The notes under the pieces: model-generated
Told to the model about the DNA's origin: nothing
Seen by the model: only the letters and a program-made list of their open reading frames with translations
Databases searched by the model: none
Shown here: positions 1-64,000 of the stretch, piece by piece
Numbering within the stretch: position 1 is the stretch's first letter
Layout of the letters: every line of letters starts with the position of its first letter
Position numbers and translations under genes: made by a program
Source: Bacilli bacterium
Lineage (GTDB): Bacteria > Bacillota_I > Bacilli_A > ML615J-28 > CAG-313
DNA: 64,000 bases
NCBI GenBank assembly: GCA_017463365.1
Contig: JAFTPH010000031.1
Coordinates: 9,072-73,071 of the forward strand
Direction of reading: 5' to 3'

Positions 1-680
1 TTTAAAAATATCATTTGACACAAATAGTTTGAAAATAAAAATAAAAATTACAACATAGTTTTAATTTAAAAGTAAAGTGGTTGTATACTTAAAAGAATAA
101 AAGAAGAAAACTTTATACCAATTTTTATGTTATTAAATATATAAATAAATATTTATGTAAATAAAATATGGTTAAGAATAAAATAATATATATTTATGTA
201 TGTAAATAAATAAAACAATACAAAGGAATAAAAACGCAAATAATTAAATAAATAAAGGAATTTATATTTTTTTATTATTTTATGTAAATATGTATAATAA
301 TACAAAAATATTTATTCTTTTAAATATATTAATAATAGTTTTAATTTAAAAATAAATAAAAAACTTGCAAAAAAACAAAAAAGTGTTATTTTGATGTTTT
401 AAAATATGATGAAAAATTATAAAAAAGCGGTTTTTTAAGTAATTATATATATAATATAAGGAATATACATAAATACATAAAAAATTCGGACAAAAATTTG
501 AAAAAACACAAAAATGTCAATTTTTTGAGAGGAAATAATCGCAAAACAATAAAATTATAAAAAACTCTAATTTTTGGTTGATTTTTAGGCTTTTTTTGGT
601 CATTTAAAAAAATGAGTTAATTGGTGGTAAAAAAGGGGGTTTTATGGTATAATAAAGAAGTAATGGTAAGGTGATTAATT

Positions 681-890
681 ATGGTAGTAAAAATTAGTAC
701 AGGATTTATAAAATTAAATCAGTTTTTGAAGCTGGCTGGTATAATTGTTAATGGTGGAGAAGCTAAAGAATTGATCCAAGATGGGCTTGTTTTTGTTAAT
801 GATGTGCAAGAATTTGCTCGTGGAAAGAAGCTTTTTCCTGGTGATAAGGTTAAATTTGATGGAATTGAGTATATTGTGGAGAGCGAATAA
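681..890 (+). CDS. yaaA: S4-domain RNA-binding protein YaaA
   Basis: 69-aa ORF directly upstream of and abutting recF, the conserved yaaA-recF-gyrB order. S4-like sequence (KLNQFLKLAGI..GGEAKELI..G.V.VN). Confidence 0.8.
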   Translation: MVVKISTGFIKLNQFLKLAGIIVNGGEAKELIQDGLVFVNDVQEFARGKKLFPGDKVKFDGIEYIVESE

Positions 891-1969
891 TGTTAATTAA
901 GAAATTACAATTGGTTAATTTTCGTTGTTATTCGGAAAAAACAATAGAATTTGACCCTTCTTTAACTATTATCCATGGAAACAATGCTTCTGGAAAAACT
1001 ACTATTCTTGAGGCAATTCATGTCTTAGGATTGGTTAAATCTTACCGAGCTTCAAGCGATTTTGATTTAATTAAAATAAATGAACTTTCTTACTCTGTAA
1101 AAGGACTAATTTCGAAGCAAAATCGCGAAGATGTTGTGATGGTTTTAAATTCAAATAAAATTAAGAAGGTAAAAAGGAACAATGAAGTGTACAAAACACT
1201 CACTGATTACATCGGTTATATGAGTGTTGTTTACTATGATCCTACTGATTTTTCTATCTTCCAAGGGAGTCCTTCATTAAGAAGAAGATTCTTTGATATT
1301 TTGTATTGTCAAATAACAAAACATTACCTTGCTGCAACTACTGAATATAAAAGATTATTAAAAGAAAGAAACATTTTATTAAAAGAATTAAGTGTTAAAA
1401 ATGACAAACAAACTAAAAATGTCTTAGATGTTGTTACAAAACAACTTGTTATGTATGGGAAAAAGATTATTTCTATGCGTGAAAGAATAACAAAAGAGCT
1501 AGAATCGATTACTTTTGAGAAACATAAGGCCCTTTCTGGTGGAAAAGAACGTTTTGCTTTAAGATATAGACCTAATGTTACAATAGAAGAATATGAAAAT
1601 AAGATATTTAATAACCTAAATGAGGACTTAATAAGGGGTACAACGCTTGTTGGGCCTCATAGAGATGACTATATTTTTATTATTAATAATAAAAATATAG
1701 GCGATTATGGTTCTCAAGGGCAACAAAAAAGTGCTATTTTAAGTGTTAAATTAGCAAGTGTTGAGTTAATAAATGAAGTTACAAAGCATTATCCGATCGT
1801 ATTATTGGATGATGTGTTTAGTGAACTTGATAAATCAAGACAAAATCAATTAATTAAAATGTTAAATAGAAAAGCACAAACAATTATAACTACTGCAACC
1901 ATTTCTGATGTTGAAGAATCAGTTCTTAGGTTAGCAAGGGTTATAGAATTAGAGGAAAGAGGTGAGTAA
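890..1969 (+). CDS. recF: DNA replication/repair protein RecF
   Basis: N-terminal Walker [17 protein letters not shown]-like signature GSQGQQKS and Walker [12 protein letters not shown]. Sits before gyrB. Confidence 0.95.
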
Positions 1970-3890
1970 ATTGAGTGAAGAAATTCGTGATAACAATTCT
2001 TATGAAGCCAGTAGTATTCAGGTTTTAGAAGGATTAGAAGCCGTAAGAAAAAGACCAGGGATGTATATTGGTTCAACTGGGCCAAGAGGATTACACCATT
2101 TAGTTTGGGAGATTGTTGATAACTCAATTGATGAAGCTTTAGCAGGTTATTGTACAGAGATAAATGTGGAAATCTATGGGGATAACTTAATAAAAGTTGT
2201 GGATAACGGTCGTGGTATGCCAACTGACATTCACCCTAAGACTGGAGTATCTGCTACAGAAACAATTTTTACAGTATTACATGCTGGTGGTAAGTTTGAT
2301 AGTAGCAGTTATAAAGTATCTGGGGGGCTACATGGTGTTGGTGCATCAGTAGTTAACGCGTTAAGTGAAAGTTTAGAAGTTTATGTTAATCGTGCAGGTA
2401 AAAAACATTATCAAAAATTCTCAAGAGGTAAGACTGTTGCTCCGCTTGAGGTGATTGGTGATGCTGAAAATACTGGTACAACCGTTATTTTTAAAGCGGA
2501 TGCTGAAATATTTAAAGAAACAACAAGTTATGATTATGAAGTTTTACGTCATAGAATTCAACAATTAGCCTTTTTAAATAAAGGGTTAAAGCTAAATATT
2601 AAAGATAGTAGGGATCCAGAACATATTAAAGAGGCTAAATATTGTTATGAAGGTGGTATTAAAGAGTATGTTCAATTCTTAAATAAAGGTAAAGCGCCTT
2701 TGCATCAAGATGTAATTTATTTAGAAGAATCTGTTGAAGGAACAATTATTGAACTTGCTTTCCAATATACAGAAGATTATTCTTCTAGTATCTATTCTTT
2801 TGTTAATAACATTTATACTCAAGAAGGTGGTACTCATGAAGAAGGTTTTAGAACAAGTTTAACTAGAATATTAAACAATTATGCCAAAACAATGGCATCT
2901 AATAAAAAAGAAGAAAGTTTATCTGGTGATGACGTTCGTGAAGGTTTAACTGCAATTGTTTCTTGTAAAGTTTCTGAACCACAATTTGAAGGACAAACAA
3001 AAACAAAACTTGGGAATACTGAAGTTAGAAGATATGTGTCACAAGCTATGACAGATAAGTTTGATGCATATTTAAAAGAAAATCCAAATGTTGCCAAAAT
3101 AATTATTGAAAAAGCATTACTTGCGTTACATGCTCGTATTGCCGCAAAGAAAGCACGTGAGGCAACAAGAAGAAAAAGCCCACTTGATTCTTTAGGTTTT
3201 GCATCTAAACTTGCTGACTGTCGTTCTAAAGATCCGTCTAAAACAGAAATGTATATAGTCGAAGGGGATTCGGCTGGAGGTTCTGCAAAACAAGGACGTG
3301 ATAGTGTATATCAAGCTATCTTACCTTTAAGAGGTAAAGTATTAAATGTTGAAAAAGCTAGAGTTGATAGAATTTTAGGAAACCGTGAAATTATATCAAT
3401 TATTCAAGCTATTGGAACAGGTATTCAAGATGACTTTGATATAACTCAAGCAAGATATCATAAAATTGTTATTATGACCGACGCCGATGTCGATGGAGCA
3501 CATATTAGAACATTATTATTAACCTTTTTCTACCGTTTTATGAAACCTTTAATTGAGGCGGGGTATGTTTATATAGCTCAACCTCCATTATTCAAAATTT
3601 CGCAAAATAAACGGGTAGAATACGTTTATAGTGATGAAGAATTAAAAGAAAAACTTGCACATTTCTCAGGAAGACCTAATATTCAAAGATATAAAGGGTT
3701 AGGGGAAATGAATGCAGAACAGTTATGGGATACAACAATGGACCCTAAATATCGTACTTTATTAAAAGTAACAATGTCTGATGCGATTGAAGCAGATAGA
3801 ATCTTTAGTACTTTAATGGGAGACGATGTTGAACCGCGTAGAGAATTTATTGAAGAAAATGCGGTATATGTTCAAAATCTTGATGTATAG
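1962..3890 (+). CDS. gyrB: DNA gyrase subunit B
   Basis: Canonical GyrB motifs: [69 protein letters not shown]. The start may be GTG 1962 or TTG 1971. Confidence 0.97.
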
Positions 3891-3901
3891 GAGGTGTTCT
3901 T

Positions 3902-6541
3902 GTGAGTGAAAAAGAATTAGAACAACTAGAAGAAGAAAATTTAGAACAAGAAGACTCTGATGATGAAGATGTAGAAGTGGGAGAAGTTGAAAGATTAGAT
4001 ACCGCTAACCCTGATGTTATTGATGTAGATTTAAATAACGAAATGAAAAACTCGTTCTTAAGTTATGCCATGAGTGTTATTGTTGCTCGTGCATTACCAG
4101 ATGTAAGAGACGGGATGAAACCAGTACATCGTCGTATTTTATATGCGATGGATCAAATTGGGGTATATCATGACCGTCCACACAAGAAATCTGCCCGTAT
4201 TGTTGGGGACGTTATTGGGAAATACCATCCACACGGTGATACAGCAGTATATGAAGCAATGGTACGTATGGCTCAAGACTTTAGTTATCGATATCCTTTA
4301 GTTGATGGACACGGTAACTTTGGGTCTGTTGATGGAGACCCTGCAGCCGCAATGCGTTATACTGAGGCTAGAATGAGCAAGTTAGCATTTGAAATGCTAC
4401 GAGAACTTGACAAAAACACTGTTGATTTCCAAGACAACTATGATGGAAGTGAACGTGAACCAGCTATTTTACCCGCAAGATACCCTAACCTTTTAGTAAA
4501 TGGGGCTACAGGTATTGCGGTTGGGATGGCAACAAATATTCCAACACATAACTTAATTGAGGTAATTGATGGGGTTTTAGCTTTAATTGATAACCCAGAT
4601 ATCTCAATTGATGGCTTAATGGAATATATTCCAGCTCCAGACTTTCCAACTGGTGGGATCATTATGGGAGGTCAACAAGTAAGAAAAGCCTACCATACTG
4701 GTACAGGAACAATTATTATTCGTTCAAAAGTAAAAACAGAAACATTAAAAAATGGTAAACAAGAAATTATTATTACAGAAATCCCATATCAAGTTAACAA
4801 ATCTAAATTAATTGAAAAGATTGCTGAACTTGCTAAAGAGAAAGTAATTGATGGGGTAACGGATTTACGTGATGAATCATCTCGTAAAGGTATGAAAATT
4901 GTTATTGAGTTAAGACGTGATGCTAATGTTAATGTAATTTTAAATAACTTATACAAATTATCACAATTACAAATAACTTATGGTATCAATATGATTGCCT
5001 TAGATAAGGGTCAACCAAAAGTTCTAAACTTAAAACAAATTTTAGAATGTTACTTAGAACACCAAGTTGAAGTAATTACAAGAAGAACAGAATATGATTT
5101 AGCTAAAGCCAAAGCAAGACTTCACATTGTTGAAGGGTTATTAATTGCTCTTGCTAATATTGATGAAGTAGTTAGAGTTATTAAATCTAGCGAAACAACA
5201 GAAATTGCGATTAAAGCGTTAGTAGAAAACTTTATATTATCTGAAATTCAAGCAAAAGCTATTTTAGATATGCGTCTTCAAACATTAACAGGATTACAAG
5301 TTAATAAATTAGAAGATGAAAAAGTTAAATTAATTGAATTAGTTGCTGATTTAGAAGATATTCTTGCTCGTCATGAACGTAAAATGCAAATTATTGTTAC
5401 AGAACTTAAAGAAATTCAAAGAAAATATGGCGATAAACGTCAAAGTGAACTTGATTTCTCAAGCGATTTAGATGTAAATGACGAAGATTTAATTCCAGTA
5501 GAAGATGTAATTGTAACAATTACTAATAAAGGTTACATTAAACGTATGAGAGTTGATGGATACAAAGCTCAAAAACGTGGAGGTAAAGGAATTACTGGAA
5601 CAAAAATGCAAGGTGATGATTTTGTGGAAAGAGTAATTTACACATCATCTCATGATAACTTATTGTTCTTTACAAATCTTGGTAAAGTATATACACTTAA
5701 GGCTTATCAAATTCCTGCAGCATCAAGAATTTCTAAGGGATTACCACTTGTTAACATTTTACCGTTTGAAGAAGGAGAACGTCTAGCTACAGTTATCAAC
5801 ATTCAATCGGTTGAACAAGGCGGATATTTAGTATTTGCGACAAAATTCGGTGGAATTAAGAAAACTGAATTAATCCAATATAAAAACATTCGTTCTACAG
5901 GTATTCGTGCAATTGTCTTAAACGAAGGAGACGAAGTAATTGAAGCAGCCTTAACAGATGGTGAAAAAGACATTATCTTAGGTTCATCAAATGGTAAAGC
6001 GGTAAGATTTAATGAAAGTTTAGTTCGTTCAACAAAACGTGCAGCATCTGGTGTTAAAGGAATAAAGGTTGCTGAAGGTGAAAAAGCAATTGGTATGTGC
6101 GTAGTTAATTCTGAAGAAGATGAAATCATTATCTTAACATCAAATGGATATGGTAAACGCACATCAGTTGAAGAATTTAAAGTTAAAGGACGTAATGGTA
6201 AAGGGGTTAAATTTATGAATTTAACTGAAAAGAACGGTATACCAGTATGTCTAAAAACTGTAACAGGTGAAGAAGACTTAATGATTATTACAGATAAAGG
6301 TATGATTATTAGAACTCATCTAGATCAAATTTCAACAATTGGTCGTGATACACAAGGTGTAAGAATTATATCTTTAAATGAAGGTCATAGTGTTGCTTCT
6401 ATTGCGATTGTACCTAGAAGTGATGATGAAGATGTTGAAAATTCATTTGAAGATGACGATGAAGGTTATTTAGATAATAAACAACCTGAAATGAGTGAGT
6501 TTTCAGACGAAGAACAATCATTAGCTGAAGATGAAGAATAA
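3902..6541 (+). CDS. gyrA: DNA gyrase subunit A
   Basis: GTG start after AGGAGG. Motifs [19 protein letters not shown] and the catalytic-Tyr region [10 protein letters not shown]. Acidic C-terminal tail. Confidence 0.97.
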
Positions 6542-6550
6542 TAGAAAATA

Positions 6551-6580
6551 TGGTAGGCATTTATTGGCCTACCATTTTTG
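6551..6580 (+). terminator. Rho-independent terminator after gyrA
   Basis: Stem TGGTAGGC / GCCTACCA followed by a T-run. Confidence 0.7.
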
Positions 6581-6608
6581 TTTAAAAAGCAAAAAAAATT
6601 ATAAATTC

Positions 6609-6637
6609 TTGACATTCAGTTAATAATAGATTATAAT
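6609..6637 (+). promoter_or_regulatory. Sigma-A-type promoter for the serS leader
   Basis: TTGACA (6609-6614), 17-nt spacer, TATAAT (6632-6637). Confidence 0.6.
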
Positions 6638-6644
6638 TATCTAG

Positions 6645-6866
6645 TAAAAACCAGTGATAAGGACTAGTAACTATTGAGTTTGGTTTAGAGAATGAGTGGT
6701 TGGTGAAAACTCACGCATACGATATAGTGAATCTACCTTTGAGGTGACATTGAAAAATGCTCCGGTTATAGGCCGTAATCTATTAAAAGTGAGAGGTAAC
6801 TCTAATAAGGGTGGTACCGCGGACAAGAAATGTTCGTCCCTGTTGTTTTTCAACGGGGATTTTTAT
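6645..6866 (+). promoter_or_regulatory. T-box riboswitch leader (serS, probable Ser specifier)
   Basis: Conserved T-box sequence AATAAGGGTGGTACCGCGG at 6804-6822. Terminator stem TCCCTGTTG / CAACGGGGA plus T-run at 6837-6866. AGAGA motif in stem I. Candidate UCU specifier at 6732-6734. Lies immediately upstream of serS. Confidence 0.85.
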
Positions 6867-6906
6867 ATTTTTGTTGAGTATTTTTTGAAAAAAGGAGAGA
6901 AAAATA

Positions 6907-8184
6907 ATGTTAGATATTAAATTTGTTAGACAAAATCCTGATCTTGTAAAAGAAAACATTAAGAAAAAGTTTCAAGATGCAAAACTTCCGCTTGTTGATG
7001 AAGCAATTGAACTAGATGTTAAAATTCGTGATGTTAAACAAGAAGGTGATACTCTTCGAGCAAGACGTAATGCTGCAAGTGGAGAAATTGGAAAATTAAT
7101 GCGTGAAAAACGTGTTGATGAAGCAATGGCTATTAAACAAGAAGTTGTAGAAATTAACGAAAAGTTAGTTTCTTTAGAAAAAGATGAAACTGAGCTTTCT
7201 GCAAGACTTAAGAAAATTATGATGACTATTCCAAATATCATTGATCCAAGTGTTCCAATTGGTAAAGATGATAGCGAAAATGTTGAAGTTAAGAGATATT
7301 TAGAACCACGCGTTCCTGAATTTGAAGTTCCATATCATTTAGATATCATTGAAAAAGTAAATGGTATTGACTTAGATGGTGCTAGAAAAGTATCAGGAAA
7401 TGGTTTCTACTATTTAATGGGTAATATCGCAAGACTACATTCTGCTGTTTTATCATACGCAAGAGACTTTATGATTAATAAAGGGTTTACTTATTGTATT
7501 CCTCCATATATGATTAGAAGTGATGTTGTAACTGGTGTTATGAGTTTTGCGGAAATGGACGCAATGATGTATAAAATCGAAGGTGAAGATTTATACTTAA
7601 TTGGTACTAGTGAACACTCAATGATTGGTAAATTTATTGATACATTAAACGATAAAGCTAAATTACCATATACATTAACAAGTTATTCGCCTTGTTTTAG
7701 AAAAGAAAAAGGGGCTCACGGAATTGAAGAAAGAGGAATTTACCGTATTCATCAATTCGAAAAACAAGAAATGATTGTTGTTTGTGAACCAGAAGATTCA
7801 TTTGATTGGTTTGAAAAACTTTACCAATATACAGTTGAATTATTTGTAAGTATGGAAATCCCTGTTAGAACACTTGAATGTTGTAGTGGAGATTTAGCAG
7901 ACCTTAAAGTTAAGAGTATTGACGTTGAAGCATGGAGTCCACGACAAAAGAAATATTTTGAAGTTGGAAGTTGCTCTAATTTAGGAGATGCACAAGCAAG
8001 AAGACTTGGAATTAGAATTAAAGGTGAAAATGGAAATTATTTTGCCCATACATTAAACAACACTGTTGTTGCTCCACCAAGAATGTTAATTGCTTTACTT
8101 GAAAACCACTTACAAGAAGATGGCTCTATTAAAGTTCCTGAAGTTTTAAGACCATATATGGGAGGACTTGATTACATTAGATAA
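6907..8184 (+). CDS. serS: Serine--tRNA ligase
   Basis: N-terminal coiled-coil arm (MLDIKFVRQNPD...) and class II core motifs (FRKEKGAHG, GSCSNLGDAQARRL). Confidence 0.97.
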   Translation: MLDIKFVRQNPDLVKENIKKKFQDAKLPLVDEAIELDVKIRDVKQEGDTLRARRNAASGEIGKLMREKRVDEAMAIKQEVVEINEKLVSLEKDETELSARLKKIMMTIPNIIDPSVPIGKDDSENVEVKRYLEPRVPEFEVPYHLDIIEKVNGIDLDGARKVSGNGFYYLMGNIARLHSAVLSYARDFMINKGFTYCIPPYMIRSDVVTGVMSFAEMDAMMYKIEGEDLYLIGTSEHSMIGKFIDTLNDKAKLPYTLTSYSPCFRKEKGAHGIEERGIYRIHQFEKQEMIVVCEPEDSFDWFEKLYQYTVELFVSMEIPVRTLECCSGDLADLKVKSIDVEAWSPRQKKYFEVGSCSNLGDAQARRLGIRIKGENGNYFAHTLNNTVVAPPRMLIALLENHLQEDGSIKVPEVLRPYMGGLDYIR

Positions 8185-8190
8185 TAAAAA

Positions 8191-8226
8191 TAGAAGTTCC
8201 AAACTTTTTGGAGCTTCTACTTTGTT
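8191..8226. terminator. Bidirectional terminator between serS and the HIT gene
   Basis: Stem TAGAAGTTCCA / TGGAGCTTCTA with T-runs on both sides, between convergent genes. Confidence 0.6.
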
Positions 8227-8243
8227 TTTAAAAAAATATAATT

Positions 8244-8642
8244 TTATTCAGTAATTTGTTTATGTAATTTTGATAATTCTTCGAAATTAGCGTCGTGTGG
8301 TGCTTCGTGGAAATAACATTCATCGTTACCATATCTTGGAATAATATGAATGTGATAGTGATTTACCACTTGACCAGCATCTTTTCCGTTATTGTTTAAT
8401 AGATTTGCCGCATCAAAGCCTAATTTTTCTTTTAAAAGATTAGCGGTTTTAGTAACACTAACAAAAAGTTCTTTAGCTGTTTCTTCATCTAAATCAAAAA
8501 TGTTTTCTACATGTCGTTTAGGAATTACTAAAGTATGACCTTTAGTATTTTGAGAAATATCTAAAAAAGCTAAAGTGTTTTTAGTTTCATAAATTTTATA
8601 ACTAGGAATTTCACCATTTACAATTTTACAAAATACGCACAT
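8244..8642 (-). CDS. HIT-family (histidine triad) nucleotide hydrolase
   Basis: MCVFCKIVNGEIP N-terminus and the histidine triad HYHIHIIPR. Confidence 0.9.
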   Translation of the reverse strand: MCVFCKIVNGEIPSYKIYETKNTLAFLDISQNTKGHTLVIPKRHVENIFDLDEETAKELFVSVTKTANLLKEKLGFDAANLLNNNGKDAGQVVNHYHIHIIPRYGNDECYFHEAPHDANFEELSKLHKQITE

Positions 8643-8705
8643 ATATATGACCTCCGTTTTGTTTAATTATAACAAATAAGTTAAACAAATAAAAGAAAAA
8701 AGATA

Positions 8706-9257
8706 ATGAAAGGAATATATAAAGTGAATAAAAATAAGTTTAATAAATTAATAGTTTTATCGATTCTTGTTGCTTTAGCAAGTATTCTTTCTTACTTTGA
8801 TACATATATTTGTTCTTTAATTCCAATGGGAATTTTAAGATATAAACTTGGTCTTGCAAATATTGTTATAATGGTAATATTATATAATTATGATTTTAAA
8901 AGCGCGATTTTTTCAGTTGTGGTAAAATCTATAATAGTTGGTTTGTTTTTTGGTGCAACAGGTTTAATAACCTTCATATTAAGTTTAAGTGGTTCAATGC
9001 TTAGTTTAATAGGTATGTATTGTTTTAAGAAATTGCTTCCAAAATCTAATTTTACGCCCATTATAGGCCTAATAGGAGGTTTTTTACATCCAGTTGGACA
9101 AATTATAGGGGCAATATTAATATACGGATTTAAGGACTTTTTTGCCTCTAGTATGATTACAGCACCAATTATGCTAATATTAGGAATAATTACAGGAATA
9201 ATTGTTGGATATACAACTAAATTAATAAATAAAAGATTAGAAAATAAATTTAACTAA
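8706..9257 (+). CDS. Gx transporter family membrane protein (heptaprenyl diphosphate synthase component I-like)
   Basis: Polytopic membrane protein with the KLGLANIV motif typical of that family. Confidence 0.6.
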   Translation: MKGIYKVNKNKFNKLIVLSILVALASILSYFDTYICSLIPMGILRYKLGLANIVIMVILYNYDFKSAIFSVVVKSIIVGLFFGATGLITFILSLSGSMLSLIGMYCFKKLLPKSNFTPIIGLIGGFLHPVGQIIGAILIYGFKDFFASSMITAPIMLILGIITGIIVGYTTKLINKRLENKFN

Positions 9258-9603
9258 ATGGATATTCATAATCTATTTCTTCATCAAAAGCAACATATGA
9301 TAAATAGATTGTAAGTAACAAATAATAAACATTTGTTTGAGTATCCCGTAAAACAATATGATCTTTTCCGGCTTCTAATAACTCACCTTTAAAGATTTTT
9401 GATCCCCACTGGCTACCTTCAAAATTCATATATACGGTTGCAATTTTACCTCTGTTAAGACGCAAAATGTTTTCGATATAAGATTGCTCTGTATACAAAT
9501 AAGGATTTTGACCACTAGGGGGATGTGGAGGAGTAAATTGTTGAGGAAAAGACTCTCTAACTGGAGGCACAAAACCATAAGGAAATTGATAATTAACTGT
9601 CAT
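9250..9603 (-). CDS. gerQ: Spore coat protein GerQ
   Basis: P/Q-rich N-terminus, then IENILRLNRGK..Y..FE......F.G.L.EAG.DHI.L.D......YLL...YL.YV.FDEE. Directly downstream of cwlJ on the same strand, as in Bacillus. Confidence 0.75.
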   Translation of the reverse strand: MTVNYQFPYGFVPPVRESFPQQFTPPHPPSGQNPYLYTEQSYIENILRLNRGKIATVYMNFEGSQWGSKIFKGELLEAGKDHIVLRDTQTNVYYLLLTIYLSYVAFDEEIDYEYPFS

Positions 9604-9681
9604 TTTTAAATCTTTAAAATAGGAAATATTTATTGAGCAAATACACCTATTTTAAGTCTCCTTTCTTATTAAAATTTAAAA

Positions 9682-10101
9682 TTATCTATAGCAATTTTCG
9701 CCCTCTACTGGGGCATAAAAACAATGGGATTTGTATTTTCCACTATTCCATTGTCCCCACCATTGGGCACTACAATCGCCGTCGGTGCTATAGAACCATA
9801 AAGCGTTTGTGGCGGGACTGTGACGCTCACCATTCAAACTTCTTTTAGCAAGCCTAATATCGACTTCTCGTGCGGCTTGATAAAAATAAGAATGAAGAGT
9901 TGCTTCAAAGCCTCCTGGACGTTGGAAAACCATTTGTTGAACAGATGTAATGTCTCTAAAATCTAAACAATTAGCGAGTACGCGATTTACACCGACATTA
10001 CCAACCATCAGCATGCCTAGTTCGCCATCGCCCTCAGCTTCTGCTCGCATTAAACGCGCTAAAAGTTTTAATTCTTGATCGTTATATTTTACGACTGCCA
10101 T
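9682..10101 (-). CDS. cwlJ: Spore cortex-lytic enzyme CwlJ (SleB/CwlJ hydrolase domain)
   Basis: LLARLMRAEAEGDGELGMLMVGNVGVNRV and FYAP motifs of the CwlJ/SleB catalytic domain. Confidence 0.85.
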   Translation of the reverse strand: MAVVKYNDQELKLLARLMRAEAEGDGELGMLMVGNVGVNRVLANCLDFRDITSVQQMVFQRPGGFEATLHSYFYQAAREVDIRLAKRSLNGERHSPATNALWFYSTDGDCSAQWWGQWNSGKYKSHCFYAPVEGENCYR

Positions 10102-10181
10102 ATTTCACCTTACCTTGTTTGGTAAATAATATGAAAGATTTAAATAAAATATAACTAATATATAAAAATTAGGAGGAAACT

Positions 10182-10673
10182 ATGAATTGTAATGGAGAAT
10201 GTGCAACATGTAAATCCACATGTGGAACAACTTGTCCAAAATGTGGAGCCCCTGGTAAACTTGTACCATCAATTACAGTTACAAGCTTGAGTAAAGCAAA
10301 AATTGATTTAGATGAAAACCACTATTTATGTTTAAGACCAAATTGTGATGTTATATATTTTACAGAAAACGGCAAAATGATTGAAAAACAAGATGTAAAT
10401 GTCCCAGTTTGGTTTAAATCTAAATATGAGGAATATATTGTGTGTTACTGTCGTGATATATATTTAAAAGATATTGTTTCGGCAGTATTCAGTCTTAAAG
10501 GGTGTGAAAACAAAAAAGAAATTTTACACTTTTTAGGCAAAGAAGATGGCGCAGGGAAATGCATCATTAAAAATCCAACCGGTGCACCTTGTGATGAATT
10601 ATTTGCGAACGCCATCAGTTACGCAAACAACGCATATAAAAAAATGAAAGAACAACTTGAAAAACAAAATTAA
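10182..10673 (+). CDS. Cys-rich metal-binding protein (zinc-ribbon-like N-terminus plus BFD/CopZ-N-like CxC motif)
   Basis: CNGECATCKSTCGTTCPKCG cluster, then VCYCRD and GKC...APC. Family assignment is tentative. Confidence 0.45.
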   Translation: MNCNGECATCKSTCGTTCPKCGAPGKLVPSITVTSLSKAKIDLDENHYLCLRPNCDVIYFTENGKMIEKQDVNVPVWFKSKYEEYIVCYCRDIYLKDIVSAVFSLKGCENKKEILHFLGKEDGAGKCIIKNPTGAPCDELFANAISYANNAYKKMKEQLEKQN

Positions 10674-10692
10674 GAAAGAAGAGGTAAGAAAA

Positions 10693-12360
10693 ATGTTATC
10701 AGATATTGAGATTTCTCAAAGTGCCAAAGTTGAAAAAATTAACAAAATTGCAGAAAAATTAGCTATTAATGAAGATTATTTAGAACAATATGGTTCAGAT
10801 AAAGCAAAAATTAACTTAAATATTTTCAAAGAATATGAAAACAAACCTGATGGGAAATTAATTTTAGTAACTGCTATTTCTCCAACACCACTTGGTGAAG
10901 GTAAATCTACAACATCAATTGGTTTAGTTGATGCATTATGTAAATTAAATAAAAAAGCTCTTGGTGCTCTTCGTGAACCTTCACTTGGTCCTGTATTTGG
11001 TGTAAAAGGTGGAGCTGCTGGTGGAGGATATGCTCAAATTAATCCAATGGCAGATCTTAACTTACACTTTACTGGTGATTTACACGCCATTACAGCTGCA
11101 AACAACTTAATTAGTGCATGCCTAGACAATCATATTTTCCAAGGTAACGAATTAAATATTAACCCTGATCGTGTTGTTTGGCAACGTTGTATGGATTTAA
11201 ATGACCGTGCATTACGTGAAGTAACAGTTGCGATTGAAGAGAAAAAAGGTGTTGCTGGAAGAAAAGAAAGATTCAATATTACTGTAGCAAGCGAAATTAT
11301 GGCAATTTTATGCTTAGCTAAAGACATCAATGATTTAAGAAGTAGAGTAGATAACTTAATTCTTGCATATACATATGATGATAAAGTAATTACTGTTAAA
11401 GATTTAGGTATTACTGGTTCAGTTTTAGTGTTATTAAAAGACGCTATGAAACCAAATTTAGTACAAACTTTAGAAAATAACCCAATTTTAGTTCATGGTG
11501 GTCCTTTCGCAAACATCGCTCATGGATGCAACTCAATTATTGCGACTCGCCTTGGTTTAAAACTTGCTGATTACTTAGTAACAGAAGCAGGATTTGGAGC
11601 TGACCTTGGTGCTGAAAAATTCTTAGATATTAAATGCCGTGAAGCAGGACTTAATCCATCAGCTGTAGTTTTAGTTGCAACTATCAAAGCATTAAAATAT
11701 CATGGTGGAGTTGACGCAAAAGAATGTAAATTACCTAACCTTGAAGCACTAAAGAAAGGTATTGTTAACTTAGAAAAACATATCGATACATTACAAAAAT
11801 TTGGTTTACCATTTGTAATTGCTTTAAACAGATTCGATACTGATACTGCTGAAGAGTTATCATTTATGGATGAATGGTCAAAAGAAAACAATTATCCACT
11901 TGCTTTATCTGAGGTTTTCGCAAAAGGTGGAGCAGGAGGTATTGAACTTGCTGAAAAAGTAATTGCTACATGTGAACAAGAAAATAACTTTAATTATTTA
12001 TATGATTTAACAGATTCAGTTGAAGATAAAATTTTCAAAATTGCAAGCAAAGTTTATGGAGCTAAAGAAGTTGTTTATAAAAAGGCTGCTCTTGCAAAAC
12101 TTGAAGAAATTAAGAAAACAAATTATAAAGATTTCTATATTTGTATGGCAAAAACACCTCTTTCTTTAACAGATAACGCTAAAATTGTGGGAGCGCCTAA
12201 AGATTTTACTATTACAGTTAAAGAAATTAGAGTATCTGCTGGGGCAAAATTCTTAGTTTGCTTAACTGGTGCGATTATGACAATGCCAGGACTTCCTAAA
12301 GTACCTCTTGCGAACAAAATAGATATCGACGAAGACAACAAAATTCATAATTTATCATAA
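10693..12360 (+). CDS. fhs: Formate--tetrahydrofolate ligase
   Basis: MLSDIEISQ N-terminus and PTPLGEGKSTT P-loop. I prefer ATG 10693 (SD GAAGAGG upstream) to the ORF-track start at 10657. Confidence 0.95.
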   Translation: MLSDIEISQSAKVEKINKIAEKLAINEDYLEQYGSDKAKINLNIFKEYENKPDGKLILVTAISPTPLGEGKSTTSIGLVDALCKLNKKALGALREPSLGPVFGVKGGAAGGGYAQINPMADLNLHFTGDLHAITAANNLISACLDNHIFQGNELNINPDRVVWQRCMDLNDRALREVTVAIEEKKGVAGRKERFNITVASEIMAILCLAKDINDLRSRVDNLILAYTYDDKVITVKDLGITGSVLVLLKDAMKPNLVQTLENNPILVHGGPFANIAHGCNSIIATRLGLKLADYLVTEAGFGADLGAEKFLDIKCREAGLNPSAVVLVATIKALKYHGGVDAKECKLPNLEALKKGIVNLEKHIDTLQKFGLPFVIALNRFDTDTAEELSFMDEWSKENNYPLALSEVFAKGGAGGIELAEKVIATCEQENNFNYLYDLTDSVEDKIFKIASKVYGAKEVVYKKAALAKLEEIKKTNYKDFYICMAKTPLSLTDNAKIVGAPKDFTITVKEIRVSAGAKFLVCLTGAIMTMPGLPKVPLANKIDIDEDNKIHNLS

Positions 12361-12372
12361 GGAGGAATATAT

Positions 12373-13221
12373 ATGTTGCTAGATGGAAAAGCATTATCTA
12401 ACAAAATAAAAGAAGAATTGAAGGCAAAAGTAACATCCTTAACAACTAAATATAATGAAATACCTAGTCTATCAATTATTAAGGTTGGTAACAATTCCGC
12501 TAGCGAAATATATGTTAGAAACAAGGTTAAAACAGCTGCCCTTGTTGGAATAAAGGCTGAAGTTATAAATTTAGAAGAAACAGTTAGTATGGAAGAGTTA
12601 ATTTCAACAATTGATGCTCTAAATAATAACCCAAATGTACATGGAATTATTGTTCAGTTACCACTACCTCATCATTTACATGAACAAACAGTAATTGATA
12701 GAGTAAATGATGAAAAAGACGTTGATGGGTTTGGACTTTTAAATAAAGGAAAATTATTTAGTGGAATCTCTTCTTTGAGACCCGCAACCCCTCATGGTAT
12801 TATGAAATTACTTGATGAATATAATATTGATTTAACTGGTAAAAATGCCCTTGTTATTGGTAGAAGTAATATTGTGGGTAAACCGGTTGCTTTAATGCTT
12901 TTAGAAAAAAACGCAACTGTTACGATTGCTCATTCACGTACAAAAAATATAGCTGACATCGCCAAATGTGCCGATATAATTGTTGTTGCGGTGGGAAAGA
13001 AACACTTCTTAACAGCTGATATGGTAAAAGATGGAGCAGTAATTGTGGATGTTGGAATCAACCGGGTTGAAGGTAAGATATATGGTGATGTTGATTTTGA
13101 AAACATCAAAGACAAAGCATCATTTATTACACCTGTACCAGGTGGTGTAGGTCCTCTTACAATTGTTACTCTCCTTGATAATACGGTTAATGCCTTTATT
13201 AACCAAAAGGAGGGTAAATAA
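12373..13221 (+). CDS. folD: Bifunctional methylenetetrahydrofolate dehydrogenase/cyclohydrolase
   Basis: Motifs GIIVQLPLP, DVDGF, GRSNIVGKP, PVPGGVGP. Confidence 0.95.
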   Translation: MLLDGKALSNKIKEELKAKVTSLTTKYNEIPSLSIIKVGNNSASEIYVRNKVKTAALVGIKAEVINLEETVSMEELISTIDALNNNPNVHGIIVQLPLPHHLHEQTVIDRVNDEKDVDGFGLLNKGKLFSGISSLRPATPHGIMKLLDEYNIDLTGKNALVIGRSNIVGKPVALMLLEKNATVTIAHSRTKNIADIAKCADIIVVAVGKKHFLTADMVKDGAVIVDVGINRVEGKIYGDVDFENIKDKASFITPVPGGVGPLTIVTLLDNTVNAFINQKEGK

Positions 13222-13775
13222 TGATTATTGTAGGACTTGGAAACCCTGGGGAAAAATACGAAAAAACCCGTCATAACATAGGGTTTATGTTTGTAGATAG
13301 GGTTGCTTTAGCTAATCGAGCTAGTTTTAAACTTGATAAAAAATTAAAATGTATGCTTGCTGAATTTACTTTAAATGGAGAAAAACATTTTATTGTTAAA
13401 CCAGTTACATATATGAACCTTTCTGGTGAAGCCGTAAGGGCAGTTGCGGATTACTACAAAAAAACAGTAGATGATGTAATTGTTATTTACGATGATATGG
13501 ATTTAGATTTAGGGAAAGTTAGAATAAGAAAGAATGGTTCTAGTGGGGGACATAACGGAATTAAATCAATTATCGCACACCTTAATACTGATAATTTTAA
13601 ACGCATAAGAATTGGTATTGGTCATAAACCAGCTGATGCTATCGATTATGTATTAGGATGCTTTTCAAAAGCGGATCAAAATATCTTAAATGAAGTTTTT
13701 GATAAAGCTCCAAATATGATAGATGATTTAATTTATAAAGGTATTGACTACATTATGAACCATTATAATGGGTAA
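13221..13775 (+). CDS. pth: Peptidyl-tRNA hydrolase
   Basis: Motifs GLGNPGEKYEKTRHNIGF and GGHNGIKSI. Confidence 0.95.
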   Translation: MIIVGLGNPGEKYEKTRHNIGFMFVDRVALANRASFKLDKKLKCMLAEFTLNGEKHFIVKPVTYMNLSGEAVRAVADYYKKTVDDVIVIYDDMDLDLGKVRIRKNGSSGGHNGIKSIIAHLNTDNFKRIRIGIGHKPADAIDYVLGCFSKADQNILNEVFDKAPNMIDDLIYKGIDYIMNHYNG

Positions 13776-16700
13776 TAAAAATATGAATATTTTAGATTAT
13801 TTTAAAAAAGAACTAAAATATCACGACATTATAGAAGCAATAAGCAATAATACTAAAAATATTCAAATAAATAATGTATCTAATAATGCATCAAAAATGC
13901 TTGTTGCTTCTAAATTCTTAGAAAAAGAAGAAACAATTGTGGTGGTATATCCAAATATCTTTTATGCTAACCGGGCATATGAAGATTATATCGAACTACT
14001 GGGGGCTGATAAAATCAGCTTTTTTCCCGTTGAGGAGTTCATTTCAAGCGAACTTGTTTCAGCATCAAGCGCCTTTAGACTTGAAAGAATGAAAACATTA
14101 ATAAATGTTTTAAATAAAAAACCTCAAATAATTATAACTAACACAGAAGGTTATCTTCATAATGTTATGTCTAAAGAAAGACTAGAGGCGTCTTTTTTAA
14201 AAATTAAACAAGGCGATATTATAAAAAAGCATGATTTGATTGATAAGCTTGTAACAAGAGGTTATAAAAAAAGTCCAATTACTGAGGTTGAAGGAACATT
14301 TAGTGTAAGAGGAGGGCTTGTAGATATATATGTAGTGGGTAGTGAAAAACCCATAAGACTTGATTTTTTTGATGACGAAGTAGAGGTTATAAAAGAATTT
14401 AATGTTGATACACAACTTTCTTGTGGAAAACTAAAAGAAGTAGATATATATCCTATTTATGAACTTCAATATGAAAAAAATGAAATTGAATTAATAAAAC
14501 AAAGAGTTTTAGAAAACAATAAATTAAATGATAAAATTAAAAAAGATTTTAGATGGTTAGAAGAATACGAATCACTTGATCAATTATATATATATTTACC
14601 ATATGTTGATCCATCATATACAACATTTATTAGTATTTTAGATAATCCAATAATTGTTTTTAATGAATTTAATGAAATACTTGAAAAAGAGAACTTAAAT
14701 TTATTAGAAATGACAACTTATTTTGAAAATAAGGAATTTATCGGTAAAAACGACTTTTTCAAATCAATTAACACAGTTCTTGCAGAATCAAAGAAAAACG
14801 TCTTTATGATGAGTTTTTTAGGCAATATTGATGAATTAGATATCAAAGAAACATATAATTTAGAAACAGCTAATAACATAGATTATAATAACAATATTAA
14901 AAACTTTATTGATGATATCAAGATGAATAAAGATAAAACATATATAATTACGCATTTTGATGACTATAAATTATCTTTCTTTGAAGAAACTCTAAATAAT
15001 GCTGAAATTAAATATCAAAAAATAGATAGCTTTGATAAAATAAAAAAAGAAAAAGTAAACTTAGCAGTTATTCCTAATGCTTTAGGATTTGTTGATTATA
15101 AGAAAAAATTAGAAATTATTACACCACATGAATTTTCAAGTGGAAAAATAATAAAAAATAGTAAACTACAAAAAATTTATAATCAATCAAAAAAGATATA
15201 TAATAAAGAAGAACTATCTATCGGTGATTATGTAGTTCATCAAGATCACGGAATTGGTAAATATTTAGGAATTAAGACAATTGAACTTGAAAATATTAAA
15301 AACGACTATATTCAACTTGAATATGATGGAGAATCAAAACTTTATATTCCAGTTGAAAATATATATGTTTTAGAAAAATATTTAGGTGGAGAAAACAAAA
15401 TACCGCGCCTTTCTAAAGCAAATGGAAAAGATTGGCAAAAGAAAAAAGCAAAAATTAAAGAACGTGTTAGAGAAGTTGCGAAAAAGTTAATAAAAATTCA
15501 AGCCCAAAGAGAATTATTAAAAGGATTTAAATATCCTAAAGATTCTATCTATCAAGAACAGTTTGAAAAAGAATTCCCATATAAAGAAACTGAAGGTCAA
15601 TTAAAGGCCATCGAAGAAGTTAAAAAAGATATGGAAGGACCAAATCCAGTTGATCGATTAATTTGTGGAGATGTAGGGTTTGGAAAAACCGAAGTAGCGA
15701 TGAGAGCGGCTTTTAAAGTAGTTGATAATGCTAAACAAGTAGCATATTTAGTTCCAACAACAGTACTTGCTCGCCAACACTATCTAAATTTCAAAGAAAG
15801 ATTTGAAAAATATGGCATTAGAGTCGAACTATTAAGTAGATTTGTTGATGCGAAAGGAACGAAAGCGGTTATTAAGGGTTTAAATGAAGGTTATGTAGAT
15901 ATTGTGGTAGGAACACACCGTCTTTTATCTAAAGACATTCATTTTAAAGACTTAGGGCTTTTAATAATTGATGAAGAACACAGATTTGGAGTTGAACATA
16001 AAGAACGAATCAAAGAATTAAAAGCTAATATTGATGTATTATCCTTAAGTGCAACCCCAATTCCTAGAACCCTTCAAATGTCACTTTCAGGTCTTAGAGA
16101 CTTAAGTTTAATAGAAACTCCACCAATGGATAGATTAAGTATTCAAACCTATGTTTTAGAAAGTAATGATTCAGTAGTAAGAGAAGCTATTAGACGTGAA
16201 CTAGGGCGTGGTGGTCAAGTCTTCTATTTAATGAATAGAATTAGTAATCTTGATAGCATTAAACGAAAAATTAACAAACTAGTCCCAGAAGCTAGGGTTG
16301 GAATAATTCATGGGGCAATGGAAAGAGAAGAAATAGAAGATGTACTAAATAGTTTTTTAGACCGAAATTATGATTGTTTAGTTTGTACAACTATTATTGA
16401 AACCGGAATTGATATACCTAACGCCAATACCATTATTATTGAAAGAGCAGATACTTTAGGTCTTGCTCAAATATATCAAATAAGAGGTAGAGTTGGTAGA
16501 AGCGACAGAATGGCTTATGCTTACTTAATGTATGATAAAGACCGCATTTTAACAGAAACCGGTAAAAAGCGTCTTGACACAATTAAAGAATTTACAACTC
16601 TTGGTAGTGGATATAAAATTGCCATGAGAGACCTATCAATCAGAGGAGCCGGAGACATTTTAGGGAGCGAACAATCAGGTTTTATTGATGATATTGGGAT

Positions 16701-17223
16701 AAATCTATATATGAAACTATTAAATGAAGCCATTGAAGAAGAAAAAGGTATTATTAAACAAAAAGAAGAAGAAAAAATAGTCGATTTGAAAATCTCTAAA
16801 CACATTGATGAGGAATATATTAGTGATGACGAAATTAGAATTGCGATGCATCAAGAAATTAATAGGGTTCGTTCAAGAGAAGAATTAAATAGATTAATTT
16901 CAGAATTTAACGACCGATATGGTAGAGTAAATGACGAACTAAAGATATATGTTGAAGGGAAATATTTAAGTTTCTTGCTTAAAACTAAAGGAGTAGAAGC
17001 ATATACGGTAAAAAAAGATAGAGTATGTTTTAACTTTGATAAAGAAAAAACTTTAAATATTCCATATACTTTAATTAAATCTGCAGCAATCGGGGTACCA
17101 GAATATATATTCAAATACCAAAACGACCGAATCTTTGTTGAAATACCACTTAATTTAAATAATAATAGTATAGATAAAAACCATTATATATATAAGTTAA
17201 CTAAATTTTTAGAAAACTTTTAA
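13768..17223 (+). CDS. mfd: Transcription-repair coupling factor Mfd
   Basis: 1151 aa. CarD/RID region HQDHGIGKY, superfamily-2 helicase motifs GDVGFGKTEV, DEEHRFGV, SATPIPRT, and a TRG-like region. The start could also be ATG 13783. Confidence 0.95.
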   Translation: MGNKNMNILDYFKKELKYHDIIEAISNNTKNIQINNVSNNASKMLVASKFLEKEETIVVVYPNIFYANRAYEDYIELLGADKISFFPVEEFISSELVSASSAFRLERMKTLINVLNKKPQIIITNTEGYLHNVMSKERLEASFLKIKQGDIIKKHDLIDKLVTRGYKKSPITEVEGTFSVRGGLVDIYVVGSEKPIRLDFFDDEVEVIKEFNVDTQLSCGKLKEVDIYPIYELQYEKNEIELIKQRVLENNKLNDKIKKDFRWLEEYESLDQLYIYLPYVDPSYTTFISILDNPIIVFNEFNEILEKENLNLLEMTTYFENKEFIGKNDFFKSINTVLAESKKNVFMMSFLGNIDELDIKETYNLETANNIDYNNNIKNFIDDIKMNKDKTYIITHFDDYKLSFFEETLNNAEIKYQKIDSFDKIKKEKVNLAVIPNALGFVDYKKKLEIITPHEFSSGKIIKNSKLQKIYNQSKKIYNKEELSIGDYVVHQDHGIGKYLGIKTIELENIKNDYIQLEYDGESKLYIPVENIYVLEKYLGGENKIPRLSKANGKDWQKKKAKIKERVREVAKKLIKIQAQRELLKGFKYPKDSIYQEQFEKEFPYKETEGQLKAIEEVKKDMEGPNPVDRLICGDVGFGKTEVAMRAAFKVVDNAKQVAYLVPTTVLARQHYLNFKERFEKYGIRVELLSRFVDAKGTKAVIKGLNEGYVDIVVGTHRLLSKDIHFKDLGLLIIDEEHRFGVEHKERIKELKANIDVLSLSATPIPRTLQMSLSGLRDLSLIETPPMDRLSIQTYVLESNDSVVREAIRRELGRGGQVFYLMNRISNLDSIKRKINKLVPEARVGIIHGAMEREEIEDVLNSFLDRNYDCLVCTTIIETGIDIPNANTIIIERADTLGLAQIYQIRGRVGRSDRMAYAYLMYDKDRILTETGKKRLDTIKEFTTLGSGYKIAMRDLSIRGAGDILGSEQSGFIDDIGINLYMKLLNEAIEEEKGIIKQKEEEKIVDLKISKHIDEEYISDDEIRIAMHQEINRVRSREELNRLISEFNDRYGRVNDELKIYVEGKYLSFLLKTKGVEAYTVKKDRVCFNFDKEKTLNIPYTLIKSAAIGVPEYIFKYQNDRIFVEIPLNLNNNSIDKNHYIYKLTKFLENF

Positions 17224-17250
17224 AAAAACACCCTTAATCGGGTGTTTTTT
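17222..17250. terminator. Bidirectional terminator (mfd / AAA ATPase)
   Basis: A-run, stem ACACCC / GGGTGT, then T-run, between convergent genes. Confidence 0.8.
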
Positions 17251-18472
17251 ACAATAGATATATAGGTATTATTAAGTTTTCGCTATCTATAGCTGAGACA
17301 TTTTCTTTTGTACATAGAATTGCTCCAGTTCCAAGAGGAATTAGAGATTTTTTTAATAAATTGAAGGCTTTAATCATAGAAACATTAGGATTATTCGATT
17401 TTTTGATTTCTAATGGGTAAATTAACCCATCTTGTTCAATAATAATATCAATTTCGTTATTATCTCTGTCATGATAATAATAAAGTGGTGGTTCAATGCC
17501 AAGGTTTAAATAAGAGTTTCGAATTTCATTAATCACATAGTTTTCTAATATAGCTCCATTAAGAGCTCCATTTAGTAAAATTTCACTCGATGAATATTTA
17601 GTTAAATAAGCGACAAGTCCAGTATCAAAAAAATACATTTTAGGATTTTTAATAGTTCTTTTTAATAAATTATTAGAATATGGATTTAAGTAATAAATAA
17701 TATCTGATTTTTCTAATAAAGCTAACCATCTTTTTGCGGTATCGTCACTAATTTCTACATCTACAGCAATTGAATGTATATTTAAAAGTTGTCCTATTCT
17801 GCAAGCCGCTGCTCTAATGAATTCAATAAACTTAATTTGGTCAATGCCAGACATTTCTTCTCTAATATCTCTTGATATATATGTTTGAAGATAACTGGAA
17901 TAAAAAACATCTCTATTAGAATATTTTTTACTAACAAGTCCTGGCAAACTCCCTGTCCATATTCTTTCAAATATTAAAGAAACATCAGCTGCTTCATAGT
18001 TCTTTTGTTTTTCTAACAAAACGTCTAAATCTAAAGAAAAACGACTTAATGTATTTTTTCCATATAGTTCGTGTTGTGAAATGGAAGATAAATGCAAGAT
18101 GGCTGTTCTTCCAGCAAGAGATTCTTGAGCCAAAGTCATTAGTTTATAGGCTTGAGATCCAGTTAACCAAAAGCTACCAGCAGGAGCTCCTTTATCTATA
18201 GCCATTTTAATATAGGAAAAAAGTTCTGGTGCGTATTGAATTTCATCTATTAAAACTGGTGTTGGATGTAACTTTAAAAACATGCTTGGGTCATTTTTAG
18301 CCAAAGCTCTTTCTTGTAAATCATCTAATGTTACAATATGTCTATCTTTGGACATAATGTGTTCCAACATAGTTGTTTTTCCCACTTGTCTAGGACCAGT
18401 AATAAGAATACATGAATATTCTTGGGATAAATTTAAGATTAAACTTTCCATATCTCTTTTAATGTATTGCAT
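17249..18472 (-). CDS. AAA-family ATPase with C-terminal DUF4143-like domain
   Basis: Walker A ILITGPRQVGKTT and Walker B VLIDEIQ. The length and C-terminal half are typical of the COG1373 ATPase family. Confidence 0.8.
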   Translation of the reverse strand: MQYIKRDMESLILNLSQEYSCILITGPRQVGKTTMLEHIMSKDRHIVTLDDLQERALAKNDPSMFLKLHPTPVLIDEIQYAPELFSYIKMAIDKGAPAGSFWLTGSQAYKLMTLAQESLAGRTAILHLSSISQHELYGKNTLSRFSLDLDVLLEKQKNYEAADVSLIFERIWTGSLPGLVSKKYSNRDVFYSSYLQTYISRDIREEMSGIDQIKFIEFIRAAACRIGQLLNIHSIAVDVEISDDTAKRWLALLEKSDIIYYLNPYSNNLLKRTIKNPKMYFFDTGLVAYLTKYSSSEILLNGALNGAILENYVINEIRNSYLNLGIEPPLYYYHDRDNNEIDIIIEQDGLIYPLEIKKSNNPNVSMIKAFNLLKKSLIPLGTGAILCTKENVSAIDSENLIIPIYLL

Positions 18473-18704
18473 GAATCCTCCTTTTTCTCGGCTAAAATAC
18501 GATACAACCTTATTTTAGCCGAAAAAAACAAAAAAATCAATTAATATAATAATTATTATTAACAAATTAATATTAAACAATACAATATGAGAAAATTCTC
18601 ACTATAGTTGAGTTAAATTCATCATTTGATTTATAGACATATATATAAATATAGCGTATAATGGTGGTGTAACGTTACAAAAATATAAAACAAGGAGATA
18701 GTAA

Positions 18705-19775
18705 ATGAATCTAGGAATTAAGATTAAAGAATTAAGAATAGAAAATAATTTAACTCAAGAAGATTTAGCAGAACAACTTGGTGTTTCTTTTCAAGCGGTA
18801 TCACGCTGGGAAACAGGGGTAACATATCCGGATATTACTTTATTACCAATACTAGCTAATATGTTTAATGTAACAGTTGATTATTTGTTAGATGTAGATA
18901 TATTAAAGAAAGAAGAAGAAATTAAAGAAATACTTAAAAAAGATGATGAACTTTCACATGTAGGAAAAGTAAAAGAAAGAGAAAGTCTTTTAGAACAAGC
19001 ACTTAAGAAATACCCAAATAACTGGGATTTTAAATCAAGATTATTAAGTGTGTATCATGTTCAAACTGCAAACGGTACTTTAGAAGATGAAATATATCAA
19101 AAGAAAGTTATTGAACTTGGTAATCACATATTAGAAAAATGTACTATTGATAGTAAACGTTATTTAGCTATTAATTCGCTAATATTTGTGTATGACTGGA
19201 TCGGAGAAACTAAAAAGGCCGAAGAAATAGCAAATAACCTTCCAGGAGACTTTTATGATACCAAAGAATACGCTATGATGACAATATCTCACGGGAAAGA
19301 GAACAATAAAGCGGTTAAAGATGTTATATATAGTGTTTTAGAAATGTTTGATGGTGCTGTTGCGTATTATAGAGGAAAAACTGCTGGAGAAGAACTAAAA
19401 GTATATTTAAAATATAAAGAATTAATTGATGTTATTTTTGAAGACGGAAACTATTTATTCTTTAATGAACGTTTAGCAGGCAATTATGAAAGATGTGCTA
19501 TCATTTGTGCGAGATTAAAAAATAAAGAAGAATGTCTTAAATATTTAAGTTTAGCACTTGATTACGCAAAAAAATTCGATGAAATTACAAAGGGAGCACC
19601 AACAACATATACAAGTTTATTAATGAATGGATTTGAAGAAAATCCAAGTAAATGGACAAAGACTAACGAAATTAGTTCTTTAGAAAGAGTAAAATCAAAC
19701 TTTGAAGAAAGCAAATGGACAGAATTTATTGTTAATGATGAGGATTATAAAAAAATAATAGAAAAATATATATAA
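18705..19775 (+). CDS. XRE-family HTH regulator with helical-repeat (TPR-like) C-terminal domain
   Basis: HTH_3 signature IKELRIENNLTQEDLAEQLGVSFQAVSRWETGVTYPDITLLPILANMF, followed by about 290 aa of all-helical sequence. Confidence 0.8.
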   Translation: MNLGIKIKELRIENNLTQEDLAEQLGVSFQAVSRWETGVTYPDITLLPILANMFNVTVDYLLDVDILKKEEEIKEILKKDDELSHVGKVKERESLLEQALKKYPNNWDFKSRLLSVYHVQTANGTLEDEIYQKKVIELGNHILEKCTIDSKRYLAINSLIFVYDWIGETKKAEEIANNLPGDFYDTKEYAMMTISHGKENNKAVKDVIYSVLEMFDGAVAYYRGKTAGEELKVYLKYKELIDVIFEDGNYLFFNERLAGNYERCAIICARLKNKEECLKYLSLALDYAKKFDEITKGAPTTYTSLLMNGFEENPSKWTKTNEISSLERVKSNFEESKWTEFIVNDEDYKKIIEKYI

Positions 19776-19924
19776 TATAGAAATAAACAACCAGTTATTT
19801 TGCATTTTTCCAACTTCTTATGTATTTATTAACTTTTTTTAAAAAACAAAAAATATAAAAAGTAAAAATATTTTGTATATTCTACATATTTTTACCAACA
19901 ATATAAATATGTAGAGGTGAAAAA

Positions 19925-20452
19925 ATGAAAGCAACTGGAGTAGTCAGAAGAATTGATGATCTTGGCAGAATTGTAATACCTAAAGAATTAAGAAGAACTA
20001 TGCGTATTAGAGAAGGAGATTCACTCGAAATATTTATTGAAGGTGAAAAAATAATGCTAAAAAAATATTCTCCTGTTCAAAATGTTAATGACTTTGTCGT
20101 TGAATTTGTAGAAAGTATATATAGTTCTTATAAAAAAGACATGATTATTACAGATAATGAGGTAGTAATTGCGGGAAGCGGAAACTATAAAAAGGATTTA
20201 ACAGGTAAAAAAATATCTCCAAGACTTGAAGAAAAATTAACAAAACGAGCTACACAATACTTAGAGCGAGGAGAATATTTAGAATTAACAGCAGATTATG
20301 ATATCAAAAGACCATCTGTTATAAAACCTATTAATGTATATGGAGACATTATTGGATGTGTGATTGTATCAACAGAAACCGAAATTACAGATGTGGAAAA
20401 ATCTCTTGCTGAATTTAGTGGTGTTTTTATGAGTAGATATCTAGAAGGATAG
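19925..20452 (+). CDS. spoVT: Stage V sporulation protein T (AbrB-family regulator)
   Basis: MKATGVVRRIDDLGRIVIPKELRRTMRIREGDSLEIF swapped-hairpin N-domain plus a GAF-like C-domain. Lies downstream of mfd, as in Bacillus. Confidence 0.9.
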   Translation: MKATGVVRRIDDLGRIVIPKELRRTMRIREGDSLEIFIEGEKIMLKKYSPVQNVNDFVVEFVESIYSSYKKDMIITDNEVVIAGSGNYKKDLTGKKISPRLEEKLTKRATQYLERGEYLELTADYDIKRPSVIKPINVYGDIIGCVIVSTETEITDVEKSLAEFSGVFMSRYLEG

Positions 20453-20475
20453 GCCGACTATTTGTCGGCTTTTTC
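20453..20475 (+). terminator. Rho-independent terminator after spoVT
   Basis: Stem GCCGAC / GTCGGC followed by TTTTT. Confidence 0.8.
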
Positions 20476-20579
20476 GTATTAAAAAATCATAAATATTGAA
20501 GAATGTTATAGCATTTATTTGATTTATTTTTTAAAATGGTGTAAAATGTATGAAAAATTTAAAAAATAAGGAGTAAAAA

Positions 20580-21902
20580 ATGTTATTAAATGTAAGTACA
20601 GAACCAGAGCCGTCGAACATATTAGTTCAACTGGTAATAATTTTAATTTTAACGGCAATTAACGCAATTTTAGCATCAGCAGAACTAGCAATATTATCTG
20701 CTGATAAGAATAAATTAAATTTAAGGGCAAGCGAAGGAAACAAAAAAGCAAAACTTGTATTAAAACTACAAGAAGATGAAACCAAACTATTATCGACAAT
20801 TCAAGTTGGAATAACTTTGGCAGGATTCTTTTCGAGTGCAACAGCCGCAGTTTCTTTATCAGAAGGAATGGCTAAAACACTAAATTCGCTAGGGGTACCA
20901 TTTGCTGATGATATAGCACTTGTTGTTATAACTTTAATTTTATCTTATTTTACACTAGTTTTAGGTGAATTATTCCCAAAAAGAATAGCGTTAAGAAGTC
21001 CTGAAAAAATAGCTATGGCTCTTGCTGGACCAATTAATTTGATAAAAGTAATATTTAGACCGATTGTATTTATTTTATCTGCTTCATGTAATTTGTTAGC
21101 TAAAATATTTGGTGTTAATTCCAAAGAAGAAGAAATAGTTACAGAAACCGAAGTAATTGCTTTAATAAATGAAGCGGTTGAAGATGGATCTATTAAGGAA
21201 GAAGAACAAGAATTAATAGAAAACATCATGACATTTGGTGATTTAACTGCTAAAGATATTATGAAACCAAGAATTGATGTATTTATGATAGATATCAATT
21301 CAGACATTGAAGAAATAAAAAATACATTAAAAGAAGAACAATATACAAGGGTTCCAGTATATGATGGTAATAAAGATAATATTATTGGAATTATTAATAT
21401 TAAAGATATATTCTTTAAATTAAAAGATAATTTCACAACTCAAGAATTTAAGTCAATTTTAAGAAAACCTTACTTTGTTGTAGAAAACATTGATGCGGAC
21501 GCATTATTCAAAAAACTTAACGAAAAAAGAGAACATTCTGCTTTAGTAATTGATGAATATGGATCAGTATCAGGATATATTACAATGGAAGACTTAATTG
21601 AAGAAATTACTGGTAATATATATGATGAATACGATGAAAACATTAAAATGATTAAACAAATTGATGATAATAAATATATTGTTGACGCATCAATTTCTAT
21701 TCAAGAGTTAAATAAAGAACTTGACCTTGATATTCCTAAAGATGTAGACTATAACTCTTTATCAGGATTTATTCAAAAAAATCTTGAACATATGTCAAAA
21801 GAAAACGATGAATTTTATTATGAAGAAGAAAATGTAAAATTCAAAATATTAAAAGTAGTTAAAAACAGAATTATATCTGTTAAAGTAACTAAAGAAAATT
21901 AA
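20580..21902 (+). CDS. CNNM/hemolysin-family membrane protein (DUF21 + CBS pair + CorC_HlyC)
   Basis: N-terminal four-TM DUF21 region, a CBS pair region (IMKPRIDVFMI...) and a CorC-type C-terminus. Confidence 0.9.
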   Translation: MLLNVSTEPEPSNILVQLVIILILTAINAILASAELAILSADKNKLNLRASEGNKKAKLVLKLQEDETKLLSTIQVGITLAGFFSSATAAVSLSEGMAKTLNSLGVPFADDIALVVITLILSYFTLVLGELFPKRIALRSPEKIAMALAGPINLIKVIFRPIVFILSASCNLLAKIFGVNSKEEEIVTETEVIALINEAVEDGSIKEEEQELIENIMTFGDLTAKDIMKPRIDVFMIDINSDIEEIKNTLKEEQYTRVPVYDGNKDNIIGIINIKDIFFKLKDNFTTQEFKSILRKPYFVVENIDADALFKKLNEKREHSALVIDEYGSVSGYITMEDLIEEITGNIYDEYDENIKMIKQIDDNKYIVDASISIQELNKELDLDIPKDVDYNSLSGFIQKNLEHMSKENDEFYYEEENVKFKILKVVKNRIISVKVTKEN

Positions 21903-21926
21903 AACCGACTTTTGTCGGTTTTTTTG
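21903..21926 (+). terminator. Rho-independent terminator
   Basis: Stem AACCGAC / GTCGGTT followed by a T-run. Confidence 0.8.
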
Positions 21927-21993
21927 TATATACAAATGTATTAACAAAACAAATAAAAGAAAGTATAATATATATATGAATAGAGGTGAGGAT

Positions 21994-22119
21994 ATGAATA
22001 GTCTAAATAAAAAAGATTCTAATATTATCATAAGAATTGATAAAGAAAAAAAGAATTTTTTCAAAAAATTGTTGAAAATAAAGGACATACCACATCAAAT
22101 GTTTTATCAGTATTTATAG
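21994..22119 (+). pseudogene. DinJ/RelB-like RHH N-terminal segment, out of frame with the downstream MNT domain
   Basis: MNSLNKKDSNIIIRIDKEKK in one frame continues as EFFQKIVENKGHTTSNVLSVFIEEVCKNREIP in the frame of ORF 22125-22493. The switch lies in an A7 run at 22046-22052. Confidence 0.55.
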
Positions 22120-22124
22120 AAGAA

Positions 22125-22493
22125 GTGTGTAAAAATAGAGAAATACCAGACGATATTTTAAAAAAATTATCTCAAGAAAAGAAAAAAATAATTAATATTC
22201 CTTATATAAAAAGGGTTGTTGGAGAGACTATTGAATCTATGGAAAAAGATGTAATAGAGAAAATTTATCTTTTTGGTAGTTATGCAAGAGGAGAAGAAAC
22301 AAGTAATAGTGACATAGATTTAAGAATAGAGGGAAAAGATGGGATGAGCTTATTTGATGTTGGATACATTATTTATGAAGTAGAAGAAAAAACATGTAAA
22401 AAAGTAGATGTAATATCAGGGGACAAAATAGATGAAGTGGTATTAAACGAAATAGGAAGGGACGAAATTTGTATATATGAACAAAAAAGATGA
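22125..22493 (+). CDS. MNT-type nucleotidyltransferase antitoxin
   Basis: LFGSYARGEETSNSDIDL minimal nucleotidyltransferase motif. Overlaps the downstream HepT gene. Confidence 0.75.
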   Translation: MCKNREIPDDILKKLSQEKKKIINIPYIKRVVGETIESMEKDVIEKIYLFGSYARGEETSNSDIDLRIEGKDGMSLFDVGYIIYEVEEKTCKKVDVISGDKIDEVVLNEIGRDEICIYEQKR

Positions 22494-22803
22494 ACAAATA
22501 ATTTATCATATAAATAATCATTATCAAGAATTCAAATTGATAAAAAACTATGAAGATTTTGTTTCAAATAATATTATTAAAAAAGCAATAATATTAGATT
22601 TGATTCAAATTGGATATAATGTAAATAAACTTAGTTTTGAATTTCAAAAGCAAATAAATAAGATAAACTTAAGGGGAGTTGTTGGTATTAGAAACCATTT
22701 GGTTCATGGATATGGAACAATCGATGATAAGATTGTTTGGACCGCAATAAAAGAAAATTTGCCAGATTTCATTTTTGAAATAAACAATATTAATTTAAAA
22801 TAA
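22477..22803 (+). CDS. HepT-like HEPN (DUF86) toxin
   Basis: Rx4HxY motif (IRNHLVHGYG), small size, overlap with the MNT gene. Confidence 0.85.
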   Translation: MNKKDEQIIYHINNHYQEFKLIKNYEDFVSNNIIKKAIILDLIQIGYNVNKLSFEFQKQINKINLRGVVGIRNHLVHGYGTIDDKIVWTAIKENLPDFIFEINNINLK

Positions 22804-22914
22804 ACTTAACAAACTTGTTAAGTTTATTTCTTTTTCTATGTTGTTGTTTTTAAAATATATATGTTTTATAATATTGGTAGAAGCTTCTAAAAATAATACC
22901 TAAGGAGAAGATAT

Positions 22915-23037
22915 ATGAATTTAAGCAAAAATATTAAAGAATTAAGAATTAAAAATAAGTATACCCAAGAAGAACTTGCAGAAAAATTAAATGTAAGTGT
23001 TCAAACTATATCTCGTTGGGAAACGGGAATTTCTTAG
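22915..23037 (+). pseudogene. N-terminal fragment (40 codons) of an XRE-family regulator, truncated by the element insertion
   Basis: MNLSKNIKELRIKNKYTQEELAEKLNVSVQTISRWETGIS then TAG. It stops exactly where paralogs continue with [YF]PDI. Confidence 0.85.
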
Positions 23038-23234
23038 CGATAAGGAATTGATATAAATAGTCTTTTAGGTGAATTTTTTTGAATTTTAATAAGAGGAAAC
23101 TATAAATTTCTTCTTATTTTTTATTTTAAAAATAATTTATAATAGTGGAATTAAAAGTACAAATTTTTAATTATTTGTTATTTGGATTGAAATATGATAT
23201 AATTCTTGTGTGAGAATGTTTTAGGGAGTTTTTT

Positions 23235-24380
23235 ATGAAGCAATTTGATTTATCTATTTACAAATTAAGCCAACCTTATTTTGATATGTTTGATGTTTTT
23301 TTAAAGGAAAAAGGAATAAGAAAAGAAATTTTTTTATTAGATAATGATATTACACCTAGTACTTACAGACAATGTAGAAAAGGTGAATATAATATTGGTC
23401 CAAAGATAATAAATAAAATGGCTAATAAATTTTCTTTAAAAGTTCCAAATGATGAATTAGTAAATGAAATAGAAATGCTTGTTAACAATATATACTTTGA
23501 TATGTATTATAAAAATTATAAATTATACGATTATTATCAAAATAAAGTAAATGAATTATTAGAAGAAAACTTGATTATTTTTCCTGTTTTAGAACTAGCA
23601 AAACTATATTTAAAATTGAGTTGTAATAAGAGTATTTCTAAAGTAGTTGAAGATAACGAAGAATTATTTGAAAGAATTAAAAAATATCAAGATTTTTTGA
23701 AAAAGGGTTTATTTGAACTATTTGAATTAGTATATTTAAGTTTTGAAAAAAATATTTCTGAAGATTGTTGGATTAAAAATTATAATAATGCTTCCGCATA
23801 TTTTATATTAACTTCAAGAAGTTATATGAATAAAAGATATATTGAAACTTTGTTTTTTGCATCGAAGTGTAAAGAGATATTGTTTATTGATGGAAATATA
23901 AATAGAACAATATATTTGAATAATACGATTATGAGTGCCTTAATACATGTGGGAAATTATGAAGAGTGTTATAATTTATCATTTCGTCAATTAAAAGCAT
24001 TGGAGTCTTTAGATTGTCAAAATCAATTTTTAATTGATGCTTCAAATAAATTTCTATTAATATCAGAATTAGGGAAAATGGAGTATAAAGAGATAATTGA
24101 AAAATGTTTAGATGATGATAATTTATTACTTACCGAAACATTATGTCTTTTAATTGCTCTTTATCAACAAGGTGTTATTGATAAAAATTTATCTCAGTAT
24201 AAAAAATATTACAAAAAATTAGAAGATGATAAGTTAGATGAAAAAAAGGCATCTGTTATAATTGCCCTTAATCAATATTTAAATTGTAAAAGAAAATCAT
24301 TATTAAATAAGCTTTTAGACTTTGAAATTATGAAGCATTTTGAAAAAATATTAGAAAAAATTGTGGAGCAACAAAATTGA
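23235..24380 (+). CDS. Putative RNPP/AimR-like regulator (weak N-terminal HTH + all-helical repeat domain)
   Basis: 381 aa. The N-terminal 70 aa look HTH-like and the rest looks like helical repeats. Size and layout resemble AimR/Rgg/PlcR-type receptors. No sequence search was done. Confidence 0.4.
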   Translation: MKQFDLSIYKLSQPYFDMFDVFLKEKGIRKEIFLLDNDITPSTYRQCRKGEYNIGPKIINKMANKFSLKVPNDELVNEIEMLVNNIYFDMYYKNYKLYDYYQNKVNELLEENLIIFPVLELAKLYLKLSCNKSISKVVEDNEELFERIKKYQDFLKKGLFELFELVYLSFEKNISEDCWIKNYNNASAYFILTSRSYMNKRYIETLFFASKCKEILFIDGNINRTIYLNNTIMSALIHVGNYEECYNLSFRQLKALESLDCQNQFLIDASNKFLLISELGKMEYKEIIEKCLDDDNLLLTETLCLLIALYQQGVIDKNLSQYKKYYKKLEDDKLDEKKASVIIALNQYLNCKRKSLLNKLLDFEIMKHFEKILEKIVEQQN

Positions 24381-24404
24381 ACAAAAACATATTAAATCGT
24401 TTCT

Positions 24405-24431
24405 ATATTGAGACGATTTTTTTTTTTTTTT
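24405..24431 (+). terminator. Terminator with T15 tract
   Basis: Stem AATCGTTTC / GAGACGATT followed by 15 consecutive T (24417-24431). Confidence 0.7.
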
Positions 24432-24530
24432 GTCAATTTTAATAATTTTCGTTTTTTTAAATAAACGAAGTGAATTTGACAAAATTTGGAAAATAATATA
24501 AAATATTAGCATACAAGGAGGAAAAACAAA

Positions 24531-24956
24531 ATGAAGAAATTTAAAAGAATATTTTTTGGGGTAGCGTTGTTGGTGGTATTATGCATTTTTACTATAGGAA
24601 CAATATCAGTAAATGCAGCAAGAATGATTAGAGAAGATGATAATGATCTAGGAGTAGTTTTATATTCATTAAATGATAAAGAATACTATGTAGAACTAGA
24701 TGAAGAAAATAATTGTGGATATGTTATCGAGGTTAAAAATGGTGAAGAAAATGTTATAGGAACATGTAGTATTACAGTTATATTCAGTGATGAAACAAAT
24801 GAAGTTATTGAGTATACTGATGTAAACACTGATACACATGGCTCAATAGTTATTGTAATCACTGATAATGTTTCTGGAGAAGGTTATATCCAAAATGTTG
24901 ATGGAATATTAGAAAACATATTTGAAGAAGATGAAAAAATTATTTTTATTGAATAA
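24531..24956 (+). CDS. Secreted acidic protein of unknown function
   Basis: Signal peptide MKKFKRIFFGVALLVVLCIFTIGTISVNA-ARM, D/E-rich mature part, strong SD AAGGAGG. TTGACA-17-TAAAAT promoter at about 24475-24503. Confidence 0.6.
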   Translation: MKKFKRIFFGVALLVVLCIFTIGTISVNAARMIREDDNDLGVVLYSLNDKEYYVELDEENNCGYVIEVKNGEENVIGTCSITVIFSDETNEVIEYTDVNTDTHGSIVIVITDNVSGEGYIQNVDGILENIFEEDEKIIFIE

Positions 24957-25097
24957 TTATGTAGCGGGATAGATGTGGTTGGCATTATTTTTAAAAAATA
25001 TTAAGTAAATTATAAGTATACTAAATAAAGTGTTATGTATGAGAGCATCTTTTACCAAAAAAGGTAAAGGGTGCTTTTTTAAAATAAATTAAAGTTG

Positions 25098-25132
25098 ATG
25101 TTGTATTTTCAAAAATCTTTACGATTTACTAG
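25098..25132 (+). promoter_or_regulatory. Island motif copy P1 (GTTGTA-N13-TTACGATTTACTAG)
   Basis: ATGTTGTATTTTCAAAAATCTTTACGATTTACTAG. One of four near-identical bipartite sites in the element. Confidence 0.45.
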
Positions 25133-25198
25133 TTGTAGAATAAGTTTAAAACATTGTTAGCTTGTAAATTGTATATAAAGATAAATTTTTTAATTGGT

Positions 25199-25241
25199 GG
25201 TTGTAATTTTGACTTATTTTTACGTGATACATAGTGAGGAG
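25199..25241 (+). promoter_or_regulatory. Island motif copy P2, directly upstream of the sigma-factor gene
   Basis: GGTTGTAATTTTGACTTATTTTTACGTGATACATAGTGAGGAG. Confidence 0.45.
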
Positions 25242-25283
25242 TAAGTTAATAAAAGCGCTCCTCGTTATTCGTAGGAGGGAAAA

Positions 25284-26012
25284 ATGAATACACTAATAAA
25301 AAAAGTATTAGAATATCAACAGAAAAATGATGAATTTCTATTTGAAGATATCATTGATGAATTAGATAAGTTAATTAATATTCAATGTTCAAAAATTGTA
25401 AAATACTATAAAGAAGATTTAAAACAAGAATTATTATTTGAAATATTCAAAGAAATACCATATTATAAACCTGAAAAAGAACTAATTAAAGATAATCTAG
25501 AATTTAACGAAATTATTATAATATTAAAAAACATAACTAAAAGTAAATATTATAAATCATTTAAGAAGAAGTACAAATTTGAGGGTGACTTATTTAATTT
25601 AAAAGACATCACAACAATGATTAATGTAATTAATGAATTTTATTTATTTTGCAATGAAAATCAATTTAGAAAGTATATAGATGTTATATGTGAACGTAGA
25701 AGGGTTGATTTTTGTAGAAAGTATAAAGTAAGTGAAAACTCGAAAAATATTAGTTTAAATGTTGTAGCAGATGACGGTGAAGAATTTCTTTATAAATTAA
25801 TTAATAAAACATCTGAAATTAAAAATTATGAAATAGACTATAGCTTATTATCTAATAAAGATGTTAAATTTCTGAAATTATTTTTTGATGGAAATGAAAA
25901 ATTGACTGAAAAAGAAGTTGCTAAAAAATTGGGTGTTACTCAGCAAGCTGTTAGTAGTATGTTAAAAAGAATTAGAGAAAGATACAAAAATAAATTTAAT
26001 AACTTGAATTAG
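25284..26012 (+). CDS. Sigma-70-family RNA polymerase sigma factor (region 2- and region 4-like segments only)
   Basis: The N-terminal segment resembles sigma region 2 (FEDIIDELDKLI...YYKEDLKQELLFEIFKEI). C-terminal region 4 HTH LTEKEVAKKLGVTQQAVSSMLKRIRERYK. Confidence 0.6.
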   Translation: MNTLIKKVLEYQQKNDEFLFEDIIDELDKLINIQCSKIVKYYKEDLKQELLFEIFKEIPYYKPEKELIKDNLEFNEIIIILKNITKSKYYKSFKKKYKFEGDLFNLKDITTMINVINEFYLFCNENQFRKYIDVICERRRVDFCRKYKVSENSKNISLNVVADDGEEFLYKLINKTSEIKNYEIDYSLLSNKDVKFLKLFFDGNEKLTEKEVAKKLGVTQQAVSSMLKRIRERYKNKFNNLN

Positions 26013-26047
26013 AAGTGAAAAAAAATTTTTTCACTTTTTTTATTTTT

Positions 26048-26092
26048 AATGTTGTATTTTTAAAATTTCTTACGATTTACTAGGCGAGGAGG
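26048..26092 (+). promoter_or_regulatory. Island motif copy P3
   Basis: AATGTTGTATTTTTAAAATTTCTTACGATTTACTAGGCGAGGAGG, ending about 10 nt before the ATG at 26102. Confidence 0.45.
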
Positions 26093-26101
26093 TAAAAAAG
26101 G

Positions 26102-26386
26102 ATGGACAAGTTAACAATAGTTGTTTCAGTAATAGGGATTATTGGAACATTATCTAGTATCTTTTTTGCTTACCTTGCATGTAAAAAAAGTAATATGCAA
26201 GAGCAGAAAGTAGATGGCAAGACTGAAGGTGCAATGTTATCGGATATCGGATACATAAAAGCTTGCGTGGATCGGGTCGAAAAGAACTTAAATAAAGTAG
26301 ATGAACGATATAGGAATATTGCAGAAAGACTTGCTAAAGTAGAAGAAGCAGTGGCTAATGTAACTAAAAGAGTAGATGAACTGTAA
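26102..26386 (+). CDS. Small membrane-anchored coiled-coil protein (possible lysis accessory)
   Basis: N-terminal TM helix LTIVVSVIGIIGTLSSIFFAYLA, then a heptad-like coiled coil reminiscent of XhlA-type proteins but with the opposite topology. Confidence 0.45.
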   Translation: MDKLTIVVSVIGIIGTLSSIFFAYLACKKSNMQEQKVDGKTEGAMLSDIGYIKACVDRVEKNLNKVDERYRNIAERLAKVEEAVANVTKRVDEL

Positions 26387-26409
26387 AAAAATAAAAAAAT
26401 TTTAGTTAC

Positions 26410-26455
26410 CCCGTTGTTTTTTTGAATTTTCTTGCATGTTACTATAGTGAGGAGG
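26410..26455 (+). promoter_or_regulatory. Island motif copy P4, upstream of the holin-to-Rhs operon
   Basis: CCGTTGTTTTTTTGAATTTTCTTGCATGTTACTATAGTGAGGAGG. Confidence 0.45.
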
Positions 26456-26541
26456 TAAAAAACATGTTTAATTATTTAGAAAAATTAACACCAATTTAAA
26501 TTAAATGAAATTAAAAAATTTATTAAAGGAGGAGTAAAATT

Positions 26542-26832
26542 ATGGATTTTACAAGTGTACCTATTATAGTTGTATGCTGCTATATCATAGGAGAAATTTA
26601 CAAAGTCTTATTTAAGAATAAGCAAGAATCATACAAACTAATACCAATAGTAATGGCTATCATTGGAGGATTATTAGGGATTATTATTTATTTAACAAAT
26701 CCAGAAATGATTTTAAATGCAGAAAATATTTGGATAGCATTAGGTATTGGTATTGTAAGTGGTGCCAGTTCTACTGGTGCAAACCAAATTATAAAACAAA
26801 TTTTTAAAAAAGGAGAAACAAAAAATGAGTGA
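26542..26832 (+). CDS. Phage-type holin
   Basis: 96 aa with three hydrophobic helices and the charged C-terminus GIVSGASSTGANQIIKQIFKKGE, typical of clostridial-phage holins. Confidence 0.7.
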   Translation: MDFTSVPIIVVCCYIIGEIYKVLFKNKQESYKLIPIVMAIIGGLLGIIIYLTNPEMILNAENIWIALGIGIVSGASSTGANQIIKQIFKKGETKNE

Positions 26833-27940
26833 ATTTGTAGATAGAAAAGGAACAAATTTAAATAAAAAGAAATTAAAAATTGTAGATATTGTTAGAGATG
26901 TATCTACAGGTGAAATTAGTGAACTTTATGTAGAGGAATTTAGAGATGATTCTGTTGGATTAGAAAGTGTTGGAACAGCAATAACAGCAGCAAATTTAAA
27001 TACTATTATTAAAAGTATGATTGAAAGTGAAGTGTATCATCAACTAAACAAAACAGATGAAGAAAAAGTGACAGAAGATGCACAAAAGTTGACTATTGAT
27101 ACATTAGTTGATGATAATTTTGATCTACCTTCTGTTGGGTATAATGGATCAACTATAACTTGGTCAGTAGTATCTGGAACTGCTATTAATATTTCTTTAA
27201 GTAAAGCAATTGTAGTTAGAGGAACAAGTAATTCAGTTGTAACATTAAAAGCAGTGATTAAAAATGGAACAGCAACAGCAACGAAGAACTTCTCTGTAAC
27301 AGTGTTAGCTCGAGAAAAAACTGATACAGAAAGAGTAAATGCTGATGCTGAAGCAATCAGTGTTCCAAGTTCAACAACTAGTTCGTTTACTTTATCAACA
27401 TTAGGTACAAATGGTTCTACAATCACATGGAGCGTTTATTCTGGAACTGGTATTGTAGTAAATAATGGAATGGCATATGTAACTAGAGCATCCACAGATA
27501 GTGATGTGACATTAAAAGCTATTGTTAAATATAATACAACATCAGTAACAAAATATTATAACGTTACAGTTTTAGCAGAGGAAGTTGTAGAAGTAACAAC
27601 AGACTTTTCACCAAAAACATTCAGCACTTCATGGACACAAGAATATGGTAATTTACGTTCAGCTAACTTAACAATTGGATCAAGTGATACAAGTGCATTA
27701 TATATAGATGTAGAAAATGATGATAGTGCAAGTATTAATGTTGTTGTAAATACAAATAGTTCTAGTTTAGTAAGACTAACAGTTTCAGAAACAAGTGGAT
27801 TAAATTCTCTTGTTGGATATACAACACCTGTATTTACTTTTTATGTACATGTATATTTAGATAATGATAGAAGTGTAAAATTGGGTACATTAACAGGTAC
27901 TGTAACATATCATTTTTCATCAGTTACACCAGATGATTAA
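26825..27940 (+). CDS. Tail-fibre-like protein with two Ig-like repeats
   Basis: N-terminus FVDRKGTNLNKKKLKI...VGTAITAANLN resembles Firmicute phage fibre proteins. Two roughly 62-aa repeats (27125-27310 and 27389-27577) with G.NGSTITWSV.SGT...VTLKA.....T..TK...VTVLA. No signal peptide. Confidence 0.45.
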   Translation: MSEFVDRKGTNLNKKKLKIVDIVRDVSTGEISELYVEEFRDDSVGLESVGTAITAANLNTIIKSMIESEVYHQLNKTDEEKVTEDAQKLTIDTLVDDNFDLPSVGYNGSTITWSVVSGTAINISLSKAIVVRGTSNSVVTLKAVIKNGTATATKNFSVTVLAREKTDTERVNADAEAISVPSSTTSSFTLSTLGTNGSTITWSVYSGTGIVVNNGMAYVTRASTDSDVTLKAIVKYNTTSVTKYYNVTVLAEEVVEVTTDFSPKTFSTSWTQEYGNLRSANLTIGSSDTSALYIDVENDDSASINVVVNTNSSSLVRLTVSETSGLNSLVGYTTPVFTFYVHVYLDNDRSVKLGTLTGTVTYHFSSVTPDD

Positions 27941-27961
27941 TAAATAAAGGAGGAAATACAA

Positions 27962-29335
27962 ATGAAATTTTTAAAATTAAAAGAAAAATTAAGAAATAAA
28001 TACCAATCATTAGATAATGGTAAAAAAGGATTTAAAAGAGTAAAAAGTAAAATTTTTGAAAATAAAAAAGAAATGAATGCAGATAATTTAAAAATTATTG
28101 GGATTACGGGTAGTGCAGGAAAATCAACGACAGCTTTAATAGTTCATGAATATTTAAAAATGTTAGGATATAAATCAGTTTTATATTCAAGTGCTAAAAT
28201 TGATTCTCCAGCATCAATTATTAATCCAGACGAAGCATGTGAAATTTCGTTTAATTCTGAAGAGGAATTATTAGATATTATTGAGGAAGTTGAAGCATAC
28301 GGAGCAGATTTTCTTGTTTTAGAAGTAAATGAAAGTACTATCGAAAAAGGTATTACAAAGGAAATTCCATTTGCGGTTAGAGCATTAACAAATTTAAATC
28401 CTAAACATAATTTAGAACGCTATTCTGATACTGAATATGTAGAAATTAAAAAAGCATTTTTTAAAGATATAGAAGATGATTGTAAGTGTGTTCTAGGTTT
28501 TCAAAGTTACAATAAAGAACTATTAGATGAATTATTAAAATTAAATGATTTTGAAAAATTAGTATTTACAACTAACTATATTGCAAATGTTAATGGAATT
28601 GATCCTAATATGGCAACATGTTTATTAACTGGTTTAGAATCTACTTTAGATGGATTAAAACTTAACATTAAAGTTAAAGGTGAAAAATATAAATTAGAGT
28701 CTAAATTAATGATGTCATATAATGCATTGAATTTTGTTGGTGCTATAACAATTTTAGAAGCATTAGATATTTTAGATGTTAAACAATTTGAAAAATGTAT
28801 TTATGATATTAATATTCCGGGTCGTGCTGAAGTATTTAAAGCAAATGGAAGATTAATAGTTGTTGATACACATTTACCAAAAATGCTTGAGTGTCTAAAA
28901 AGTTTTAAAGATAATGGATTAATTAGCAAAATTAAAGTAGTAGTTGGATCAATGGGACATGGCTTCAAAACATGGGAAGATAGATTTAATTCTGAACAAT
29001 TTAAAGAGATACACAAGGAAAATAAAAAATTCGCGATGGGATTATTAAAACAATATGCAGATTTTGTATATTTAACAGAAAACGATAATGCTGCAGAAAA
29101 TGTATTAGATATTTGCCTAGAACTTCAAGGATATCTAGAAGGTGATGTAGCATCTGTAATTGTTGAAGATAGAAAAGATGCTATTAGTCAAGCAATTGTT
29201 GAGTCTAAAGAAGGAGATGTAATTTTTATTTCTGGGCGTGGTAATAGAAGAGTATTATGTAATACAAAAACTACAATGAAATTATTAAAAGATAGTGAAG
29301 TTGTAAAAGAAACATTAATTAAAATAGGATGGTAA
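27962..29335 (+). CDS. Divergent Mur-ligase-family protein
   Basis: P-loop IIGITGSAGKSTT about 45 aa from the N-terminus, LVLEVNES, TNLNPKHNLERY in place of TN...DHLD, and C-terminal GDVIFISGRGN. Confidence 0.75.
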   Translation: MKFLKLKEKLRNKYQSLDNGKKGFKRVKSKIFENKKEMNADNLKIIGITGSAGKSTTALIVHEYLKMLGYKSVLYSSAKIDSPASIINPDEACEISFNSEEELLDIIEEVEAYGADFLVLEVNESTIEKGITKEIPFAVRALTNLNPKHNLERYSDTEYVEIKKAFFKDIEDDCKCVLGFQSYNKELLDELLKLNDFEKLVFTTNYIANVNGIDPNMATCLLTGLESTLDGLKLNIKVKGEKYKLESKLMMSYNALNFVGAITILEALDILDVKQFEKCIYDINIPGRAEVFKANGRLIVVDTHLPKMLECLKSFKDNGLISKIKVVVGSMGHGFKTWEDRFNSEQFKEIHKENKKFAMGLLKQYADFVYLTENDNAAENVLDICLELQGYLEGDVASVIVEDRKDAISQAIVESKEGDVIFISGRGNRRVLCNTKTTMKLLKDSEVVKETLIKIGW

Positions 29336-29339
29336 TTTT

Positions 29340-32300
29340 ATGGATAATAGTAAAATTAATCAAACGGAATTAAGTTATAAATGTGGTGCAGGTGAGTCAA
29401 AGGTTAATTTATATACTGGAAGAATGGTTTTTAACGTTATTGATGTAAATGTAGGGACAGATTCTTATGAATTAATTTTATATCATATCTATAATTCGCA
29501 TTTAGGTTTACCTGCTGGTGTAAATACTAAAGTAGGTTCTAAATGGAAATTAAATCTACAAGAGTATATTTATAAAGTTGGTACTGATTATTATTATATT
29601 GATGCTTCAGGAATGAAAATTAACTTTAAGTACCTATATGAAAATACATATTATGATACAACAGGTTTAGGAATGCAATTAAAATTATTAACTAATCAAA
29701 TCGAAATTATAGATATGGCAAACAATAAAAAAATATTTAGAAATAATCGATTAGAAGAAATAATTTCTGGTGAAAATAGCTCAATTATAAAAGAATTAAT
29801 ATATACGGATAATAAATTAACATTAATTAAAGATACAAGAAAACCAGACACAAATATTAAATTAGAGTATAATAATGATTTATTAAGTAGTATAATTGTA
29901 ACAGTAAAAAATAAAGAGCAATTAAGACTTAAATATTATTACAAAGAAAATCAATTAGTAATGATTTCTAAAATTGTTGATGGATTTGAAAAAGTTAGTA
30001 CTTTGTTTAGATATACTGGTGATAATTTAACATATGCCGTTTGCTATCAAAATAAATCAGCACTTAAATTCACATATAATTCAGCTGACAAAGTAATTAG
30101 AGTTGATACAGGTGTTGCGAAAGTTAAAACAACGAAAATTACAAAAAATAATGTATTTGTAGGGGAAAGTATTTATTGTGGCGAAAAAGATTACGTTGGT
30201 GATGTAACATATACTAATAATTATGAAATTGATGATTGTATTACGGAATATGGACAAGATTTATTAACATATAACATTATTGAATATAATGGAACTAATA
30301 GTATTGTGGAAAATGAAAAAGGTTTAAAAAATGTATATTACTTTAATGAAAATGGATTTATGGTTTCTATTTTAGAATCAGTTAATACATCAAATACAAA
30401 TTTAAAAACATTAAAGAAAATGCCGGGAAAATCTATGCTAAATGAAAACGGAGGGGATGATTCTGAAATAATTAATACTCAAAATGCTTTCAATTTGACA
30501 ACCATTTCGGAAATATCAACTTCTACAATAATGAGCGGTAGAAAAAAATCATTAGATGATTACCGTGGGAGAGAATGCGGTAATTATATAAATTATATAT
30601 GTAGTTTTTGGTTAAAATTATTAGAAGAAGTGGATAATTCAAAAGTACAATTGATTATTAATGATGATGATGATAATAAAAGTATTGTTTCATTTGATAA
30701 TTCTGCAGTTGACGCTTGGCAAGAAGTAAGAATGCCAATAAAAATTTTAGATGATAATATTAAGAGTATAAAACTAGAATTTTTAGAAAAAACTGAAAAA
30801 CATATAAAAATTGTTGATATGAAATTATACTATAGTTCAACATATAAAACTATGTTAACTAATGGAACAACATGGGCTTGTCTAGATGAAATACAAAAAA
30901 TTATTTACATTAATCAGAATGGTATAGAAGATGAAATAATATTAGATGATGATAATTTTGTTACCGAAAAAGATTTACAAATGACATATATGCACAAATT
31001 TAAATTATATGGAAATTCTAATAATTCAAATGATTATTATCCTTTATATTTAAATGATGCCACGAAACAATTAATTGTTAGTAGTTCGAAATTTTATTAT
31101 AAAATAAATGATGAAGTAAAAGAATTTCCTGTATTATTTGGGAATGATGACTATTCAACTAAAATTAAAGTTCAAAATACAAGGGCACAATATTTTATTG
31201 AATCATTATCGCCTGATGGGGATGTGTATATTTATAATATTCCACATTTTTTGAAATCAATTAATATTGATGGTGTATTTTATGATTGTTTATGCAATAT
31301 TACTGAAGGGAATAAGAATATAAAAGGTTCTAAAGAACATGAGTGCAGTTTTAAAGTTGAATGTGTTGATTTGAAGGGCAAAAAAGTTTTAACTAGAGAT
31401 GAATATGGCGTTGTAAATATATATAAATACAATAATAATGGTATTTTAAAAAATAAAATATTAACTAGTGAAAAAAATACTTCAAAAAAAATTGTGTATA
31501 ACATAGAAAGGGAATTAAATATCGAAAATGATTCAAATGAGTATTTGGTAAAAAGTGAAGATAATAGTAAAATGCAAATAAATACTAAGTATGATAAAAA
31601 AGGTAACCTAATATGTACATCAATGTTTGGATTAGAAAACCAAGATTCACAAGAATATGTTCAACAATATCATTATTCTAAATTAGATAATTTTCTTTTA
31701 TCAGTAAAAGATAATTTGGGAGGGATTAATAATATTAAATATGATGAAATGGGAAGAATCATTGAAATATCTCCTAAAAAGTATAATGATGCAAATTATT
31801 ATGGTTTTAAATTTAAATATGATAATTTTGGTGAGCCTACACATTTATATTATACATTTAAACAAGGAAATGATATCATTGATATAAAATTAGTAGAAAA
31901 AATAATTGATCGAACTAATAATTCTATCATAACTAAATATTATAGGGATGATTCTGATGAACTTAACGCAGATATTAGTAAAACAGTTTTAGATTTGTAT
32001 GGAAACATTAAGGAAATTATAATTGGTGATAAAAAGGTTACATATAAAAATCATAATTTATGGGAAAGTCCTCATTCTGCTAATGTTGAAACTATTGAAG
32101 ATGAATTAGATAATAAAACATATACATATAAATATGATGATTTTAATAATTTAACTAACTATTCTATTAATGATGAAAATGGAACAATTAGTGTTTATAA
32201 ATCAGACAATGATACTATTGAATGTGAAGAGATTTTTAATGAAAGCCATTTTAATCCTTCTGCTGGTATTGCTACTATAAAATATGAAGAAGATGTTTTA

Positions 32301-34577
32301 TTTTCTCCAAGAATTAAAGAAACAACACATCAAATATATTATGCATATCAGGGAAATCCGACAACATATGATTATGATGACCTAGGAAGGGTAAATAAAA
32401 AATATGTTAGTTATATAGATGGATTTAGTAATTTTGTAAATATGACACAAAATATAAATTTTTTAGAAAAGACTAATTGCATAAATAAAATTACTACTTC
32501 ATTTGTAGATGAAAATAAAAATAGTACAACATTTCAATCGGAATATAAATATAATCAATTTGGAAATTTAGAAGAAGATCATGTATCTATTGATGATAAT
32601 ACTAATAAATTTGTTAGAAAATATAAATATAATGAAGCTAATCAAATAATACGTGAAGAAATAGTTAATAGCAATATTACATATGAATATTATTATAATA
32701 ATGATGGTAGTATTGATTATATTAATACAAATGGGATTCAAAAAAATTACAATTATCAAAATGGGAGAATTTCATTAATTACTGAAGGTGGACTGATAAA
32801 AATTCCTTTAACATATGATAATATTGGAAATGTTAAAACTTTTGGGGCAAATTCATATTCTTGGACTAGAGGAAATTTATTGGCATCTTTTTGTAATAAT
32901 AATAGTATTACTAAATATCATTATAATGGATTTAATAAAAAATATAAAAAAGAATTGACTAATGGAATAACAATAAATTATAATTATGATAATGATAAAA
33001 TTATTTCTGAAAATTGGAGCAATGGAAATCAATTAAAATTTAGTTATGATGCTACAGGAATAACAGGTTTTTTATATAAAGAAAATGAAGGGATAATGAA
33101 TAATTATTATTATTTTGTTAAAGATGCTTTTGGTAGTGTTATATCATTGATTTATGATGGAAAAGAAGTTGCACATTATGAATATGATTCATTTGGAAAT
33201 TGTACTGTAACCAACTATACGAAGGAAAACATTGGTGATATCAACCCTATTAGATGGAAAGGAATGTATTATGAAATTGAAAGTGATGTCTATTTAATTG
33301 GAAATGATACATATTGTCCTTCATTAAGACAAAATATATCAATGAAATTATTAGAAGATATTGCAACTAGTGATTATGAAATTTATAATATATATCCTTA
33401 TCAATTAACAAATTCAAATATGTTAAATATGACTTTTGAACAAAATAATTTATTATCTTCGTTAGAATTAGTTTATGAACCAGAAAAAAAATCAAAATGG
33501 ACGAGATTCTGGGAGAAATTCTGGAGGAGTATTTTTGGGAAGATTATATCAGTTTGTTTGGCAATAATCGCTTTTGCACTTACCTGGTGGCAAGGTGGTT
33601 GGTTAGGAGTGTTATTTTTAGCAATTCCATTGGTTCTTACTTTAGGAGTGGGATGCTTAGCAGCAGGAATTGCAAGTAAACGAACAGGCAAAGGTTTTTG
33701 GAACGGTTTTGTTAATTATTTAAATAGAAACTGGTCACAAGTTGTAGGAACAGAAATGGCATTGTATTTGGTTTCGTTTGGTATTTCAAAAATAATGAAA
33801 TTAGGAACAGCAGCTGATTGTTTTAAAGCAGGTACATTGGTTCTAACATCTATCGGATTGATAAAGATTGAGGATGTTAAGGCGGGAGACAAAGTATGGA
33901 GTTATAATGAAGATACTAAAGAAAAGGAACTTAAAACAGTAAAAAGATTATTTATTAATAAAACTAAAGAATGGTTATACATAACTATAGTAAATAACGA
34001 GACTATGCAAGAAAATGAAGTTGTATGTACAAAAACACATAAAATTTACATTAAGAATAAAGGATGGATAAAAGCTAGTGAAATACTTGAAAATGATGTG
34101 GTTTTATTATATAATAACACTGAGGGAAAAGTGATAAAGAAGGACTTAAGAAAGTTAAGTCAAGAAGAATATACATATAATTTTGAGGTTGAAGATAATC
34201 ATAATTATTATATAGGAAATGATAAAATTTTAGTACATAATAAATGTAAGCCAGAATTTGAAGTGTTAGAGTTTGATGAACGTGCTATTGCGATGGCAAG
34301 AGAAGGTAATCCAACTTTTCAAACTTTTAGGAGAAGATTATTTAAATATCAAAATGAAATAGATCCTACTATGTTCCATACATATAAAAAAGGTTTAAGT
34401 CCAATAATCAATAATAAAAAGATAATTCTTCATCATCCAAAAGGACGAGTTGGTCCAAACTTATATAATGTTGTGGGGGTTACGTACCAACAACATCTTA
34501 GTATTCATGCTATAATTGGCTATCGAAATGCCCAGTGGGATGATGTAATATATCATTTAGGTAAAGGAGTATTTTAA
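29340..34577 (+). CDS. Rhs/YD-repeat polymorphic toxin with TM segment, pretoxin HINT domain and LHH-type HNH/EndoVII nuclease C-terminus
   Basis: Many YD repeats (YKYNNNG, TKYDKKGN, IKYDEMGR, YDYDDLGR, YKYNQFGN, YEYDSFGN). Rhs-core end NPIRWKGMYYE at about 33241. Hydrophobic helices at about 33530-33790. HINT from Cys1494 (33819) to HN1633-1634 (34236-34241). LHH motif at 34428-34436. Confidence 0.9.
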   Translation: MDNSKINQTELSYKCGAGESKVNLYTGRMVFNVIDVNVGTDSYELILYHIYNSHLGLPAGVNTKVGSKWKLNLQEYIYKVGTDYYYIDASGMKINFKYLYENTYYDTTGLGMQLKLLTNQIEIIDMANNKKIFRNNRLEEIISGENSSIIKELIYTDNKLTLIKDTRKPDTNIKLEYNNDLLSSIIVTVKNKEQLRLKYYYKENQLVMISKIVDGFEKVSTLFRYTGDNLTYAVCYQNKSALKFTYNSADKVIRVDTGVAKVKTTKITKNNVFVGESIYCGEKDYVGDVTYTNNYEIDDCITEYGQDLLTYNIIEYNGTNSIVENEKGLKNVYYFNENGFMVSILESVNTSNTNLKTLKKMPGKSMLNENGGDDSEIINTQNAFNLTTISEISTSTIMSGRKKSLDDYRGRECGNYINYICSFWLKLLEEVDNSKVQLIINDDDDNKSIVSFDNSAVDAWQEVRMPIKILDDNIKSIKLEFLEKTEKHIKIVDMKLYYSSTYKTMLTNGTTWACLDEIQKIIYINQNGIEDEIILDDDNFVTEKDLQMTYMHKFKLYGNSNNSNDYYPLYLNDATKQLIVSSSKFYYKINDEVKEFPVLFGNDDYSTKIKVQNTRAQYFIESLSPDGDVYIYNIPHFLKSINIDGVFYDCLCNITEGNKNIKGSKEHECSFKVECVDLKGKKVLTRDEYGVVNIYKYNNNGILKNKILTSEKNTSKKIVYNIERELNIENDSNEYLVKSEDNSKMQINTKYDKKGNLICTSMFGLENQDSQEYVQQYHYSKLDNFLLSVKDNLGGINNIKYDEMGRIIEISPKKYNDANYYGFKFKYDNFGEPTHLYYTFKQGNDIIDIKLVEKIIDRTNNSIITKYYRDDSDELNADISKTVLDLYGNIKEIIIGDKKVTYKNHNLWESPHSANVETIEDELDNKTYTYKYDDFNNLTNYSINDENGTISVYKSDNDTIECEEIFNESHFNPSAGIATIKYEEDVLFSPRIKETTHQIYYAYQGNPTTYDYDDLGRVNKKYVSYIDGFSNFVNMTQNINFLEKTNCINKITTSFVDENKNSTTFQSEYKYNQFGNLEEDHVSIDDNTNKFVRKYKYNEANQIIREEIVNSNITYEYYYNNDGSIDYINTNGIQKNYNYQNGRISLITEGGLIKIPLTYDNIGNVKTFGANSYSWTRGNLLASFCNNNSITKYHYNGFNKKYKKELTNGITINYNYDNDKIISENWSNGNQLKFSYDATGITGFLYKENEGIMNNYYYFVKDAFGSVISLIYDGKEVAHYEYDSFGNCTVTNYTKENIGDINPIRWKGMYYEIESDVYLIGNDTYCPSLRQNISMKLLEDIATSDYEIYNIYPYQLTNSNMLNMTFEQNNLLSSLELVYEPEKKSKWTRFWEKFWRSIFGKIISVCLAIIAFALTWWQGGWLGVLFLAIPLVLTLGVGCLAAGIASKRTGKGFWNGFVNYLNRNWSQVVGTEMALYLVSFGISKIMKLGTAADCFKAGTLVLTSIGLIKIEDVKAGDKVWSYNEDTKEKELKTVKRLFINKTKEWLYITIVNNETMQENEVVCTKTHKIYIKNKGWIKASEILENDVVLLYNNTEGKVIKKDLRKLSQEEYTYNFEVEDNHNYYIGNDKILVHNKCKPEFEVLEFDERAIAMAREGNPTFQTFRRRLFKYQNEIDPTMFHTYKKGLSPIINNKKIILHHPKGRVGPNLYNVVGVTYQQHLSIHAIIGYRNAQWDDVIYHLGKGVF

Positions 34578-35176
34578 TGACAAAAGAAGAACTTATAAAA
34601 GAATTAATTGATTTTGTTGAAGGAAAAATAGAAGTAAATATTATCTATGAAGACCTTCTTAAAGGAAAATTTGATAGTTTGTTAGATGTATATTTAGGTG
34701 ATAAAATTGGAATGTATGGAAAAAGTAGTGTTTTAGAATGCCTTAAAACGTGTGGTATTAAAAATTCACATGCTAGATATGGTTTTTGGCATGCGGTAGA
34801 AGCATATTTATATTTTAATGGGTACACATATAGTCCATCAAAAAAATTATATAATGAATGGTCATATAAAGTTGATATTCAACCATCATACATTTATATA
34901 GAAGATGATGTAATACTAAATAAATATATTAATGAGGCACCAAAAGGATTAAATAAAACCGAAACAAAAAAATGGATTAAAAATAGAATTAAACAAGATT
35001 TTAAATATGATAAAACTCCACCTAGATGGGTTCAGAATCCAGAATGGCCAATAGTAAATGGTGTACCATTAATATTTAAAAATCAAACTAAAATGACTTT
35101 AGATGATGAAAGAGTATATTACACTTTTTATCATCCCCAAACGTTAGAAGAAATAGTCATAGTCCAATTCTATTAA
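34577..35176 (+). CDS. Putative cognate immunity protein
   Basis: TAATG overlap with the toxin stop codon. 199 aa, cytoplasmic. Position is typical of polymorphic-toxin immunity genes. Confidence 0.6.
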   Translation: MTKEELIKELIDFVEGKIEVNIIYEDLLKGKFDSLLDVYLGDKIGMYGKSSVLECLKTCGIKNSHARYGFWHAVEAYLYFNGYTYSPSKKLYNEWSYKVDIQPSYIYIEDDVILNKYINEAPKGLNKTETKKWIKNRIKQDFKYDKTPPRWVQNPEWPIVNGVPLIFKNQTKMTLDDERVYYTFYHPQTLEEIVIVQFY

Positions 35177-35390
35177 TATAATAACGGATTTTATATTAAA
35201 ATTTTTGATTATATGTTAAAATCAAATGTAATATTATAAAATTGAATTTAAGAATTGCTATGGATTTAATGTTGCATTTCGCCTTACTTTATAGGCAGGA
35301 TAAGGAAAAAGCAACACTTCGTTGCATTTTCGAATTTCTTGCAAACTGACACGCTCAGCTTTACGCTTTTGTCCGATTATATTGTAGTTA

Positions 35391-35421
35391 AAGGAGTTAA
35401 CTTTTTTGGTTAACTCCTTTG
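35391..35421 (+). terminator. Terminator-like hairpin after the immunity gene
   Basis: AAAGGAGTTAAC-TTTTTT-GGTTAACTCCTTT. Confidence 0.55.
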
Positions 35422-35487
35422 CTTATTTGTAAGGCGAAATGCTTTGTCCACTAAAAAAATTGCCAAATTTCGTTCGACAATTTGGTA

Positions 35488-35860
35488 AAAACGTTAAACT
35501 TTTTAACTAAGACTTTCCATATATAGTGTGGGAAGTTTTTTTATTTTTAAAAATATTTTTAATTTTTTTATAAAAAACGTTTAACTTTTGACTCCTAACT
35601 TTCCATATATAGTGAGGGGACATTTTAAATTTTTTAAAATATTTTTTAAAAACACCCGTACAAAACACGAGTTTCTTTCCATATATATTGAGGGGTTATT
35701 TTTAATTTGAAAAAAAATTTATAACTTTTTTTATAAAAACGTCTAAGTTTTTGATTATAACTTTCCATATATAGTGAGGGATCATTTTAAAATTTTTAAA
35801 AATATTTTTAAAAACACCCCTACAAAACACAAAAACTTTTCCATATATATTGAGGGACTA
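35488..35860 (+). repeat. ORF-free tandem array: five copies of CTTTCCATATATAGTGAGGG in about 162-bp double units
   Basis: Cores at 35514-35533, 35600-35619, 35676-35695, 35762-35781 and 35837-35857. Spacing alternates 86/76/86/75 nt and the flanks are also conserved. Confidence 0.9.
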
Positions 35861-35962
35861 TATTTTATTCTCTCATAAATTGTGGATTAATTAAAGGAGA
35901 GTGATAAAAATGATTTAACTTAATTAAAAAGATTAAAAAAATAAGGAAAGGAGGAATGAAGA

Positions 35963-36628
35963 ATGGATCAATTTACATTTTATGATTTATATTATGAAAC
36001 ATTTAATGGATTAAAAGATGAAGAGATAGGTAGATTTATTAAAAGAATATGTAATTATGCTTTGTATGATTTAGAAGATGAAGTAAGTAAAAATGATACA
36101 GAAAATTGTTTATTTGAAATAATTTTTCCAACTTTAAAAGAAGCAACATCATTAGAAAAACAAGGAAAAGTTCCGTATTATTTAAATAGAAGTATGAAAC
36201 ATTTTACTTTTAAAATAGCATATGCAAATATAATTAAAACAATTAAAGATGAAAAGTTATCTGGTAAATTTATAAAAGCAATATGTGCTTATATGTTTGA
36301 TGATGAAATACCTGTTGATTTAACTCCACCTATTGATACATATTTTAAATTATTTAAGAAAAGTTTTGACTTAACTAAAACAAGAATTAAAAGTGGACAT
36401 AAAGGTGGAAGTAAAAAGAAAAAAGAAACTATAAATAAAAAAATAGAAACTTTAGAAGATTTTTTAAATAATAATCCTTACATTAATAATGATGTTTATA
36501 GTAAAAGTTTAATATTAAATAAAGATTATAGTCTATTAAATGAAAGACTAAAAACAAATTTAAAATATAAAGATGAAAAAAGTTTATATATAATCTTAAA
36601 AAGTTATGATGAAATTATAAAAGATTAA
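35963..36628 (+). CDS. Hypothetical protein with internal duplication (DUF6291-like)
   Basis: MDQFTFYDLYYETFNGLKDEEIGRFIKRICNYAL and a second KLSGKFIKAICAYMF unit, then a basic KSGHKGGSKKKK stretch. Confidence 0.4.
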   Translation: MDQFTFYDLYYETFNGLKDEEIGRFIKRICNYALYDLEDEVSKNDTENCLFEIIFPTLKEATSLEKQGKVPYYLNRSMKHFTFKIAYANIIKTIKDEKLSGKFIKAICAYMFDDEIPVDLTPPIDTYFKLFKKSFDLTKTRIKSGHKGGSKKKKETINKKIETLEDFLNNNPYINNDVYSKSLILNKDYSLLNERLKTNLKYKDEKSLYIILKSYDEIIKD

Positions 36629-36674
36629 CAAGCAAATGTGTAAGCAAAACTATTTGTTTTGATTTATTATTTAT

Positions 36675-36692
36675 GGCAAATTTGCCTTTTTT
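36675..36692 (+). terminator. Rho-independent terminator
   Basis: GGCAAATTTGCC followed by TTTTTT. Confidence 0.7.
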
Positions 36693-36835
36693 AAAAGCAG
36701 GATAAGTCGTTGCCACAACTGATGATACCAGTTATGACAACTCGACGCCGAAATGAATTTCGGAAGCAAGTAGGACACCTACTTCTAGTTATTAGATAAG
36801 ACTTTGAATATGATGAAACTAATTAATTTAATCCC

Positions 36836-36864
36836 TTGACATTATCGTATTACTACGATATAAT
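36836..36864 (+). promoter_or_regulatory. Consensus sigma-A promoter with palindromic spacer
   Basis: TTGACA, 17-nt spacer, TATAAT. The palindrome ATCGTA-TTAC-TACGAT spans the spacer and the first T of the -10 box. Confidence 0.65.
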
Positions 36865-36893
36865 ATAATCACAAAAAGAAGATTAATGAAAGG

Positions 36894-37235
36894 ATGGATT
36901 TTATTATGTATGAAGAAAAAACATTTGAAGAAATACTAGAGTATCAAAAGAATAATAAACCTATAATTCAAAAGTATGGTAAGTATGGGAATTTAGCTAA
37001 AAAGTATTTAGAAGAATATAACTTTGGTAAATACTTAGTATTAGGTGGAGATTTACCAGAATACTTACATAACATTGATAAACAAGCTAATGAACTTTAT
37101 AATGTAATATATGATAAACTTTCAAAGAAAAAAGAATATCAAAAGACCCAAGACTATATTAAAAACATACAAATAGAAAATGAAATTCAGAAATTAATTG
37201 AAGAAGAAATATTAAATGAATTAGTATATGTGTAG
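36894..37235 (+). CDS. TnpV-like protein
   Basis: KYGKYGNLAKKYLEEYNFGKYLVLGGDLPEYLHNIDKQANE...EEEILNELVY follows the pattern of TnpV proteins from Tn4451-type serine-recombinase elements. Confidence 0.6.
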   Translation: MDFIMYEEKTFEEILEYQKNNKPIIQKYGKYGNLAKKYLEEYNFGKYLVLGGDLPEYLHNIDKQANELYNVIYDKLSKKKEYQKTQDYIKNIQIENEIQKLIEEEILNELVYV

Positions 37236-37244
37236 GAGATTTTT

Positions 37245-37439
37245 ATGAAATGGGTACAAGTTGTAGATAAAGTAGATGAAATAAATACACTAAATGAAAT
37301 TAGAATTAGACTATCAAATGAATTTGAACCTTTAACAGAAACTAATCTATATACCTATGCAACAAGTTTAGTAGATGAAAAATTAGTTGAAGTAATAGAA
37401 AAACTAAAGAAAGGATTAGAAGAAGAAAAAACATTATGA
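37245..37439 (+). CDS. Hypothetical small protein
   Basis: 64-aa ORF with SD GGAG. Its stop overlaps the next start (ATGA). Confidence 0.45.
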   Translation: MKWVQVVDKVDEINTLNEIRIRLSNEFEPLTETNLYTYATSLVDEKLVEVIEKLKKGLEEEKTL

Positions 37440-37651
37440 AAAAAGAAGATACACCAATGCGAATTGCAAGAAGAAATTATGAAGAAAGAAACAAAGAATT
37501 AAGAAAGAAAACAAACGCACAGTTTTCCACATTTATTCCAAGAAGTGATTATGATGAAATAAATGAGTTTTTAAAGAAAAATAATATTACAAAAGTAGAA
37601 TTAATTTATCAAGGATATGAAGCCTTAAAAGAGATGATTAATAAAAAGTAA
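37436..37651 (+). CDS. Hypothetical small basic protein
   Basis: 71-aa ORF, translationally coupled to the preceding ORF. Confidence 0.45.
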   Translation: MKKEDTPMRIARRNYEERNKELRKKTNAQFSTFIPRSDYDEINEFLKKNNITKVELIYQGYEALKEMINKK

Positions 37652-37887
37652 ATATTCAAAGTTTTATCTTCTTTAAAATATTTATAAAGGGAGGTAAAAC
37701 TTATAATTAAAGAAAATAATCTTGTTATTTATGAAGAACAAGGAGATAAAACATTAAAAAGAATTAGAGAAAAGAAAATTGATGATATAGTTTTTGTAAT
37801 TAAATCATCAAGTAAGAAAAATAGTAAAATTAAAAAGAATGAAATAACAAAAAAATTAATACTTAAAAATTTAGAATTTTCACCTGA

Positions 37888-39582
<1,695 letters not shown>

Positions 39583-39656
39583 AATAGGTGTAGAAAATAA
39601 CTACACCTTAAAAAATAAATTATAGAAATCCTTATCGCTAAGAAAGTGGTGTTAAT

Positions 39657-40616
39657 TTTCCAGATATAAGCATTTTGCCGGATATCGCTAAAATTTTTGA
39701 AGTCTCTATTGATTATTTATTGGGGTATGGAAAAACGTTATCAGATAAAGAATGGGTAAATATGTATGATAATATATCTTCATTTATCCAAATTGGAAAA
39801 AATGAAGAGTGTTTAGAATATTTAAAAGAAATGTTGGAAAAATATCCTGATGATGAAAAGGTACAAATGTGGTATGCACATATGTGTAGACAAGTGCCAC
39901 TTGATAAAGAATTACTAAATAGTGCTATCAAAATATATGAAAAAGTAATTCGTACCTCACGTGATGAAAAAACTAAAAAACAAGCGTATAATGGACTATT
40001 TTATGTATATATGAGGCTTGAAAACAAAGAAGCAATGAAAGATGTATATGATAAGTATCTAAAAAACATTGTTGGCCCCGATTATTATGAAATGTACTTC
40101 TTGGAAGGACTTGAGAAAACAAAGTATTTACAACATCGTCTAGAATTATCGTTACATGATGTCTTTAATACAATTAGACAGCTTAGATTTGGTGATTATT
40201 ATACGAAAGAAGAGAAAAATATATTATTAAAAAAATATTTAGATATTATGGAAATAATGTATGAAGAGCATGATTATGGATTTGATAACTGGAATATGTA
40301 TGAAACATGTAGGGAAATGCTTATGAGATTCAATGAGTTAAATGAGGAAAATAAATGTTTAGAGTATATTGAAAAAGCAACAAATTACGCCATTGATTAT
40401 GACAATATAGATGTAAATGAAAAAACAAAATCTAAACTATTTAATACAAGAGATCTATCTAAAGTTCAAGTATCAATGAGTGGATATAAAGAACCAGGAA
40501 ATATGAGTTTTGAATTAATAAATATTTTAAAACGAGAAGAATTTGATAAATATAAAAATAATAATATATATATTTCTTGTATTGAAAGACTAAAAAAAGT
40601 AGCAAAGAAATATTAA
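39657..40616 (+). pseudogene. C-terminal part of the split XRE/TPR regulator gene
   Basis: In-frame FPDISILPDIAKIFEVSIDYLLGYG, the second half of an HTH_3 domain, followed by about 300 aa of helical domain. It has no start codon or SD of its own at the domain boundary. Confidence 0.8.
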
Positions 40617-40837
40617 AATTATTTATTAGATTAAGAAAAAGATTATAAATATTTCTTTTTTCTATTTAATGTGGGTTTATTAAATAATACAACTAATAGT
40701 TGTAAAGAAAGTTTAAAATACAACTTTTAATATGTAGACTTCAACCTATATATGTGTTATAATGCTAGTGAAGTTAACTTTTACATATATGTTTCTTAAG
40801 AAATATTAATTTTATAAATATGAAAGGAATATAAATT

Positions 40838-41626
40838 ATGACAATTAAACTTGCTGAAAATTTACAATTATTAAGAAAAGAAAAAGGACTAACTCAAGAA
40901 GCGTTAGCCGAAGTGTTTGGGGTTACAAGCCAAAGTGTATCAAAGTGGGAACTAGGATTATCATGCCCAGATATTACTGTTTTACCAGAGATTGCGGAAT
41001 ACTTTCAAGTATCTATTGATGAATTAATGGGATATAAGCCTTCATCATCAATAAATAGCGTATATATTGGCATGAAATCAGTTGTTGATAATGCAGAAGG
41101 TGCTTTTAGTAAACCTGATTATGCATATCGTTTATCACGACTTGCTGCGACAACTCTATGGAGCAAACAAGCCACTGAAGTAGATAAATTATTAAAAGGT
41201 AATAAAACAAATGCTTTAAGTTATGGTCAAGGAGATGGGGGAGTGTCTATTTGTGGAGAAAATACTTTATTCATTGCTAGTTTCAAAGACTTTCCTAAAT
41301 ACGAACTTCCTACCATTAAAAAGGTTCATAAATATTTAAATAAAATATGTGATATTAATACCCTAAAAGTTATGTTTGGATTATTTAATATGATGTTAGA
41401 AAACACAATTGTAAAATCTTGGACATTAGGAGAAATTTCAAATTATACTAAATTAGATGAAGATATAGTGATGAAAGCATTAGATAATTTAGACGCATAT
41501 TTTGACGAAGAAAGTTATAAAGAAAAGAAAGAAGAAAAATATTCGTTAAAACACGTTGATCAAGTACCAATTTTAGTTTCTATGTTAATACCTGTCTTAG
41601 AAGATTATGGCATAACTATTAAATAA
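40838..41626 (+). CDS. XRE-family HTH regulator
   Basis: LRKEKGLTQEALAEVFGVTSQSVSKWELGLSCPDITVLPEIAEYF. Confidence 0.8.
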   Translation: MTIKLAENLQLLRKEKGLTQEALAEVFGVTSQSVSKWELGLSCPDITVLPEIAEYFQVSIDELMGYKPSSSINSVYIGMKSVVDNAEGAFSKPDYAYRLSRLAATTLWSKQATEVDKLLKGNKTNALSYGQGDGGVSICGENTLFIASFKDFPKYELPTIKKVHKYLNKICDINTLKVMFGLFNMMLENTIVKSWTLGEISNYTKLDEDIVMKALDNLDAYFDEESYKEKKEEKYSLKHVDQVPILVSMLIPVLEDYGITIK

Positions 41627-41698
41627 AAGAACGAAAATACCTCTATAAAGGGGTATTTTTTTAAATTTTATGATATAATTAAAGAAAAGGAGAAATGT

Positions 41699-42376
41699 AT
41701 GAAACGTTTAAATGCATATTTATTTGCTTATAAAGAAAAGAAACTTGCTATCTATTTAGCTTTTTATATTATAATTGCTGCAGTCGGAATGTTTTTAATA
41801 AATGAAGGAAATGTGAAAGAAAAAAGTATTCTTCTTAGTTTAGGCATTGGGTTTATTGGTGTTTCGATGGGTGTGTTTTTCTTTTTAGCATACGATTATT
41901 TAGAAAGTAGAAGGGGCTTTTTAAAAGCATTGTTAAAAATAATTGGTGTAATTTCCATGATTTGTGTATTTATTGCACATTTTTATGTTGATATTACGAA
42001 ACAACATTTATTTTTAGAGACAATTTTTTTAAGGTGTGATTTTAAAAACATATTTAAAGCAGGTTTAATTTTATTTTCTTATGTATATTGCTTGTTTGTT
42101 AGAAAAATATATCGAATAACCATAAAAAATTATTTTAGTGAGGATAAGAAGTTATTAATACAATTCTTGTTGCCAATTATTTGTTATATTATTTCACTTT
42201 TCTTTTTGTTAATTGGATTAACAATTACAATTATATTGATTATGGGTCATTTTGTGGTAGATTATAAGAATCAACAAAATGAAATAATTATGTTTAATAA
42301 TTATAAGGGGGATCAAAAATTTAAAAACGAAAAGTTATATGAAGAAATGAAAAAAAGAGGAAAACAAAAAATATGA
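41699..42376 (+). CDS. Polytopic membrane protein (paralog A)
   Basis: About 5 TM helices. Clearly homologous to the next ORF: MKRLNAYLF.YKEKKLAIYLAFYI.. against MNRFNVYLMKNKKAKYLIYLTFYV.., and YFSEDKKLLIQFLLPIIC against YVSEDKRLLIQLFLPLIC. Confidence 0.7.
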   Translation: MKRLNAYLFAYKEKKLAIYLAFYIIIAAVGMFLINEGNVKEKSILLSLGIGFIGVSMGVFFFLAYDYLESRRGFLKALLKIIGVISMICVFIAHFYVDITKQHLFLETIFLRCDFKNIFKAGLILFSYVYCLFVRKIYRITIKNYFSEDKKLLIQFLLPIICYIISLFFLLIGLTITIILIMGHFVVDYKNQQNEIIMFNNYKGDQKFKNEKLYEEMKKRGKQKI

Positions 42377-42969
42377 ATCGATTTAATGTTTATTTAATGA
42401 AAAATAAAAAAGCTAAATACTTAATCTATCTTACTTTTTATGTTGTGATTGGAACTGTTGGGCTTGCTTTGTTGGTTGAATCTTGTGGAAAGAAAGATTT
42501 GTTGATGATTAGTCAAAGTTTAAGTTTACTTACTTTCGCATTAGGGGCATTTTACTTTATGGGATATGACTTTTTAGAACATAAAAGTGAAATTCTAAAA
42601 AGAGTATGTAAAATAACTGGATTTTTACTTATGTTAGGATTAACAGTTATCCATTTAATTATAGATATAAAAATTGAAGCAATAAGTTTTGAAATATTTC
42701 TTTTAGGTTGTAAACCAAAATTTGTGTGGGAGTTAGGGCTAGCATGTAGTTCATATATATATTTTGTTGTTGTAAGACGACTTTATAGAACAACTGTGGA
42801 AAACTATGTTAGCGAAGATAAGAGATTGTTAATACAATTGTTTTTGCCACTTATTTGTTTCTTAGCGATGTCACTATTTATGAGAATTGGTTTAGCGTGG
42901 CTTTGCTTTTTGGTTGTCGCATATATATTTATGGATGCGAGTAGGCATAAAAGAAGAAGAGCGAAATAA
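42373..42969 (+). CDS. Polytopic membrane protein (paralog B)
   Basis: ATGA overlap with paralog A and the same topology. Confidence 0.7.
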   Translation: MNRFNVYLMKNKKAKYLIYLTFYVVIGTVGLALLVESCGKKDLLMISQSLSLLTFALGAFYFMGYDFLEHKSEILKRVCKITGFLLMLGLTVIHLIIDIKIEAISFEIFLLGCKPKFVWELGLACSSYIYFVVVRRLYRTTVENYVSEDKRLLIQLFLPLICFLAMSLFMRIGLAWLCFLVVAYIFMDASRHKRRRAK

Positions 42970-42992
42970 TTGTAATTTAAGAGAGGTTACGT

Positions 42993-44243
42993 ATGAAGAA
43001 AATATTAATATGTTTAGTACTTTTATTTGCTCTTTGTGGATGTGGAGGAACGACTGAAACTATAGAACCAGAAAAAGAAAAAATTTTAGAAGCATCTTGT
43101 GATAAAACGGATATATATATTAACGAAATAGTGACAATAAATGTTGAAACCAATATGGAAATAAAAGTTAATGTTTTAAATCCAGAAATATTAGAAATAA
43201 AAAGTAATCAAAATGGTGAAATTAAACTTTTGGGGATAAAAGAAGGCGAAGGGGAAGTTGAGATTTTAGGTGAAGAAGGCATTAACAAGAGGGTAACAGT
43301 TATAGTAAAAAATTACCCTATACCTTCATCAATAAATTTGAAATTACAAGAAGAAGGTCCGTATTATACTGGTGAAATATATCATTTAATATATGAATTG
43401 GAACCTAGTAATGCTTTAGATAATATATATTTAAACTATAATCGTAACTATATGACAATAAACAAGGATACGTTAGAAGTAGAATTTACTGTAGCAGGTA
43501 ATTTTAATATCACTCTTTATAGTTATGATAATATGGAAATTGAAAGTACAATTCAAGTAGAGGTTGACTATAATCCGAATGTTGAATTTTATCGACTACT
43601 ATTTGTGGGAAATAGTTTAACACAAAGTACAAATAATAATTATAATATTCCTTATATTGTAAGAGATATGATTCAGGCTGACGGAGTAGAGGTTATATGC
43701 GATGTGAATGTTAATGGTGGAGCGGCCATTGCTGATCAAAAATATACTACAGAGTCATTTTTAAGAAAAAATCGTTATACTCATGTAATATTACAAGAAC
43801 AAAGTGCGGGACCAATTAAGTATTTTGAACAGTTTGAAACATCTGTTTTAGAAATTGGTCAAATGGTTAAAGAAAATAAGGCTAAATTAGTTTTATATCA
43901 AACTTGGGCATACAATGTCGAAATGTGGAATTGGATGACAAAAAAAGAAATGCAAGCAAAACTTAATGAGGCATACTATAATGTAGCAGAAAAAGTAGGG
44001 GCAAGTGTTAATCCTGCGGGAGAAGCATTTGAAACGTTTGAAGCAAAATATGGAACTACCCCAAGTCTTTATGTAGATATGAATCATGCATCTCTCTATG
44101 GGGCTTATTTATCGGCATGTGTACATTATGCTTCTATTACGGGCAGAAAAGCTAGTGAAAATAAATATATAATGGCCGGAATTGATTATAAGGTGATGAA
44201 AAATATACAAGAAATTGCTGATGAAGTTGTGTTCGGAAAATAG
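42993..44243 (+). CDS. Lipoprotein with Ig-like (Big_2-type) domain and SGNH/DUF4886-like hydrolase domain
   Basis: Lipobox LFALCGC, an Ig-like segment (ILEIKSNQNGEIKLLGIKEGEGEVEI) and LLFVGNSLTQS...VILQEQS...LYQTWAY. Confidence 0.7.
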   Translation: MKKILICLVLLFALCGCGGTTETIEPEKEKILEASCDKTDIYINEIVTINVETNMEIKVNVLNPEILEIKSNQNGEIKLLGIKEGEGEVEILGEEGINKRVTVIVKNYPIPSSINLKLQEEGPYYTGEIYHLIYELEPSNALDNIYLNYNRNYMTINKDTLEVEFTVAGNFNITLYSYDNMEIESTIQVEVDYNPNVEFYRLLFVGNSLTQSTNNNYNIPYIVRDMIQADGVEVICDVNVNGGAAIADQKYTTESFLRKNRYTHVILQEQSAGPIKYFEQFETSVLEIGQMVKENKAKLVLYQTWAYNVEMWNWMTKKEMQAKLNEAYYNVAEKVGASVNPAGEAFETFEAKYGTTPSLYVDMNHASLYGAYLSACVHYASITGRKASENKYIMAGIDYKVMKNIQEIADEVVFGK

Positions 44244-44335
44244 AAACGTTATTAGTAATTACTTGATTTTTAGACATATATATGGTATAATTTTTAATGT
44301 GTGTTCTATATAATGAAAAATATAAGGAGGAACAT

Positions 44336-45196
44336 ATGAAAATAGCAATTATGACAGATGTAAATGCCGGTCTAGATTATATCGGTTATGATTCAGGAAT
44401 TACATGCTTAAGATCAAGTGTAAATTTTCCAAATGAGGTTTTAGTTGACGGAATAGATATTAGGGCAGATGAATTTTACGAAAGAATTAAAAATATTACC
44501 GACCCTAAAGATATCCCATCTACTAGTGCTCCAGCAATGGGAGATATTATGGATGCTATTGAAAAATTTATTGAAGAAGGATATACGGATGTTATTCACT
44601 TTCCAATATCTTTTAAACTTAGCTCAACAGGATCAAATGTTGTAACGGTTGCTGAAGAATATAAAGATAAAATAAATGTACATGTTGTTGATACAAAGAT
44701 GGCATGTTATTTACAAGGTTATCTTGCGATTAACGCTAAACAAATGGCAGAAAGTGGTGCAACAGTTGAAGAAATTATTGCTAGAAGCAATTATTTAATT
44801 GAAAATGCACATGCATATTTTGTAGTAGAAGATTTGAATTATTTAGTAAAAAATGGTCGTCTTTCTGGAATGGCTGGTTTTATGGGAAGCTTACTTAAAA
44901 TTAAACCGGTTCTTGAGCTTGATACTGAAGGGCGTATTGTTACTAAAGAAAAGGTAAGAACATATTCAAAAGCTGTTGAAAGAACTATTGAATTGTTGCT
45001 TGAATTTATGGAAGGGAAACAAAATATTAAATTAATTGGTTTCCATTCATTAAAAGAAGAAACAGTTAAAGCGGTAGTTAAAAAAATTCAAGAAGCCCGT
45101 CCGGATATTACGGATGTGGAAATTCATTTTATTACACCAGCCGTAGGAGCTCATATTGGAGCAGGAGTTATCGGATTCGGAGTAATGGTTTTATAA
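44336..45196 (+). CDS. DegV-family fatty-acid-binding protein
   Basis: MKIAIMTD...TSAP...GRLS...KP motifs. I prefer ATG 44336, after AAGGAGG. Confidence 0.85.
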
Positions 45197-45230
45197 AATA
45201 GGTTATAATAAAAAAAGGAGAAGGATATAT

Positions 45231-46091
45231 ATGGCATTAGTTAATATGGTAGGTATGCTTACAAAAGCAAAAGAAGGTAAGTATGCGGTAGGTCAATTCA
45301 ACATTAACAATCTTGAATGGACAAAAACAATTTTATTAACAGCACAAGAACAAAATTCACCAGTTATTTTAGGTGTTTCTGAAGGTGCTGCTAAGTACAT
45401 GGGAGGATTCACAACTGTTGTTGGTATGGTTAAAGGTTTAATCGCTGACTTAAATATTACAGTTGATGTAGCTATCCACTTAGACCACGGTCAAAGTTTT
45501 GAAAACTGTAAAAAAGCATTAGATGCTGGATTTACATCAGTTATGATCGATGGATCTCATCATCCAATTGATGAAAACATCAAAATGACAAAAGAAGTTG
45601 TAGATTATGCACATGCTATGGGTGCATCAGTTGAAGCTGAAGTTGGTACTGTTGGTGGTAACGAAGATGGTGTTATCGGTGGTATCAAATATGCAGACTT
45701 AAATGAATGTGTTCGTTTAGTTAAGGAAGCAGGAGTTGACGCACTTGCTCCAGCATTAGGAAGTGTTCATGGTCCTTACCAAGGTGAACCAGTATTAGGA
45801 TTTGTAGAAATGGAAGCAATCGGTAAAGCAACTGATATGCCACTTGTATTACATGGTGGAACAGGTATTCCTGATGAAAAAATCCAAAAAGCTATCGCTT
45901 GTGGTACTTGTAAAATCAATGTAAATACTGAATGCCAACTTGCATTCAACAAAATCTTACGTGATTTCTTAAGCGATGAAAAGAATGCTAAAGTATATGA
46001 CCCTCGTAAGTTATTAGGTCCTGCTACTAAAGGTATTGCTCAAGCAGTAACTGAAAAAATGACTGTATTTGGATCAGTAAATAAAAACTAA
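45231..46091 (+). CDS. fba: Class II fructose-bisphosphate aldolase
   Basis: Motifs HLDHG, MIDGSH, LHGGTG, INVNTE. Confidence 0.95.
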
Positions 46092-46140
46092 TGAGCAAAT
46101 TAAAGAGAAAGTTTTGACTTTCTCTTTTAATTTATTATAT

Positions 46141-46199
46141 AACTTGTTGACAAAACAACAAGTTGGTGATATAATACACTTGTTGAAAAAACAACAAGT
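46141..46199 (+). promoter_or_regulatory. Consensus promoter overlapped by two palindromic operators (probable MarR autoregulation)
   Basis: TTGACA 46147-46152, 17-nt spacer, TATAAT 46170-46175. Palindromes AACTTGTTG-N6-CAACAAGTT (46141-46164) and ACTTGTTG-N6-CAACAAGT (46178-46199). Confidence 0.65.
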
Positions 46200-46216
46200 T
46201 TAAAAAGAGGGATATT

Positions 46217-46681
46217 ATGGAAGAAAGATTTGAGATGTTTACAGTTTTAATTGCAAAAAGCGGAAGACTTGTTAAAAGAATTAAAACTGAAGAAATGGCT
46301 GAATTTAATTTAAAATTACCACATGTGTCATGTATATATTATTTATATAAAAGAGGAACACTAACTTCAAAAGAGTTATGTGATATATGTGATGAAGATA
46401 AAGCAAGTATTTCAAGAGCGTTAGAACATCTTGAAGAAAACGGATATATTAGATGTTTAGATGAAGCGAAGAAAAGATATAAAAGCCCTCTTGAATTGAC
46501 AGAAAAAGGAAAAATTGTTGGTGAAAAAGTAGAAGAAAAGATTGATAATATATTGGTTGAAGCAAGTAAAGGTTTAACTCCAGAAAATCGCAAAATCTTC
46601 TATGAAAGCTTTTCTTTAATATGTAATAACCTTCAAAATATATATAACAACTATGAAAAAGGTGAAAAAAATGAATATTAA
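46217..46681 (+). CDS. MarR-family transcriptional regulator
   Basis: Winged-helix segment LTSKELCDICDEDKASISRALEHLEENGYI. Confidence 0.85.
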   Translation: MEERFEMFTVLIAKSGRLVKRIKTEEMAEFNLKLPHVSCIYYLYKRGTLTSKELCDICDEDKASISRALEHLEENGYIRCLDEAKKRYKSPLELTEKGKIVGEKVEEKIDNILVEASKGLTPENRKIFYESFSLICNNLQNIYNNYEKGEKNEY

Positions 46682-47519
46682 AATTGTAATTGATTCTGCA
46701 TCTGACATAAGTTTAGAAGAAGCAGAAAAACTTGGAGTTACTGTAATTCCAATGTCAATTTCATTTGGTTTTAATGAGGAATATTATGATGGAGTAGACA
46801 TTACACCTCATAGATTTTATGAAAAACTAATAGAAAGTGACGAATTACCAAAAACAAGTCAAATTAATGCTTTCAGATTTAATGAAGTGTTTAAAGAGTT
46901 AACAAGTGATGGATCAGATGTTCTTGTAATTACTATTTCTTCAAAATTATCAGGAACATATACTAGTGCTCTTCAAGCAGCGGAAAAGTATGGAAATGTA
47001 CACGTTGTAGATAGTTTAAATGCTTGTATTGGAGAAAGACTACTTTGTTTATATGCACTTGAACTTATAAAAAAAGGATTATCAATTGAAGAAATTGTTG
47101 AAGAATTAAACGAAAAAAAGAAAAAAATAAACTTAATAGCAGTTGTAAATACGCTTGAATACTTAAAAAAAGGTGGGCGTGTTTCAAGTGCTGTTGCCTT
47201 TGCTGGTGAGGCATTCTCAATTAAACCAGTGTTATCAGTAATTGACGGTGAAGTTAAAATGATTGGTAAAGCCGTTGGTTCAAAACGTGGTAACAATCTC
47301 CTAAATACTTTGGTTGCTAAAAAAGGTGGGATCGATTTTAGTATGCCTTATGGCGTAATTTGGTCTGGCTTAGACAATACGATGTTACAAAAATATATAA
47401 AGGATAGTGCCCATTTATGGGAAGAACACACAGATACTATACCTGCATATATTATTGGAAGCACAATTGGAACACACGTAGGTCCAGGCGCAATCGGTGT
47501 TGCTTTTTTTGAAAAGTAG
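46671..47519 (+). CDS. DegV-family protein
   Basis: IKIVIDSASD...TSQ...GGRVS...KP. I prefer ATG 46671. Confidence 0.85.
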   Translation: MNIKIVIDSASDISLEEAEKLGVTVIPMSISFGFNEEYYDGVDITPHRFYEKLIESDELPKTSQINAFRFNEVFKELTSDGSDVLVITISSKLSGTYTSALQAAEKYGNVHVVDSLNACIGERLLCLYALELIKKGLSIEEIVEELNEKKKKINLIAVVNTLEYLKKGGRVSSAVAFAGEAFSIKPVLSVIDGEVKMIGKAVGSKRGNNLLNTLVAKKGGIDFSMPYGVIWSGLDNTMLQKYIKDSAHLWEEHTDTIPAYIIGSTIGTHVGPGAIGVAFFEK

Positions 47520-47549
47520 AGTGTTTTTTGGGTTTTTGTTTTATTAAAG

Positions 47550-47574
47550 ATGGGCACTATTGTGCCCATTTTTA
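47550..47574 (+). terminator. Rho-independent terminator
   Basis: ATGGGCAC-TATT-GTGCCCAT followed by TTTT. It overlaps the ORF-track start of the next ORF, which supports the later start at 47637. Confidence 0.8.
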
Positions 47575-47636
47575 ATTTATGCGTTGTAAAAAAAATAAGT
47601 TTAGTGTATAATCATATATATAGAAAGAGTGATAAT

Positions 47637-48512
47637 ATGATTTTAACAGCTAATTTGTTTATAAAAAAGAAAATAAAAAATGAAGAAGATATTAGAAAAT
47701 ATGAACGCGATATCGCAAGCTACATTCCATATGTTGATAAACTAACAATATATAATATGACTAAAGAAGACTTAACAAGTTTTTATCAATATATATCTAA
47801 ATACAACAATATTGAATGCACTGACTGTGAAGATTTAGGGGAAGTCAATAATTATAAGCGTGCAATGCTACAAGCAAAAGCCTTAAATGCTGATTATACA
47901 GTAATATTAGAACAAGATTATTTTTATGAAGAAGATGTGTTCTTGGCTTTAAAAAGAATGCTTTTAGAATGGGATGGTGAACTTCCTACAATATTATCGC
48001 CATATCCAAAGTACACTTGTGAAATGTTTTCTAAAAGCGAAGTAGAGTTAAGAACAGTAAAAGGAGTTCGCTTAGTTGGAACATTTATTAATGTAGAAGA
48101 CTATTTTTTATCAGATGGCTTTTTAGATATATATTACGAAACAACTTTTGATTATGATTACTGTATTACTTCTAGAATAAATGGTAAAAAAGTATATGTT
48201 GCTAATAACTTAGTGTTACGTAATCGTAATTTTAAAATTTTAACAAAAAAGATTTTAACATTTGAGGTAAGTAGTTACGAAAAAGATCCATATCAACTAT
48301 ATTACGAAACAAGAAATAGATTTTATTTATGGGAAAAATTTAAAAACTTGGATCCTGAATATATATTAATTGATAAAAAACTATTTAAAGGTGAAGTAAA
48401 AGAAATGAATATATGTGACAAGATGGCAAGATATAAAAGAGACATCATAGAAGATGCTAGAAAAGATGCCATGAGAGGAAACATGGGGAAATCAGAAAGG
48501 GAAATAAACTAA
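47637..48512 (+). CDS. Hypothetical protein, possibly glycosyltransferase family 2-like
   Basis: N-terminal half weakly resembles a GT-A fold (NNYKRAMLQAKALNADYTVILEQDYF). Weak assignment. Confidence 0.35.
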   Translation: MILTANLFIKKKIKNEEDIRKYERDIASYIPYVDKLTIYNMTKEDLTSFYQYISKYNNIECTDCEDLGEVNNYKRAMLQAKALNADYTVILEQDYFYEEDVFLALKRMLLEWDGELPTILSPYPKYTCEMFSKSEVELRTVKGVRLVGTFINVEDYFLSDGFLDIYYETTFDYDYCITSRINGKKVYVANNLVLRNRNFKILTKKILTFEVSSYEKDPYQLYYETRNRFYLWEKFKNLDPEYILIDKKLFKGEVKEMNICDKMARYKRDIIEDARKDAMRGNMGKSEREIN

Positions 48513-48627
48513 AAATTTCACTTAAATTTCACATATTCGACCTTGTAATATCACATTCATTTGTTATAATTACATCGTAGAATGCTTTCATTCTACTATT
48601 TATCTCCCTTCCCAATCCATTTATGGA

Positions 48628-48662
48628 AAGAGGCACTTCTTTATAGGAGTGCCTCTTTTTGG
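48628..48662. terminator. Bidirectional terminator
   Basis: AAGAGGCACT / AGTGCCTCTT stem with a T-run, between convergent genes. Confidence 0.75.
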
Positions 48663-48668
48663 TTTTTA

Positions 48669-49724
48669 CTACTGCTGTTTTTCAAATTTTATAATCATAG
48701 ATAAATTACAAAAACCAAATTCGTTAGTGTATTTTGTTAAATATGTATAATTTGAACGTAGATTATGATAATCAATAATATAACCGCCGAAGTAACTTAT
48801 TCCGTCTTCAAAACCGTAGTTTTCTTGTATTTCAATATAATTAGTTTGTAAATTAAGAATATGTTTGTTCACATATGATGTGTATTTTGTTTCACAAATA
48901 ACATTGTTTTCTTTATCATATTCAATAATTGTGTAATCGATTAAAGATTTTACGGTTTTTAGGTGAAAGGAATATTCAAATGTTACCCCTTCATTGGTTT
49001 CTTGATTATCTAAAGTGTTTTTACCAATAAAACTATGATTGAATTCGATGTTTCCATATTCATCTAAAAAAATTGGTGTTAAAAAAACTTTATTAAATAT
49101 ATATTCTTTGGTCTTTAAATCATAATAAACTTCGTAAAAATTTAAGTTTTCTACATTTAAATTATTTAGAAAGAAAATAGTAGATTCGTAACTTAAATAA
49201 TAAGTAGAAGCAGATAGTTTAAAACTGGTTGAATTGTAAGATTTAGCATATTTATAATTCGATGTGCCTCCAAAATGAGAACAAATTCCTGCATATTCTC
49301 CATTTAAGAGTTTTTGAGTGGTAGGTTCTTCTTCATCAAAGGTAAAAATTAAACCCATCACTTCATAATTAGATTCTTTTATAGGTTTATCTATTTGATC
49401 TTGATTAATGAAAATAGCAAAAAGAGCGCTAAAAAGTGATAAACATAGTCCAACAAATAAAAAGATAATATATATATTATTCTTTTTTTGTTTGTGATGA
49501 TTTTGGGTAGTTTCATAGATTATTTCTTCATTTGAAATCAATTCATCTAGGGAAACGTTCATCATTTTTGCGATATCATGCATTATTTCAAAATTTGGAT
49601 AACTACTACCTGTTTCCCACTTACTAACGGCTTGTCTAGATACGTGTAATAAGAGAGCTAAGTCCTCTTGAGTTAAACCATTGTTTTTGCGATAATCTTT
49701 AATTTTGTCTTTAAAATAATTCAT
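48669..49724 (-). CDS. Membrane-anchored XRE-family HTH protein with extracytoplasmic domain
   Basis: HTH YRKNNGLTQEDLALLLHVSRQAVSKWETGSSYPNFEIM, a single TM (IYIIFLFVGLCLSLFSALFAIFI) and a roughly 240-aa C-terminal domain. Confidence 0.8.
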   Translation of the reverse strand: MNYFKDKIKDYRKNNGLTQEDLALLLHVSRQAVSKWETGSSYPNFEIMHDIAKMMNVSLDELISNEEIIYETTQNHHKQKKNNIYIIFLFVGLCLSLFSALFAIFINQDQIDKPIKESNYEVMGLIFTFDEEEPTTQKLLNGEYAGICSHFGGTSNYKYAKSYNSTSFKLSASTYYLSYESTIFFLNNLNVENLNFYEVYYDLKTKEYIFNKVFLTPIFLDEYGNIEFNHSFIGKNTLDNQETNEGVTFEYSFHLKTVKSLIDYTIIEYDKENNVICETKYTSYVNKHILNLQTNYIEIQENYGFEDGISYFGGYIIDYHNLRSNYTYLTKYTNEFGFCNLSMIIKFEKQQ

Positions 49725-49895
49725 ATTGTAAATGTCCTCCTTTTGTATATTTTTATTATAGCATCGTGATTTAAAAAAGTCACGCTAAAGTTGGTTGCGT
49801 TGCATAAAAAAACAACAAAATAGGAAATTTTTTAATGATAAATTTAAAAGTGGGAAAAAAGTTTTTAAAAAATGATTAAAAAATTATCAAATCAT

Positions 49896-49924
49896 TTGCC
49901 AAAAATAGGTGTTTTGAGTATAAT
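49896..49924 (+). promoter_or_regulatory. Promoter of the S10 operon
   Basis: TTGCCA, 17-nt spacer, TATAAT. Confidence 0.65.
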
Positions 49925-49930
49925 ATATAA

Positions 49931-50056
49931 GGCTTAAAGGTAGGCAAGGATTTGCGAGGTTGCTGATACGCACGGAAGAGTTGTCGTGTGACGTGCTATC
50001 AGGGAATTCGTAATGAGCCGTAACTTCTAGTTTATAAAAAGTATAAGGAGGCTAAC
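49931..50056 (+). promoter_or_regulatory. Structured 5' leader of the S10 operon
   Basis: GC-richer leader with pairing CTGATACGCACG / CGTGCTATCAG. Candidate r-protein autoregulatory leader. Confidence 0.4.
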
Positions 50057-50365
50057 ATGGCAAAAGAAAAGAAATTCAGAATAAGATTATTATCTTATGA
50101 TCACAGATTATTAGATGAATCTGCGAAGAAGATTGTGGAAACAGCAAAGAGAACTGGTGCTACTGTGTCTGGTCCTATTCCGCTACCCACTGAAAAAGAA
50201 GTATTTACAATCATTCGTTCACCACATAAATACAAAGACAGTCGTGAACAATTCGAACGTCGTACTCATAAACGTTTAATTGACATTGTAAATATCAATG
50301 CTAAAACTGTTGATGCGTTAGTTCATTTAGAACTTCCATCAGGTGTCGAAATCGTATTAAAATAA
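50057..50365 (+). CDS. rpsJ: 30S ribosomal protein S10
   Basis: Sequence and operon position. Confidence 0.97.
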
Positions 50366-50388
50366 TGAGAAAAATGGAGGTGTAACTC

Positions 50389-51048
50389 ATGGCCAAAGGA
50401 ATCTTAGGTAAGAAAATCGGAATGACACAAGTGTTCACTGAAACAGGCGCTTTAATCCCTGTTACAGTTATTGAAGTCACTCCAAACGTTGTATTACAAA
50501 AAAAGACTGTGGAAACAGATGGTTACAGTGCAATCCAATTAGGTTACGCAGATAAACGCGAAAAAGTTGCTAACAAACCTGAAATTGGACACGCTGCAAA
50601 AGCCAATACAGCCCCTAAGCGCTTCGTAAAAGAAATCGCTGGGGAAGAGATGCTAGCGTTTGAAGTTGGACAAGAGGTTAAAGGAAATATATTTACAGTT
50701 GGAGAATTAGTAGATGTTACAGGAACTTCTAAAGGGAAAGGTTTCCAAGGGGTTATCAAACGTCACAATTTCCACAGAGGGCCAATGGCACACGGATCTG
50801 GATATCATCGTGGAATTGGTTCTATGGGTTCTATCCAAGCTGCACGTATTAAACCAGGTAAGAAAATGCCAGGTCGTATGGGTGGAGTAACTAGAACAGT
50901 TCAAAACTTAGAATTCGTTAAATACGACGAAACAAATAATGTTATTCTTGTTAAGGGTAATGTACCAGGACCTAAAAACTCATTTGTAGTTGTAACAAAT
51001 GCTGTTAAATCACACAATCCTGCATTAAACCCTGAAAGTTTAGCATAG
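50389..51048 (+). CDS. rplC: 50S ribosomal protein L3
   Basis: Sequence and operon position. Confidence 0.97.
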
Positions 51049-51061
51049 GAAGGAGACAAAT

Positions 51062-51685
51062 ATGCCTAGTATCGTATTATTAAATCAAAAAGGTCAAGAA
51101 GTTGAAACTTTACAACTTGCTGAAGAAATTTTTGCAGTTGAAGAACATCAACAAGCAGTATTTGATACAATCATTGCTGAACTAGCTGGACGTCGTCAAG
51201 GAACTCAAAAAGCTAAAACACGTACAGAAGTTCGTGGTGGTGGTAAAAAACCTTGGAGACAAAAAGGAACTGGTCGTGCAAGACAAGGTTCAATCCGTGC
51301 TCCTCAATGGCGTGGTGGTGGTGTAGTATTTGCTCCAACTCCTAGAACATACAAAATGAAAGTTAACAAAAAAGTTGTTAAACTTGCTATGAAATGCGCA
51401 TTAAGTGAAAAAGTTCGCGAAAATGCATTAATCGCTGTTGATAAGATTGAATTAGAAAGCTTCAAAACTAAAGGATTAGTTGAAATATTATTAAATGTTA
51501 AAGCTGAAGGTAAAGTATTAATCGTTTTAGATGAAGTAAATGCTAATGTTGAATTAGCAGGAAGAAACCTTCCATATGCTTGTGTTGAAAACATTAATCA
51601 TGTATCTGTATATCAAATGAAAAATGCATCTTGCGTAATCATGACTAAAGGCGCAATTGCAAGATATGAGGAGGTACTTAAATAA
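51062..51685 (+). CDS. rplD: 50S ribosomal protein L4
   Basis: Sequence and operon position. Confidence 0.97.
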   Translation: MPSIVLLNQKGQEVETLQLAEEIFAVEEHQQAVFDTIIAELAGRRQGTQKAKTRTEVRGGGKKPWRQKGTGRARQGSIRAPQWRGGGVVFAPTPRTYKMKVNKKVVKLAMKCALSEKVRENALIAVDKIELESFKTKGLVEILLNVKAEGKVLIVLDEVNANVELAGRNLPYACVENINHVSVYQMKNASCVIMTKGAIARYEEVLK

Positions 51686-51969
51686 TGAAATCAATGTATG
51701 ATATTATTATTAAACCAATCATTACTGAAAAATCTAGTCAATTAGTTGAAAATTTACAATACACTTTCGAAGTACAAAAAGATGCTAACAAAGTAGAAAT
51801 CAAAGATGCAATTGAAAAGATTTTCAATGTTAAAGTAGTAGCTATTAGAACAATCAATGTTCATCGTAAAGCAAAGAGAATGCAAAGATACGCAGGATTT
51901 AAGCCAGCATACAAAAAAGCAATCGTAAGACTTGCTCCTGGTCAATCAATCGATGCGTTCGAACTATAG
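51685..51969 (+). CDS. rplW: 50S ribosomal protein L23
   Basis: Sequence and operon position. Confidence 0.97.
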   Translation: MKSMYDIIIKPIITEKSSQLVENLQYTFEVQKDANKVEIKDAIEKIFNVKVVAIRTINVHRKAKRMQRYAGFKPAYKKAIVRLAPGQSIDAFEL

Positions 51970-51982
51970 GAGGTAAAGTTTA

Positions 51983-52813
51983 ATGCCAGTTAGAAAGTAT
52001 AAACCAACGACTAATGGTCTTCGTAACATGTCAGTATTAACATTTGATGAAATTACTACTGACACTCCTGAGAAAAGTTTACTTGTTTCATTAAACAAAA
52101 AAGGTGGTCGTAATGCCAGCGGTAAAATCACAGTTCGCCATCATGGTGGAGGAGCTAAAAGAAAATATCGTTTAATCGACTTCAAACGTAATAAAGATGG
52201 TGTTGTAGGTAAAGTTGCTACAATCGAATACGATCCAAACCGTAGCGCAAACATCGCATTAATTCATTACGTTGATGGAGAAAAAAGATATATCATCGCT
52301 CCAAAAGATTTAACTGTAGGTATGGAAATTGTTTCTGGTGTAACTGCTGACATCCGTGTTGGTAACGCATTAGAAATCGCTAATATCCCAATGGGTACAA
52401 TGGTTCATAACATTGAATTACACCCAGGTCATGGAGGACAATTAGCAAGAGCTGCTGGAACAGGTGCTCAAATCTTAGGTCGTGAAGAAAAATATGTTTT
52501 AGTAAGATTACAAAGTGGTGAAGTTCGCCGCGTACTTGGAAATTGCCGTGCAACAGTTGGTGTTGTTGGTAATGCCGATCATGAATTAGTAAATATAGGT
52601 AAAGCAGGACGTACACGTCATATGGGTATCCGCCCAACAGTTCGTGGTTCTGTAATGAACCCTAACGATCACCCTCATGGTGGTGGGGAAGGTCGTCAAC
52701 CTATCGGACGTAAAGCACCTATGACTCCTTGGGGTAAAGTTGCTCTAGGTCTTAAAACTAGAAAAAAGAAAAATAAATCGAACCGTCTTATCGTTCGTCG
52801 CAGAAATGGTTAG
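51983..52813 (+). CDS. rplB: 50S ribosomal protein L2
   Basis: Sequence and operon position. Confidence 0.97.
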
Positions 52814-52831
52814 AAAGGAGTACTCAAGAAT

Positions 52832-53107
52832 ATGTCACGTTCACTTAAAAAAGGTCCTTTTATTGATGAACATTTAATGAAAAAAGTTCAAGCATTAAAT
52901 GAAGCAAATCAAAAGAAAGTTATTCAAACATGGTCAAGAAGATCAACAATTTATCCTGATTTCGTTGGACACACAGTTGCTGTATATAATGGTAAAACAC
53001 ATTTACCAATTTATGTAACTGAAGATATGGTAGGTCATAAATTCGGTGAGTTCGCTCCAACTAGATCATACCATGGTCACGGAAAAGACAAAAAAGCAGG
53101 AAGATAA
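52832..53107 (+). CDS. rpsS: 30S ribosomal protein S19
   Basis: Sequence and operon position. Confidence 0.97.
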
Positions 53108-53121
53108 TGGAGGGTGTAAAA

Positions 53122-53460
53122 ATGGAAGTAAGAGCAATCGCTAAAAACGTAAGAATCTCTCCAAGAAAAGCAAAACTTGTTATTGACTTAATTCGTGGAA
53201 AGAAAATTGGTGAAGCAATCGCCATCGTTACAAACGTTGAATCTACAGTTAAAGAAGTAATTTTAAAAGTTATCAAATCAGCTGTAGCAAACGCTGTAAA
53301 CAATAATAACGCTGAAGCAAATGATTTATATATTAAAGAAATCTATGCTAACCCAGCACCAATGTTAAAAAGATATCGCGCAAGAGCTAAAGGTTCTGGT
53401 GCAAGAATTTTAAAAAGAGCTAGCCATGTAACAGTAGTTGTGGCTGAAGCTGCTAAGTAA
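53122..53460 (+). CDS. rplV: 50S ribosomal protein L22
   Basis: [19 protein letters not shown] 53122 follows GGAGGG. Confidence 0.95.
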
Positions 53461-53471
53461 GGAGGGCACAT

Positions 53472-54134
53472 ATGGGTCAAAAGGTAAGTCCAATAGGATT
53501 ACGTGTTGGTATCATCCGTGATTGGGATACTAAATGGTACGCACCAAAAACTAAAGTTGCGGATTTATTACATGAAGATTTAAAAATCCGTGAATTCTTA
53601 AATGACTTCTATAAGAACGCTTATGTAGCTCATATTGAAGTTAAACGTACAGGTAAAAAAGTTATTGTAGCATTACATACTGCTAAACCTGGTGCGGTAA
53701 TTGGTCGTGAAGGATCAAAGAAAAATGAAGCTGTTAAAAAATTAGAAAAATTAACAGGAAAACATGTATATATTACTGTAATCGAAATTAAAACTCCAGA
53801 TTTAGATGCTACTATCGTAGCTCGTAAGATGGCTGAAGAATTAGAAAACCGTGCATCGTTCCGCCGTGTTCAAAAAATGGCTATCCAACGTGCATTAAAA
53901 GCAGGAGCTAAAGGTATTAAAACTCAAATCTCTGGACGTTTAGGTGGAGCTGAAATCGCTCGTAGCGAAGGATATATCGAAGGAAGTGTACCTCTACATA
54001 CTCTTCGTGCTGATATTGACTATGCTACAGCAGAAGCTGCTACTACTTATGGTAAATTAGGTGTTAAAGTATGGATCAATAAAGGTGAAGTACTTGCAGC
54101 TAAACAAACTGTAACAAAGAAGGAGGATCGATAA
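53472..54134 (+). CDS. rpsC: 30S ribosomal protein S3
   Basis: Sequence and operon position. Confidence 0.97.
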
Positions 54135-54135
54135 T

Positions 54136-54552
54136 ATGTTAATGCCAAAAAGAACTAAATATCGTCGTCCACATCGTATTAGTTACGAAGGAAAAGCAAA
54201 AGGTTTAGTAAAAGTTACTAATGGTGAATATGGTTTACAATCACTAGAAGGTGCTTGGGTTACTGACCGTCAAATCGAAGCTGCCCGTATCGCTATGACA
54301 CGTTATATGAGACGTGACGGGAAAGTTTGGATTAATATCTTCCCTCACATGGTAAGAACTAAGAAACCTCTTGAAGTTCGTATGGGTTCTGGTAAAGGGG
54401 CTCCTGATGGATACGTTGCTGTTGTAAAACAAGGAACAGTAATGTTTGAAGTCGCAGGTGTATCTGAAGAAGTTGCACGCGAAGCTTTACGTTTAGCATC
54501 TCATAAATTACCAGTGAAAACAAAATTTGTTGTAAGAGAAAGTGGTGAATAA
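54136..54552 (+). CDS. rplP: 50S ribosomal protein L16
   Basis: Sequence and operon position. Confidence 0.97.
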
Positions 54553-54553
54553 G

Positions 54554-54790
54554 ATGGCTGCAAAGAAGACTGCAAAACAAGTTGTAAAAAAATCACAAGT
54601 TAATCAAATTCGTGAATTAAATGATGCTGATATCCAAGCAAAAATTGCCGAATTAAAACAAGAATTATTCAACTTGCGTTTCCAAGCAGCTGTTGGTAAA
54701 TTAGAAAACACTGCTCAATTACGCAAAGTTAAAAAAGAAATTGCACGTGCATACACTGTATTAACTGAACGTGCAAGCAAGGAGGCTTAA
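54554..54790 (+). CDS. rpmC: 50S ribosomal protein L29
   Basis: ELFNLRFQ motif. I prefer ATG 54554, just after the rplP stop. Confidence 0.9.
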
Positions 54791-54791
54791 T

Positions 54792-55052
54792 ATGGAAAGA
54801 AATACACGTAAAACATATGTTGGAACTGTTGTTTCTGCTAAAAACGATAAAACTATAACTGTTGCTATCGAATCATATCGTAAGCACCCTTTATATGGAA
54901 AAAGAGTAAAATACACAAAGAAATTTGCTGCACACGATGAACAAAACTTAGCAAAAGTTGGAGATGTAGTTGAAATTATGGAAACTCGTCCATTATCAAA
55001 AACTAAACACTGCCGCTTAGTAAAAGTTGTTCAAGAAGCAGTAATCATTTAA
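54792..55052 (+). CDS. rpsQ: 30S ribosomal protein S17
   Basis: [18 protein letters not shown] follows AAGGAGG. Confidence 0.95.
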
Positions 55053-55069
55053 TAGGAGGTAATTAGATT

Positions 55070-55438
55070 ATGGTTCAACAAGAAACTAGAGTCAATGTAG
55101 CTGACAACTCAGGTGCTAAAGAATTACTTATTATTAAAGTATTAGGTGGTTCAATCCACAAAACTGCAAACATCGGTGATATCGTTGTTTGTTCAGTAAA
55201 ATCTGCTTCAACTGGTGGAGCCGTTAAAAAAGGTGACGTTGTTAAAGCGGTAATCGTACGTACAAAACATGGATTAAAGAGACAAGATGGTTCATATATT
55301 AAATTTGATGATAACGCTGCTGTTATTATTAAAGAAGATAAAACACCACGTGGAACTCGTATTTTCGGGCCTGTTGCTAGAGAATTACGTGATGGTGATT
55401 TCATGAAAATCGTTTCTTTAGCTCCAGAAGTTCTATAG
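55070..55438 (+). CDS. rplN: 50S ribosomal protein L14
   Basis: Sequence and operon position. Confidence 0.97.
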
Positions 55439-55448
55439 GAGGCGACTT

Positions 55449-55814
55449 ATGAAGTTAAAAAAAGGTGATATTGTAGCTGTTATAACTGGTAAGGATAAAG
55501 CTACTAAAGGAACTTATAAAACTGGTGAAATCTTAAAAGTTTATCCTGAAGAAAACAAAGTAGTTGTTAAAGGAATCAATATTGTAACTAAACACTATCG
55601 TCCATCAAATGCTCGTCCAAATGGTGGTATCGAAAAGAAAGAAGCTCCACTTGATGCTTCAAATGTTGCATACTTAGATCCTAAGGAAAAGAAACCAACA
55701 AGAATTCGCTATGAATATGAAAAAGATGCAAATGGTGAATTTGTATTAAATTCAAAAGGAAAGAAAATCAAATATCGTGTAGCAGTATTATCTGGAACAC
55801 GTATTGATAAGTAG
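55449..55814 (+). CDS. rplX: 50S ribosomal protein L24
   Basis: KKGD.V.VI.GKDK KOW motif and operon position. Confidence 0.95.
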   Translation: MKLKKGDIVAVITGKDKATKGTYKTGEILKVYPEENKVVVKGINIVTKHYRPSNARPNGGIEKKEAPLDASNVAYLDPKEKKPTRIRYEYEKDANGEFVLNSKGKKIKYRVAVLSGTRIDK

Positions 55815-55828
55815 GAAAGGAGTAACAG

Positions 55829-56368
55829 ATGAATAGAGTTTTACAATATTATAAAGAAAATGTAGTAAAAGAACTTACTGAAAAATTCGGTTATACAACT
55901 GTTATGCAAGTTCCTAAAATCGAAAAAATTGTTGTAAATATGGGTGTTGGGGATGCAATCGCAAACTCAAAAGCACTAGATGCTGCAGTTGAAGATTTAG
56001 CTGCAATCACTGGTCAAAAACCATTAATTACAAAAGCTAAAAAATCAATCGCTGTCTTCAAATTACGTGAAGGTATGTCAATTGGTGCGAAAGTAACTTT
56101 ACGTGGAGAAAAAATGTATGAATTCTTTGATAAATTAGTATCAATTTCATTACCACGTGTAAGAGACTTCCGTGGGGTAAACCCTAACTCATTCGATGGA
56201 AGAGGAAACTATACTTTAGGTGTTAAAGAACAATTAATTTTCCCTGAAATCGTTTATGATAAAGTATTTAAAGTTCGTGGTATGGATATCGTTATCGTTA
56301 CTACAGCTAAAACAGATGAAGAAGGCCGCGCTTTATTAAGCATGCTCGGAATGCCTTTTAGAAAGTAA
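55829..56368 (+). CDS. rplE: 50S ribosomal protein L5
   Basis: Sequence and operon position. Confidence 0.97.
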
Positions 56369-56383
56369 TGGAGGAAAGAGATA

Positions 56384-56569
56384 ATGGCTAAAACATCATT
56401 AAAAGTTAAATGCAACCGTAAACAAAAATATGCGGTTAGAGAATACACTCGTTGTGAACGTTGTGGAAGACCTCATGCAGTTTATCGCAAATTCAAATTA
56501 TGCAGAGTTTGCTTTAGAGAACTAGCATACAAAGGGTTAATTCCTGGCGTTACAAAGGCGAGCTGGTAA
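56384..56569 (+). CDS. rpsN: 30S ribosomal protein S14, type Z (zinc-binding)
   Basis: 61 aa with CERCGR...CRVC. Confidence 0.95.
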
Positions 56570-56584
56570 GAAGGAGGTCTATCT

Positions 56585-56980
56585 ATGGTTATGACAGATC
56601 CAATTGCTGATATGCTTACAAGAATCCGTAATGCAGCACAAATGAAACATGCTGACGTTATGGTTCCTGCTTCAAATTTAAAACTTGAAGTTCTTCGTAT
56701 CTTAAAAGAAGAAGGATATATTAGTGATTTTGAAAAAACAGAAGACGGTAAACAAGGAATTGTTAAAGTTACTTTAAAATATGTTAATAAAGTTAATGTA
56801 ATAAAAGGACTTAAGAGAATTTCTAAACCTGGTTTAAGAGTATATGCTAAAAAAGACGAACTACCTAAAGTTCTTAATGGATTAGGTATTGCTATCGTTT
56901 CTACATCAAGTGGTGTGATGACTGACCGTGAAGCACGCCAAAAAAATCTTGGTGGCGAAGTTTTAGCATTTGTATGGTAA
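56585..56980 (+). CDS. rpsH: 30S ribosomal protein S8
   Basis: Sequence and operon position. Confidence 0.97.
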
Positions 56981-56993
56981 GGAGGGTGCTAGA

Positions 56994-57530
56994 ATGTCTC
57001 GTATAGGTAATAAACATATCGTAATTCCTGCAGGAGTTACTGTTGAACAAAATGGTAATACAATTACTGTAAAAGGACCTAAAGGTCAATTAGAATACAC
57101 TTACAATGCAGAATTAAATGTAGAAGTAAATGGAACAGAGTTAGTAGTAACTCGTCCAACTGATGGTAAATTCCATCGTACAATTCATGGAACTACAAGA
57201 GCATTAATTAACAACATGGTTGTTGGTGTAAGTAATGGTTTTGAAAAAGTTCTTGAAATTATTGGTACAGGGTACCGTGCTCAATTACAAGGTAAAGTAT
57301 TAGTAATTAATGCTGGTTACTCTCATCCAGTAAATTTAGAAATCCCTGAAGGATTAACTGTAACTGTTCCAAGTCCAACAGAAGTACGCGTTTCAGGATG
57401 CGACAAACAATTAGTTGGACAATTTGCGGCTAACGTTAGAATCATCCGTAAACCTGAACCATATAAAGGTAAAGGTATTCGTTATCAAGGTGAATACGTT
57501 CGTCGTAAAGAAGGAAAGAAAGCTAAATAG
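56994..57530 (+). CDS. rplF: 50S ribosomal protein L6
   Basis: [15 protein letters not shown] 56994 follows AAGGAGGG. Confidence 0.95.
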
Positions 57531-57550
57531 AAAGGAGCAACTAAAAGCAT

Positions 57551-57913
57551 ATGATTACAAAGAAATCAAAAGATGCAGCACGTGTAAAACGTCATATCAG
57601 ATTAAGAGCAAACTTAGCTGGAACATCTGAAAGACCACGTCTTGCAGTATATCGTTCAAATAAAAACATTGCCGCTCAAATTATTGATGACGACAAACAA
57701 ATCACACTAGTTGCTGCCTCTTCTAACGAAAAAGGCAACCGCATCGCTGAAGGTGGAAACATCAAAGGTGCTGCGCTAGTTGGTGAAGCAATCGCAAAAA
57801 GAGCTTTAGAAGCTGGAATTACTGAAGTTGTATTCGACCGTGGTGGATATTTATATCACGGACGTGTAAAAGCTTTAGCTGATGCAGCAAGACAAGCTGG
57901 ACTTAAGTTCTAG
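57551..57913 (+). CDS. rplR: 50S ribosomal protein L18
   Basis: Sequence and operon position. Confidence 0.97.
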
Positions 57914-57922
57914 GAGGTAACA

Positions 57923-58432
57923 ATGCGTAAAGAAGAATTAAAAAACCAAGAAGAAAAAACATTGGAAGAACGTGTCGTTGTTATCAACCGTGTAACTAAA
58001 GTTGTTAAAGGTGGTAGACGTATGCGTTTCGCCGCATTAGTAGTTGTTGGGGACTACAAAGGAAATATCGGTTATGGTACTGGTAAAGCTCAAGAAGTTC
58101 CTGAAGCTATTAAGAAAGCAGTTGAAGATGCTAAAAAGAACATGATCCATGTTCCAATCGTAAATACTACAATTCCTCACACAATCACTGGTGTTGCAGG
58201 TGCAGGTCAAGTATTCTTAAAACCTGCTCCAGCTGGGACTGGGATTATTGCTGGGGGACCAGTTCGTAACGTTGTAGAACTTGCTGGTATCCAAAACATT
58301 TATTCAAAATCACAAGGTTCAAGTACTCCAATCAATATTGTACGTGCTACATTTGAAGGGCTAAAACAATTACGTACAATCGAAGAAGTAGCTGAAATTC
58401 GTGGTAAGAAAGTTGAAGAAATTAAGGGGTAA
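57923..58432 (+). CDS. rpsE: 30S ribosomal protein S5
   Basis: Sequence and operon position. Confidence 0.97.
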
Positions 58433-58437
58433 TTATC

Positions 58438-58626
58438 ATGGCAAATGAAAAACAACTAAAAATCACATTAGTAAAAAGCCCTATTACTTACGCTAAAAAT
58501 CAAAGAGACACTTTAAAAGCTCTAGGTTTAACAAAAATGCACAAACAAGTTGTAAAAGTTGACAATCCACAAATCCGTGGAATGGTTAAAACTGTAGCAC
58601 ACTTAGTTAGTGTTGAAGAAGCTTAG
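58438..58626 (+). CDS. rpmD: 50S ribosomal protein L30
   Basis: Sequence and operon position. Confidence 0.95.
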
Positions 58627-58636
58627 GAGGTCCACA

Positions 58637-59077
58637 ATGAAATTAAATGAATTAAAACCTGTTGAAGGTGCTCGTCACTACAAAAAACGTGTAGGACGTG
58701 GTGCCGGAAGTGGTATGGGTAAAACTGCCACTAGAGGACACAAAGGACAAAATGCACGTAGTGGAGGAGGAGTTCGTCCTGCATTCGAAGGGGGACAAAC
58801 ACCATTATTCAAACGTCTTCCTAAACGTGGATTTACAAACATTAACAGAGTTGATTACGCTGTAATCAATGTTGAAGATTTAAACTGCTTCGAAGCTGGA
58901 ACTGTAGTTGATACAGCTTTATTACAAGCAAAAGGGTTAGTTAAAAAAGAATACGAAGGAGTGAAAGTTTTAGGCGATGGAGAATTAAACGTAGCATTAA
59001 CTGTTAAAGCTAAGAAATTCTCTAAATCTGCGAGTGAAAAAATCAGTGCTGCTGGTGGAACAATCGAGGTGCTTTAA
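58637..59077 (+). CDS. rplO: 50S ribosomal protein L15
   Basis: [16 protein letters not shown] follows AGGAGG. Confidence 0.95.
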
Positions 59078-59078
59078 A

Positions 59079-60371
59079 ATGAAAAAATTCTTTTCAAACA
59101 ATAAAAAGTTAATTTGCATGTTACTTTTTACTGCATTTGCTTTATTAGTATGGAGATTAGGGGTTAAAATTAAAGTTCCTCTATTCGATGTAAAAGCTGA
59201 AGCAAGTGACACAAATAACTTATTCGGGTTCTTAGATATCTTTACAGGGGGAGCATTATCACAATTCTCTATCCTAGCATTAGGTATCAGCCCATACATT
59301 ACATCTTCAATCGTTGTACAATTATTACAAATGGACATCATCCCTCAGTTCAAAGAATGGGCTGAAGAAGGTGAAGCTGGTAAAGCTAAATTAAATCAAT
59401 GGACAAGATACATTGCTTTATTCTTAGCGTTTGTACAATCATTAGCATTAATTATCGGTATTAAGAATAGTTATGCTAACCTTTATTTCGAAGAATTATT
59501 AGTAACTGATTTAAATGCTTTCTCATATTTATATATGGCATTAGTTATGACAGCTGGTACAGCATTCGTTATGTGGCTAGCAGACCAAATTACAATGCGT
59601 GGTATTGGTAATGGTGGTTCAATGATGATCGTTGCCGGTATCATTGCTGGTCTTCCTTCAATGTTCGTTAACTTATATAACGAATTCATCGTTGGAACAA
59701 CTACAAATCCTGCAACAGGATGGAGCATTGCTAAATTCTTCATTATAATTGCTTTATTCTTAGTAATTATTATTGCGATTATTTGGATGGAAGGATTACA
59801 AAGAAAAATTCCTATTCAATACGCAAACAGACCTGCTGCAGCAGCAATTCGTGGAAAACAAGATTCTAATGTTCCACTAAAACTTAACTCTGCATCAGTA
59901 ATCCCAGTTATCTTCGCTTCAACATTACTTAGTGTTCCACTAACTATTGTTAACTTCACAAGCGCAGATACAACTTGGTGGGAAATGATTTTCAGTCATC
60001 AAAAACCAATTGGTTTCGCTTTATATATCATTTTAATTTTCTTATTCAGTTTCTTCTATTCATTCTTACAAATTAGTCCAGAAAAAATGGCAGAAAACTT
60101 AAAGAAACAAAATGCATATATTCCAGGGGTAAAACCAGGTGATGATACTGCAGCTTACATCTCTAAAGTATTATTCAAAGTTACTTTATTAGGTGCAACT
60201 TACTTAGCAGTTATTGCCTCTTTACCAATGATTATTCAATTAGTATTTAACACAACAACAGATGTAAGTGTTGCTGGAACAAGTATTATGATCGTTGTTG
60301 GGGTTGCAGTAGAAACTGCTAAACAAATTAAGACACAAGTTCAATCTCAAGAATATCACGGATTTATGTAA
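59079..60371 (+). CDS. secY: Preprotein translocase subunit SecY
   Basis: 10-TM SecY sequence. I prefer ATG 59079, directly after the rplO stop. Confidence 0.95.
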   Translation: MKKFFSNNKKLICMLLFTAFALLVWRLGVKIKVPLFDVKAEASDTNNLFGFLDIFTGGALSQFSILALGISPYITSSIVVQLLQMDIIPQFKEWAEEGEAGKAKLNQWTRYIALFLAFVQSLALIIGIKNSYANLYFEELLVTDLNAFSYLYMALVMTAGTAFVMWLADQITMRGIGNGGSMMIVAGIIAGLPSMFVNLYNEFIVGTTTNPATGWSIAKFFIIIALFLVIIIAIIWMEGLQRKIPIQYANRPAAAAIRGKQDSNVPLKLNSASVIPVIFASTLLSVPLTIVNFTSADTTWWEMIFSHQKPIGFALYIILIFLFSFFYSFLQISPEKMAENLKKQNAYIPGVKPGDDTAAYISKVLFKVTLLGATYLAVIASLPMIIQLVFNTTTDVSVAGTSIMIVVGVAVETAKQIKTQVQSQEYHGFM

Positions 60372-60396
60372 TCTAAAAAAAGTAAGGTGAACTAAA

Positions 60397-61044
60397 ATGC
60401 GTTGTTTAATAATGGGCGCGCCAGGTGCTGGTAAGGGGACATATGCCGATGGAATTAAAAAACATTTCGGCATCCCCCACATCTCAACTGGTGAGATATT
60501 TCGTGAAGCTATAGCTAGTGGAAGCGAAATAGGATTACTAGCAAAAAAACTTATCGACAAGGGTAATTTAGTACCAGATGATATTACTAATGCCATTGTC
60601 AAAGAACGTATCAAAAAAGCAGATTGTAAAGATGGATTCTTATTTGATGGATATCCACGAACAATGGCTCAAGCGATAGCGTTTGATGAAATGTTAAGAG
60701 AACTTAACATAAAATTAGATGTAGTAATTAATATAGATGTTTCAGATGATATTATTATTTCACGAATTATTAATCGTCGTACTTGTCCATCATGTGGACG
60801 CGGATATAATATTGTTTCACTTAAACCTAAAAAAGAAGGTGTTTGCGATGATTGTGGAACAACCTTATATCAACGAAAAGATGATAACGAGGAAACTATT
60901 AAAAGTCGTTTAGAAGTATATAATAATCAAACTAAACCTTTAATTGATTATTATGATAAACAAAATTTATTGTTACAAGTAGATGGTGCTGGTAGTATTA
61001 GTGAAATCACTAAAAACATAATTACTGGCATGGAGGCTAAATGA
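60397..61044 (+). CDS. adk: Adenylate kinase (zinc-lid type)
   Basis: P-loop GAPGAGKGT and lid CPSCGR...CDDCG. Confidence 0.97.
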
Positions 61045-61811
61045 TCACATTAAAAAGTGAGAGAGAATTAACATTAATGAGAGAGGCTGGACATATTGTT
61101 GCGCTTGCTCACAAAGCAGTACAAGAAGCAATTAAACCAGGAATCTCAACTGCTGAATTAGATAAGATTGCTTATGATGTAATTACATCTAATGGAGCAA
61201 CTCCATCATTTTTAAATTATAATGGGTTTCCCGCAACAATTTGCGCATCAATAAATGAGGTTGTTATACATGGAATTCCAAGTAAAAAAACAATCTTAAA
61301 AGATGGTGATATAATCTCAGTAGATATCGGAGCTTGCTATAAAGGATATCACGGAGATTGTGCAAAAACATTTTTTGTCGGTAGTGTGAGTGAAGAAAAA
61401 AGAAAGCTTGTAGAAGTTACGACACAATCACTATATGAAGGATTAAAATTTGCTCGTCCTGGTAATCGTTTATCGGATATTTCCCATGCGATTGAAGTTT
61501 ATGCTAAAAGTTTTGGTTATTCTATTGTGCTTGATTATACTGGTCATGGTGTCGGTCATGCATTACATGAAGACCCAGCTGTTCCAAACTATGGAGCTCC
61601 TGGTAAAGGACCAATATTAAAAAAAGGAATGACCCTAGCAATTGAACCAATGGTAAATATGGGAACACACCGTGTAAAAGTTTTAAAAGACAATTGGACA
61701 GTAGTCACACAAGACAAAATGCCAAGTGCACACTACGAACATTCGATTGTCATCACTGATGACGGTTATGAAATTTTAACTAAAATTAAAGGAGAAGAAA
61801 TAGATGTCTAA
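61041..61811 (+). CDS. map: Type I methionine aminopeptidase
   Basis: Motifs VIHGIP, DIGA, GHGVG, EPM. Confidence 0.97.
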
Positions 61812-62022
61812 AGACGATGTTTTTGAAGCTGAAGGAACAGTTGAAGAAGTGTTACCAAATACAGTTTTCAAAGTAAAACTTCAAAATGGTCACGTTATTA
61901 CCGCCCACGTTTCTGGTAAAATCCGAATGCATACAATACGAATCTTACCAGGTGATAGAGTAACTGTTGAGATATCACCATATGATATAACACGTGGACG
62001 TATTACTTATCGTCATAAGTAA
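61804..62022 (+). CDS. infA: Translation initiation factor IF-1
   Basis: S1-like 72-aa protein and operon position. Confidence 0.97.
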
Positions 62023-62079
62023 TTACTTAAACAAAAAAATTAAAAATTTACAAATAACAACATATATAGGAGGTACCAA

Positions 62080-62196
62080 ATGAAGGTTAGACCATCAGTA
62101 AAACCCATTTGTGATAAATGTAAAGTTATTAAAAGAAAAGGTCGTGTTATGGTAATCTGCTCAGCTTACCCTAAACACAAACAAAGACAAGGATAA
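62080..62196 (+). CDS. rpmJ: 50S ribosomal protein L36
   Basis: Translated by hand: [46 protein letters not shown] upstream. Too short to appear in the ORF track. Confidence 0.95.
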
Positions 62197-62214
62197 TAGG
62201 AGGCTAATGAAAAT

Positions 62215-62580
62215 ATGGCACGTATATCTGGTGTAGATATTCCTAACAATAAACATGTAGAAATATCTCTAACATATATTTATGGGATTGGGAGACCAAC
62301 TGCCCAAAAGATTTTAGCAGCTGTTGGAATCGATGGAGAAAAAAGAGTTAAAGATTTAACAGAAGCTGAATTAACATTAATTCGTCAAGAAGTAGCTAAG
62401 TATAACGTTGAAGGTGACTTACGTCGTGAAACAGCACTTAACATTAAACGTTTAATGGAAATTGCTTGTTACCGTGGTTTACGTCATCGTAAAGGATTAC
62501 CTGTACGTGGACAAAGAACTAAAACAAATGCACGTACTCGTAAAGGCCCAGCTAAGACTATAGCTAATAAGAAGAAATAA
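62215..62580 (+). CDS. rpsM: 30S ribosomal protein S13
   Basis: Sequence and operon position. Confidence 0.97.
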
Positions 62581-62593
62581 GGAGGCGTAAAAA

Positions 62594-62980
62594 ATGGCTC
62601 GTAAAGTAGTTCGTAAACGTCGTGTAAAGAAGAGTATACCTGTTGGGGTTGCTCATATTCACTCAACATTTAATAATACAATTGTAACTATCACTGACCC
62701 TGTTGGTAACGTTGTTGCATGGAGCAGTGCTGGTGCAGTAGGATTTAAAGGAAGCAAAAAATCAACTCCATTCGCAGCTCAAATGGCATCTGAAGCTTGT
62801 GCAAAAGTTGCTATCGAAAACGGAATGAGCAAAGTTGATGTTACTGTTAAAGGACCAGGTCCTGGACGTGAAGCAGCAATTAGATCACTTCAAGTTGCTG
62901 GATTAGATATTACATCAATTCAAGATGTTACTCCAATCCCTCACAACGGATGTCGTCCTCCAAAGAAACCTCGTGGATAG
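62594..62980 (+). CDS. rpsK: 30S ribosomal protein S11
   Basis: Sequence and operon position. Confidence 0.97.
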
Positions 62981-63020
62981 TAATTAGATATATTAATTAA
63001 TCATTCATAGGAGGAATAAG

Positions 63021-64000
63021 ATGAGAAAAGTTGAATTTATTAAACCATCAATGGAAATTGATAATGAGTTTAGCTCAGATAAAAACTATTGTAAATTAAG
63101 AGTAACACCGCTGGAGAGGGGTTACGGGCAAACAATTGGTAATTCGATGAGAAGGGTATTGTTATCATCATTACCAGGTGCTGCTGCGGTAGCTATCGCG
63201 ATCGAAGGTGTTGATCATGAATTTACTCCAGTTGATGGAGTAATTGAAGATGTTACTGAAATCATTTTAAACGTTAAAAATATTGTTTTCACAATCGATA
63301 GTGAAGATAACGCAAAAGGTATCTATGGTGCCGATAACGTTGTATATGAAAGCATTTTTGAAAAAGTTAACAATACCGCTACAGAAATGCCTGTTACTGC
63401 TGGAGATATTAATTTAAACTTTGAACAAGTATTACCAGCTGGTGAAAACAATCATCTTCCTCATGTAACTGTTGTTAATCCAGAACAATTAATAGCAACA
63501 CTTGCCCCTAATGGCAAAATTAGAATGACTTTAAGAATTCGTAATGGTGTTGGTTATGTGAACGCTGATGAAAATAAAAAATTCTGTAAAGACGGTGTAA
63601 ATCGTATTATTGGATTACTTCCAATCGATTCAATCTTTACTCCAGTTACTAAATGTCGTTATACAGTTGAAAAAACTCGTTTCGAAGATAACTTTGACTG
63701 TGACTTATTAACTTTAGAAGTATGGACAAACGGAAGTATTGAACCAACAAATGCATTATCACTTGCCGGAAGATTCTTAGCACAACATTTCGCAATCATT
63801 GAAGACTTAAATGAATATATTAAAGAACGTGAATTTATGTTACAAAAAGAAGAAAAAGTAACTAACAAGAAACTTGATAAGAAAATTGAAGATCTTGATT
63901 TATCAGTTCGTTCTTATAATTGCTTAAAACGTGCAAATATCAATACAGTTGGCGAATTAACTCAAAAGACTGAAGAAGAAATGATGAAAGTTCGTAATTT
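63021..64000 (+). CDS. rpoA: DNA-directed RNA polymerase subunit alpha (3' end beyond the window)
   Basis: Read by hand: MRKVEFIKPSMEID...PLERGYGQTIGNSMRRVLLSSLPG...LDLSVRSYNCLKRANI. Open to the window end, so it is absent from the ORF track. Confidence 0.95.
   Translation, partial: MRKVEFIKPSMEIDNEFSSDKNYCKLRVTPLERGYGQTIGNSMRRVLLSSLPGAAAVAIAIEGVDHEFTPVDGVIEDVTEIILNVKNIVFTIDSEDNAKGIYGADNVVYESIFEKVNNTATEMPVTAGDINLNFEQVLPAGENNHLPHVTVVNPEQLIATLAPNGKIRMTLRIRNGVGYVNADENKKFCKDGVNRIIGLLPIDSIFTPVTKCRYTVEKTRFEDNFDCDLLTLEVWTNGSIEPTNALSLAGRFLAQHFAIIEDLNEYIKEREFMLQKEEKVTNKKLDKKIEDLDLSVRSYNCLKRANINTVGELTQKTEEEMMKVRN

Follow-up and report, generated by a model that had tools for sequence, protein, structure and literature searches.

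How does a bacterial cell release a giant Rhs toxin that carries no export signal? The question is raised by a locus in the window (the whole stretch of DNA analyzed here, 64 kb in length), in which genes for a sigma-like factor, a 94-aa membrane protein, a holin, an aBig_2 protein, a Mur-ligase-like protein, an Rhs toxin, and an immunity protein share one strand (Table 1). The layout described in the first-pass annotation was reproduced in full: 7 of 7 open reading frames, the way they overlap or closely follow one another, and a bipartite motif present four times. The holin and aBig_2 genes overlap by 8 nt, the aBig_2 and Mur-ligase-like genes lie 21 nt apart, only 4 nt separate the latter from the Rhs gene, and a TAATG at 34574-34578 joins the Rhs stop codon to the immunity gene start.

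Table 1. Features of the module and its surroundings (positions in the window)
Feature	Position	Strand	Evidence or remark
381-aa protein, conserved upstream neighbor	23235..24380	+	50% identical homologue at same position in L005-L007
141-aa protein, N-terminal hydrophobic signal or anchor	24531..24956	+	Hydrophobic residues 1-33; homologues ~40% identical directly 5' of sigma gene in L005, L015, L034
P1, distal motif copy 5' of sigma gene	25100..25132	+	Also in L001, L004
P2, proximal motif copy 5' of sigma gene	25200..25234	+	Pattern match; kept ~100 nt upstream of sigma gene in L001, L005, L008, L013, L015, L016, L034
Sigma leader, GAGGAG ... CTCCTC ... AGGAGG	25235..25283	+	Alternative folds of similar energy among orthologues
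Divergent sigma-70-family factor with regions 2 and 4 plus ~50-aa insert	25284..26012	+	AlphaFold, Foldseek, PHROG
AT-rich hairpin and T-run, weak terminator-like, after sigma gene	26013..26045	+	By reading sequence; similar hairpin in L001, L005, L008
P3, motif directly before SD of 94-aa gene	26051..26083	+	Conserved in L001, L004, L005, L008, L009, L010, L012, L013, L015, L016, L034 (loci read with this sigma family)
94-aa protein, N-terminal TM helix and coiled coil	26102..26386	+	TM residues 2-28; phrog_1863, E = 4e-16
P4, motif before holin operon	26413..26447	+	Also in L005, L008, L013, L015, L016, L034
Micro-ORF, 11 codons, MFNYLEKLTPI*, between P4 and holin gene	26464..26499	+	Same or similar peptide (xxxYLxKLTPI) in L004, L005, L008, L013, L015, L034
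Holin, Phage_holin_5_2 (Hol44) family	26542..26832	+	PF16079, PHROG, hydrophobic helices
371-aa accessory protein, conserved N-terminal domain and two aBig_2 Ig-like domains	26825..27940	+	aBig_2, E = 4e-21
MurE-like ligase limited to domains 2 and 3	27962..29335	+	Pfam Mur_ligase_M, Mur_ligase_C
Rhs/YD polymorphic toxin, 1745 aa, no N-terminal signal or trafficking domain	29340..34577	+	TIGR01643 above cut-off
Hydrophobic helices, Rhs residues 1394-1447, between shell and HINT	33519..33680	+	Hydrophobicity scan
Pretoxin HINT/bacterial intein-like domain, Rhs residues 1494-1634	33819..34241	+	PF07591, E = 7e-18; PT-HINT match at residues 1500-1634
C-terminal toxin tip, Rhs residues 1635-1745	34242..34574	+	No match in Pfam or PDB
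Cognate immunity protein, 199 aa, cytoplasmic	34577..35176	+	Overlaps Rhs stop codon (TAATG)
Terminator-like hairpin closing holin-Rhs-immunity operon	35389..35421	+
Mobile backbone: DUF6291 protein, TnpV, 71-aa protein, large serine recombinase (DUF4368, TnpX-like)	35963..39582	+	Pfam

The hydrophobicity scan revealed no N-terminal hydrophobic segment in the aBig_2, Mur-ligase-like, or Rhs protein, and profile searches of these three large proteins gave no LXG, WXG, or PAAR match at E ≤ 0.1. Signal peptides and these three domains were likewise absent from every Rhs protein of the module. A profile search detected no peptidoglycan hydrolase in the island, and neither an endolysin nor any other such hydrolase was found at any locus examined. 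These results agree with the first-pass annotation, which had reported no Sec signal and no endolysin; the proximity to T7SS or other secretion genes that it had named as contrary evidence was seen neither in the window nor at Pfam-annotated relative loci, with no secretion genes within 10 kb in annotated relative loci.

The phage-type holin that had been called from the sequence matched PF16079 above the gathering score in the HMM search (E = 6.9e-14, 52.3 bits against a cut-off of 29.2) and the PHROG holin profile with an E value of 3e-15. Its usual partner, present at 39 of 56 holin loci, is the 94-aa protein, which matches XhlA with an E value of only 0.019 and reaches 99% identity in loci whose sigma factor is ~40% identical.

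Among relatives of the sigma factor with enough flanking DNA (~20 loci, 28 to 86% identity), all were followed by the 94-aa protein, a Phage_holin_5_2 protein, and an Rhs protein with a variable toxin tip and a small gene downstream. Seven sigma homologues from the protein search were read in context, and each lay 5' of the 94-aa and holin genes and, where the contig reached, of an Rhs gene and its small downstream gene; on MAG contigs, 8 of the 10 loci with true sigma relatives (L012-L017, L019, and the shorter L018) showed the module as far as the DNA extended. A holin-centered metagenome scan returned 227 relatives, and a same-strand Rhs open reading frame was present at 53 of the 54 holin loci with at least 5 kb downstream, a linkage counted from the sigma factor or the holin, so that Rhs proteins of the same clade lacking a holin might also exist. 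At two loci (L009 and L010), the holin stop codon even overlaps the Rhs start. In contrast, this sigma family occurred at only 11 of 56 holin loci, and an unrelated 638-aa regulator occurred at 24 of 56. Judged by synteny, the invariant core is holin plus Rhs, with the sigma factor swappable for other regulators. The co-occurrence of sigma factor, holin, and Rhs proposed in the first-pass annotation therefore held for the holin-Rhs pair but not for the sigma factor as a constant partner; its wider view of these three genes and the immunity gene as one unit was borne out by synteny, which supports a module that is conserved, mobile, and functionally coupled.

What, then, might control the module? 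The AlphaFold model of the sigma-like protein reached a pLDDT of 81, and the best 50 of its 228 Foldseek matches in the PDB (E ≤ 10) were almost all sigma factors. Profile matches comprised PHROG sigma (E = 1.8e-6), Sigma70_r4 (E = 9e-5, under the gathering score), and TIGR02937 (score under the cut-off). On this model, the protein has a sigma-70 fold, as the earlier reading had it, whereas the suggested membership in the TcdR group was not upheld: tblastn against plasmids gave no match, and hhalign aligned only the N-terminal 65 residues.

The pattern GTTGTN{15,16}TRCRWKWTAC had four matches in 64 kb, all within 25100-26442, against a chance expectation of 0.01; this pattern was built from those same four copies, and the independent test is that it is conserved in matching places at other loci. 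Across loci, the consensus approximates GTTGTa-N16-C(A/G)TGTTAC, and the motif (GTTGTa-N16-CRTGTTAC) recurred in the same three places at loci where the sigma factor is only 28 to 52% identical. It was missing 5' of the 94-aa gene (or holin) in most loci without this sigma family, although one such locus (L100) retained a partly similar -10-like stretch. Since the motif also precedes the sigma gene, autoregulation is implied. The suspected promoter thus tracks the sigma family and behaves like its own promoter, and these alignments suggest that it is most likely the factor's cognate, autoregulatory promoter, such that the sigma factor would drive P1-P4-type promoters. In the sigma leader, alternative folds of similar energy recur among orthologues, and we infer that the anti-SD could base-pair with the true SD or, alternatively, with the copy upstream of it. 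The conserved 381-aa upstream neighbor, of which only a fragment is found in L001, had no Pfam, NCBIfam, or PDB match and is a possible regulator of the module.

The Rhs protein contains 11 YD-like motifs, no DPxGL, and a weak DUF6531 match at its N terminus. Most Rhs proteins of the module have a hydrophobic region in a similar place before the tip. The HINT domain matched the BIL domain of PDB 2lwy (E = 3e-20) and probably cleaves itself to free the toxin tip. The "nuclease" label of the first-pass annotation was not sustained, given that the tip had no Pfam or PDB match and that its AlphaFold model was unusable (pLDDT 43). Tips vary by locus (Ribonuclease PF00545, Tox-REase-9, or PT-HINT followed by an unassigned tip), as do the immunity genes (Imm44, DUF4304). 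In L004, an orphan tip fragment (68% identity) and an immunity homologue (62%) lie together at 7923-8653. Ten homologues of the tip were found, some located after PT-HINT. By eye only, the tip motif ILHHPxGR..N..QHLxIH looks HNH-like.

The analysis establishes directly which genes the module holds and that their order is conserved, that its polymorphic tips come with linked immunity genes, that the promoter motif is kept across loci, that the sigma-like protein has the sigma fold, and that the module is mobile. The reading that we favor, with a probability of roughly 60%, is that of a self-contained, horizontally mobile, bacteriocin-like module with holin-mediated Rhs release. A private sigma-70-family factor would recognize a dedicated promoter directly before the SD and so switch on its own gene, the 94-aa membrane protein gene, and one operon (micro-ORF, holin, fiber-like protein, MurE-like ligase, Rhs toxin, and immunity protein), with positive feedback on the sigma gene damped by the anti-SD leader. 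Once activated, probably in a subpopulation, the cell would fill with a folded Rhs cocoon of ~200 kDa enclosing the hydrophobic helices, the self-cleaving HINT domain, and the variable tip, a cargo that has no signal peptide and would be unsuited to Sec export. The holin and its 94-aa partner would then permeabilize the membrane, and the toxin, presumably antibacterial, would escape as the producer lyses or in a non-lytic way, while the immunity protein would protect sibling cells. The absence of a peptidoglycan hydrolase from every locus examined counts against this reading, in which a 200-kDa particle would have to cross the Gram-positive wall.

The requirement for the holin in release is suggested by gene linkage; no endolysin lies beside the holin, and our view of the source genome is the window. 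This leaves some room for the idea that Rhs exits by an unlinked system (T7SS or a general pathway), with the holin and 94-aa pair serving in timed suicide or regulation; we consider it unlikely given the near-invariant holin-Rhs linkage, down to overlapping stop and start codons, the lack of LXG, WXG, PAAR, or signal on any module Rhs, and the lack of secretion genes around annotated loci.

The genes between holin and Rhs bear on a second alternative. The N-terminal domain of the 371-aa protein, a candidate targeting or fiber-like component, is common to proteins of 186 to 384 aa that occupy this place at 28 of 54 loci. The MurE-like ligase (27 of 54 holin loci) scored 128.8 bits against TIGR01085 (cut-off, 257.3) and aligned with E. 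coli MurE residues 107-470. Its family seems confined to the module, all homologues examined lying inside it. The ATP P-loop is kept, the UDP-binding domain is absent, and the DNPR specificity motif is altered. Pol-beta nucleotidyltransferases occur at half of the holin loci, and one or the other enzyme lies directly between holin and Rhs at 51 of 54. A near-obligatory enzyme of this kind could point to a different mechanism. In the second alternative, the ligase or nucleotidyltransferase might replace the endolysin by corrupting or depleting wall precursors in the producer, after which the holin alone would lyse the cell and release the toxin. The lack of any hydrolase would fit. However, this proposal is purely speculative, and we know of no precedent for it; several catalytic motifs of the ligase (NADD, GGDRD) are not conserved, and both enzymes are absent from L009, L010, and three metagenome loci. 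We regard it as improbable, and any role of either enzyme in the module would be conjectural.

L001/L002 carry the same mobile backbone with ~92% DNA identity but elsewhere in the chromosome, and a recombinase is present also in L035. A HepT/MNT toxin-antitoxin pair adjoins the module. Holin-triggered death is a known logic of abortive infection, and the location on a TnpV/serine-recombinase element, the adjacent HepT/MNT pair, and the frequent nucleotidyltransferases would suit an addiction or abortive-infection device in which toxin, immunity protein, and holin kill cells that lose the element or are infected by phage, with Rhs staying inside. We find this quite doubtful, since PADLOC gave no match for any protein, some module loci have no recombinase genes nearby, and the 1,600- to 2,400-aa encapsulating shell, HINT, translocation-like hydrophobic helices, and tips that recombine and have orphan cassettes are signature traits of toxins delivered between bacteria (PMC3482391). 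Chance adjacency of a decayed prophage lysis cassette and an unrelated Rhs gene, conceivable because phage families include both the holin and the 94-aa protein, is refuted by the synteny counts and has next to no probability: the arrangement recurs in ~70 distinct loci with diverged sequences and differing flanks, phage structural genes are lacking, and the sigma factor and 94-aa protein were found neither in IMG/VR viral contigs nor, at meaningful scores, among GenBank phages.

Holin-mediated release, our preferred reading, has parallels. Loci pairing a sigma factor with a holin release signal-less large clostridial toxins and probably also Bcn5, and every known holin-release locus, whether for large clostridial toxins, for Bcn5, or of the T10SS, carries a peptidoglycan hydrolase or its remnant (PMC9527704). 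The UviA-UviB-Bcn5 loci of Clostridium perfringens pIP404 and pSM101A resemble the module in combining, in the same order and on mobile DNA, an alternative sigma factor, a small holin-type protein, a large bacteriocin that lacks a signal and contains a hydrophobic region, and a small gene after it (PMC9527704). They differ in that their holin is of the BhlA/UviB rather than the Phage_holin_5_2 family, an amidase endolysin is always present (never in the module), Bcn5 is an SH3b/amidase protein rather than an Rhs shell with swappable tips, and UviA gives only a partial profile match, to the N-terminal 65 residues of the module sigma factor. PaLoc-type loci (TcdR sigma, TcdE/TpeE holin, TcdL endolysin remnant) share an autoregulated sigma factor, a holin, and very large toxins with internal hydrophobic segments and no signal peptides (PMC9527704, PMC3369941, PMC12150058). 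Unlike the module, they carry an endolysin or fragment, lack a 94-aa partner, ligase, or nucleotidyltransferase, and use other holin and sigma families, and their toxins target host cells and have neither immunity gene nor polymorphic tips.

The Rhs/WapA and LXG toxins of Bacillota share with the module a YD-repeat shell, a pretoxin HINT, a C-terminal toxin that varies, an immunity gene next to it, and orphan cassettes (PMC3482391); in the first 300,000 of the 357,715 characters of this 2012 catalogue of trafficking modes, the word "holin" does not occur. WapA relies on a Sec signal and is anchored to the wall, and LXG toxins are exported by the T7SS; the module Rhs has neither a signal peptide nor an LXG domain. 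Colicin operons with a lysis gene likewise combine the genes for a toxin, its immunity protein, and its release in a single inducible operon carried by a mobile element, with the producer paying for release, but through a lipoprotein lysis protein and SOS control rather than a holin, and no LexA-type box was found near the module promoters.

The T10SS of Yersinia entomophaga, a holin-based cassette, releases a toxin with an Rhs/YD-type cocoon (TcB-TcC) from a specialized subpopulation (PMC10847048, PMC10847046). This Gram-negative system adds an endolysin and spanin, is not translationally fused to its toxin operon, and serves an insecticidal ABC toxin of three components that includes a TcA injector and lacks an immunity gene. 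The claim of the first-pass annotation that export of Rhs/YD toxins by such a route had not been described must be qualified by that published holin/endolysin release of the Tc toxin (PMC10847048). If our reading is correct, the module would nevertheless represent a largely undescribed exit route for giant signal-less Rhs toxins in uncultured gut Gram-positive bacteria.

By entirely computational evidence, the holin-Rhs module is real, conserved and fairly widespread. A holin-centred metagenome scan returned 227 relatives, of which the best 80 loci were analysed, and a same-strand Rhs ORF lies downstream of the holin in 53 of the 54 loci that have at least 5 kb of downstream sequence. The sole exception (L111; L numbers denote related loci from other genomes, MAGs and metagenomes) carries the sigma, 94-aa, holin and fibre-like genes followed by unrelated genes. 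Within the same 54 loci, a MurE-like ligase is present in 27, a Pol-beta nucleotidyltransferase takes the place of the ligase in 24, and neither is found in 3; a protein with the fibre-like N-terminal domain occurs in 28. In the 56 loci whose upstream sequence spans 1.5 kb or more, the 94-aa gene is found in 39, an unrelated 638-aa protein with a weak Peptidase_M78/ImmA-like match in 24, and the sigma family of the window in only 11, while short region-4-like HTH proteins lie upstream of the holin in other loci. Of the sigma-holin-Rhs association described in the first-pass annotation, the holin-Rhs part thus holds nearly throughout, and the sigma part holds in this smaller set. Since the regulator varies by locus while the holin and Rhs stay together, these two genes are the invariant pair of the module, and the regulators are interchangeable.

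Relatives of the sigma-like protein are rare, with only 65 among 5.8 billion proteins. The 7 homologues whose context was read each lie upstream of a 94-aa gene and a holin, followed, contig permitting, by optional accessory genes, an Rhs gene and a small gene. MAGs assigned to "Bacilli," Erysipelotrichaceae and Coprobacillus contain ten true relatives, and in 8 of these the module is seen up to the end of the available DNA. Direct coupling is seen in L009 and L010, where the Rhs start overlaps the holin stop codon. The 94-aa protein and the holin of L005 and L016 share up to 99% and 97% identity, respectively, with their window counterparts, where the sigma is ~40% and the Rhs ~28% identical. 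This mosaic of a near-identical holin cassette in diverged flanks points to recent recombination between modules. Two different holin-Rhs modules were also seen on single contigs (L054/L073 on OOZQ01000003.1 and L037/L075 on ODUN01000006.1), and two modules per contig or MAG in L013/L015 and L018/L020, so genomes can hold several paralogous holin-Rhs systems.

The ORF coordinates of the first-pass annotation were all reproduced by our ORF list (see the table).

Features of the module in the window, with the evidence for each
Feature	Window position	Evidence
Motif copies P1 and P2, before sigma gene	start at 25100 and 25200	
Sigma leader, after P2	25235-25283	GAGGAG ... CTCCTC ... AGGAGG
Sigma-like protein, 242 aa, region-4-type HTH	25284-26012	Sigma70_r4 E 9e-5 and TIGR02937 E 1e-5, both below cut-offs; PHROG sigma E 1.8e-6
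Motif copy P3, before 94-aa gene	start at 26051	
94-aa protein, single N-terminal TM helix plus coiled coil	26102-26386	phrog_1863 E 4e-16; XhlA E 0.019 only
Motif copy P4, before holin operon	start at 26413	
Micro-ORF, 11 codons (MFNYLEKLTPI, then stop)	26464-26499	own SD
Predicted holin, Phage_holin_5_2 (superfamily V)	26542-26832	52.3 bits (gathering score 29.2)
Protein with two aBig_2 domains	26825-27940	aBig_2 E 4e-21
MurE-like protein, Mur-ligase middle and C-terminal domains, no N-terminal domain	27962-29335	far below all equivalog cut-offs
YD-repeat protein (Rhs), 1745 aa	29340-34577	TIGR01643 above cut-off; PT-HINT at residues 1500-1634 (Pfam)
199-aa protein, no family	34577-35176	start within Rhs stop codon (TAATG)

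The earlier holin assignment was borne out, in that this small protein with hydrophobic helices passes the Pfam model and is a predicted holin. Its 94-aa neighbour matches a PHROG family of unknown function, and the PBSX lysis protein XhlA (PF10779) aligns to its coiled-coil part alone, at 15.6 bits against a threshold of 34.7. Between P4 and the holin gene lies a micro-ORF with the consensus xxxY(L/I)xKLTPI, which is kept in L004, L005, L008, L013, L015 and L034 and missing from loci in which no gap separates the 94-aa gene from the holin; it could act as a leader peptide, in coupling or as a small regulator. The N-terminus of the aBig_2 protein (window 26825-27040; L111 1679-2833) carries the motif DRxxxxxNxKKL ... 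GTxITAANLN, which may resemble the way tail-fibre or receptor-binding proteins of Gram-positive phages begin; Pfam and PHROG gave no match in support of this likeness. The ~780 nt that separate the immunity gene from the DUF6291 gene (window 35177-35962) contain two terminator-like hairpins and no plus-strand ORF of at least 60 aa, and this stretch is partly conserved (92%) in L001.

The sigma-like protein missed the curated sigma HMMs (Sigma70_r4, 22.3 bits versus 24.1; TIGR02937, 25.0 versus 42.9), and an insert of ~50 residues separates its regions 2.2 and 2.3. An AlphaFold model built on an alignment of 21 family members (mean pLDDT, 81) contains the region 2 and region 4 folds, and sigma factors, including SigB, SigW, SigK, SigE and RpoS, make up nearly all of the top 50 listed Foldseek matches in the PDB. 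By this model, the gene product is predicted to be a sigma factor. Alignment with hhalign to five TcdR-family proteins gave a probability of 94% (E 1e-7) over residues 1 to 65 only, and tblastn against all plasmids found nothing, even though TcdR, UviA, TetR and BotR-like genes are present in that collection. Group 5 factors (TcdR/UviA/BotR/TetR) are also ~175 to 190 aa long, whereas the window protein has 242 aa with its insert. Because the TcdR-family alignment stops at residue 65 and the plasmid search was empty, we file the protein as a divergent member of the sigma-70 family that is not demonstrably of the TcdR type. The earlier sigma-70 assignment therefore stands on the fold and on top matches that are nearly all sigma factors, and any likeness to group 5 is limited to the N-terminal alignment.

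The four motif copies share the pattern GTTGT(A/T), ~16 nt, then T(A/G)C(G/A)(A/T)(T/G)(A/T)TAC, and in three of them a ribosome-binding site (SD), TAGTGAGGAGG, lies directly 3' of the motif. The pattern, which was written from these copies, was found 4 times in the 64 kb against 0.01 expected and nowhere else in the window; independent evidence for it is phylogenetic. In 11 related loci (L001, L004, L005, L008, L009, L010, L012, L013, L015, L016 and L034), the motif immediately precedes the SD of the 94-aa gene. Most of these loci also have it ~100 nt ahead of the sigma gene, and if the holin operon is preceded by a gap, the motif occurs there too. Three copies in tandem, their -10-like half shifted (TGTAGTTTAT), lie ahead of the sigma gene in L018 and L020, whose sigma is 28 to 32% identical. 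The motif is missing in most holin-module loci without this sigma family, one of which (L100) retains a partly similar -10-like stretch. The bipartite motif first noted before the sigma gene (two copies), the 94-aa gene and the holin operon is thus conserved at homologous positions and tracks the sigma family, as would be expected of a cognate, autoregulated promoter.

In the sigma leader, an anti-SD (CTCCTC) is able to pair either with the SD of the sigma gene or with the upstream GAGGAG, a remnant copy of part of the promoter/SD unit. These pairings, one of which frees the SD while the other sequesters it, alternate as the minimum-energy fold among orthologues, and anti-SD sigma leaders also occur in L001, L005, L008, L012 to L017 and L034. 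This arrangement suggests a possible translational gate on the feedback loop. A search for LexA/Cheo boxes found no site near the promoters, and the count in the window was at chance level. In a variant without the sigma (L031 to L033), repeated palindromes (GGTAATTGATTACC) were observed upstream of the holin (~8880-9135), after the 638-aa protein with its weak ImmA/IrrE-like peptidase match, which suggests repressor/anti-repressor control in place of the sigma.

The YD repeats of the window Rhs score 32.9 bits with TIGR01643 (cut-off, 15.8), with 11 YD-like motifs, and TEN_YD-shell matches were obtained for the Rhs proteins of L004 and L008. Hydrophobic helices at residues 1394 to 1447 separate the shell from the HINT domain. 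The protein contains no DPxG[LIVM] and so lacks the DPxGL aspartyl autoprotease motif that marks the end of Rhs shells; it has instead a PT-HINT/BIL domain (PDB 2lwy, E 3e-20), the sole match of the full Rhs to PDB sequences. No N-terminal trafficking domain (signal peptide, PAAR, LXG/WXG or SpvB) was found on Rhs by Pfam at E ≤ 0.1, nor an N-terminal hydrophobic segment on any of the large proteins of the module; the Pfam scan and hydrophobicity check thus agree with the earlier statement that they lack Sec, LXG/WXG and PAAR signals.

The first-pass annotation also called the protein a nuclease. Its tip (residues 1635 to 1745) had no Pfam match even at E ≤ 10, gave an AlphaFold model too poor for a fold search (pLDDT, 43) and was empty in a profile search against the PDB; nuclease activity of the tip was therefore dropped as unproven. 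The toxin-immunity assignment itself was strengthened by comparison, as both partners of the pair vary: Rhs tips vary by locus (Ribonuclease PF00545, Tox-REase-9, or PT-HINT followed by an unknown tip), and so do the genes downstream (Imm44, DUF4304). Upstream of a module with a different Rhs, L004 carries at 7923-8653 an orphan Rhs tip fragment (68%) and an immunity gene (62% identity to the window's pair), a classic case of cassette exchange. Because the orphan tip is paired there with a homologue of the 199-aa protein, L004 identifies the latter as the predicted cognate immunity protein of the window Rhs.

No muramidase, endopeptidase or other hydrolase domain was found in the window island, the low-G+C region that carries the module, or in any Pfam-annotated related locus, in keeping with the initial report that no endolysin gene is present. 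Type 10 secretion is recognized by a holin plus a peptidoglycan hydrolase, and the module is missing the hydrolase half; in every known holin-release system a peptidoglycan hydrolase is present, at least as a remnant (PMC9527704). A ligase or nucleotidyltransferase lies between the holin and Rhs in 51 of the 54 loci. The window ligase failed the MurE equivalog test (128.8 bits versus 257.3), aligning over domains 2 and 3 only (profile positions 81 to 472). It keeps the P-loop and several Mur motifs, has no UDP-binding N-terminal domain, has DNAA in place of DNPR and has lost GGDRD. Its family numbers at least 427 relatives; the two widespread members that were looked up are both in the same module, one of them in 258 indexed blocks with contigs from human-gut and other metagenomes. 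Possible roles of the enzyme are subversion of the cell wall, modification of the toxin or another function.

Downstream of the module are a DUF6291 protein, TnpV and a large serine recombinase with DUF4368, the latter two marking the backbone as a probable Tn4451-like serine-recombinase element. The element DNA is ~87 to 92% identical to L001/L002 from window 22953 onwards and again at 35270-37721, and these loci have the same backbone at another site, where L001 adjoins a glutamyl/glutaminyl-tRNA synthetase family gene (PF00749). Other modules neighbor a tyrosine integrase (L005), an IS element (L008) or a serine recombinase (L035). The G+C content of the island is 0.22 to 0.29 versus 0.30 to 0.37 around it, with chromosomal housekeeping genes to its left (recF, gyrB, gyrA, serS, fhs, folD, pth, mfd and spoVT) and a ribosomal protein operon to its right. 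No secretion-system genes were found in the rest of the 64-kb window, and PADLOC returned no matches. An MNT nucleotidyltransferase-HepT toxin-antitoxin pair (window 22125-22803) sits just left of the island end (~22950).

Plasmid and phage collections gave no match to the module in a near-DNA search and nothing meaningful in tblastn with the sigma-like and 94-aa proteins, and the holin had one phage match (36% identity). Since neither the 94-aa protein nor the sigma profile retrieved true relatives from IMG/VR, a typical phage component was rejected as a description of the module, which is absent from the viral contig and phage collections searched.

We infer each step of the following scheme. 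Some trigger would start sigma synthesis, with conserved 381-aa and 141-aa upstream proteins as candidate regulators (the former had no PDB or NCBIfam match), and positive feedback would then fire the 94-aa gene and the holin-Rhs-immunity operon. Rhs would fold in the cytoplasm and be let out by the holin and its 94-aa partner, at the producer's cost or otherwise; the tip would probably be freed by the HINT/BIL domain, and the hydrophobic helices may aid its entry into the target cell. A further-reaching reading, to which we give a probability of about 20%, is a dedicated, endolysin-free export route for encapsulated polymorphic Rhs toxins in gut Bacillota: a phage-derived holin and the 94-aa partner would open the membrane, the module-specific MurE-like ligase or Pol-beta nucleotidyltransferase would either arm the toxin or give a 200-kDa particle a novel passage across the Gram-positive wall, and interchangeable private regulators, including a new sigma family with its own promoter and anti-SD translational gate, would turn on the whole programme.

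This export route was at first considered undescribed for Rhs/YD toxins. Holin-dependent release of an Rhs-type cocoon is, however, published for Yersinia Tc toxins (PMC10847048), and the novelty is therefore restricted to antibacterial polymorphic Rhs of Bacillota and to the endolysin-less form. Full-text literature searches (Rhs, holin, sigma factor, Mur ligase, Gram-positive) found no description of this module, a review of secretion by holins makes no mention of Rhs, and the word "holin" is absent from the searched portion of the text of a 2012 catalogue of polymorphic-toxin trafficking modes (PMC3482391). For Gram-positive Rhs toxins without a Sec, T7SS or other signal for trafficking, the module would offer a compact, recurrent and directly testable genetic answer to the question of export. 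Given that it is common in human-gut metagenomes, with two modules on some contigs, it may influence how uncultured gut Bacilli compete. The module also poses a new puzzle in combining an absent endolysin with a nearly obligatory MurE-like ligase or nucleotidyltransferase.

The architecture of the window module matches that of the UviA-UviB-Bcn5 clostridial bacteriocin loci (seen on pSM101A) and of the TcdR-TcdE toxin loci, in which genes for very large toxins are accompanied by a private sigma factor and a holin; these toxins lack a signal peptide and contain a hydrophobic segment unsuited to Sec (PMC9527704). The theme of sigma- and holin-based release is shared with these clostridial systems and would here be extended to polymorphic interbacterial toxins, with a polymorphic Rhs toxin and its immunity gene as the cargo and a puzzling enzyme as an accessory.

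Follow-up and report, generated by a model that had tools for sequence, protein, structure and literature searches.

The Mur ligase encoded in the cassette described here lies directly behind the gene for a fibre- or adhesin-like protein, X, and the pairing of a terminal Asp or Glu of X with such a ligase is a new finding, of which no description was found in the literature searched. The window, which is the whole stretch of 64,000 nucleotides analysed from contig JAFTPH010000031.1 of a Bacilli bacterium, contains one example. We propose a new group of Mur ligases, fibre-tail-associated and lacking domain 1, each of which is encoded directly 3' of an Asp/Glu-ended fibre- or adhesin-like protein. 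Judging from sequences and models, the ligase would activate the terminal carboxylate of X and attach an amine to it, a reading to which a probability of roughly 55% is given.

As seen in Table 1, the genes for a sigma factor, a transmembrane (TM) and coiled-coil protein, a holin, X, the ligase, an Rhs protein and an immunity protein appear to form one operon. The holin and X genes overlap by 8 nt and the Rhs and immunity genes by 1 nt, and the gaps that had been read from the sequence alone, 21 nt between the X and ligase genes and 4 nt between the ligase and Rhs genes, were both measured as given. No terminator was found inside the cassette. The sigma-like product matches Sigma70_r4 of Pfam (E=9e-5) and the sigma70-ECF superfamily of NCBIfam (E=1e-5), both below cut-off, and by NCBIfam it could not be placed in the TcdR/UviA group; homologues lie upstream of the cassette at L001, L010, L014, L016, L017, L020, L052 and L055. 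The 94-aa protein matches phrog_1863, a family of unknown function (E=4e-16), and copies 55-99% identical to it are found ahead of the holin in many loci. Among related cassettes the holin is 60-99% identical.

Within the Rhs protein, the shell (about residues 1-1380) is followed by the TM cluster, PT-HINT (residues 1500-1634) and the variable C-terminal toxin. Similarity to complete close Rhs homologues runs to about residue 1636-1665; the toxin domain has no Pfam family at E<=1, and neither the toxin segment nor the downstream ORF was matched by any homologue examined. The probable immunity protein has no family match in Pfam or NCBIfam and is not conserved among cassettes, an Imm26 protein being found in its place at L001. 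The RHS/YD shell, pre-toxin domain, variable toxin end and immunity ORF together constitute a predicted Rhs polymorphic toxin system. No N-terminal TM segment was found on X, the ligase or Rhs, and no endolysin-like gene was found in the cassette. The cassette was probably assembled from a module of phage fibre, ligase and holin.

Table 1. Features of the cassette and of its products, with positions in the window.
Feature	Position	Strand	Basis
Sigma-70-family (region 4) protein, probable cassette-specific transcription factor	25284..26012	+	Sigma70_r4, sigma70-ECF
94-aa protein with N-terminal TM segment and coiled coil, companion of the holin	26102..26386	+	TM residues 2-28
Holin, Hol44 / Phage_holin_5_2 family	26542..26832	+	PF16079 E=7e-14; phrog_1129 holin E=3e-15
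Protein X, 371 aa, fibre/adhesin-like	26825..27940	+	PF20578 aBig_2 x2, AF2 model
Flexible C-terminal tail of X, FSSVTPDD (364-371), ending in Asp371, proposed acyl-donor site	27914..27937	+	AF2
MurE-derived ligase without domain 1	27962..29335	+	Mur_ligase_M and Mur_ligase_C, Lys-rich N-terminal helix
ATP-binding P-loop of the ligase, GITGSAGKSTT (residues 47-57)	28100..28132	+	invariant G47, T49, G50, G53, K54
Rhs/YD-repeat polymorphic toxin, 1745 aa	29340..34577	+	RHS_repeat, YD_repeat, PT-HINT, intein C-terminal motif
Hydrophobic TM-helix cluster in Rhs, residues 1394-1447, between shell and PT-HINT	33519..33680	+	hydropathy scan
Variable C-terminal toxin domain of Rhs, residues ~1640-1745	34257..34574	+	not conserved in homologous Rhs
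199-aa protein, probable cognate immunity	34577..35176	+	start overlaps Rhs stop by 1 nt
Two terminator-like hairpins, probable operon end	35389..35539	+	first on + strand past position 24900

The intact ligase ORF has an ATG start and a product of 457 aa. In Pfam, Mur_ligase_M (PF08245) covers residues 48-264 (E=3e-17, 63.6 bits against a cut-off of 24) and Mur_ligase_C (PF02875) covers residues 287-427 (E=9e-9, 36.6 bits against 28.4), and no match to an N-terminal Mur ligase domain was obtained. Because the alignment of E. coli MurE to the ligase starts only at MurE residue ~105, the ligase lacks domain 1; its first ~40 residues form a Lys-rich helix. The sequence-only reading had seen a P-loop close to the N-terminus and no UDP-MurNAc-binding N-domain, and both observations stand. 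The AF2 model of the ligase (pLDDT 86.9, pTM 0.87) matched Mur ligase structures at probability 1.0 in Foldseek, with MurE as the best fold match (TM 0.63-0.73) and PAP11, a MurE-like protein of plants, among the top structural matches (TM 0.72). MurE is the top match by NCBIfam, PDB sequence and Foldseek alike, and the ligase is a member of the Mur ligase superfamily, closest to MurE by sequence and fold. Nevertheless, its score is far under the cut-off of every MurE equivalog model in NCBIfam (128.8 bits against 257.3 for TIGR01085). The remote-homology and structural comparison suggested earlier has now been run, and it places the ligase nearest to MurE and not to MurT, FolC or CapB.

In NCBIfam, the folC model (E=1.4e-3, 18 bits against 162.65) and the CfbE model (E=5e-3) gave matches that did not reach their thresholds, and CapB gave none. 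FolC, CapB and CfbE share the Mur-ligase fold and have small molecules as substrates, and these weak matches are in keeping with an enzyme whose product is a small molecule or short peptide (for instance a gamma-glutamyl-type compound, co-toxin, signal or cofactor) and which is only co-transcribed with its neighbors. Such a role is highly improbable. The cassette holds no other biosynthetic gene, and it would go unexplained why the ligase strictly adjoins X, why the terminal Asp is invariant in two unrelated settings and why the ligase is missing where X-like proteins have no acidic end.

Comparisons were made among ligases of Rhs cassettes (Rhs-type), ligases of phage tail-fibre modules (phage-type) and E. 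coli MurE. Residues G47, T49, G50, G53 and K54 of the P-loop are invariant in all three. Across the wider Rhs-type family and E. coli MurE, these five residues, E121 and T143 are invariant, and N144, K163 and R288 are conserved at >=90%. When Rhs-type ligases, phage-type ligases and E. coli MurE are aligned, the P-loop, E121, K163, N257, G287, D367, R404, D419, G427 and D444 are invariant. G47-K54-S55, E121 (the Mg-binding Glu) and K163 align with their E. coli MurE counterparts; the P-loop and E121 do not vary in any of the alignments, and K163, which aligns with the carbamylated Lys of MurE, is invariant in alignments A1, A2 and A9 and conserved at >=90% in A3. Domain 3 is the best-conserved part of the ligase, for example in ISGRGNR. 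The DNPR of MurE has become E-N-D-N-A-A, GGDRDxxKR has become G-x-G-[FY]-K-x-W plus an insertion of ~16 aa, and GKGHE has become GRGNR with loss of the Glu. By these alignments, the amino-acid-binding motifs of MurE are replaced in the ligase and the predicted ATP and acyl-phosphate residues are kept. The alteration of the TN(L)xxDHLD and GKG motifs reported from the sequence alone was confirmed as TNLNPKHNLE (residues 143-152) and GRG (residues 425-427), but the His of the 'DH' motif (H149) and the carbamyl-Lys position are retained. H149 is present in the window ligase and in most Rhs-type members.

The ligase family is discrete and comprises about 65 clusters at 50% identity (E<=1e-30). Its hosts are low-GC gut Bacilli, including the wall-less Acholeplasma oculi, and the loci come mostly from metagenome contigs. 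Across about 50 loci reached through the ligase, X lies directly upstream and the holin usually further ahead; within a few nt downstream, an ORF of >=1000 aa is found in 40/50 and an ORF cut by the contig end in 6/50. Genomes carry one ligase per cassette, and up to three. A dcw/mur cluster context was not encountered, Rhs-type ligases always lying in an X-ligase-Rhs cassette. It had been asked whether the enzyme might be a housekeeping murE/murF paralogue without conserved linkage to toxin genes; this is not the case, because linkage to Rhs and holin genes was found to be conserved across dozens of genomes. A housekeeping murE paralogue is ruled out by synteny, sub-threshold scores and wall-less hosts; annotation pipelines label these genes MurE or "UDP-N-acetylmuramyl tripeptide synthase". 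Two apparent fusions of X and ligase domains, P0093 and P0110, were rejected as rearrangement junctions. No DNA near-identical to the window was found in plasmids or phages.

MurT is a Mur-ligase-fold enzyme without the UDP-binding domain that works on lipid II together with GatD. This precedent of a domain-1-less Mur ligase using lipid II, the descent of the ligase from MurE, a cassette with a holin and no endolysin, and a basic N-terminal helix that could bind membranes are all consistent with the earlier suggestion of lipid II or peptidoglycan precursors as the substrate, with the wall being remodelled for toxin passage or self-protection. The likeness to MurT is limited, however. DUF1727, the Cys4 zinc ribbon and the glutaminase GatD are all absent from the window ligase or cassette: DUF1727 gave no Pfam match in the ligase, whose C-domain is Mur_ligase_C, no gene for a glutaminase or GatD-like partner was found in the cassette, and the fold match to MurT (6gs2/6h5e) is poor in Foldseek (TM 0.44-0.45). 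Moreover, all DAP/Lys-binding residues of MurE are replaced, the ligase is present once per cassette and up to three times per genome instead of once per cell, phage-type relatives adjoin fibre genes and not lysis genes, and the idea offers no reason for the invariant terminal Asp of X. The hosts bear on both sides. Thin walls are predicted for many hosts in these orders, which would suit action on the wall, but Acholeplasmatales are without peptidoglycan (PMC10868615), and the cassette, with ligase catalytic residues largely intact, was found in Acholeplasma oculi ATCC 27350 (L046), in an Acholeplasma sp. and in Anaeroplasma MAGs. The A. oculi genome paper makes no mention of it. Given these wall-less hosts and the intact holin-X-Rhs cassettes that have no ligase, a peptidoglycan or lipid II substrate is very unlikely.

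X has an N-terminal domain followed by two Ig-like aBig_2 domains and, at about residues 260-371, a C-terminal domain folded as a beta-sandwich. Its AF2 model has a pLDDT of 86.4. Foldseek retrieved only cadherin/Ig domain arrays and no enzyme fold, and X has no TM segment. The idea of X as a cryptic endolysin was ruled out, as only Ig/cadherin-like folds and no PHROG match were obtained. In the AF2 model the final beta-strand stops at residue 363, and the tail beyond it is unstructured (pLDDT ~54). The last residue of X is acidic in 31/31 clusters (D in 28, E in 3) drawn from 47 distinct X sequences, against a background of 4.5% for D and 13.9% for D+E. The residues ahead of the terminal Asp/Glu vary, and the rest of X varies freely. 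X also ends in D in 15/15 further loci, which were sampled by a metagenome scan with a narrow alignment of the Rhs N-terminus, and in at least 8 further X proteins obtained by profile search. The A. oculi homologue of X (L046:9213-9833) has the tail ...SSQPTGD. Such a conserved terminal acid could instead bind a metal or dock a partner.

A similar arrangement can be observed in phage tail-fibre modules that have no Rhs gene. Phage-type ligases also lack domain 1 and are 25-31% identical to the window ligase (alignment A9). In 7/7 phage-type lineages, the upstream fibre-like protein ends in Asp, followed by TAA or TAG (...GGGWD, ...GGVID, ...GQAPD, ...GSASD, ...GSTGD, ...GMTGD and ...VGEGD). 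Phage-type ligases follow the tail fibre gene and not a lysis cassette, and the comparison once drawn between the ligase and an endolysin at its place in a phage lysis cassette is thereby reduced to a positional analogy. Homology between the phage-type fibre proteins and X could not be demonstrated. A scan of IMG/VR gave no match with the Rhs-type ligase alignment and one match, L130, with the phage-type alignment, and deposited phages gave only four ligase matches. Matches in Acinetobacter phages are 23.5% identical and annotated murE. Two candidate phage ligases, H3 and H4, were rejected because each is a full-length MurE from a bacterial dcw cluster that carries the false label "Bacteriophage sp.".

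Cassettes without a ligase offer a contrast. In L052-L055 the order is holin-X-Rhs, X ends in ...SSN and Rhs is intact, while L084 and L092 have X-like proteins with a non-acidic end and no ligase. Counted on clusters, an acidic X end is associated with the presence of the ligase (Fisher p=1.7e-4), with L052-L055 being one event that is physically confounded, since a single deletion could remove the last codons of X together with the ligase.

The Rhs toxin itself might be the substrate, for example by gaining amino acids on a Glu or Asp side chain or on an end left by autoproteolysis; this would help the toxin to fold, to be loaded into the shell, to stay inactive in the producing cell or to be exported. 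In essentially every Rhs-type locus the ligase and Rhs genes abut or overlap, remnants of the ligase lie beside an intact Rhs gene in L070 and L073, and when all locus pairs are taken together, co-variation of the ligase is strongest with the Rhs shell (rho 0.80, against 0.65 for X). In the close group only, ligase-X co-variation (0.60) exceeds ligase-Rhs co-variation (0.34), and the co-phylogeny is mixed on whether X or Rhs is the partner of the ligase. Modification of Rhs is nonetheless quite unlikely: phage-type relatives have an Asp-ended fibre and no Rhs gene, Rhs is intact in holin-X-Rhs cassettes without a ligase, ligases 94% identical occur with Rhs shells only ~27% identical, and no invariant acceptor can be seen, the Lys of the N-terminal MDxSKINQ being Arg in several loci. 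Ligases with a bit-score ratio >0.8 pair with unrelated X C-domains and unrelated Rhs shells; therefore, the recognised feature must be small and invariant. No ligase residue clearly co-varies with Asp- versus Glu-ending X, the sole differing residue, L305C, being uninformative. The sequence-only reading had offered modification of either the toxin or the fibre protein. The fibre is favoured by the invariant acidic end, the contrast with ligase-less cassettes and the phage modules, and the toxin less so.

Some members of the ligase family may be inactive, because H149, R288 or, in L050, several core residues are lost; H149 is not conserved in phage-type ligases and a few Rhs-type ones, and R288 is replaced by Val in the A. 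oculi ligase. Losses of this kind, and the presence of PAP11 among the best structural matches, would suit a non-catalytic or ATPase-only assembly factor, a chaperone or adaptor that binds the acidic tail of X, and perhaps Rhs, non-covalently and helps it to fold, oligomerise or reach the holin. Phage fibres often need dedicated chaperones encoded just downstream, and the co-occurrence of the X tail with the ligase would also be explained. However, none of the P-loop Lys, the Mg-binding Glu and the carbamyl-Lys position varies over a range of ~25-94% identity and two genomic contexts, which is typical of active enzymes, and domain 3, the amine-binding part of Mur ligases, is the most conserved; a purely structural role is thus considered unlikely. 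PAP11 is likewise a MurE-derived protein recruited outside peptidoglycan synthesis, to the plastid RNA polymerase, but it has a longer architecture and is a structural subunit, whereas the catalytic residues of the window ligase are strongly conserved.

In the preferred reading, the ligase would be an ATP-dependent amide ligase descended from MurE, with the UDP-binding domain 1 lost and the amino-acid pocket remodelled, and would serve as a dedicated accessory of X without building peptidoglycan. That the X tail is the substrate, which carboxylate reacts, what the amine is and what the reaction is for are all inferred, as follows. The flexible tail of X would be inserted into the cleft occupied in MurE by the D-Glu end of UDP-MurNAc-L-Ala-D-Glu, and ATP would phosphorylate a carboxylate of the terminal Asp/Glu to form an acyl phosphate. 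Attack on the acyl phosphate by an amine would then produce an amide or an isopeptide linkage. The simplest assumption is that this amine comes from a free amino acid, probably a basic one, since conserved Arg and acidic residues remain in domain 3; alternatively, it could be provided by a Lys on a second X subunit or on a partner protein. In the window, the modified X would leave the cell with the Rhs toxin via the holin.

Similar chemistry can be found in several known systems. MurE and the ligase have in common domains 2 and 3, the P-loop, the Mg-binding Glu, the 'DH' His and the carbamyl-Lys position, and MurE too activates the carboxylate of a C-terminal acidic residue, the gamma-COOH of D-Glu. 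The ligase differs in that domain 1 is missing, the substrate motifs are replaced, and it occurs outside the dcw cluster, in wall-less bacteria and phage-like contigs. The best mechanistic analogy is the MurE-like M domain of CphA1, a module acting on the C-terminal Asp of a polypeptide, which with ATP adds Arg to the beta-carboxylate of that residue (PMC9427784). CphA1 is, however, a three-domain polymerase (N, ATP-grasp G and M) working on a storage polymer, whereas the window ligase stands alone and its proposed substrate is a folded protein of 160-380 aa; the sequence relationship is also remote (TIGR02068, cyanophycin synthetase, E=3.7e-4, 18.6 bits against a cut-off of 850). ATP-dependent acyl-phosphate chemistry on a C-terminal acid is also carried out by RimK (C-terminal glutamylation of S6), tubulin tyrosine ligase and PafA (C-terminal Glu of Pup to Lys), but these enzymes have ATP-grasp or glutamine-synthetase-like folds and not the Mur ligase fold. 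X tails such as ...GPGE recall the ...GGE of Pup.

As for the cassette as a whole, TcdR-TcdE-TcdL with TcdA/B and UviA/UviB with BCN5 are clostridial loci for holin-dependent toxin export. Like the window, they combine at one locus an alternative regulator of sigma type, a holin of phage type and a large toxin that lacks a signal peptide. In contrast, the toxin of the window is an Rhs/PT-HINT protein with an immunity gene, there is no endolysin remnant, and an adhesin-like protein and a Mur-type ligase are added. A Mur-ligase-fold enzyme acting on a folded protein was not found in the literature searched, and searches on Mur ligases with Rhs/holin genes, polymorphic toxins or tail fibres, and on Acholeplasma Rhs, returned nothing relevant. 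It is a tentative and somewhat doubtful proposition that modification of X would be the first of its kind by a Mur-ligase-fold enzyme on a folded protein, producing a beta- or gamma-linked amino-acid cap at the fibre or adhesin tip that serves as a receptor-binding determinant, or joining the adhesin covalently to the Rhs particle or phage tail. Chemically, such a cap would resemble a branch on the stem peptide of peptidoglycan; it could mimic a muropeptide and be bound by the proteins for muropeptide or oligopeptide uptake on which gut Bacilli with reduced walls are predicted to rely.

The ligase represents an undescribed, discrete and widespread branch of the Mur ligases with a role other than wall synthesis, and it provides a hypothesis that can be tested at the bench, the ATP-dependent modification of a C-terminal Asp/Glu of a protein. 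Acholeplasma oculi ATCC 27350 is culturable and could serve as an experimental system. The MurE-labelled ligases may explain some of the puzzling "mur genes" in peptidoglycan-deficient lineages (PMC10868615), and, if so, wall status predicted from genomes would be confounded by these labels. Little is understood of how Rhs toxins are exported and targeted in Gram-positive and wall-less bacteria, and a conserved holin-linked Rhs cassette is now seen in abundant uncultured human-gut Bacilli of RFN20, RF39 and Acholeplasmatales-type lineages. If the proposed function is true, a new post-translational modification would exist on phage receptor-binding proteins and in Rhs delivery in these Gram-positive and wall-less bacteria, and a cell-wall enzyme would have been put to new use by phages and toxin systems whose bacterial hosts are in the course of losing the wall.

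The ligase gene of the window is intact and encodes a protein of 457 aa. Pfam models matched Mur_ligase_M at residues 48-264 (E=3e-17) and Mur_ligase_C at residues 287-427 (E=9e-9). The same search gave no hit for an N-terminal Mur ligase domain. The features named in a sequence-only reading were borne out: the P-loop GITGSAGKSTT (residues 47-57), TNLNPKHNLE (143-152), GRG in the C-domain (425-427), the missing N-terminal domain, and spacers of 21 nt before and 4 nt after the gene. All best matches are to MurE. The NCBIfam model TIGR01085 gave E=3e-37 and 128.8 bits, against a cut-off of 257.3, and E. coli MurE structures matched at E~1e-16, with the alignment beginning at MurE residue ~105. 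The confident AF2 model (pLDDT 86.9, pTM 0.87) superposes best on MurE (TM 0.63-0.73) and the plant MurE-like PAP11 (0.72), with lower values for MurF and MurC (about 0.53-0.60) and MurT (0.44). The remote-homology search and structure prediction proposed earlier for placing the enzyme therefore point to MurE as nearest, with MurT a poor match. A Lys-rich helix of ~40 residues (15 K/R versus 5 D/E) stands in place of domain 1.

When family members were aligned with authentic E. coli MurE (L009), the P-loop residues G47, T49, G50, G53 and K54, the Mg-binding E121, T143/N144, H149 (the His of 'DH'), G287/R288 and several domain-3 residues were kept, as was K163, which aligns with the carbamylated Lys of MurE. 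The MurE residues that bind DAP/Lys are changed: the ligases have G-x-G-[FY]-K-x-W with an insertion in place of the GGDRDxxKR Arg, [ES]-D-[NS]-[AG] in place of DNPR, and GRGNR in place of the GKGHE Glu. Since the catalytic core is kept and these residues are changed, the protein, a member of the Mur ligase superfamily, looks like an ATP-dependent ligase that is active on a new pair of substrates, and not a MurE. It departs from MurE in every MurE-specific respect, namely domain 1, substrate motifs, score cut-off, genomic context and host range, and it likewise does not match what defines MurT, FolC, CapB or CphA1.

As seen in the table, the ligase belongs to a cassette in which two gene pairs, holin/X and Rhs/immunity, overlap; X denotes the protein encoded directly upstream of the ligase. 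No N-terminal TM segment was found in X, ligase or Rhs of the window. Residues 1380-1640 of the Rhs protein are 34-55% identical to some homologous Rhs proteins, and the TM-like helices in it may serve toxin delivery, as an element for membrane insertion or translocation. The cassette lies within a low-GC stretch at roughly 22-44 kb, which, together with the DUF6291, TnpV and serine recombinase genes, suggests a Tn4451-like mobilisable element. The flanks are chromosomal (recF-like, gyrase-sized ORFs, serS, fhs, folD, mfd, spoVT and ribosomal-protein-sized ORFs).

Features of the window cassette, its surroundings and related loci
Feature	Locus	Position	Strand	Remarks
Nucleotidyltransferase and HepT-like RNase	window	22125-22803		overlapping; Polbeta/NTP_transf_2; MntA/HepT-type toxin-antitoxin (TA) module; left edge of low-GC stretch
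381-aa protein	window	23235-24380		no family match; between TA pair and sigma gene
141-aa protein	window	24531-24956		N-terminal hydrophobic segment; between TA pair and sigma gene
Sigma-70 region-4 protein	window	25284-26012	+	
TM/coiled-coil protein	window	26102-26386	+	phrog_1863
Hol44 holin	window	26542-26832	+	
X	window	26825-27940	+	two aBig_2 domains
Ligase	window	27962-29335	+	Mur_ligase_M and Mur_ligase_C (Pfam)
Rhs protein	window	29340-34577	+	shell; TM cluster residues 1394-1447; PT-HINT 1500-1634; variable toxin from ~1640
Rhs TM cluster	window	33519-33680		two or three hydrophobic TM-like helices between repeat shell and PT-HINT
Immunity gene (probable)	window	34577-35176	+	
Terminator-like sites	window	35389 and 35509	+	first on this strand after position 24900; just past immunity gene
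DUF6291 protein, TnpV, large serine recombinase	window	35963-39582		right of cassette
TnpV	window	36894-37235		
Large serine recombinase	window	37891-39582		563 aa, with DUF4368
Second, shorter Mur_ligase_M-only ORF	L046	7730-8764		Acholeplasma oculi ATCC 27350; 344 aa; P-loop VITGSYGKKS; just upstream of holin-like gene of cassette
38-55-aa ORF	L121	5904-6020		Lys/Glu-rich, MxKKxLxxLLxxY... (all five)
38-55-aa ORF	L122	628-756		
38-55-aa ORF	L123	1752-1892		
38-55-aa ORF	L125	5690-5854		lineage L125/126
38-55-aa ORF	L130	5855-5995		
Ligase remnant	L070	618-1852		split into two ORFs
Ligase remnant	L073	2604-4061		
574-754-aa protein	L062	2071-3849		directly upstream of Rhs (all three)
574-754-aa protein	L066	5255-6979		Holin_LLH holin upstream
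574-754-aa protein	L068	4715-6979		

An exhaustive HMMER search returned 65 clusters (50% identity) at E<=1e-30, and canonical MurE proteins of ~490 aa first appeared at ~1e-18; on these scores the ligases form a discrete family. A word-indexed search gave 491 relatives, the best 120 of which are mostly ~450 aa long, 55-94% identical, and belong to MAGs that carry the name 'Bacilli bacterium' or 'Acholeplasmatales bacterium'; in one source the protein is called 'UDP-N-acetylmuramyl...'. A scan with one genome per species yielded 42 loci, found in MAGs of uncultured Bacilli and Mollicutes, of Erysipelotrichales and of an Anaeroplasma, in 'Staphylococcus sp. CAG:324', in Acholeplasma sp. and in the cultured Acholeplasma oculi ATCC 27350. 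Additionally, several genomes carry two or three full cassettes, each with its own ligase, its own X and a different Rhs (L017/L023/L045 in UMGS116, L014/L016/L041 in CAKONV, L012/L013 in CAG:324 and L037/L044 in Acholeplasma sp.).

The gene order of holin, variable X, ligase, Rhs/PT-HINT giant and small ORF is found at 94%, 65% and 61% ligase identity. An ORF of at least 1000 aa follows the ligase within a few nt, often overlapping it, in 40 of the 50 ligase-bearing loci, and in 6 more the following ORF is cut by the contig end. The remaining 4 are L029 (contig end), L030 (IS insertion in the Rhs gene), L003 (frameshifted Rhs) and L047 (ORFs of 319 aa and 400 aa, the second cut by the contig end). 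The linkage to Rhs and holin genes, which the sequence-only reading had wished to see checked in other genomes, is thus conserved. In A. oculi the giant ORF, of 2083 aa, contains RHS repeats; upstream lie a 206-aa protein and an ORF that weakly resembles a holin (Holin_LLH, E=0.0013, below cut-off), and the ligase there keeps P-loop, Glu, His and Lys, with R288 changed to Val. Conserved cassette, wall-less hosts and two or three cassettes in several genomes rule out an ordinary murE paralogue. A role of the ligase on peptidoglycan or lipid II, one of the earlier suggestions, is very improbable, because the cassette occurs in wall-less hosts and each of several cassettes per genome has a ligase; the same facts argue against action on the producer's own wall.

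In every case the ORF directly upstream of the ligase ends in Asp, or in Glu in one clade (for example ...TPDD, ...TPED, ...NPLD, ...VVVD, ...STGD, ...PTGD in A. oculi, and ...GPGE). The sole apparent exception, L025, has two X paralogues, the first ending ...IPAD. The 47 distinct X sequences form 31 clusters (50% identity), 28 ending in D and 3 in E; among 396 other ORFs of the same loci, 4.5% end in D and 13.9% in either acidic residue, D or E. All 8 additional X proteins from a profile search also end in D. The residues preceding the terminus vary freely, which indicates selection on the terminal residue itself. The AF2 model of window X (pLDDT 86.4) consists of an N-terminal domain, a pair of Ig-like domains and, C-terminally, a beta-sandwich. 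The last strand of the sandwich stops at residue 363, and residues 364-371 (FSSVTPDD) form an unstructured, low-confidence tail. Foldseek matched only Ig/cadherin-type arrays, with no enzyme fold for X. On the model and these matches, X is an adhesin- or fibre-like protein with an exposed acidic C-terminus.

More distant relatives, the phage-type ligases, lie in phage-like contigs beside tail-fibre genes, with no Rhs gene. These 'intermediate' domain-1-less ligases from the HMMER search are 25-31% identical to the window ligase in an alignment of Rhs-type ligases (those of X-ligase-Rhs cassettes), phage-type ligases and E. coli MurE. The P-loop lies at about residue 12 in five of six sampled, namely P0173, P0175, P0178, P0167 and the L130 ligase, and P0183 and P0194 have N-terminal extensions. 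The catalytic core is common to all three groups; conservation of H149 does not extend to the phage group. Phage-type loci are L121 (tail protein, BclA_C and major head protein nearby), L123 (Mtd_N, Holin_LLH), L122, L124, L125/126, L127 and L130 (IMG/VR viral contig, 223 kb, code 4). Many in-frame TGA codons, with clean read-through in code 4, occur in L124, L125, L126, L127 and L130, which are TGA-recoded phages, presumably of Mollicutes-like hosts. Two GenBank records from human faeces labelled 'UNVERIFIED: Bacteriophage sp.' (L128, MT836147.1; L129, MT835896.1) contain ordinary dcw-cluster genes (full-length murE, murF, mraY, murD) with fhs and priA-like ORFs, and are probably bacterial DNA, not phage.

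In 7 of 7 phage-type lineages, the fibre-like protein upstream of the ligase ends in Asp (...GGGWD, ...GGVID, ...GQAPD, ...GSASD, ...GSTGD, ...GMTGD, ...VGEGD). These proteins range from 188 aa to >1889 aa where length is known, two being cut by the contig start. The codon after each terminal Asp is TAA or TAG, both of which still act as true stops when TGA is recoded. Five lineages have a 38-55-aa ORF between fibre and ligase that resembles, as judged by eye, the fused N-terminal helix of Rhs-type ligases (MKLxKLKxKLExK...), suggesting a split or fused accessory peptide. L124 and L127 have the ligase overlapping or directly after the fibre-like ORF. Because the Asp-ended fibre is present in both contexts and Rhs is absent from the phage type, the constant partner of the ligase is the Asp-ended fibre, not Rhs. 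That the ligase modifies Rhs is accordingly improbable. A fibre-ligase-holin module of a phage is the probable origin of the Rhs cassette.

Cassettes without ligase were also found. The X homologues P0274 and P0275 end ...YYFLSSN, and their loci (L052-L055) have sigma, TM/coiled-coil protein, holin, X and intact Rhs, with an X-Rhs spacer of 29 nt and no ligase detected by tblastn even at E<=1; a single deletion could have taken the last codons of X and the ligase together. Among 65 loci sampled by way of the Rhs N-terminus, with neither X nor ligase used for selection, 17 have a full-length ligase, and the L073 copy is without P-loop. X is detectable in 15 of these 17 and ends in D in all 15. 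In L084 and L092 the X-like protein has a non-acidic end and the ligase is absent. Beside more distant Rhs proteins that have long N-terminal extensions, neither X nor ligase is present. By cluster, 31 are ligase-plus/acidic versus 3 ligase-minus/non-acidic (Fisher p=1.7e-4). The ligase remnants of L070 and L073 lie where holin and X are missing and Rhs is intact, with unrelated RpiB-like or DUF2229-like sequence in the P-loop region; ligase decay after X loss would fit, or alternatively they are metagenome assembly chimeras. In another cassette type, an unrelated protein of 574-754 aa occupies the ligase slot; these proteins match no Pfam family and start MK[LFI]T[LF]G..., and two end ...LPE[YF]LR.LK.

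In MurE, the gamma-carboxylate of the C-terminal D-Glu of the substrate is activated. The ligase has lost the UDP-binding domain and kept the acyl-phosphate machinery, its amine pocket is remodelled, and the adjacent protein has an invariant, flexible acidic C-terminus. Together these features lead us to propose, with a probability of about 0.55, that the ligase would phosphorylate the terminal Asp/Glu carboxylate of X and then couple an amine to it. Near-identical ligases pair with unrelated X C-domains and unrelated Rhs shells, which would fit recognition of a small invariant feature. We infer rather than observe both the identity of the amine and the purpose of modifying X. A free amino acid, possibly a basic one, would fit the high conservation of domain 3 (ISGRGNR and invariant acidic residues); an amine from another protein, that is, cross-linking, is also possible. 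The CphA1 M domain is the nearest working likeness for the proposed reaction. RimK, tubulin tyrosine ligase and PafA would be functionally alike as protein C-terminal ligases, but their folds differ. An assembly factor that grips the X tail without ligation is unlikely, though the least so of the alternatives, and small-molecule synthesis is the least probable of all.

Full-text literature searches found no paper linking Mur ligases with Rhs/polymorphic toxins, holins or tail fibres, and the cluster goes unmentioned in the genome paper of A. oculi. Should the predicted modification of a protein be borne out, this could be a categorically new system. Unexplained 'mur group genes' are reported in 40-60% of genomes of peptidoglycan-deficient Anaeroplasmataceae (PMC10868615). 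The toxin-linked MurE-like ligase is present in an Anaeroplasma bactoclasticum MAG (L021), and at least one source gives it a MurE-type name; the ligases may therefore contribute to such calls and lie behind some of the 'mur genes' of peptidoglycan-deficient lineages. The practical corollary is that toxin-linked ligase genes are being annotated as MurE.

Follow-up and report, generated by a model that had tools for sequence, protein, structure and literature searches.

Holin-dependent release of giant toxins that lack a secretion signal has been described for the Tc toxins (PMC10847048) and for TcdA/TcdB with TcdE (PMC12150058). In the Tc system of Yersinia entomophaga (T10SS; PMC10847048), TcB-TcC forms an Rhs/YD cocoon with a C-terminal toxin and no signal peptide, and a phage-derived holin cassette is coupled to release, probably in a subpopulation. 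The locus described here resembles it on the first count and, as predicted from its genes, on the second. The Tc system differs in that it is Gram-negative, uses a T10SS endolysin and spanin, docks its cocoon on the TcA translocator and has an active TcC aspartyl protease, whereas our locus has no endolysin, spanin or TcA; in their place it encodes a Mur-type ligase and an aBig_2 protein, and its Rhs protein has lost the protease and carries a hydrophobic module and a HINT domain. Among the features by which a T10SS is recognised, a holin encoded with the cargo is present here; for a dedicated peptidoglycan hydrolase, Pfam, NCBIfam and PHROGs gave no match in any operon protein, and a Mur-type ligase is at the conserved accessory position.

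The C. difficile PaLoc (TcdR sigma, TcdE holin, TcdL endolysin remnant, TcdA/TcdB; PMC12150058, PMC12485765) is likewise Gram-positive, and it too encodes an alternative sigma-type regulator and a holin beside giant toxins without secretion signals. It differs in that its products are glucosyltransferase LCTs directed against host cells, with no Rhs cages, polymorphic tips or immunity genes, and in that it has no Mur-type ligase and a holin of another family. Gram-positive release of very large signal-less toxins is poorly understood, the still-debated TcdE/PaLoc being the main exception.

Among Gram-positive Rhs toxins, WapA of Bacillus subtilis is like the protein studied here in its YD-shell, in its polymorphic nuclease at the C-terminus and in the immunity gene next to it. 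It differs in having a canonical Rhs core, repeats that bind the cell wall and a Sec signal peptide, all three of which our protein lacks. A Gram-positive Rhs toxin is also described from Streptococcus suis (PMC12704120). The best structural-sequence matches to our shell are the T6SS Rhs effectors (RhsA, Tse5, Tse15, 8h8a, 8qja; PMC8765631, PMC10684867), in which a cage similarly shields the toxic C-terminal fragment, hydrophobic in some cases (Tse5), and some of which have TM helices proposed for membrane crossing. They differ in their PAAR/prePAAR N-termini, their N-terminal TM helices and their N- and C-terminal self-cleavage by two aspartates, and HINT was never found with T6SS (Zhang 2012, PMC3482391). 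Teneurins (6FB3, 7ban) also combine a YD shell with extra non-YD modules and a C-terminal HNH-type (Tox-GHH) domain, whose covalent link to the shell persists since the Rhs protease goes unused. They differ in being eukaryotic receptors, type II membrane proteins that carry FN-plug and NHL modules and lack both a HINT and an immunity gene. In bacterial teneurin-like proteins, the aspartyl protease is retained and Sec signals are used (PMC13018210).

Zhang et al. (2012, PMC3482391) listed Tox-LHH with HINT and RHS, read HINT as an autoproteolytic release module, and tied HINT toxins to T2SS, T5SS, T7SS or TcdB/TcaC export. Our protein has the same three blocks in the same order and matches their LHH, H, H, W signature; an earlier reading of this DNA from the letters alone (hereafter the sequence-only reading) had called the architecture unusual, and for its RHS-HINT-LHH part, already catalogued, that description has to be withdrawn. 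The holin route, the Mur-type ligase partner, the loss of the Rhs protease and the hydrophobic module are not in that catalogue, and our literature search found no description of this cassette.

We analysed a window of 64,000 nucleotides, i.e., the whole stretch of DNA to which the coordinates below refer; all genes, domains and closing hairpins given with coordinates lie on its forward (+) strand. The Rhs gene is the seventh of eight in a putative operon: orf141, sigma-like gene, phage TM gene, holin, aBig_2 gene, Mur-type ligase, Rhs and immunity gene. On balance, we favour reading the locus as an interbacterial-toxin operon on the chromosome of an uncultured gut Bacillota species with low GC, with holin-linked release and a HINT-freed nuclease.

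A divergent Rhs shell without a trafficking domain

The Rhs/YD-shell polymorphic toxin (29340..34577, ATG start) is 1745 aa long (202 kDa); an open 5.2-kb frame at 25 % GC is far above chance expectation, and the same exact protein is present on at least 6 metagenome contigs. YD repeats had been said to fill most of the protein. Membership in the Rhs/YD-shell group stands, with matches to Pfam RHS_repeat (E=1.9e-8) and TIGR01643 (E=5.7e-8), but the repeats are very degenerate, with 2 strict motifs, so the assignment rests on the comparison of the family profile with solved shells. That profile matches 8h8a (E=2.7e-51, 4 stretches), Tse15 (1e-35), the T6SS Rhs protein 8qja (1e-29), the teneurin-like 9ifo (3e-25), TccC2 and YenC2. 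The listed stretches fall within roughly the final third of the profile; the remainder of the shell, its N-terminal two-thirds, is assigned via relatives with DUF6531 and RHS_repeat. By these profile matches, the protein is a very divergent member of the Rhs/YD-shell superfamily.

Only 20 residues stand before a putative DUF6531-like N-terminal Rhs plug (aa 21-96, 29400..29627), which is matched by Pfam DUF6531 at E=2.7e-4 and 21.7 bits, under the cut-off of 24.1; the family is also reported for the relatives P0004, P0007 and P0008. We found no signal peptide, since N-terminal Kyte-Doolittle hydropathy peaks at 0.92 (19-aa window). Thus, the absence of a trafficking domain, claimed in the sequence-only reading, is borne out by Pfam and hydropathy, the protein beginning straight at its putative plug.

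A conserved non-YD insert of about 325 aa (aa 335-660, 30342..31319) interrupts the shell and is kept in the query, P0001-5, L012, L013, L015 and L019. It had been noticed as a carbohydrate-binding or jelly-roll module at about 30440-30840; the fold is supported by modelling, but the insert is larger, the CBM-like beta-jelly-roll (approximately aa 418-507, 30591-30860) being followed C-terminally by a second beta-rich part. The insert has no Pfam match. Its AF2 model is of moderate confidence (mean pLDDT 70.4, pTM 0.65) and retrieved, with marginal E-values, the BoNT HC domain (4fvv, E=4e-4), CBM16 (2zez, prob 1.0, TMt 0.46), CBM4 (1gui, prob 0.98) and the receptor-binding domains of CDTb and Vip1 in Foldseek. 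We regard the modelled insert as a putative receptor-binding module.

Loss of the Rhs aspartyl protease

Where canonical Rhs proteins carry their autoprotease, our protein has a degenerate core end (aa 1302-1376, 33243..33467; NPIRWKG...YCPSLRQ...YNIYPYQLTNSNMLNMTFEQ) in which both catalytic Asp positions are gone. When aligned with canonical Rhs ends, the first Asp site is a Lys (in the stretch SMKLLED) and the second reads TFEQ. The curated Rhs_assc_core profile TIGR03696 gave no match to the protein at E<=0.01, and the same profile matched the canonical Rhs proteins P0011 (E=4e-21) and P0013 (1e-15) and the distant relative L100 (5e-20). The aspartyl-protease signature, which the sequence-only reading could not recognise, is indeed absent.

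That reading had also proposed that toxin release depends on HINT autoprocessing in place of the Rhs protease. The protease motif is lost and the HINT domain is complete, as proposed, but the close relatives P0004, P0005, L013, L015 and L019 are without HINT and without both aspartates, so HINT is not a simple stand-in for the aspartyl protease. We infer that HINT is an optional addition to a lineage already without the Rhs protease. The HINT-less members have no recognisable release protease of any kind; therefore, cleavage may not be essential for delivery. An Rhs lineage can evidently drop its hallmark aspartyl autoprotease yet keep diversifying its toxin tips, which bears on how cages hand over their cargo.

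A conserved hydrophobic module before the toxin

Hydropathy and conservation define a hydrophobic pre-toxin module directly after the core (aa 1377-1493, 33468..33818). It contains, in order, W.RFW..FWRS, TM1, TM2 with VGG..AGI, SKR.GKGFWNGF.NY.N.NW and a weaker third helix. Three or so hydrophobic helices had been listed here: two are strong (about 1399-1417 and 1421-1445), Kyte-Doolittle values (19-aa window) of at least 1.6 being reached solely at aa 1394-1447, but the third listed segment, EMALYLVSFGISKI, is weaker. The module matches no Pfam family and is kept in the query, P0001-5, L012, L013 and L015. It also lies C-terminal to canonical, motif-bearing Rhs cores (L100, P0025, P0009 and P0014), and so is older than the loss of the protease.

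In the reading we favour, the module would aid the C-terminal cargo across the target membrane. It could instead act in the producer, as a helical hairpin that tethers the cytoplasmic Rhs protein at the inner membrane face beside the holin, or that, once the holin has acted, keeps it on membrane vesicles or the cell surface, which would imply a contact-dependent system. The two strong helices stand back to back, suggesting a hairpin with both flanks on one side of the membrane, the module is conserved irrespective of toxin type and HINT, and two of the operon's products, tm94 and the holin, are membrane proteins, all of which would suit a tether. Nevertheless, L095 and L098 have the full accessory set yet no hydrophobic module at that position, and the post-core sequence of canonical Rhs proteins sits within the cage and is therefore not free for insertion in the producer membrane. 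In the T6SS effector Tse6 and in prePAAR effectors, moreover, hydrophobic helices beside cytoplasm-acting toxins serve target-membrane crossing. We consider a producer-side role unlikely.

The HINT domain and its predicted nuclease cargo

The module is followed by a PT-HINT or A-type bacterial intein-like (BIL) domain running from Cys1494 to Asn1634 (33819..34241). Pfam PT-HINT (PF07591) matches aa 1500-1634 with E=6.8e-18 (65.7 bits, the cut-off being 27.7), and of all PDB sequences the bacterial intein-like domain 2lwy is matched best (E=2.9e-20). The signature is complete and conserved, with Cys1 (C1494), T-K-T-H (TxxH) and V-H-N1634, in agreement with the domain boundaries claimed from the letters; all coordinates given there proved exact (Cys1494 at 33819-33821, Asn1634 at 34239-34241 and L1697-H1698-H1699 at 34428-34436). 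The domain is thus catalytically complete by its residues and predicted to be autoproteolytic. A bona fide intein had been named as the alternative, and the +1 nucleophile that it would need is missing: the residue after HINT is Lys in the query and Asp, Asp, Asp, Tyr and Ala in close relatives, never Cys, Ser or Thr. Since the +1 residue is Lys, this is not a canonical splicing intein. Orphan fragments that begin inside HINT and carry other toxins are found downstream in L001, L002 and L007, and we infer that HINT is also a conserved recombination handle for toxin-tip swaps.

A different view of HINT is that it removes itself by splicing, or is a functionally neutral mobile pre-toxin element, so that the delivered cargo would be the hydrophobic module plus the nuclease, as in HINT-less relatives. 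Four HINT-less proteins (P0021, P0041, P0045 and P0048) join the hydrophobic module directly to the same LHH tail, with differing linker sequences but colinear as modules. A-type BIL domains are said, in work by Dassa et al. from 2004, to splice without a +1 nucleophile, the Cys at +2 after VHN is conserved, and the orphan modules start within HINT. Cargo size points the same way: the post-core cargo is 19-28 kDa in nine complete HINT-less members (9.7 kDa in the truncated L012) and 41-44 kDa in all six HINT-bearing members, the TM module and tail of the query come to 26 kDa, and the largest natural cargo of the Tc cocoon is 35.1 kDa (PMC6868009), although this last figure is taken from a different, larger cocoon. 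Against this view, the +1 residues of close relatives are Lys, Asp, Tyr or Ala, a homing endonuclease is absent, and the best scores are to PT-HINT/BIL families described as autoproteolytic release modules. We give it a small share of the probability, and retain HINT as the predicted release module.

The C-terminal tail (34242..34574, 111 aa, 13 kDa) has 47 relatives among 1.8e9 representative proteins and bears the LHH ... H ... H ... W signature of Zhang 2012. In the family alignment, H64, H65, G68, H85, H89 and W99 are invariant (the histidines being His1698, His1699, His1719 and His1723 of the full protein), and Leu precedes HH in the query. The LHH nuclease named in the sequence-only reading is supported through the tail's relatives, but Pfam LHH (PF14411) misses the query tail itself even at E<=10; it matches 18 of the 27 tail-family members (best E=7.3e-9), and Col-Pyo_DNase matches 7 of the 27. 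The match of the family profile to the colicin E7 DNase (E=5e-6) aligns LHH with ELHH. An AF2 model of the tail (pLDDT 92.9) has beta-beta-alpha order, with strands at 59-64 and 78-81 and a helix at 82-92 bearing H85 and H89. Foldseek with this model against the PDB gave nothing significant and did not recover the HNH fold, the best ββα-Me match being I-PpoI at E about 4. We assign the tail, through its family, as a putative divergent LHH-type HNH/EndoVII DNase toxin.

The 199-aa protein encoded next (34577..35176), whose start overlaps the Rhs stop by 1 nt, has no Pfam, NCBIfam or PHROG match. It shares 38 % identity (E=2e-43) with the product of the ORF that directly follows P0025; this canonical Rhs is unrelated and has a tail with 52 % identity to the query's. 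We annotate the 199-aa protein as the putative cognate immunity protein of the LHH tail. The LHH subfamily and this 199-aa family would offer new reagents for work on toxin-immunity specificity.

Accessory genes of the putative operon

From the holin to the immunity gene, intergenic gaps are -8 to +21 nt. A terminator scan (7 sites against 1.8 +/- 1.4 expected) found no terminator-like site on the + strand between 24419 and 35389, and two terminator-like hairpins (35389..35539) close the operon. Its first gene, orf141 (24531..24956), has no Pfam, NCBIfam or PHROG match and a 40 % identical homologue in the same position in L095. Upstream of it lie a terminator-like hairpin (24394-24419) and a promoter-like TTGACA-17-TAAAAT (24476-24504), the promoter scan being non-significant in this AT-rich DNA. 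The second gene (25284..26012) encodes a sigma-70-like regulator, a weak assignment: the match to sigma70-ECF TIGR02937 (E=1.2e-5; aa 20-237 aligned with positions 3-164 of a 165-position profile) is below the cut-off, and the others are to the PHROG phage sigma factor phrog_1740 (E=1.8e-6) and Pfam Sigma70_r4 (E=9e-5). A 37 % identical homologue is located upstream of the cassette in L095, and none was found in the other loci.

The next gene, tm94 (26102..26386), encodes a 94-aa phage-derived holin partner with an N-terminal TM helix and a coiled coil (phrog_1863, E=4.4e-16). The holin (26542..26832) belongs to the Phage_holin_5_2/Hol44 family (Pfam PF16079, E=6.9e-14, above the cut-off; phrog_1129 holin, E=3.4e-15). 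The sequence-only reading named it just in passing, yet of all its clues this one proved to matter most, since holin and Rhs share a conserved operon. Overlapping the holin stop by 8 nt is the start of an aBig_2 (atrophied bacterial Ig) protein (26825..27940; Pfam aBig_2, E=4e-21, two copies) with no signal peptide, a putative surface-binding accessory. Searches with Pfam, NCBIfam, PHROGs and hydropathy recognised no peptidoglycan hydrolase, Sec signal, LXG, WXG or PAAR in the operon, and no phage structural genes are nearby. A transposon-like element adjoins the cassette.

Directly upstream of the Rhs gene is a Mur-type ATP-dependent ligase paralogue without MurE domain 1 (27962..29335). Pfam Mur_ligase_M (PF08245, E=3e-17) and Mur_ligase_C (PF02875, E=9e-9) both match above cut-off. 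The P-loop (GSAGKST), the EVNES Glu, the NPKH His and a Lys at the carbamyl-Lys position are all retained, and the DNPR of MurE reads NDNA. Across 12 Mur-like members, G47, T49, G50, S51, G53, K54, E121, H149, K163, R288 and D302 are invariant. By these motifs, the protein is a member of the Mur ligase superfamily with its catalytic core retained. We considered annotating it as MurE and rejected this: it scores 128.8 bits against NCBIfam murE TIGR01085, far under the curated cut-off of 257.3, and has no N-terminal UDP-binding domain, the TIGR01085 match beginning at profile position 81 (MurE residue 105) and the protein aligning to residues 107-470 of MurE 7b6o. Because that domain is missing, a peptidoglycan-precursor substrate is a guess. 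If the ligase acts on the cell wall, it would represent a new enzymatic logic for protein export or self-protection.

A proposed route of release and delivery

By analogy with the Tc and PaLoc systems, holin-dependent release would be the best-supported mechanism for this Rhs protein. The sigma-like regulator would turn the operon on, probably in a subpopulation, and the folded, signal-less Rhs protein would leave the producer through lesions made by the holin or through lysis that it triggers. This route, resembling the T10SS or the PaLoc, would probably serve the signal-less aBig_2 protein as well. The Mur-type ligase may provide the cell-wall step otherwise given by an endolysin, by altering peptidoglycan precursors or stem peptides. 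The CBM-like insert may then attach to the target surface, the hydrophobic module may help the C-terminal cargo across the target membrane, and HINT would cut at Cys1494 and/or Asn1634, freeing the 13-kDa nuclease to degrade target DNA, while the 199-aa immunity protein would shield the producer.

A bolder version, which we put forward tentatively and think less probable than the reading above, is that the operon represents an undescribed, widespread Gram-positive form of holin-based (T10SS-like) export of approximately 200-kDa folded Rhs cages, in which a Mur-type amino-acid ligase replaces the endolysin and the hydrophobic module is a built-in translocator for diverse enzymatic tips, so that the Rhs aspartyl protease would be dispensable. 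The ligase would then rewrite peptidoglycan precursors or stem peptides, either opening the wall locally or masking the producer's receptor for the CBM-like insert. The system is compact and abundant in the human gut, and lends itself to genetic tests of how giant toxins without a signal are released.

Recurrence of the cassette

Loci with the cassette (L001, L002-4, L005/6, L012, L013, L019, L092-99, L100 and L181/182) lie in different chromosomal neighbourhoods. In all 11 independent locus types, the Mur-like ligase gene directly precedes Rhs, and a PF16079 holin is conserved with the cargo in nine of the 11; L005 has no holin, though its contig spans that region, and L019 has no holin match. 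The holin is 61-94 % identical in L001, L002-4, L012, L013, L092-95 and L098, and tm94 stands directly upstream of it in L001 (57 %), L012 (57 %), L013 (73 %), L095 (76 %) and L098 (56 %), with a 94-aa ORF at the same position in L181. The aBig_2 position is filled by a gene of 186-371 aa in all complete cassettes, well conserved only over approximately its first 73 N-terminal residues; in the tm94-to-Mur blocks of our gene tables, four have aBig_2 matches (L091 and L095, and weakly L001 and L098) and four have no Pfam match at that position (L002, L092, L181 and L182). The holin, its phage membrane partner, the Ig-like protein (over those first 73 or so residues) and the Mur-type ligase are more conserved than the toxin, identity across loci being 34-61 % for the ligase vs 21-47 % for Rhs. 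We take the ligase to be, on this sequence evidence, a dedicated partner of this Rhs clade.

That the neighbourhood is coincidental, the decayed lysis module of a prophage and a Mur ligase with a housekeeping role beside an Rhs protein released otherwise or by passive lysis, is already very unlikely: the phage relatives of the holin, tm94 and sigma-like proteins, the adjoining transposon-like element, and the outer Rhs relatives (P0006-P0008) with neither holin nor Mur-like gene upstream would fit it, but the tm94-holin-aBig_2-Mur-Rhs order recurs amid unrelated flanks in the proportions given above, the genes overlap or lie no more than 21 nt apart, the Mur-like family falls far below MurE cut-offs and is without domain 1, phage structural genes are missing nearby, and 2.9 million viral contigs yielded no Mur-like relatives. 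The Mur-like family comprises at least 416 clusters at E<=1e-20 and is present in over 100 collection blocks of metagenome data from the human gut.

Genomic context of the Rhs gene

The 1745-aa Rhs protein is encoded by an ORF at 29340..34577 (+), in an island with a GC content of 22-26 % (30-37 % in the flanks) within a chromosomal window that starts with recF-gyrB-gyrA-serS and ends with a ribosomal-protein operon. We consider its genomic context, a putative holin/Mur-type-ligase operon, to be the main new result. All genes from 24531 to 35176 lie on the forward strand, intergenic spacing from the holin through the immunity gene is -8 to +21 nt, and terminator-like hairpins are found on both sides of the operon and none within it. 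In order, the eight genes encode orf141, a sigma-70-like protein (a weak assignment), a 94-aa phage TM/coiled-coil protein (tm94; phrog_1863, E=4e-16), a holin (Phage_holin_5_2), an aBig_2 protein without a signal peptide, a Mur-type ligase, the Rhs protein, and the immunity protein. No peptidoglycan hydrolase was recognisable in the operon, and PADLOC returned no defence-system match.

The tm94-holin-aBig_2-Mur-Rhs block was found again in unrelated chromosomal neighbourhoods (P-numbers below denote related Rhs/toxin proteins, and L-numbers the relatives' loci or the Rhs proteins from them). Holin identity across loci is 61-94 %, above Rhs conservation. The aBig_2 protein (26825-27940), whose gene start overlaps the holin stop codon, is conserved between loci only over about its first 73 N-terminal residues (about 44 % identity), and varies beyond these, with lengths of 186 to 371 aa. 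In several loci, a 638-643-aa protein without a Pfam match precedes tm94/holin at the position of the sigma-like gene in the window (L002 5592-7508; L013 1591-3507; L098 5336-7267).

The Mur-type ligase gene (27962..29335, +) was immediately 5' of the Rhs gene in all 11 of the 11 locus types, including L019 and L100, whose Rhs proteins are only 21-27 % identical to the one studied here. Its product is 34-61 % identical across loci, again higher than Rhs, and belongs to a family of at least 416 clusters, single members of which occur in 141-258 collection blocks, many derived from human-gut samples. The P-loop and catalytic residues are retained, MurE domain 1 is absent, and NDNA stands in place of the DAP-selecting DNPR motif. 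At its N-terminus, in the position taken in MurE by the UDP-binding domain, the ligase carries a Lys-rich extension of about 40 aa (27962-28090). A metagenome scan with the ligase alignment retrieved mostly housekeeping MurE at 20-27 % identity, and only L100 was informative. Among 2.9 million viral contigs, no relatives of the ligase were found; the plasmid and phage collections held no near-identical DNA. The possibility that the locus is prophage cargo was rejected, as the viral contigs yielded no relatives and the surroundings contain no structural genes.

A divergent Rhs shell without the aspartyl-protease motif

Pfam RHS_repeat matches to the protein are weak (E=1.9e-8), as is the match to the DUF6531 plug (aa 21-96), and YD motifs are scarce (2 strict, 10 relaxed). 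Hydropathy gave no N-terminal signal peptide. A 15-member family profile, nevertheless, matched the solved Rhs shell 8h8a (E=2.7e-51), Tse15 (E=1e-35), the T6SS Rhs 8qja (E=1e-29), and a teneurin-like protein (E=3e-25), with further matches to TccC2, YenC2, and teneurin-4. Given these profile matches, membership in the Rhs superfamily is secure, yet the protein is far from canonical. In L093 (10372-15558), from one metagenome, two ORFs of 890 and 785 aa stand in for the orthologous gene, which is unbroken (1728 aa) in others; this suggests occasional inactivation.

An earlier, sequence-only reading of this stretch, whose residue coordinates all proved exact (Cys1494 at 33819-21, Asn1634 at 34239-41, LHH at 34428-36), had found no Rhs aspartyl-autoprotease signature, and the profile and alignment results agree. 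The protein gives no match to the curated Rhs-associated-core model TIGR03696, which does detect the canonical Rhs proteins P0011 (E=4e-21) and P0013 (1e-15), as well as the distant cassette member L100 (E=5e-20). In the alignment, canonical Rhs ends in "RYYDP..GRFISAD...NLY.Y..NNP...DPSG", and the same region here reads "DTYCPSLRQNISMKLLED...YNIYPYQLTNSNMLNMTFEQ"; neither catalytic position holds the conserved Asp in this protein or in P0001-P0008. Within the lineage, L100 has the full motif, L095 and L098 are without the last DPxG, and the clade of the protein studied is without both parts. Given this gradient, loss of the protease motif is a derived trait. The literature searched contained no report of a diversifying Rhs clade that had lost its aspartyl protease.

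The hydrophobic pre-toxin module

The sole hydrophobic region of the whole protein by hydropathy is aa 1394-1447. It comprises two strong helices, followed downstream by a third, weaker one, so that of the "three or so" helices originally proposed, two stand firmly. The pattern is conserved in P0001-5, L012, L013, and L015, and is present regardless of HINT; hydrophobic helices also trail the canonical Rhs cores of L100, P0025, P0009, and P0014. The toxin types behind the module vary (LHH, Tox-SHH, Tox-REase-9, and others). No Pfam family covers it, and no description of it was found in the literature searched. Two cassette-linked Rhs proteins with the full accessory set, L095 (10362-15179) and L098 (10367-15358), have no post-core hydrophobic module, and the one hydrophobic stretch of L098 is at its extreme C-terminus. 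The L012 Rhs (6200-10624) stops at 1474 aa, directly after the module, and some 3 kb beyond its end, at about 13487, there is a fragment with HINT; either the toxin is truncated and its tip displaced, or the assembly is at fault.

The HINT domain

PT-HINT was assigned to aa 1500-1634 by Pfam (E=6.8e-18), and among solved structures the bacterial intein-like domain 2lwy is the closest sequence match (E=2.9e-20). The domain keeps Cys1, the block-B TxxH, and the terminal HN. A Cys at +2 after the terminal VHN (aa 1635-1636, 34242-34247) is conserved despite the non-nucleophile at +1, as seen in this protein and in P0001-3, P0006, and P0018.

HINT had been proposed to release the toxin in place of the Rhs protease. 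Of the 16 family proteins compared, only 6 have it, and close relatives without it are missing the aspartates as well; thus HINT cannot simply replace the protease. Orphan fragments downstream of relatives (for example L001 16347-16901, L002 16227-16496, L007 11388-12449) begin inside HINT and encode different toxins, each accompanied by its immunity gene; HINT is thus at the same time a handle for recombination. Within this window, the stretch downstream of the cassette contains no such orphan HINT or toxin modules.

A rival reading, in which HINT removes itself by splicing, is kept alive by cargo size. Post-core cargo is 19-28 kDa in complete HINT-less members versus 41-44 kDa in those with HINT, the TM module plus tail of the protein studied come to 26 kDa, and the Tc cocoon, which is larger, has a natural cargo of at most 35.1 kDa (PMC6868009). 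The domain is not a canonical intein, given that its +1 residue is Lys (in relatives Asp, Tyr, or Ala).

The CBM-like insert

A non-YD insert at about aa 335-660 is conserved across the clade, and was detected only in Rhs proteins with a Mur-type ligase neighbour. Its AF2 model is mostly β (pLDDT 70, pTM 0.65), and its best structural neighbours are carbohydrate- or receptor-binding jelly-rolls, namely CBM16 (prob 1.0) and CBM4 (prob 0.98), alongside BoNT HC (E=4e-4) and the receptor-binding domains of CDTb and Vip1. The jelly-roll or carbohydrate-binding fold class first suggested for the insert is thereby borne out with moderate confidence. A homology search with the insert only returned just two fragments, the word prefilter probably being limiting.

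The nuclease tail and its immunity gene

Direct Pfam (LHH included) and PDB sequence scans gave no match for the 111-aa tail (34242..34574, +), and a family profile was required. When 1.8 billion representative proteins were scanned exhaustively with HMMER, 47 relatives emerged; in a 27-member alignment H64, H65, G68, H85, H89, and W99 are invariant. Pfam LHH matches 18 of the 27 (best E=7.3e-9), and the colicin/pyocin DNase model matches 7. The tail profile aligns with the colicin E7 DNase (E=5e-6), LHH falling on ELHH. The LHH assignment made from the sequence thus holds through the tail family and this alignment, and not through Pfam LHH on the tail itself. The AF2 model (pLDDT 92.9) has β-β-α order; Foldseek of this model against the PDB gave no significant match, which we treat as uninformative for a small ββα-Me fold. 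The tail matches the Tox-LHH signature of Zhang et al. 2012, in which LHH with HINT and RHS is already catalogued.

The downstream ORF encodes 199 aa and overlaps the Rhs stop codon. P0025, an Rhs that is canonical and unrelated, shares the tail, and the ORF behind it encodes a protein with 38 % identity (E=2e-43) to the 199-aa product, which is the predicted cognate immunity protein.

A candidate route of release

Best supported is the reading that the folded, signal-less Rhs protein would be released in a holin-dependent manner, much as Tc toxins are by the T10SS (PMC10847048) and TcdA/TcdB are with TcdE (PMC12150058). What we observe is the list of parts, their conservation, and the toxin-immunity pairing, and from these we infer every functional step. 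The Mur-type ligase would be a conserved wall-related accessory of release, the CBM-like insert may bind the target, the hydrophobic module may serve in crossing the membrane, HINT would free the nuclease, and the immunity protein would protect the producer. The RHS-HINT-LHH core is of an already known kind. The dedicated holin/Mur-type-ligase operon, foremost of three such features, was not found in the literature searched; there is a substantial chance, though one well below even, that the locus represents a new export route. S8-PTS (PMC9424270), the systems of the PT-TG survey (PMC13483458), and bacterial teneurin-like proteins (PMC13018210) were considered as matches and rejected as different systems.

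Neighbouring elements

The nucleotidyltransferase (Polbeta/NTP_transf_2) domain and the HepT-like RNase domain encoded by two small adjoining genes at 22125-22803 mark a predicted MNT/HepT-type toxin-antitoxin module directly upstream of the island. Between mfd and the island is a DUF4143/AAA_14 ATPase gene oriented the other way (17249-18472, -). Directly downstream of the cassette (35963-39582) is what looks to be a transposon-like element, made up of genes for a DUF6291 protein, TnpV, and a large serine recombinase that carries DUF4368; a similar recombinase is found downstream of the cassette in L096.

Follow-up and report, generated by a model that had tools for sequence, protein, structure and literature searches.

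A conserved non-coding repeat array upstream of a DUF6291 gene recurs with a mobility module behind unrelated cargo

The tandem array that occupies positions 35488 to 35890 of the window (the whole 64-kb stretch of DNA that was analysed) travels with a DUF6291-TnpV-recombinase mobility module, and not with the sigma, holin and toxin cargo. This assignment is based on the recurrence of the array behind different cargo, upstream of DUF6291 genes. The array is a so far undescribed non-coding element of unproven function, which is best explained as a conserved cis-acting control region of the mobility module that lies outside the toxin/sigma regulon.

Array, mini-ORF, DUF6291 gene, in some cases TnpV, and a serine or tyrosine recombinase appear to form a small cargo platform. 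The module was found in gut, rumen and other metagenomes, and its cargo includes polymorphic toxins (RHS, phospholipase C/lectin) as well as defence-type genes (methyltransferase/GmrSD, STAND NTPase, BrxL). As the module shows no likeness to any known function in replication, transfer or packaging, the best candidate site for its control or movement is the conserved array. Solving the array would assign a role to DUF6291 and to an undescribed non-coding element, and could reveal how toxin islands stay silent or get mobilised.

Scanning the window for the 20-bp core CTTTCCATATATAGTGAGGG with at most two mismatches recovered five copies between 35513 and 35856, all on the + strand, which start at 35513, 35599, 35675, 35761 and 35837 and differ from CTTTCCATATATAGTGAGGG at 1, 0, 1, 0 and 2 positions, respectively. 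The rest of the 64 kb has no core, and 100 shuffles produced none. Start-to-start distances are 86, 76, 86 and 76 bp, and TRF returned a period of 162 with 2.2 copies and an 82% match. The first-pass annotation had described five cores, an alternating spacing, a duplicated unit of about 162 bp and a gap of about 105 nt before the next gene, and all of these were found again (the last core stops at 35856, and the ATG at 35963 lies 106 nt further). Its GAGG blocks lacking a following ATG were borne out by reading the sequence. The alternation of odd and even flanks did not hold: units 1, 2 and 4 have a type A flank (AAAACGT..AAC..TTTTGA), units 3 and 5 a type B flank (AAACACCC(G/C)TACAAAACAC), and the actual order is A, A, B, A, B. 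Each unit of 76 or 86 bp is promoter-sized and comprises an A/T tract, a box at a fixed distance 5' of the core, the 20-bp core and a purine block, in agreement with the promoter-like layout originally noticed. The array stands as an ORF-free tandem array, but the literal statement that no ORF exceeds 30 codons fails, as mechanically called ORFs of 33-53 codons (ATG, GTG or TTG starts) overlap it on both strands; these are AT-rich and of low complexity by inspection, and were treated as non-coding. The array and its surroundings are organised as follows.

35262 to 35385, + strand: conserved non-coding block A, where the conserved mobility module has its upstream boundary.
35389 to 35421, no strand assigned: strong terminator hairpin (14-bp stem and T run) that divides the toxin/immunity cargo from the array.
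35460 to 35488, + strand: conserved inverted repeat CCAAATT-N9-AATTTGG around TTCGTTCGACAA, directly 5' of unit 1.
35488 to 35573, + strand: unit 1, type A flank, core at 35513-35532 in the variant ..AGTGTGGGAAG.
35574 to 35649, + strand: unit 2, type A flank CGTTTAACTTTTGAC, core at 35599-35618.
35650 to 35735, + strand: unit 3, type B flank AAACACCCGTACAAAACAC, core at 35675-35694 with T at core position 14.
35736 to 35811, + strand: unit 4, type A flank, core at 35761-35780.
35812 to 35890, + strand: unit 5, type B flank, core at 35837-35856.
35881 to 35889: DnaA-box-like site TGTGGATTA, within unit 5.
35894 to 35918, + strand: Shine-Dalgarno (SD) sequence (AAGGAGAG) and two-codon mini-ORF ATG ATT TAA (35910-35918).
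35963 to 36628, + strand: DUF6291 gene, 221 aa (Pfam PF19808, E 5e-18).
36664 to 36790, + strand: conserved non-coding block B; the block A type occurs here for the second time.
36836 to 36864, + strand: sigma-70-type promoter TTGACA-17-TATAAT (12 of 12 positions), 5' of tnpV.
36894 to 37235, + strand: TnpV homologue (PF14198, E 3e-14).
37891 to 39582, + strand: part of the mobility module 3' of tnpV.

The island is inserted within a split gene for an HTH-TPR protein (parts at 22916-23037 and 39675-40616), and one of its ends carries a TnpX-type large serine recombinase with DUF4368. In this recombinase, in TnpV and in the presence of accessory cargo, it resembles the integrative mobilisable elements of the Tn4451/Tn4453 family and the C. 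difficile elements Tn6104-6106 (PMC3158075). The literature on such elements offered no more than general background on Tn4451 and Tn6104-6106. Unlike in that family, neither a TnpZ (Mob/Pre) relaxase nor the RS_A oriT was found in the island, and searches of all but a few small ORFs against Pfam, NCBIfam and PHROGs revealed no relaxase domain. Moreover, the DUF6291 gene and the repeat array are undescribed for the family, and some relatives pair the DUF6291 module with tyrosine integrases. None of DUF6291, TnpV and the island proteins of unknown kind had a defence-system match in PADLOC.

The relatives compared with the window are labelled L0xx, and the identities given for them are those of the DUF6291 protein. 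In L001, L010 and L011 (95% identical), the same array lies upstream of the DUF6291 gene; in L001 this five-unit array sits behind a phospholipase C/ricin-lectin toxin cargo, in place of the RHS cargo of the window. Block A remains alignable with L001, L010, L029 and L035 although the upstream cargo differs. It contains the invariant stretches TAGGCAGGATAAG and CTTGC..AACTG..CAG, and a hairpin CTGA..TCAG for which relatives have CTGGG..CCCAG instead. At greater distance (about 35-63% identity), L003, L007, L012, L013, L014, L018, L019 and L022 carry 1-12 units of like design 5' of DUF6291; their recombinases are of the serine or tyrosine type, and their cargo is unrelated. In L012, host-type genes for glutamine synthetase and an ANTAR response regulator enclose nothing but an array, DUF6291, an integrase and a small ORF, and leave cargo no space. 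The identical core is also present in L028 and L039-L042, all of which lack DUF6291, and it persists in such elements even where the recombinase is only 37-54% identical. L040 and L042 have the array and mini-ORF followed by a non-coding block, with no protein gene between; block B matches this block, which lies between array and recombinase. RNAalifold found a weak consensus for blocks A and B (-4.4 kcal/mol). From the region of the inverted repeat 5' of unit 1, the stretch TTTCGTTCGACAA is retained in L040 and L042 too.

Beyond the core itself, several accessory features recur. An SD and a mini-ORF of 2-11 codons follow the last unit in L001, L003, L007, L012, L013, L014, L022, L040 and L042, a special terminator-like first unit is likewise found in L001, L010, L011 and L042, and a terminator lies 5' of the array in all elements examined for one (window, L013 and L018). 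In distant relatives, DUF6291 is followed by proteins of 460-490 aa, for which PHROGs (three proteins) and Pfam and PDB sequence searches (one protein each) gave no match. The DNA between 35300 and 36700 matched nothing in phage and plasmid collections, and a pattern scan of IMG/VR was equally negative.

A tandem duplication without function, or a selfish repeat dispersed in the manner of REP or MITE, would account for the variation of unit number by whole units. It would also account for G and T trading places at position 14 of the core in orthologous units, a pattern suggestive of gene conversion or slippage. We nevertheless consider such an origin highly improbable. No further core copies exist in the window, and the low-GC core matches of a metagenome scan that could be judged all lie in the same module context, so that the generic repeat named at the outset as a refuting outcome did not materialise; high-GC singleton matches in that scan look like chance. 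Between the window and L001, identity is 96.2% in the array, 95.8% in the DUF6291 coding sequence (17 of 222 third positions differ) and 84-89% in the flanking non-coding DNA. Substitutions affect about 7% of spacer positions and about 1% of box and core positions; boxes and cores are thus far better conserved than spacers or flanking non-coding DNA, which we count as evidence that they are probably under purifying selection. The design of the units is also kept at about 35-63% protein identity, against expectation for a functionless repeat.

The cores had first been related to the island motif upstream of the sigma and holin genes, as promoters for the island sigma-like protein (25284-26012) that would drive the toxin/holin operon, or as a decoy titrating it. 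The underlying similarity is real: TTTTGACT and ATAGTGAGG also occur 5' of the sigma-like gene (25207/25231) and of the holin region (26444), exact ATAGTGAGG is found four times in the window against 0.32 expected, and unit 2 resembles the site 5' of the sigma-like gene in having both elements in the same order, at a spacing that differs by 1 nt. In L014, moreover, a different sigma-region-4 protein is encoded beside DUF6291. The motif shared by the four sigma/holin sites (by eye GTTGT, 14-15 nt, then TACGAT, TACGTG or TGCATG) is nonetheless absent from the array; the pattern GTTGT-N14-16-TRCRT picks out two of the four sites, those at 25200 and 26413, and nothing in the array. Arrays also sit behind other cargo, the DNA examined of L003, L007, L012, L013 and L019 showed no sigma-like gene, and homology between the sigma-like protein of the window and the L014 protein is limited to the HTH. 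Finally, a strong terminator splits the array from the cargo, and the array lies inside the conserved mobility block. A tie of the array to the island sigma factor or the toxin operon found no support in the comparison with relatives, whose cargo is unrelated and whose stretches read mostly showed no sigma-like gene; we give it very little likelihood, and the decoy fared worst of the three roles suggested initially.

As to how a control region of the mobility module could operate, we tentatively propose that the array gates the module as a leader or attenuator on the sense strand, a possibility suggested by the folding of the cores. They can form short stem-loops with a pyrimidine arm and a purine arm, on the sense strand only and dependent on G·U pairs, in which the 3' arm is SD-like. 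Over eight non-redundant arrays, stems of at least 5 bp with G·U allowed number 40 on the + strand against 23.7±3.5 in shuffles (none of 200 reaches 40) and 20 on the - strand, while Watson-Crick-only stems show no excess (13 versus 9.1). This strand asymmetry of G·U stems could in part reflect the order of a T-rich and then a G-rich block, which may have another cause. Arms defined by composition alone show stronger pairing with their cognate partners than with arms from other units (means of -5.63 versus -4.95 kcal/mol; permutation p 0.005), examples being GCCCTTT/GAAGGGC, CTTTCTA/TAGAGAG and TGTCCTTG/TAAGGGCA. The mini-ORF of L003 takes its actual SD from the purine arm of the final unit, which means that this unit at least must be transcribed. 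Unit 1 has a 13-14-bp stem (35509-35539) followed by T7 and is terminator-like; both it and the hairpin at 35389-35421 show a GC-containing stem with a U tract directly behind it, as expected of intrinsic terminators, and units 2-5 do not. The terminators 5' of the arrays and the lack of a sigma-70-type promoter on the + strand of the array also speak for a leader. The purine arm of unit 5 can alternatively pair with the downstream TCTCTCA (35851-35875).

We infer that the array is transcribed, that it acts as RNA and that a factor reads it. In such a mechanism, the array would be read in the sense direction and work chiefly as RNA. The pyrimidine arm CUUUCC of each core would mask the SD look-alike GAGGGG in a stem-loop, unit 1 would act as a real terminator, and unit 5 would lead to the true SD and the two-codon mini-ORF. 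The chain of units and the upstream terminator would halt read-through from the toxin operon, and termination or attenuation together with ribosome access to the mini-ORF would set the level of DUF6291, as it would set that of the downstream excision genes in relatives. Recognition of the invariant core would probably fall to a factor encoded elsewhere, by the host or a helper element. Invariance of the core over all 20 bp, loop included, and its survival in elements that lack DUF6291 and have divergent recombinases point to sequence-specific recognition and not to bare structure. This counts against a leader, as do several other observations: the stretch from the terminator (35421) to the array showed no promoter for a sense transcript, the stems of the window (5-6 bp with loops of 10 nt) are marginal alone, RNA hairpins do not account for the conservation of the A/T tracts or for the TTTTG box at its fixed upstream position, and L040 and L042 keep the array and mini-ORF without a following protein gene.

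Among known systems, SD-sequestering leaders and attenuators include the 5' SD-like mRNA stabilisers of Gram-positive bacteria and the leader-peptide/terminator region of Tn916. The array shares with them a sense-strand pyrimidine arm that pairs with an SD-like purine block, a first element that resembles a terminator, and a short leader ORF 5' of the regulated mobile-element gene. It differs in that the stem-loop is repeated 5-12 times with long A/T spacers, most copies lack a start codon, and the mini-ORF lies 3' of the hairpins instead of 5'. Sponge RNAs of the CsrB/RsmZ type and tandem sRNA genes such as LhrC1-5 of Listeria similarly repeat a short structured motif in one orientation in non-coding DNA. 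In contrast to these, the array has no GGA-loop motif, no GC-rich terminator per unit and no Rfam match, and its units are too short for a promoter and an sRNA as in LhrC-type genes. Rfam returned nothing meaningful for 35150-36000 at E up to 10; its sole gathering-score match is a T-box at 6645-6844.

Alternatively, the array could consist of tandem promoters not recognised by sigma-A, one per unit of about 80 bp, each with a UP-like A/T tract, a -35-like box, a spacer of 16-17 nt, the core and, close to the purine block, a start. They would be read by an alternative sigma factor of the host, or a helper element would provide the activator or sigma, and the mobility genes would fire once that factor appears. 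Unit length corresponds to the footprint of RNA polymerase, alignment on the purine block reveals an A/T tract at -52 to -38 and TTTTG at -27 to -23, and many units have TGAAC, GTAAAC or CGTnnAAC at about -34 to -29, reminiscent of an ECF-like -35. Some promoter is required between the terminator and DUF6291, where the units are the sole conserved sequence; in L022 a single unit fills this gap. The array shares the 9-mer ATAGTGAGG with two sites 5' of the sigma-like gene and the holin region, and recognition by a host or helper factor would suit a core that is identical across elements of one host lineage. Sigma-70-type promoters of canonical form are absent, or even depleted: none with hexamers 16-18 nt apart occurs on the + strand of 35488-35860, and the array of L013 has 0 against 2.5 expected. 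The arrangement fits no known sigma consensus, however, as 14 nt separate TTGACT from TATAGT, the -35-like AAC varies across unit classes and the -10-like hexamer often ends in G. To our knowledge, up to 12 tandem promoters would be unprecedented. Furthermore, the purine arm of L003 must be internal to a transcript since it serves as the SD of the mini-ORF, and hairpin complementarity between cognate arms would be superfluous. Altogether, we regard tandem promoters as unlikely. Consensus sequences compared by eye (sigma-54, sigma-B, the sporulation sigmas E, K, F, G and H, ECF sigmas, and CodY and Spo0A boxes) gave only partial or inconsistent likenesses, such as GG-N10-GC in a few units of L012, L018 and L019 and a TTCGACA box at 35473, none of them across units. 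On the minus strand the core resembles the T7 promoter (CTCACTATA), which was judged chance because no gene for a single-subunit polymerase was seen.

The cores may instead be recognised as DNA, whether double-stranded or as the transferred single strand, and the binding protein would be DUF6291 or come from the host or a helper. As iteron-like sites they could form a replication origin, an oriT mimic, or a packaging or partition site of the excised circle. We hold this to be conceivable, though rather doubtful. Five near-identical 20-bp direct repeats lie in AT-rich DNA immediately 5' of the gene for DUF6291, a small and probably nucleic-acid-binding protein; copy number varies from 2 to 5 in near-identical arrays, as is typical of repeat arrays; and conservation concerns sequence and not structure alone. 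The site after the last unit matches the DnaA box at eight of nine positions in the window, and L028, L039, L040 and L041 have a nine-of-nine box and a second eight-of-nine site. A cis site used by a helper would also make sense for an island with no recognisable relaxase or Rep gene. In repeat number and size, AT richness, the adjoining gene and the DnaA-box-like site of some members, the array resembles the iteron origins of theta plasmids and the ori of SaPI/PICI, in which repeats lie on either side of an AT-rich tract. Classical iterons are phased at about 22 bp, whereas the cores lie 76 or 86 bp apart and are neither contiguous nor phased at two turns. Most arrays (L001, L003, L007 and L012-L019) have no DnaA box. 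At least 4-5 core classes are mixed in the arrays of L013 and L018, and a single initiator would scarcely bind them all. No initiator of a known family that co-varies with the repeats is adjacent: DUF6291 is not a known Rep, and L028 and L039-L042 keep the identical core without it. Hairpin potential that is strand-specific and G·U-dependent likewise speaks against DNA sites. The iterons for an excised circle suggested at first have the three or more near-identical 17-22-bp direct repeats expected of such an origin, fail on phasing and on a Rep gene, and are still a live rival.

One further idea, which we judge improbable, is that the array is a multi-input helper sensor or a cis-mobilisation site, with unit classes as modules for the transcription, transfer or packaging machinery of different helpers. 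A cargo island that lacks relaxase and Rep could then be switched on or mobilised by any active helper. This would account for the mixture of unit classes in one array, for gain and loss of whole units, and for the exchange of an identical core between elements with unrelated recombinases.

Two other kinds of tandem non-coding repeats that lie directly 5' of a protein gene, the ToxI-like antitoxins of type III TA systems and CRISPR arrays, were rejected. Here the units are composite, not contiguous identical repeats, and the apparent spacers are low-complexity A/T tracts of two types that resemble each other. Neither Cas nor ToxN/Abi proteins were found with Pfam and PADLOC. The similar A/T spacers and the failure to find cas genes spoke against a CRISPR array, and the composite units and the lack of a significant ToxN/AbiE-type PADLOC or Pfam match for DUF6291 a type III TA antitoxin.

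The neighbouring protein offers few functional hints. DUF6291 consists of a tandem pair of helical domains, a linker rich in Lys and Gly, and a small domain at the C terminus. AF2 models of the full-length protein (pLDDT 83) and of the N-terminal domain (pLDDT 77) have no PDB fold match with E <1. Pfam, NCBIfam, PHROGs and PDB sequence searches gave no Rep, ParB or terminase family match. These negative results weigh against a protein-binding DNA array. PDB sequence profile matches to tau are spurious, lying on the Lys/Gly-rich linker only. A tblastn search against phages and plasmids and a literature search returned no match and no paper, respectively. Foldseek against BFVD yielded only weak local matches, to DUF6291 phage proteins and also to one phage replisome organizer and one DnaD domain protein (65 residues aligned, rmsd 2.2-2.7, E about 1); the latter two would suit a protein-binding DNA array. 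The family comprises about 1,100 clusters at 50% identity (E up to 0.001).

The array consists of five copies of CTTTCCATATATAGTGAGGG spaced at 86/76/86/76 bp, which TRF describes as a period of 162 bp present in 2.2 copies with 82% match. With no further copy in the 64-kb window and none in 100 shuffles, the five-core tandem array proposed by the first-pass annotation is confirmed. Its flanks do not alternate between odd and even copies as had been suggested, their order being A, A, B, A, B: a type A flank (AAAACGT..AAC..TTTTGA) marks units 1, 2 and 4, and a type B flank (AAACACCC(G/C)TACAAAACAC) marks units 3 and 5. Nor is the region devoid of ORFs longer than 30 codons, as mechanical ORFs of 33-53 codons overlap it; these low-complexity ORFs are regarded as putatively non-coding.

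The array lies within an island of ~16.6 kb inserted in the gene of an HTH-TPR (RRNPP-like) regulator, on a low-GC Firmicutes chromosome with mfd, spoVT, a T-box leader and what, judging by gene sizes, looks like a ribosomal-protein operon. Alignment of the right part of the split gene begins at residue 47 of an intact paralogue (18705-19775); the split at 23037/39675 therefore sets the island at ~23.04-39.67 kb. Its toxin cargo, from the aBig_2 to the probable immunity protein, spans 26825-35176 and is preceded by a holin and a sigma-like regulator, an arrangement that recalls large clostridial toxin loci.

Features of the island and its surroundings
6645-6844: T-box leader preceding the gene at 6907; its 122 bits exceed the gathering score
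22125-22803: nucleotidyltransferase/HepT-like toxin-antitoxin pair, directly left of the insertion site
22916-23037: left part of the split HTH-TPR gene (N-terminal ~40 codons, HTH), left of the island
First in the island: two unknown proteins
25284: sigma-like protein, next in order
26542: holin, after the sigma-like protein
Between holin and RHS toxin: aBig_2 protein, then Mur-ligase-like protein
29340-34577: RHS/PT-HINT polymorphic toxin, 1745 aa
34577-35176: probable immunity protein, 199 aa, after the toxin
35262-35385: non-coding block A, upstream of terminator and array
35389-35421: strong terminator, between block A and array
35463-35485: inverted repeat CCAAATT-N9-AATTTGG enclosing TTCGTTCGACAA, just before unit 1
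35488-35890, plus strand: array of five CTTTCCATATATAGTGAGGG copies
35513, 35599, 35675, 35761 and 35837 (starts), plus strand: cores 1-5, with 1, 0, 1, 0 and 2 mismatches to CTTTCCATATATAGTGAGGG
35881-35889: DnaA-box-like TGTGGATTA (8/9), directly after the last unit
35894-35918: strong SD and two-codon mini-ORF ATG ATT TAA (35910-35918), ~45 nt before the DUF6291 start
35963: DUF6291 gene, after the array
36664-36790: non-coding block B, a second copy of the block A type, after the DUF6291 gene
36836-36864: perfect sigma-70-type promoter, after block B and before tnpV
Upstream of the recombinase: tnpV, then two small ORFs
37891-39582: TnpX-type large serine recombinase, last island gene
39675-40616: right part of the split HTH-TPR gene (other 313 codons), right of the recombinase

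Comparison with related loci (numbered L001-L042) establishes that a family of small integrative elements shares this array as a conserved and modular cis element. DUF6291 homologues come nearly all from metagenome assemblies or MAGs (animal and human gut, other samples). In L001, L010 and L011, DUF6291 is 95% identical and the array is the same; the L001 array follows a phospholipase C/ricin-lectin toxin instead of RHS. The window and L001 share 96.2% identity over the array, 95.8% over the DUF6291 coding sequence (17/222 third positions differ) and 84-89% over flanking non-coding DNA; differences affect ~7% of the A/T spacers vs ~1% of boxes plus cores. There are four units in L010, three in L029 and two in L035, hence gain and loss proceed by whole units. 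At 45-63% DUF6291 identity (L003, L007/L009, L012, L013, L014, L018), tandem units again lie upstream, 55-100 bp apart, numbering 2 in L003 and L014, ~7 in L007, ~11 in L013 and ~12 in L018; three remain in L019 (38%) and one in L022 (34%).

Elements with diverged DUF6291 and array encode a serine or a tyrosine recombinase and have unrelated cargo (methyltransferase/GmrSD/AAA, STAND NTPase, BrxL). Across module-bearing loci (L001, L007, L013, L014, L022, L028, L042) cargo differs widely, including phospholipase C and ricin-lectin toxin, RHS toxins, DNA methyltransferase/GmrSD/AAA, Metallophos-STAND NTPase, reverse transcriptase and BrxL/Fic. The mobility module has the look of a platform on which toxin and defence cargo is swapped. 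The L012 element comprises nothing beyond array, DUF6291, an ORF of 79 aa and an integrase; its neighbours on either side are host-type genes, for glutamine synthetase and an ANTAR regulator. A metagenome scan also placed the exact core, with A and B flanks, ~550 nt ahead of serine recombinases whose identity to that of the window is only 37-54%, in elements lacking DUF6291 and TnpV (L028, L039-L042); its high-GC single matches look like chance. On these grounds, the array is neither a generic repeat, a possibility that the first-pass annotation had named, nor linked to sigma or toxin cargo, and it does not strictly require DUF6291. In more distant relatives, a protein of conserved size, 460-490 aa, comes after DUF6291 (L014 5731-7131, L022 7781-9169, L024 7683-9152), with no match in PHROGs (all three), Pfam (L014 only) or a PDB sequence search (L022 only). 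DUF6291 itself could be assigned no known fold, and no family other than PF19808, its weak local BFVD matches being one phage 'replisome organizer' and one 'DnaD domain' protein. A literature search found no description of the array or of DUF6291 function.

Alignment of 34 units from 7 loci, anchored on the purine block start, revealed a common plan: positions -52..-38 are an A/T tract and -27..-23 are TTTTG, after which come a pyrimidine block, an A/T-rich segment with (T)A(T)AGT at its end, the purine block GARGGG, and finally T or A/T runs. Around -34..-29, many units also carry TGAAC, GTAAAC or CGTnnAAC. The pyrimidine block is complementary to the purine block. In 8 non-redundant arrays, stems of at least 5 bp with G·U allowed number 40 on the plus strand vs 23.7±3.5 after shuffling (0/200 reach 40) and 20 on the minus strand; Watson-Crick pairs only give no excess, and a T-rich block 5' of a G-rich block could partly explain the strand asymmetry. 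Composition-defined arms pair better with their cognate than with those of other units (permutation p 0.005), and several stems are closed by G-C pairs against the composition trend (GCCCTTT/GAAGGGC, TGTCCTTG/TAAGGGCA). Unit 1 forms a 13-14-bp stem plus T7 that passes a terminator scan, and the purine block of unit 5 has an alternative pairing with downstream TCTCTCA. Behind every array come a strong SD and a mini-ORF 2-11 codons long (in relatives ATGCGCTGA, ATGTGCTAA or ATGATATAG, or 11 codons in L003), and in L003 this SD is the purine arm of the last unit. In Clostridia relatives, the mini-ORF precedes two mutually exclusive small hairpins (AAGAC..GTCTT, GCCG..CGGC).

Because pairing is strand-specific and unit-specific, one unit (the last of L003) demonstrably supplies an SD and the first unit is terminator-like, we tentatively favor a sense-strand leader/attenuator. 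Reiterated anti-SD/SD stem-loops, with a terminator ahead and a mini-ORF at the end, would insulate and gate the mobility genes. Against this reading, no promoter for such a transcript was found, stems are short, all 20 bp of the core are invariant, the conserved A/T tracts and TTTTG box are unexplained by RNA folding, and some arrays are not directly followed by a protein gene.

A protein-binding DNA array (iteron, oriT or pac-like) is somewhat less probable. At the place of the window's DnaA-box-like site, L028, L039, L040 and L041 have a perfect TTATCCACA (9/9), followed 111 bp later by TTAGCCACA; such sites are missing from most of the other arrays. Slightly behind comes a set of tandem promoters read by an alternative sigma or by a factor that a helper encodes. 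Sigma-70-type promoters are absent from the plus strand of the window array and from the L013 array. The array resembles iteron arrays, leader attenuators and promoter clusters while meeting the defining features of none; it belongs to no Rfam family and shows neither CRISPR nor ToxI-like features. On the minus strand at 35599-35618, the core reads CCCTCACTATATATGGAAAG and includes CTCACTATA, which corresponds to positions -9..-1 of the T7 class III promoter, a resemblance treated as coincidence since no single-subunit RNA polymerase gene was seen.

Blocks A and B (~110-125 nt, TAGGCAGGATAAG ... CTTGC..AACTG-loop-CAG) are the two copies, within the module, of one conserved non-coding block, which matches no Rfam family. 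Their hairpin changes from CTGA/TCAG to CTGGG/CCCAG in relatives, and L040 and L042 carry one inverted and one direct copy on either side of the array. They may represent an ncRNA or a site bound by a protein. The inverted repeat before unit 1 is kept in L001, L010, L029, L035, L040 and L042, and its TTCGTTCGACAA includes TTCGACA, complement of the Spo0A-box-like TGTCGAA.

Finally, the first-pass annotation had tied the array to the sigma factor of the island. Words are indeed common to the array and to sites upstream of the sigma-like gene and holin region, exact ATAGTGAGG occurring 4 times vs 0.32 expected; the other shared word, TTTTGACT, has an overall frequency at chance level. This link is unlikely, as the same array lies behind unrelated cargo and lacks the motif of four related sites (25099-25133, 25199-25240, 26049-26090, 26411-26455). 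These sites, which read GTTGT, 14-15 nt, TACGAT/TACGTG/TGCATG, then ..TAG..GAGGAGG, lie ahead of the sigma-like and small coiled-coil genes and of the holin region. The four sites are probably the regulon of the sigma-like factor, which would therefore be autoregulated; pairing is possible between GAGGAG at 25235 and CTCCTC at 25260, the latter just 5' of the sigma gene's own SD.
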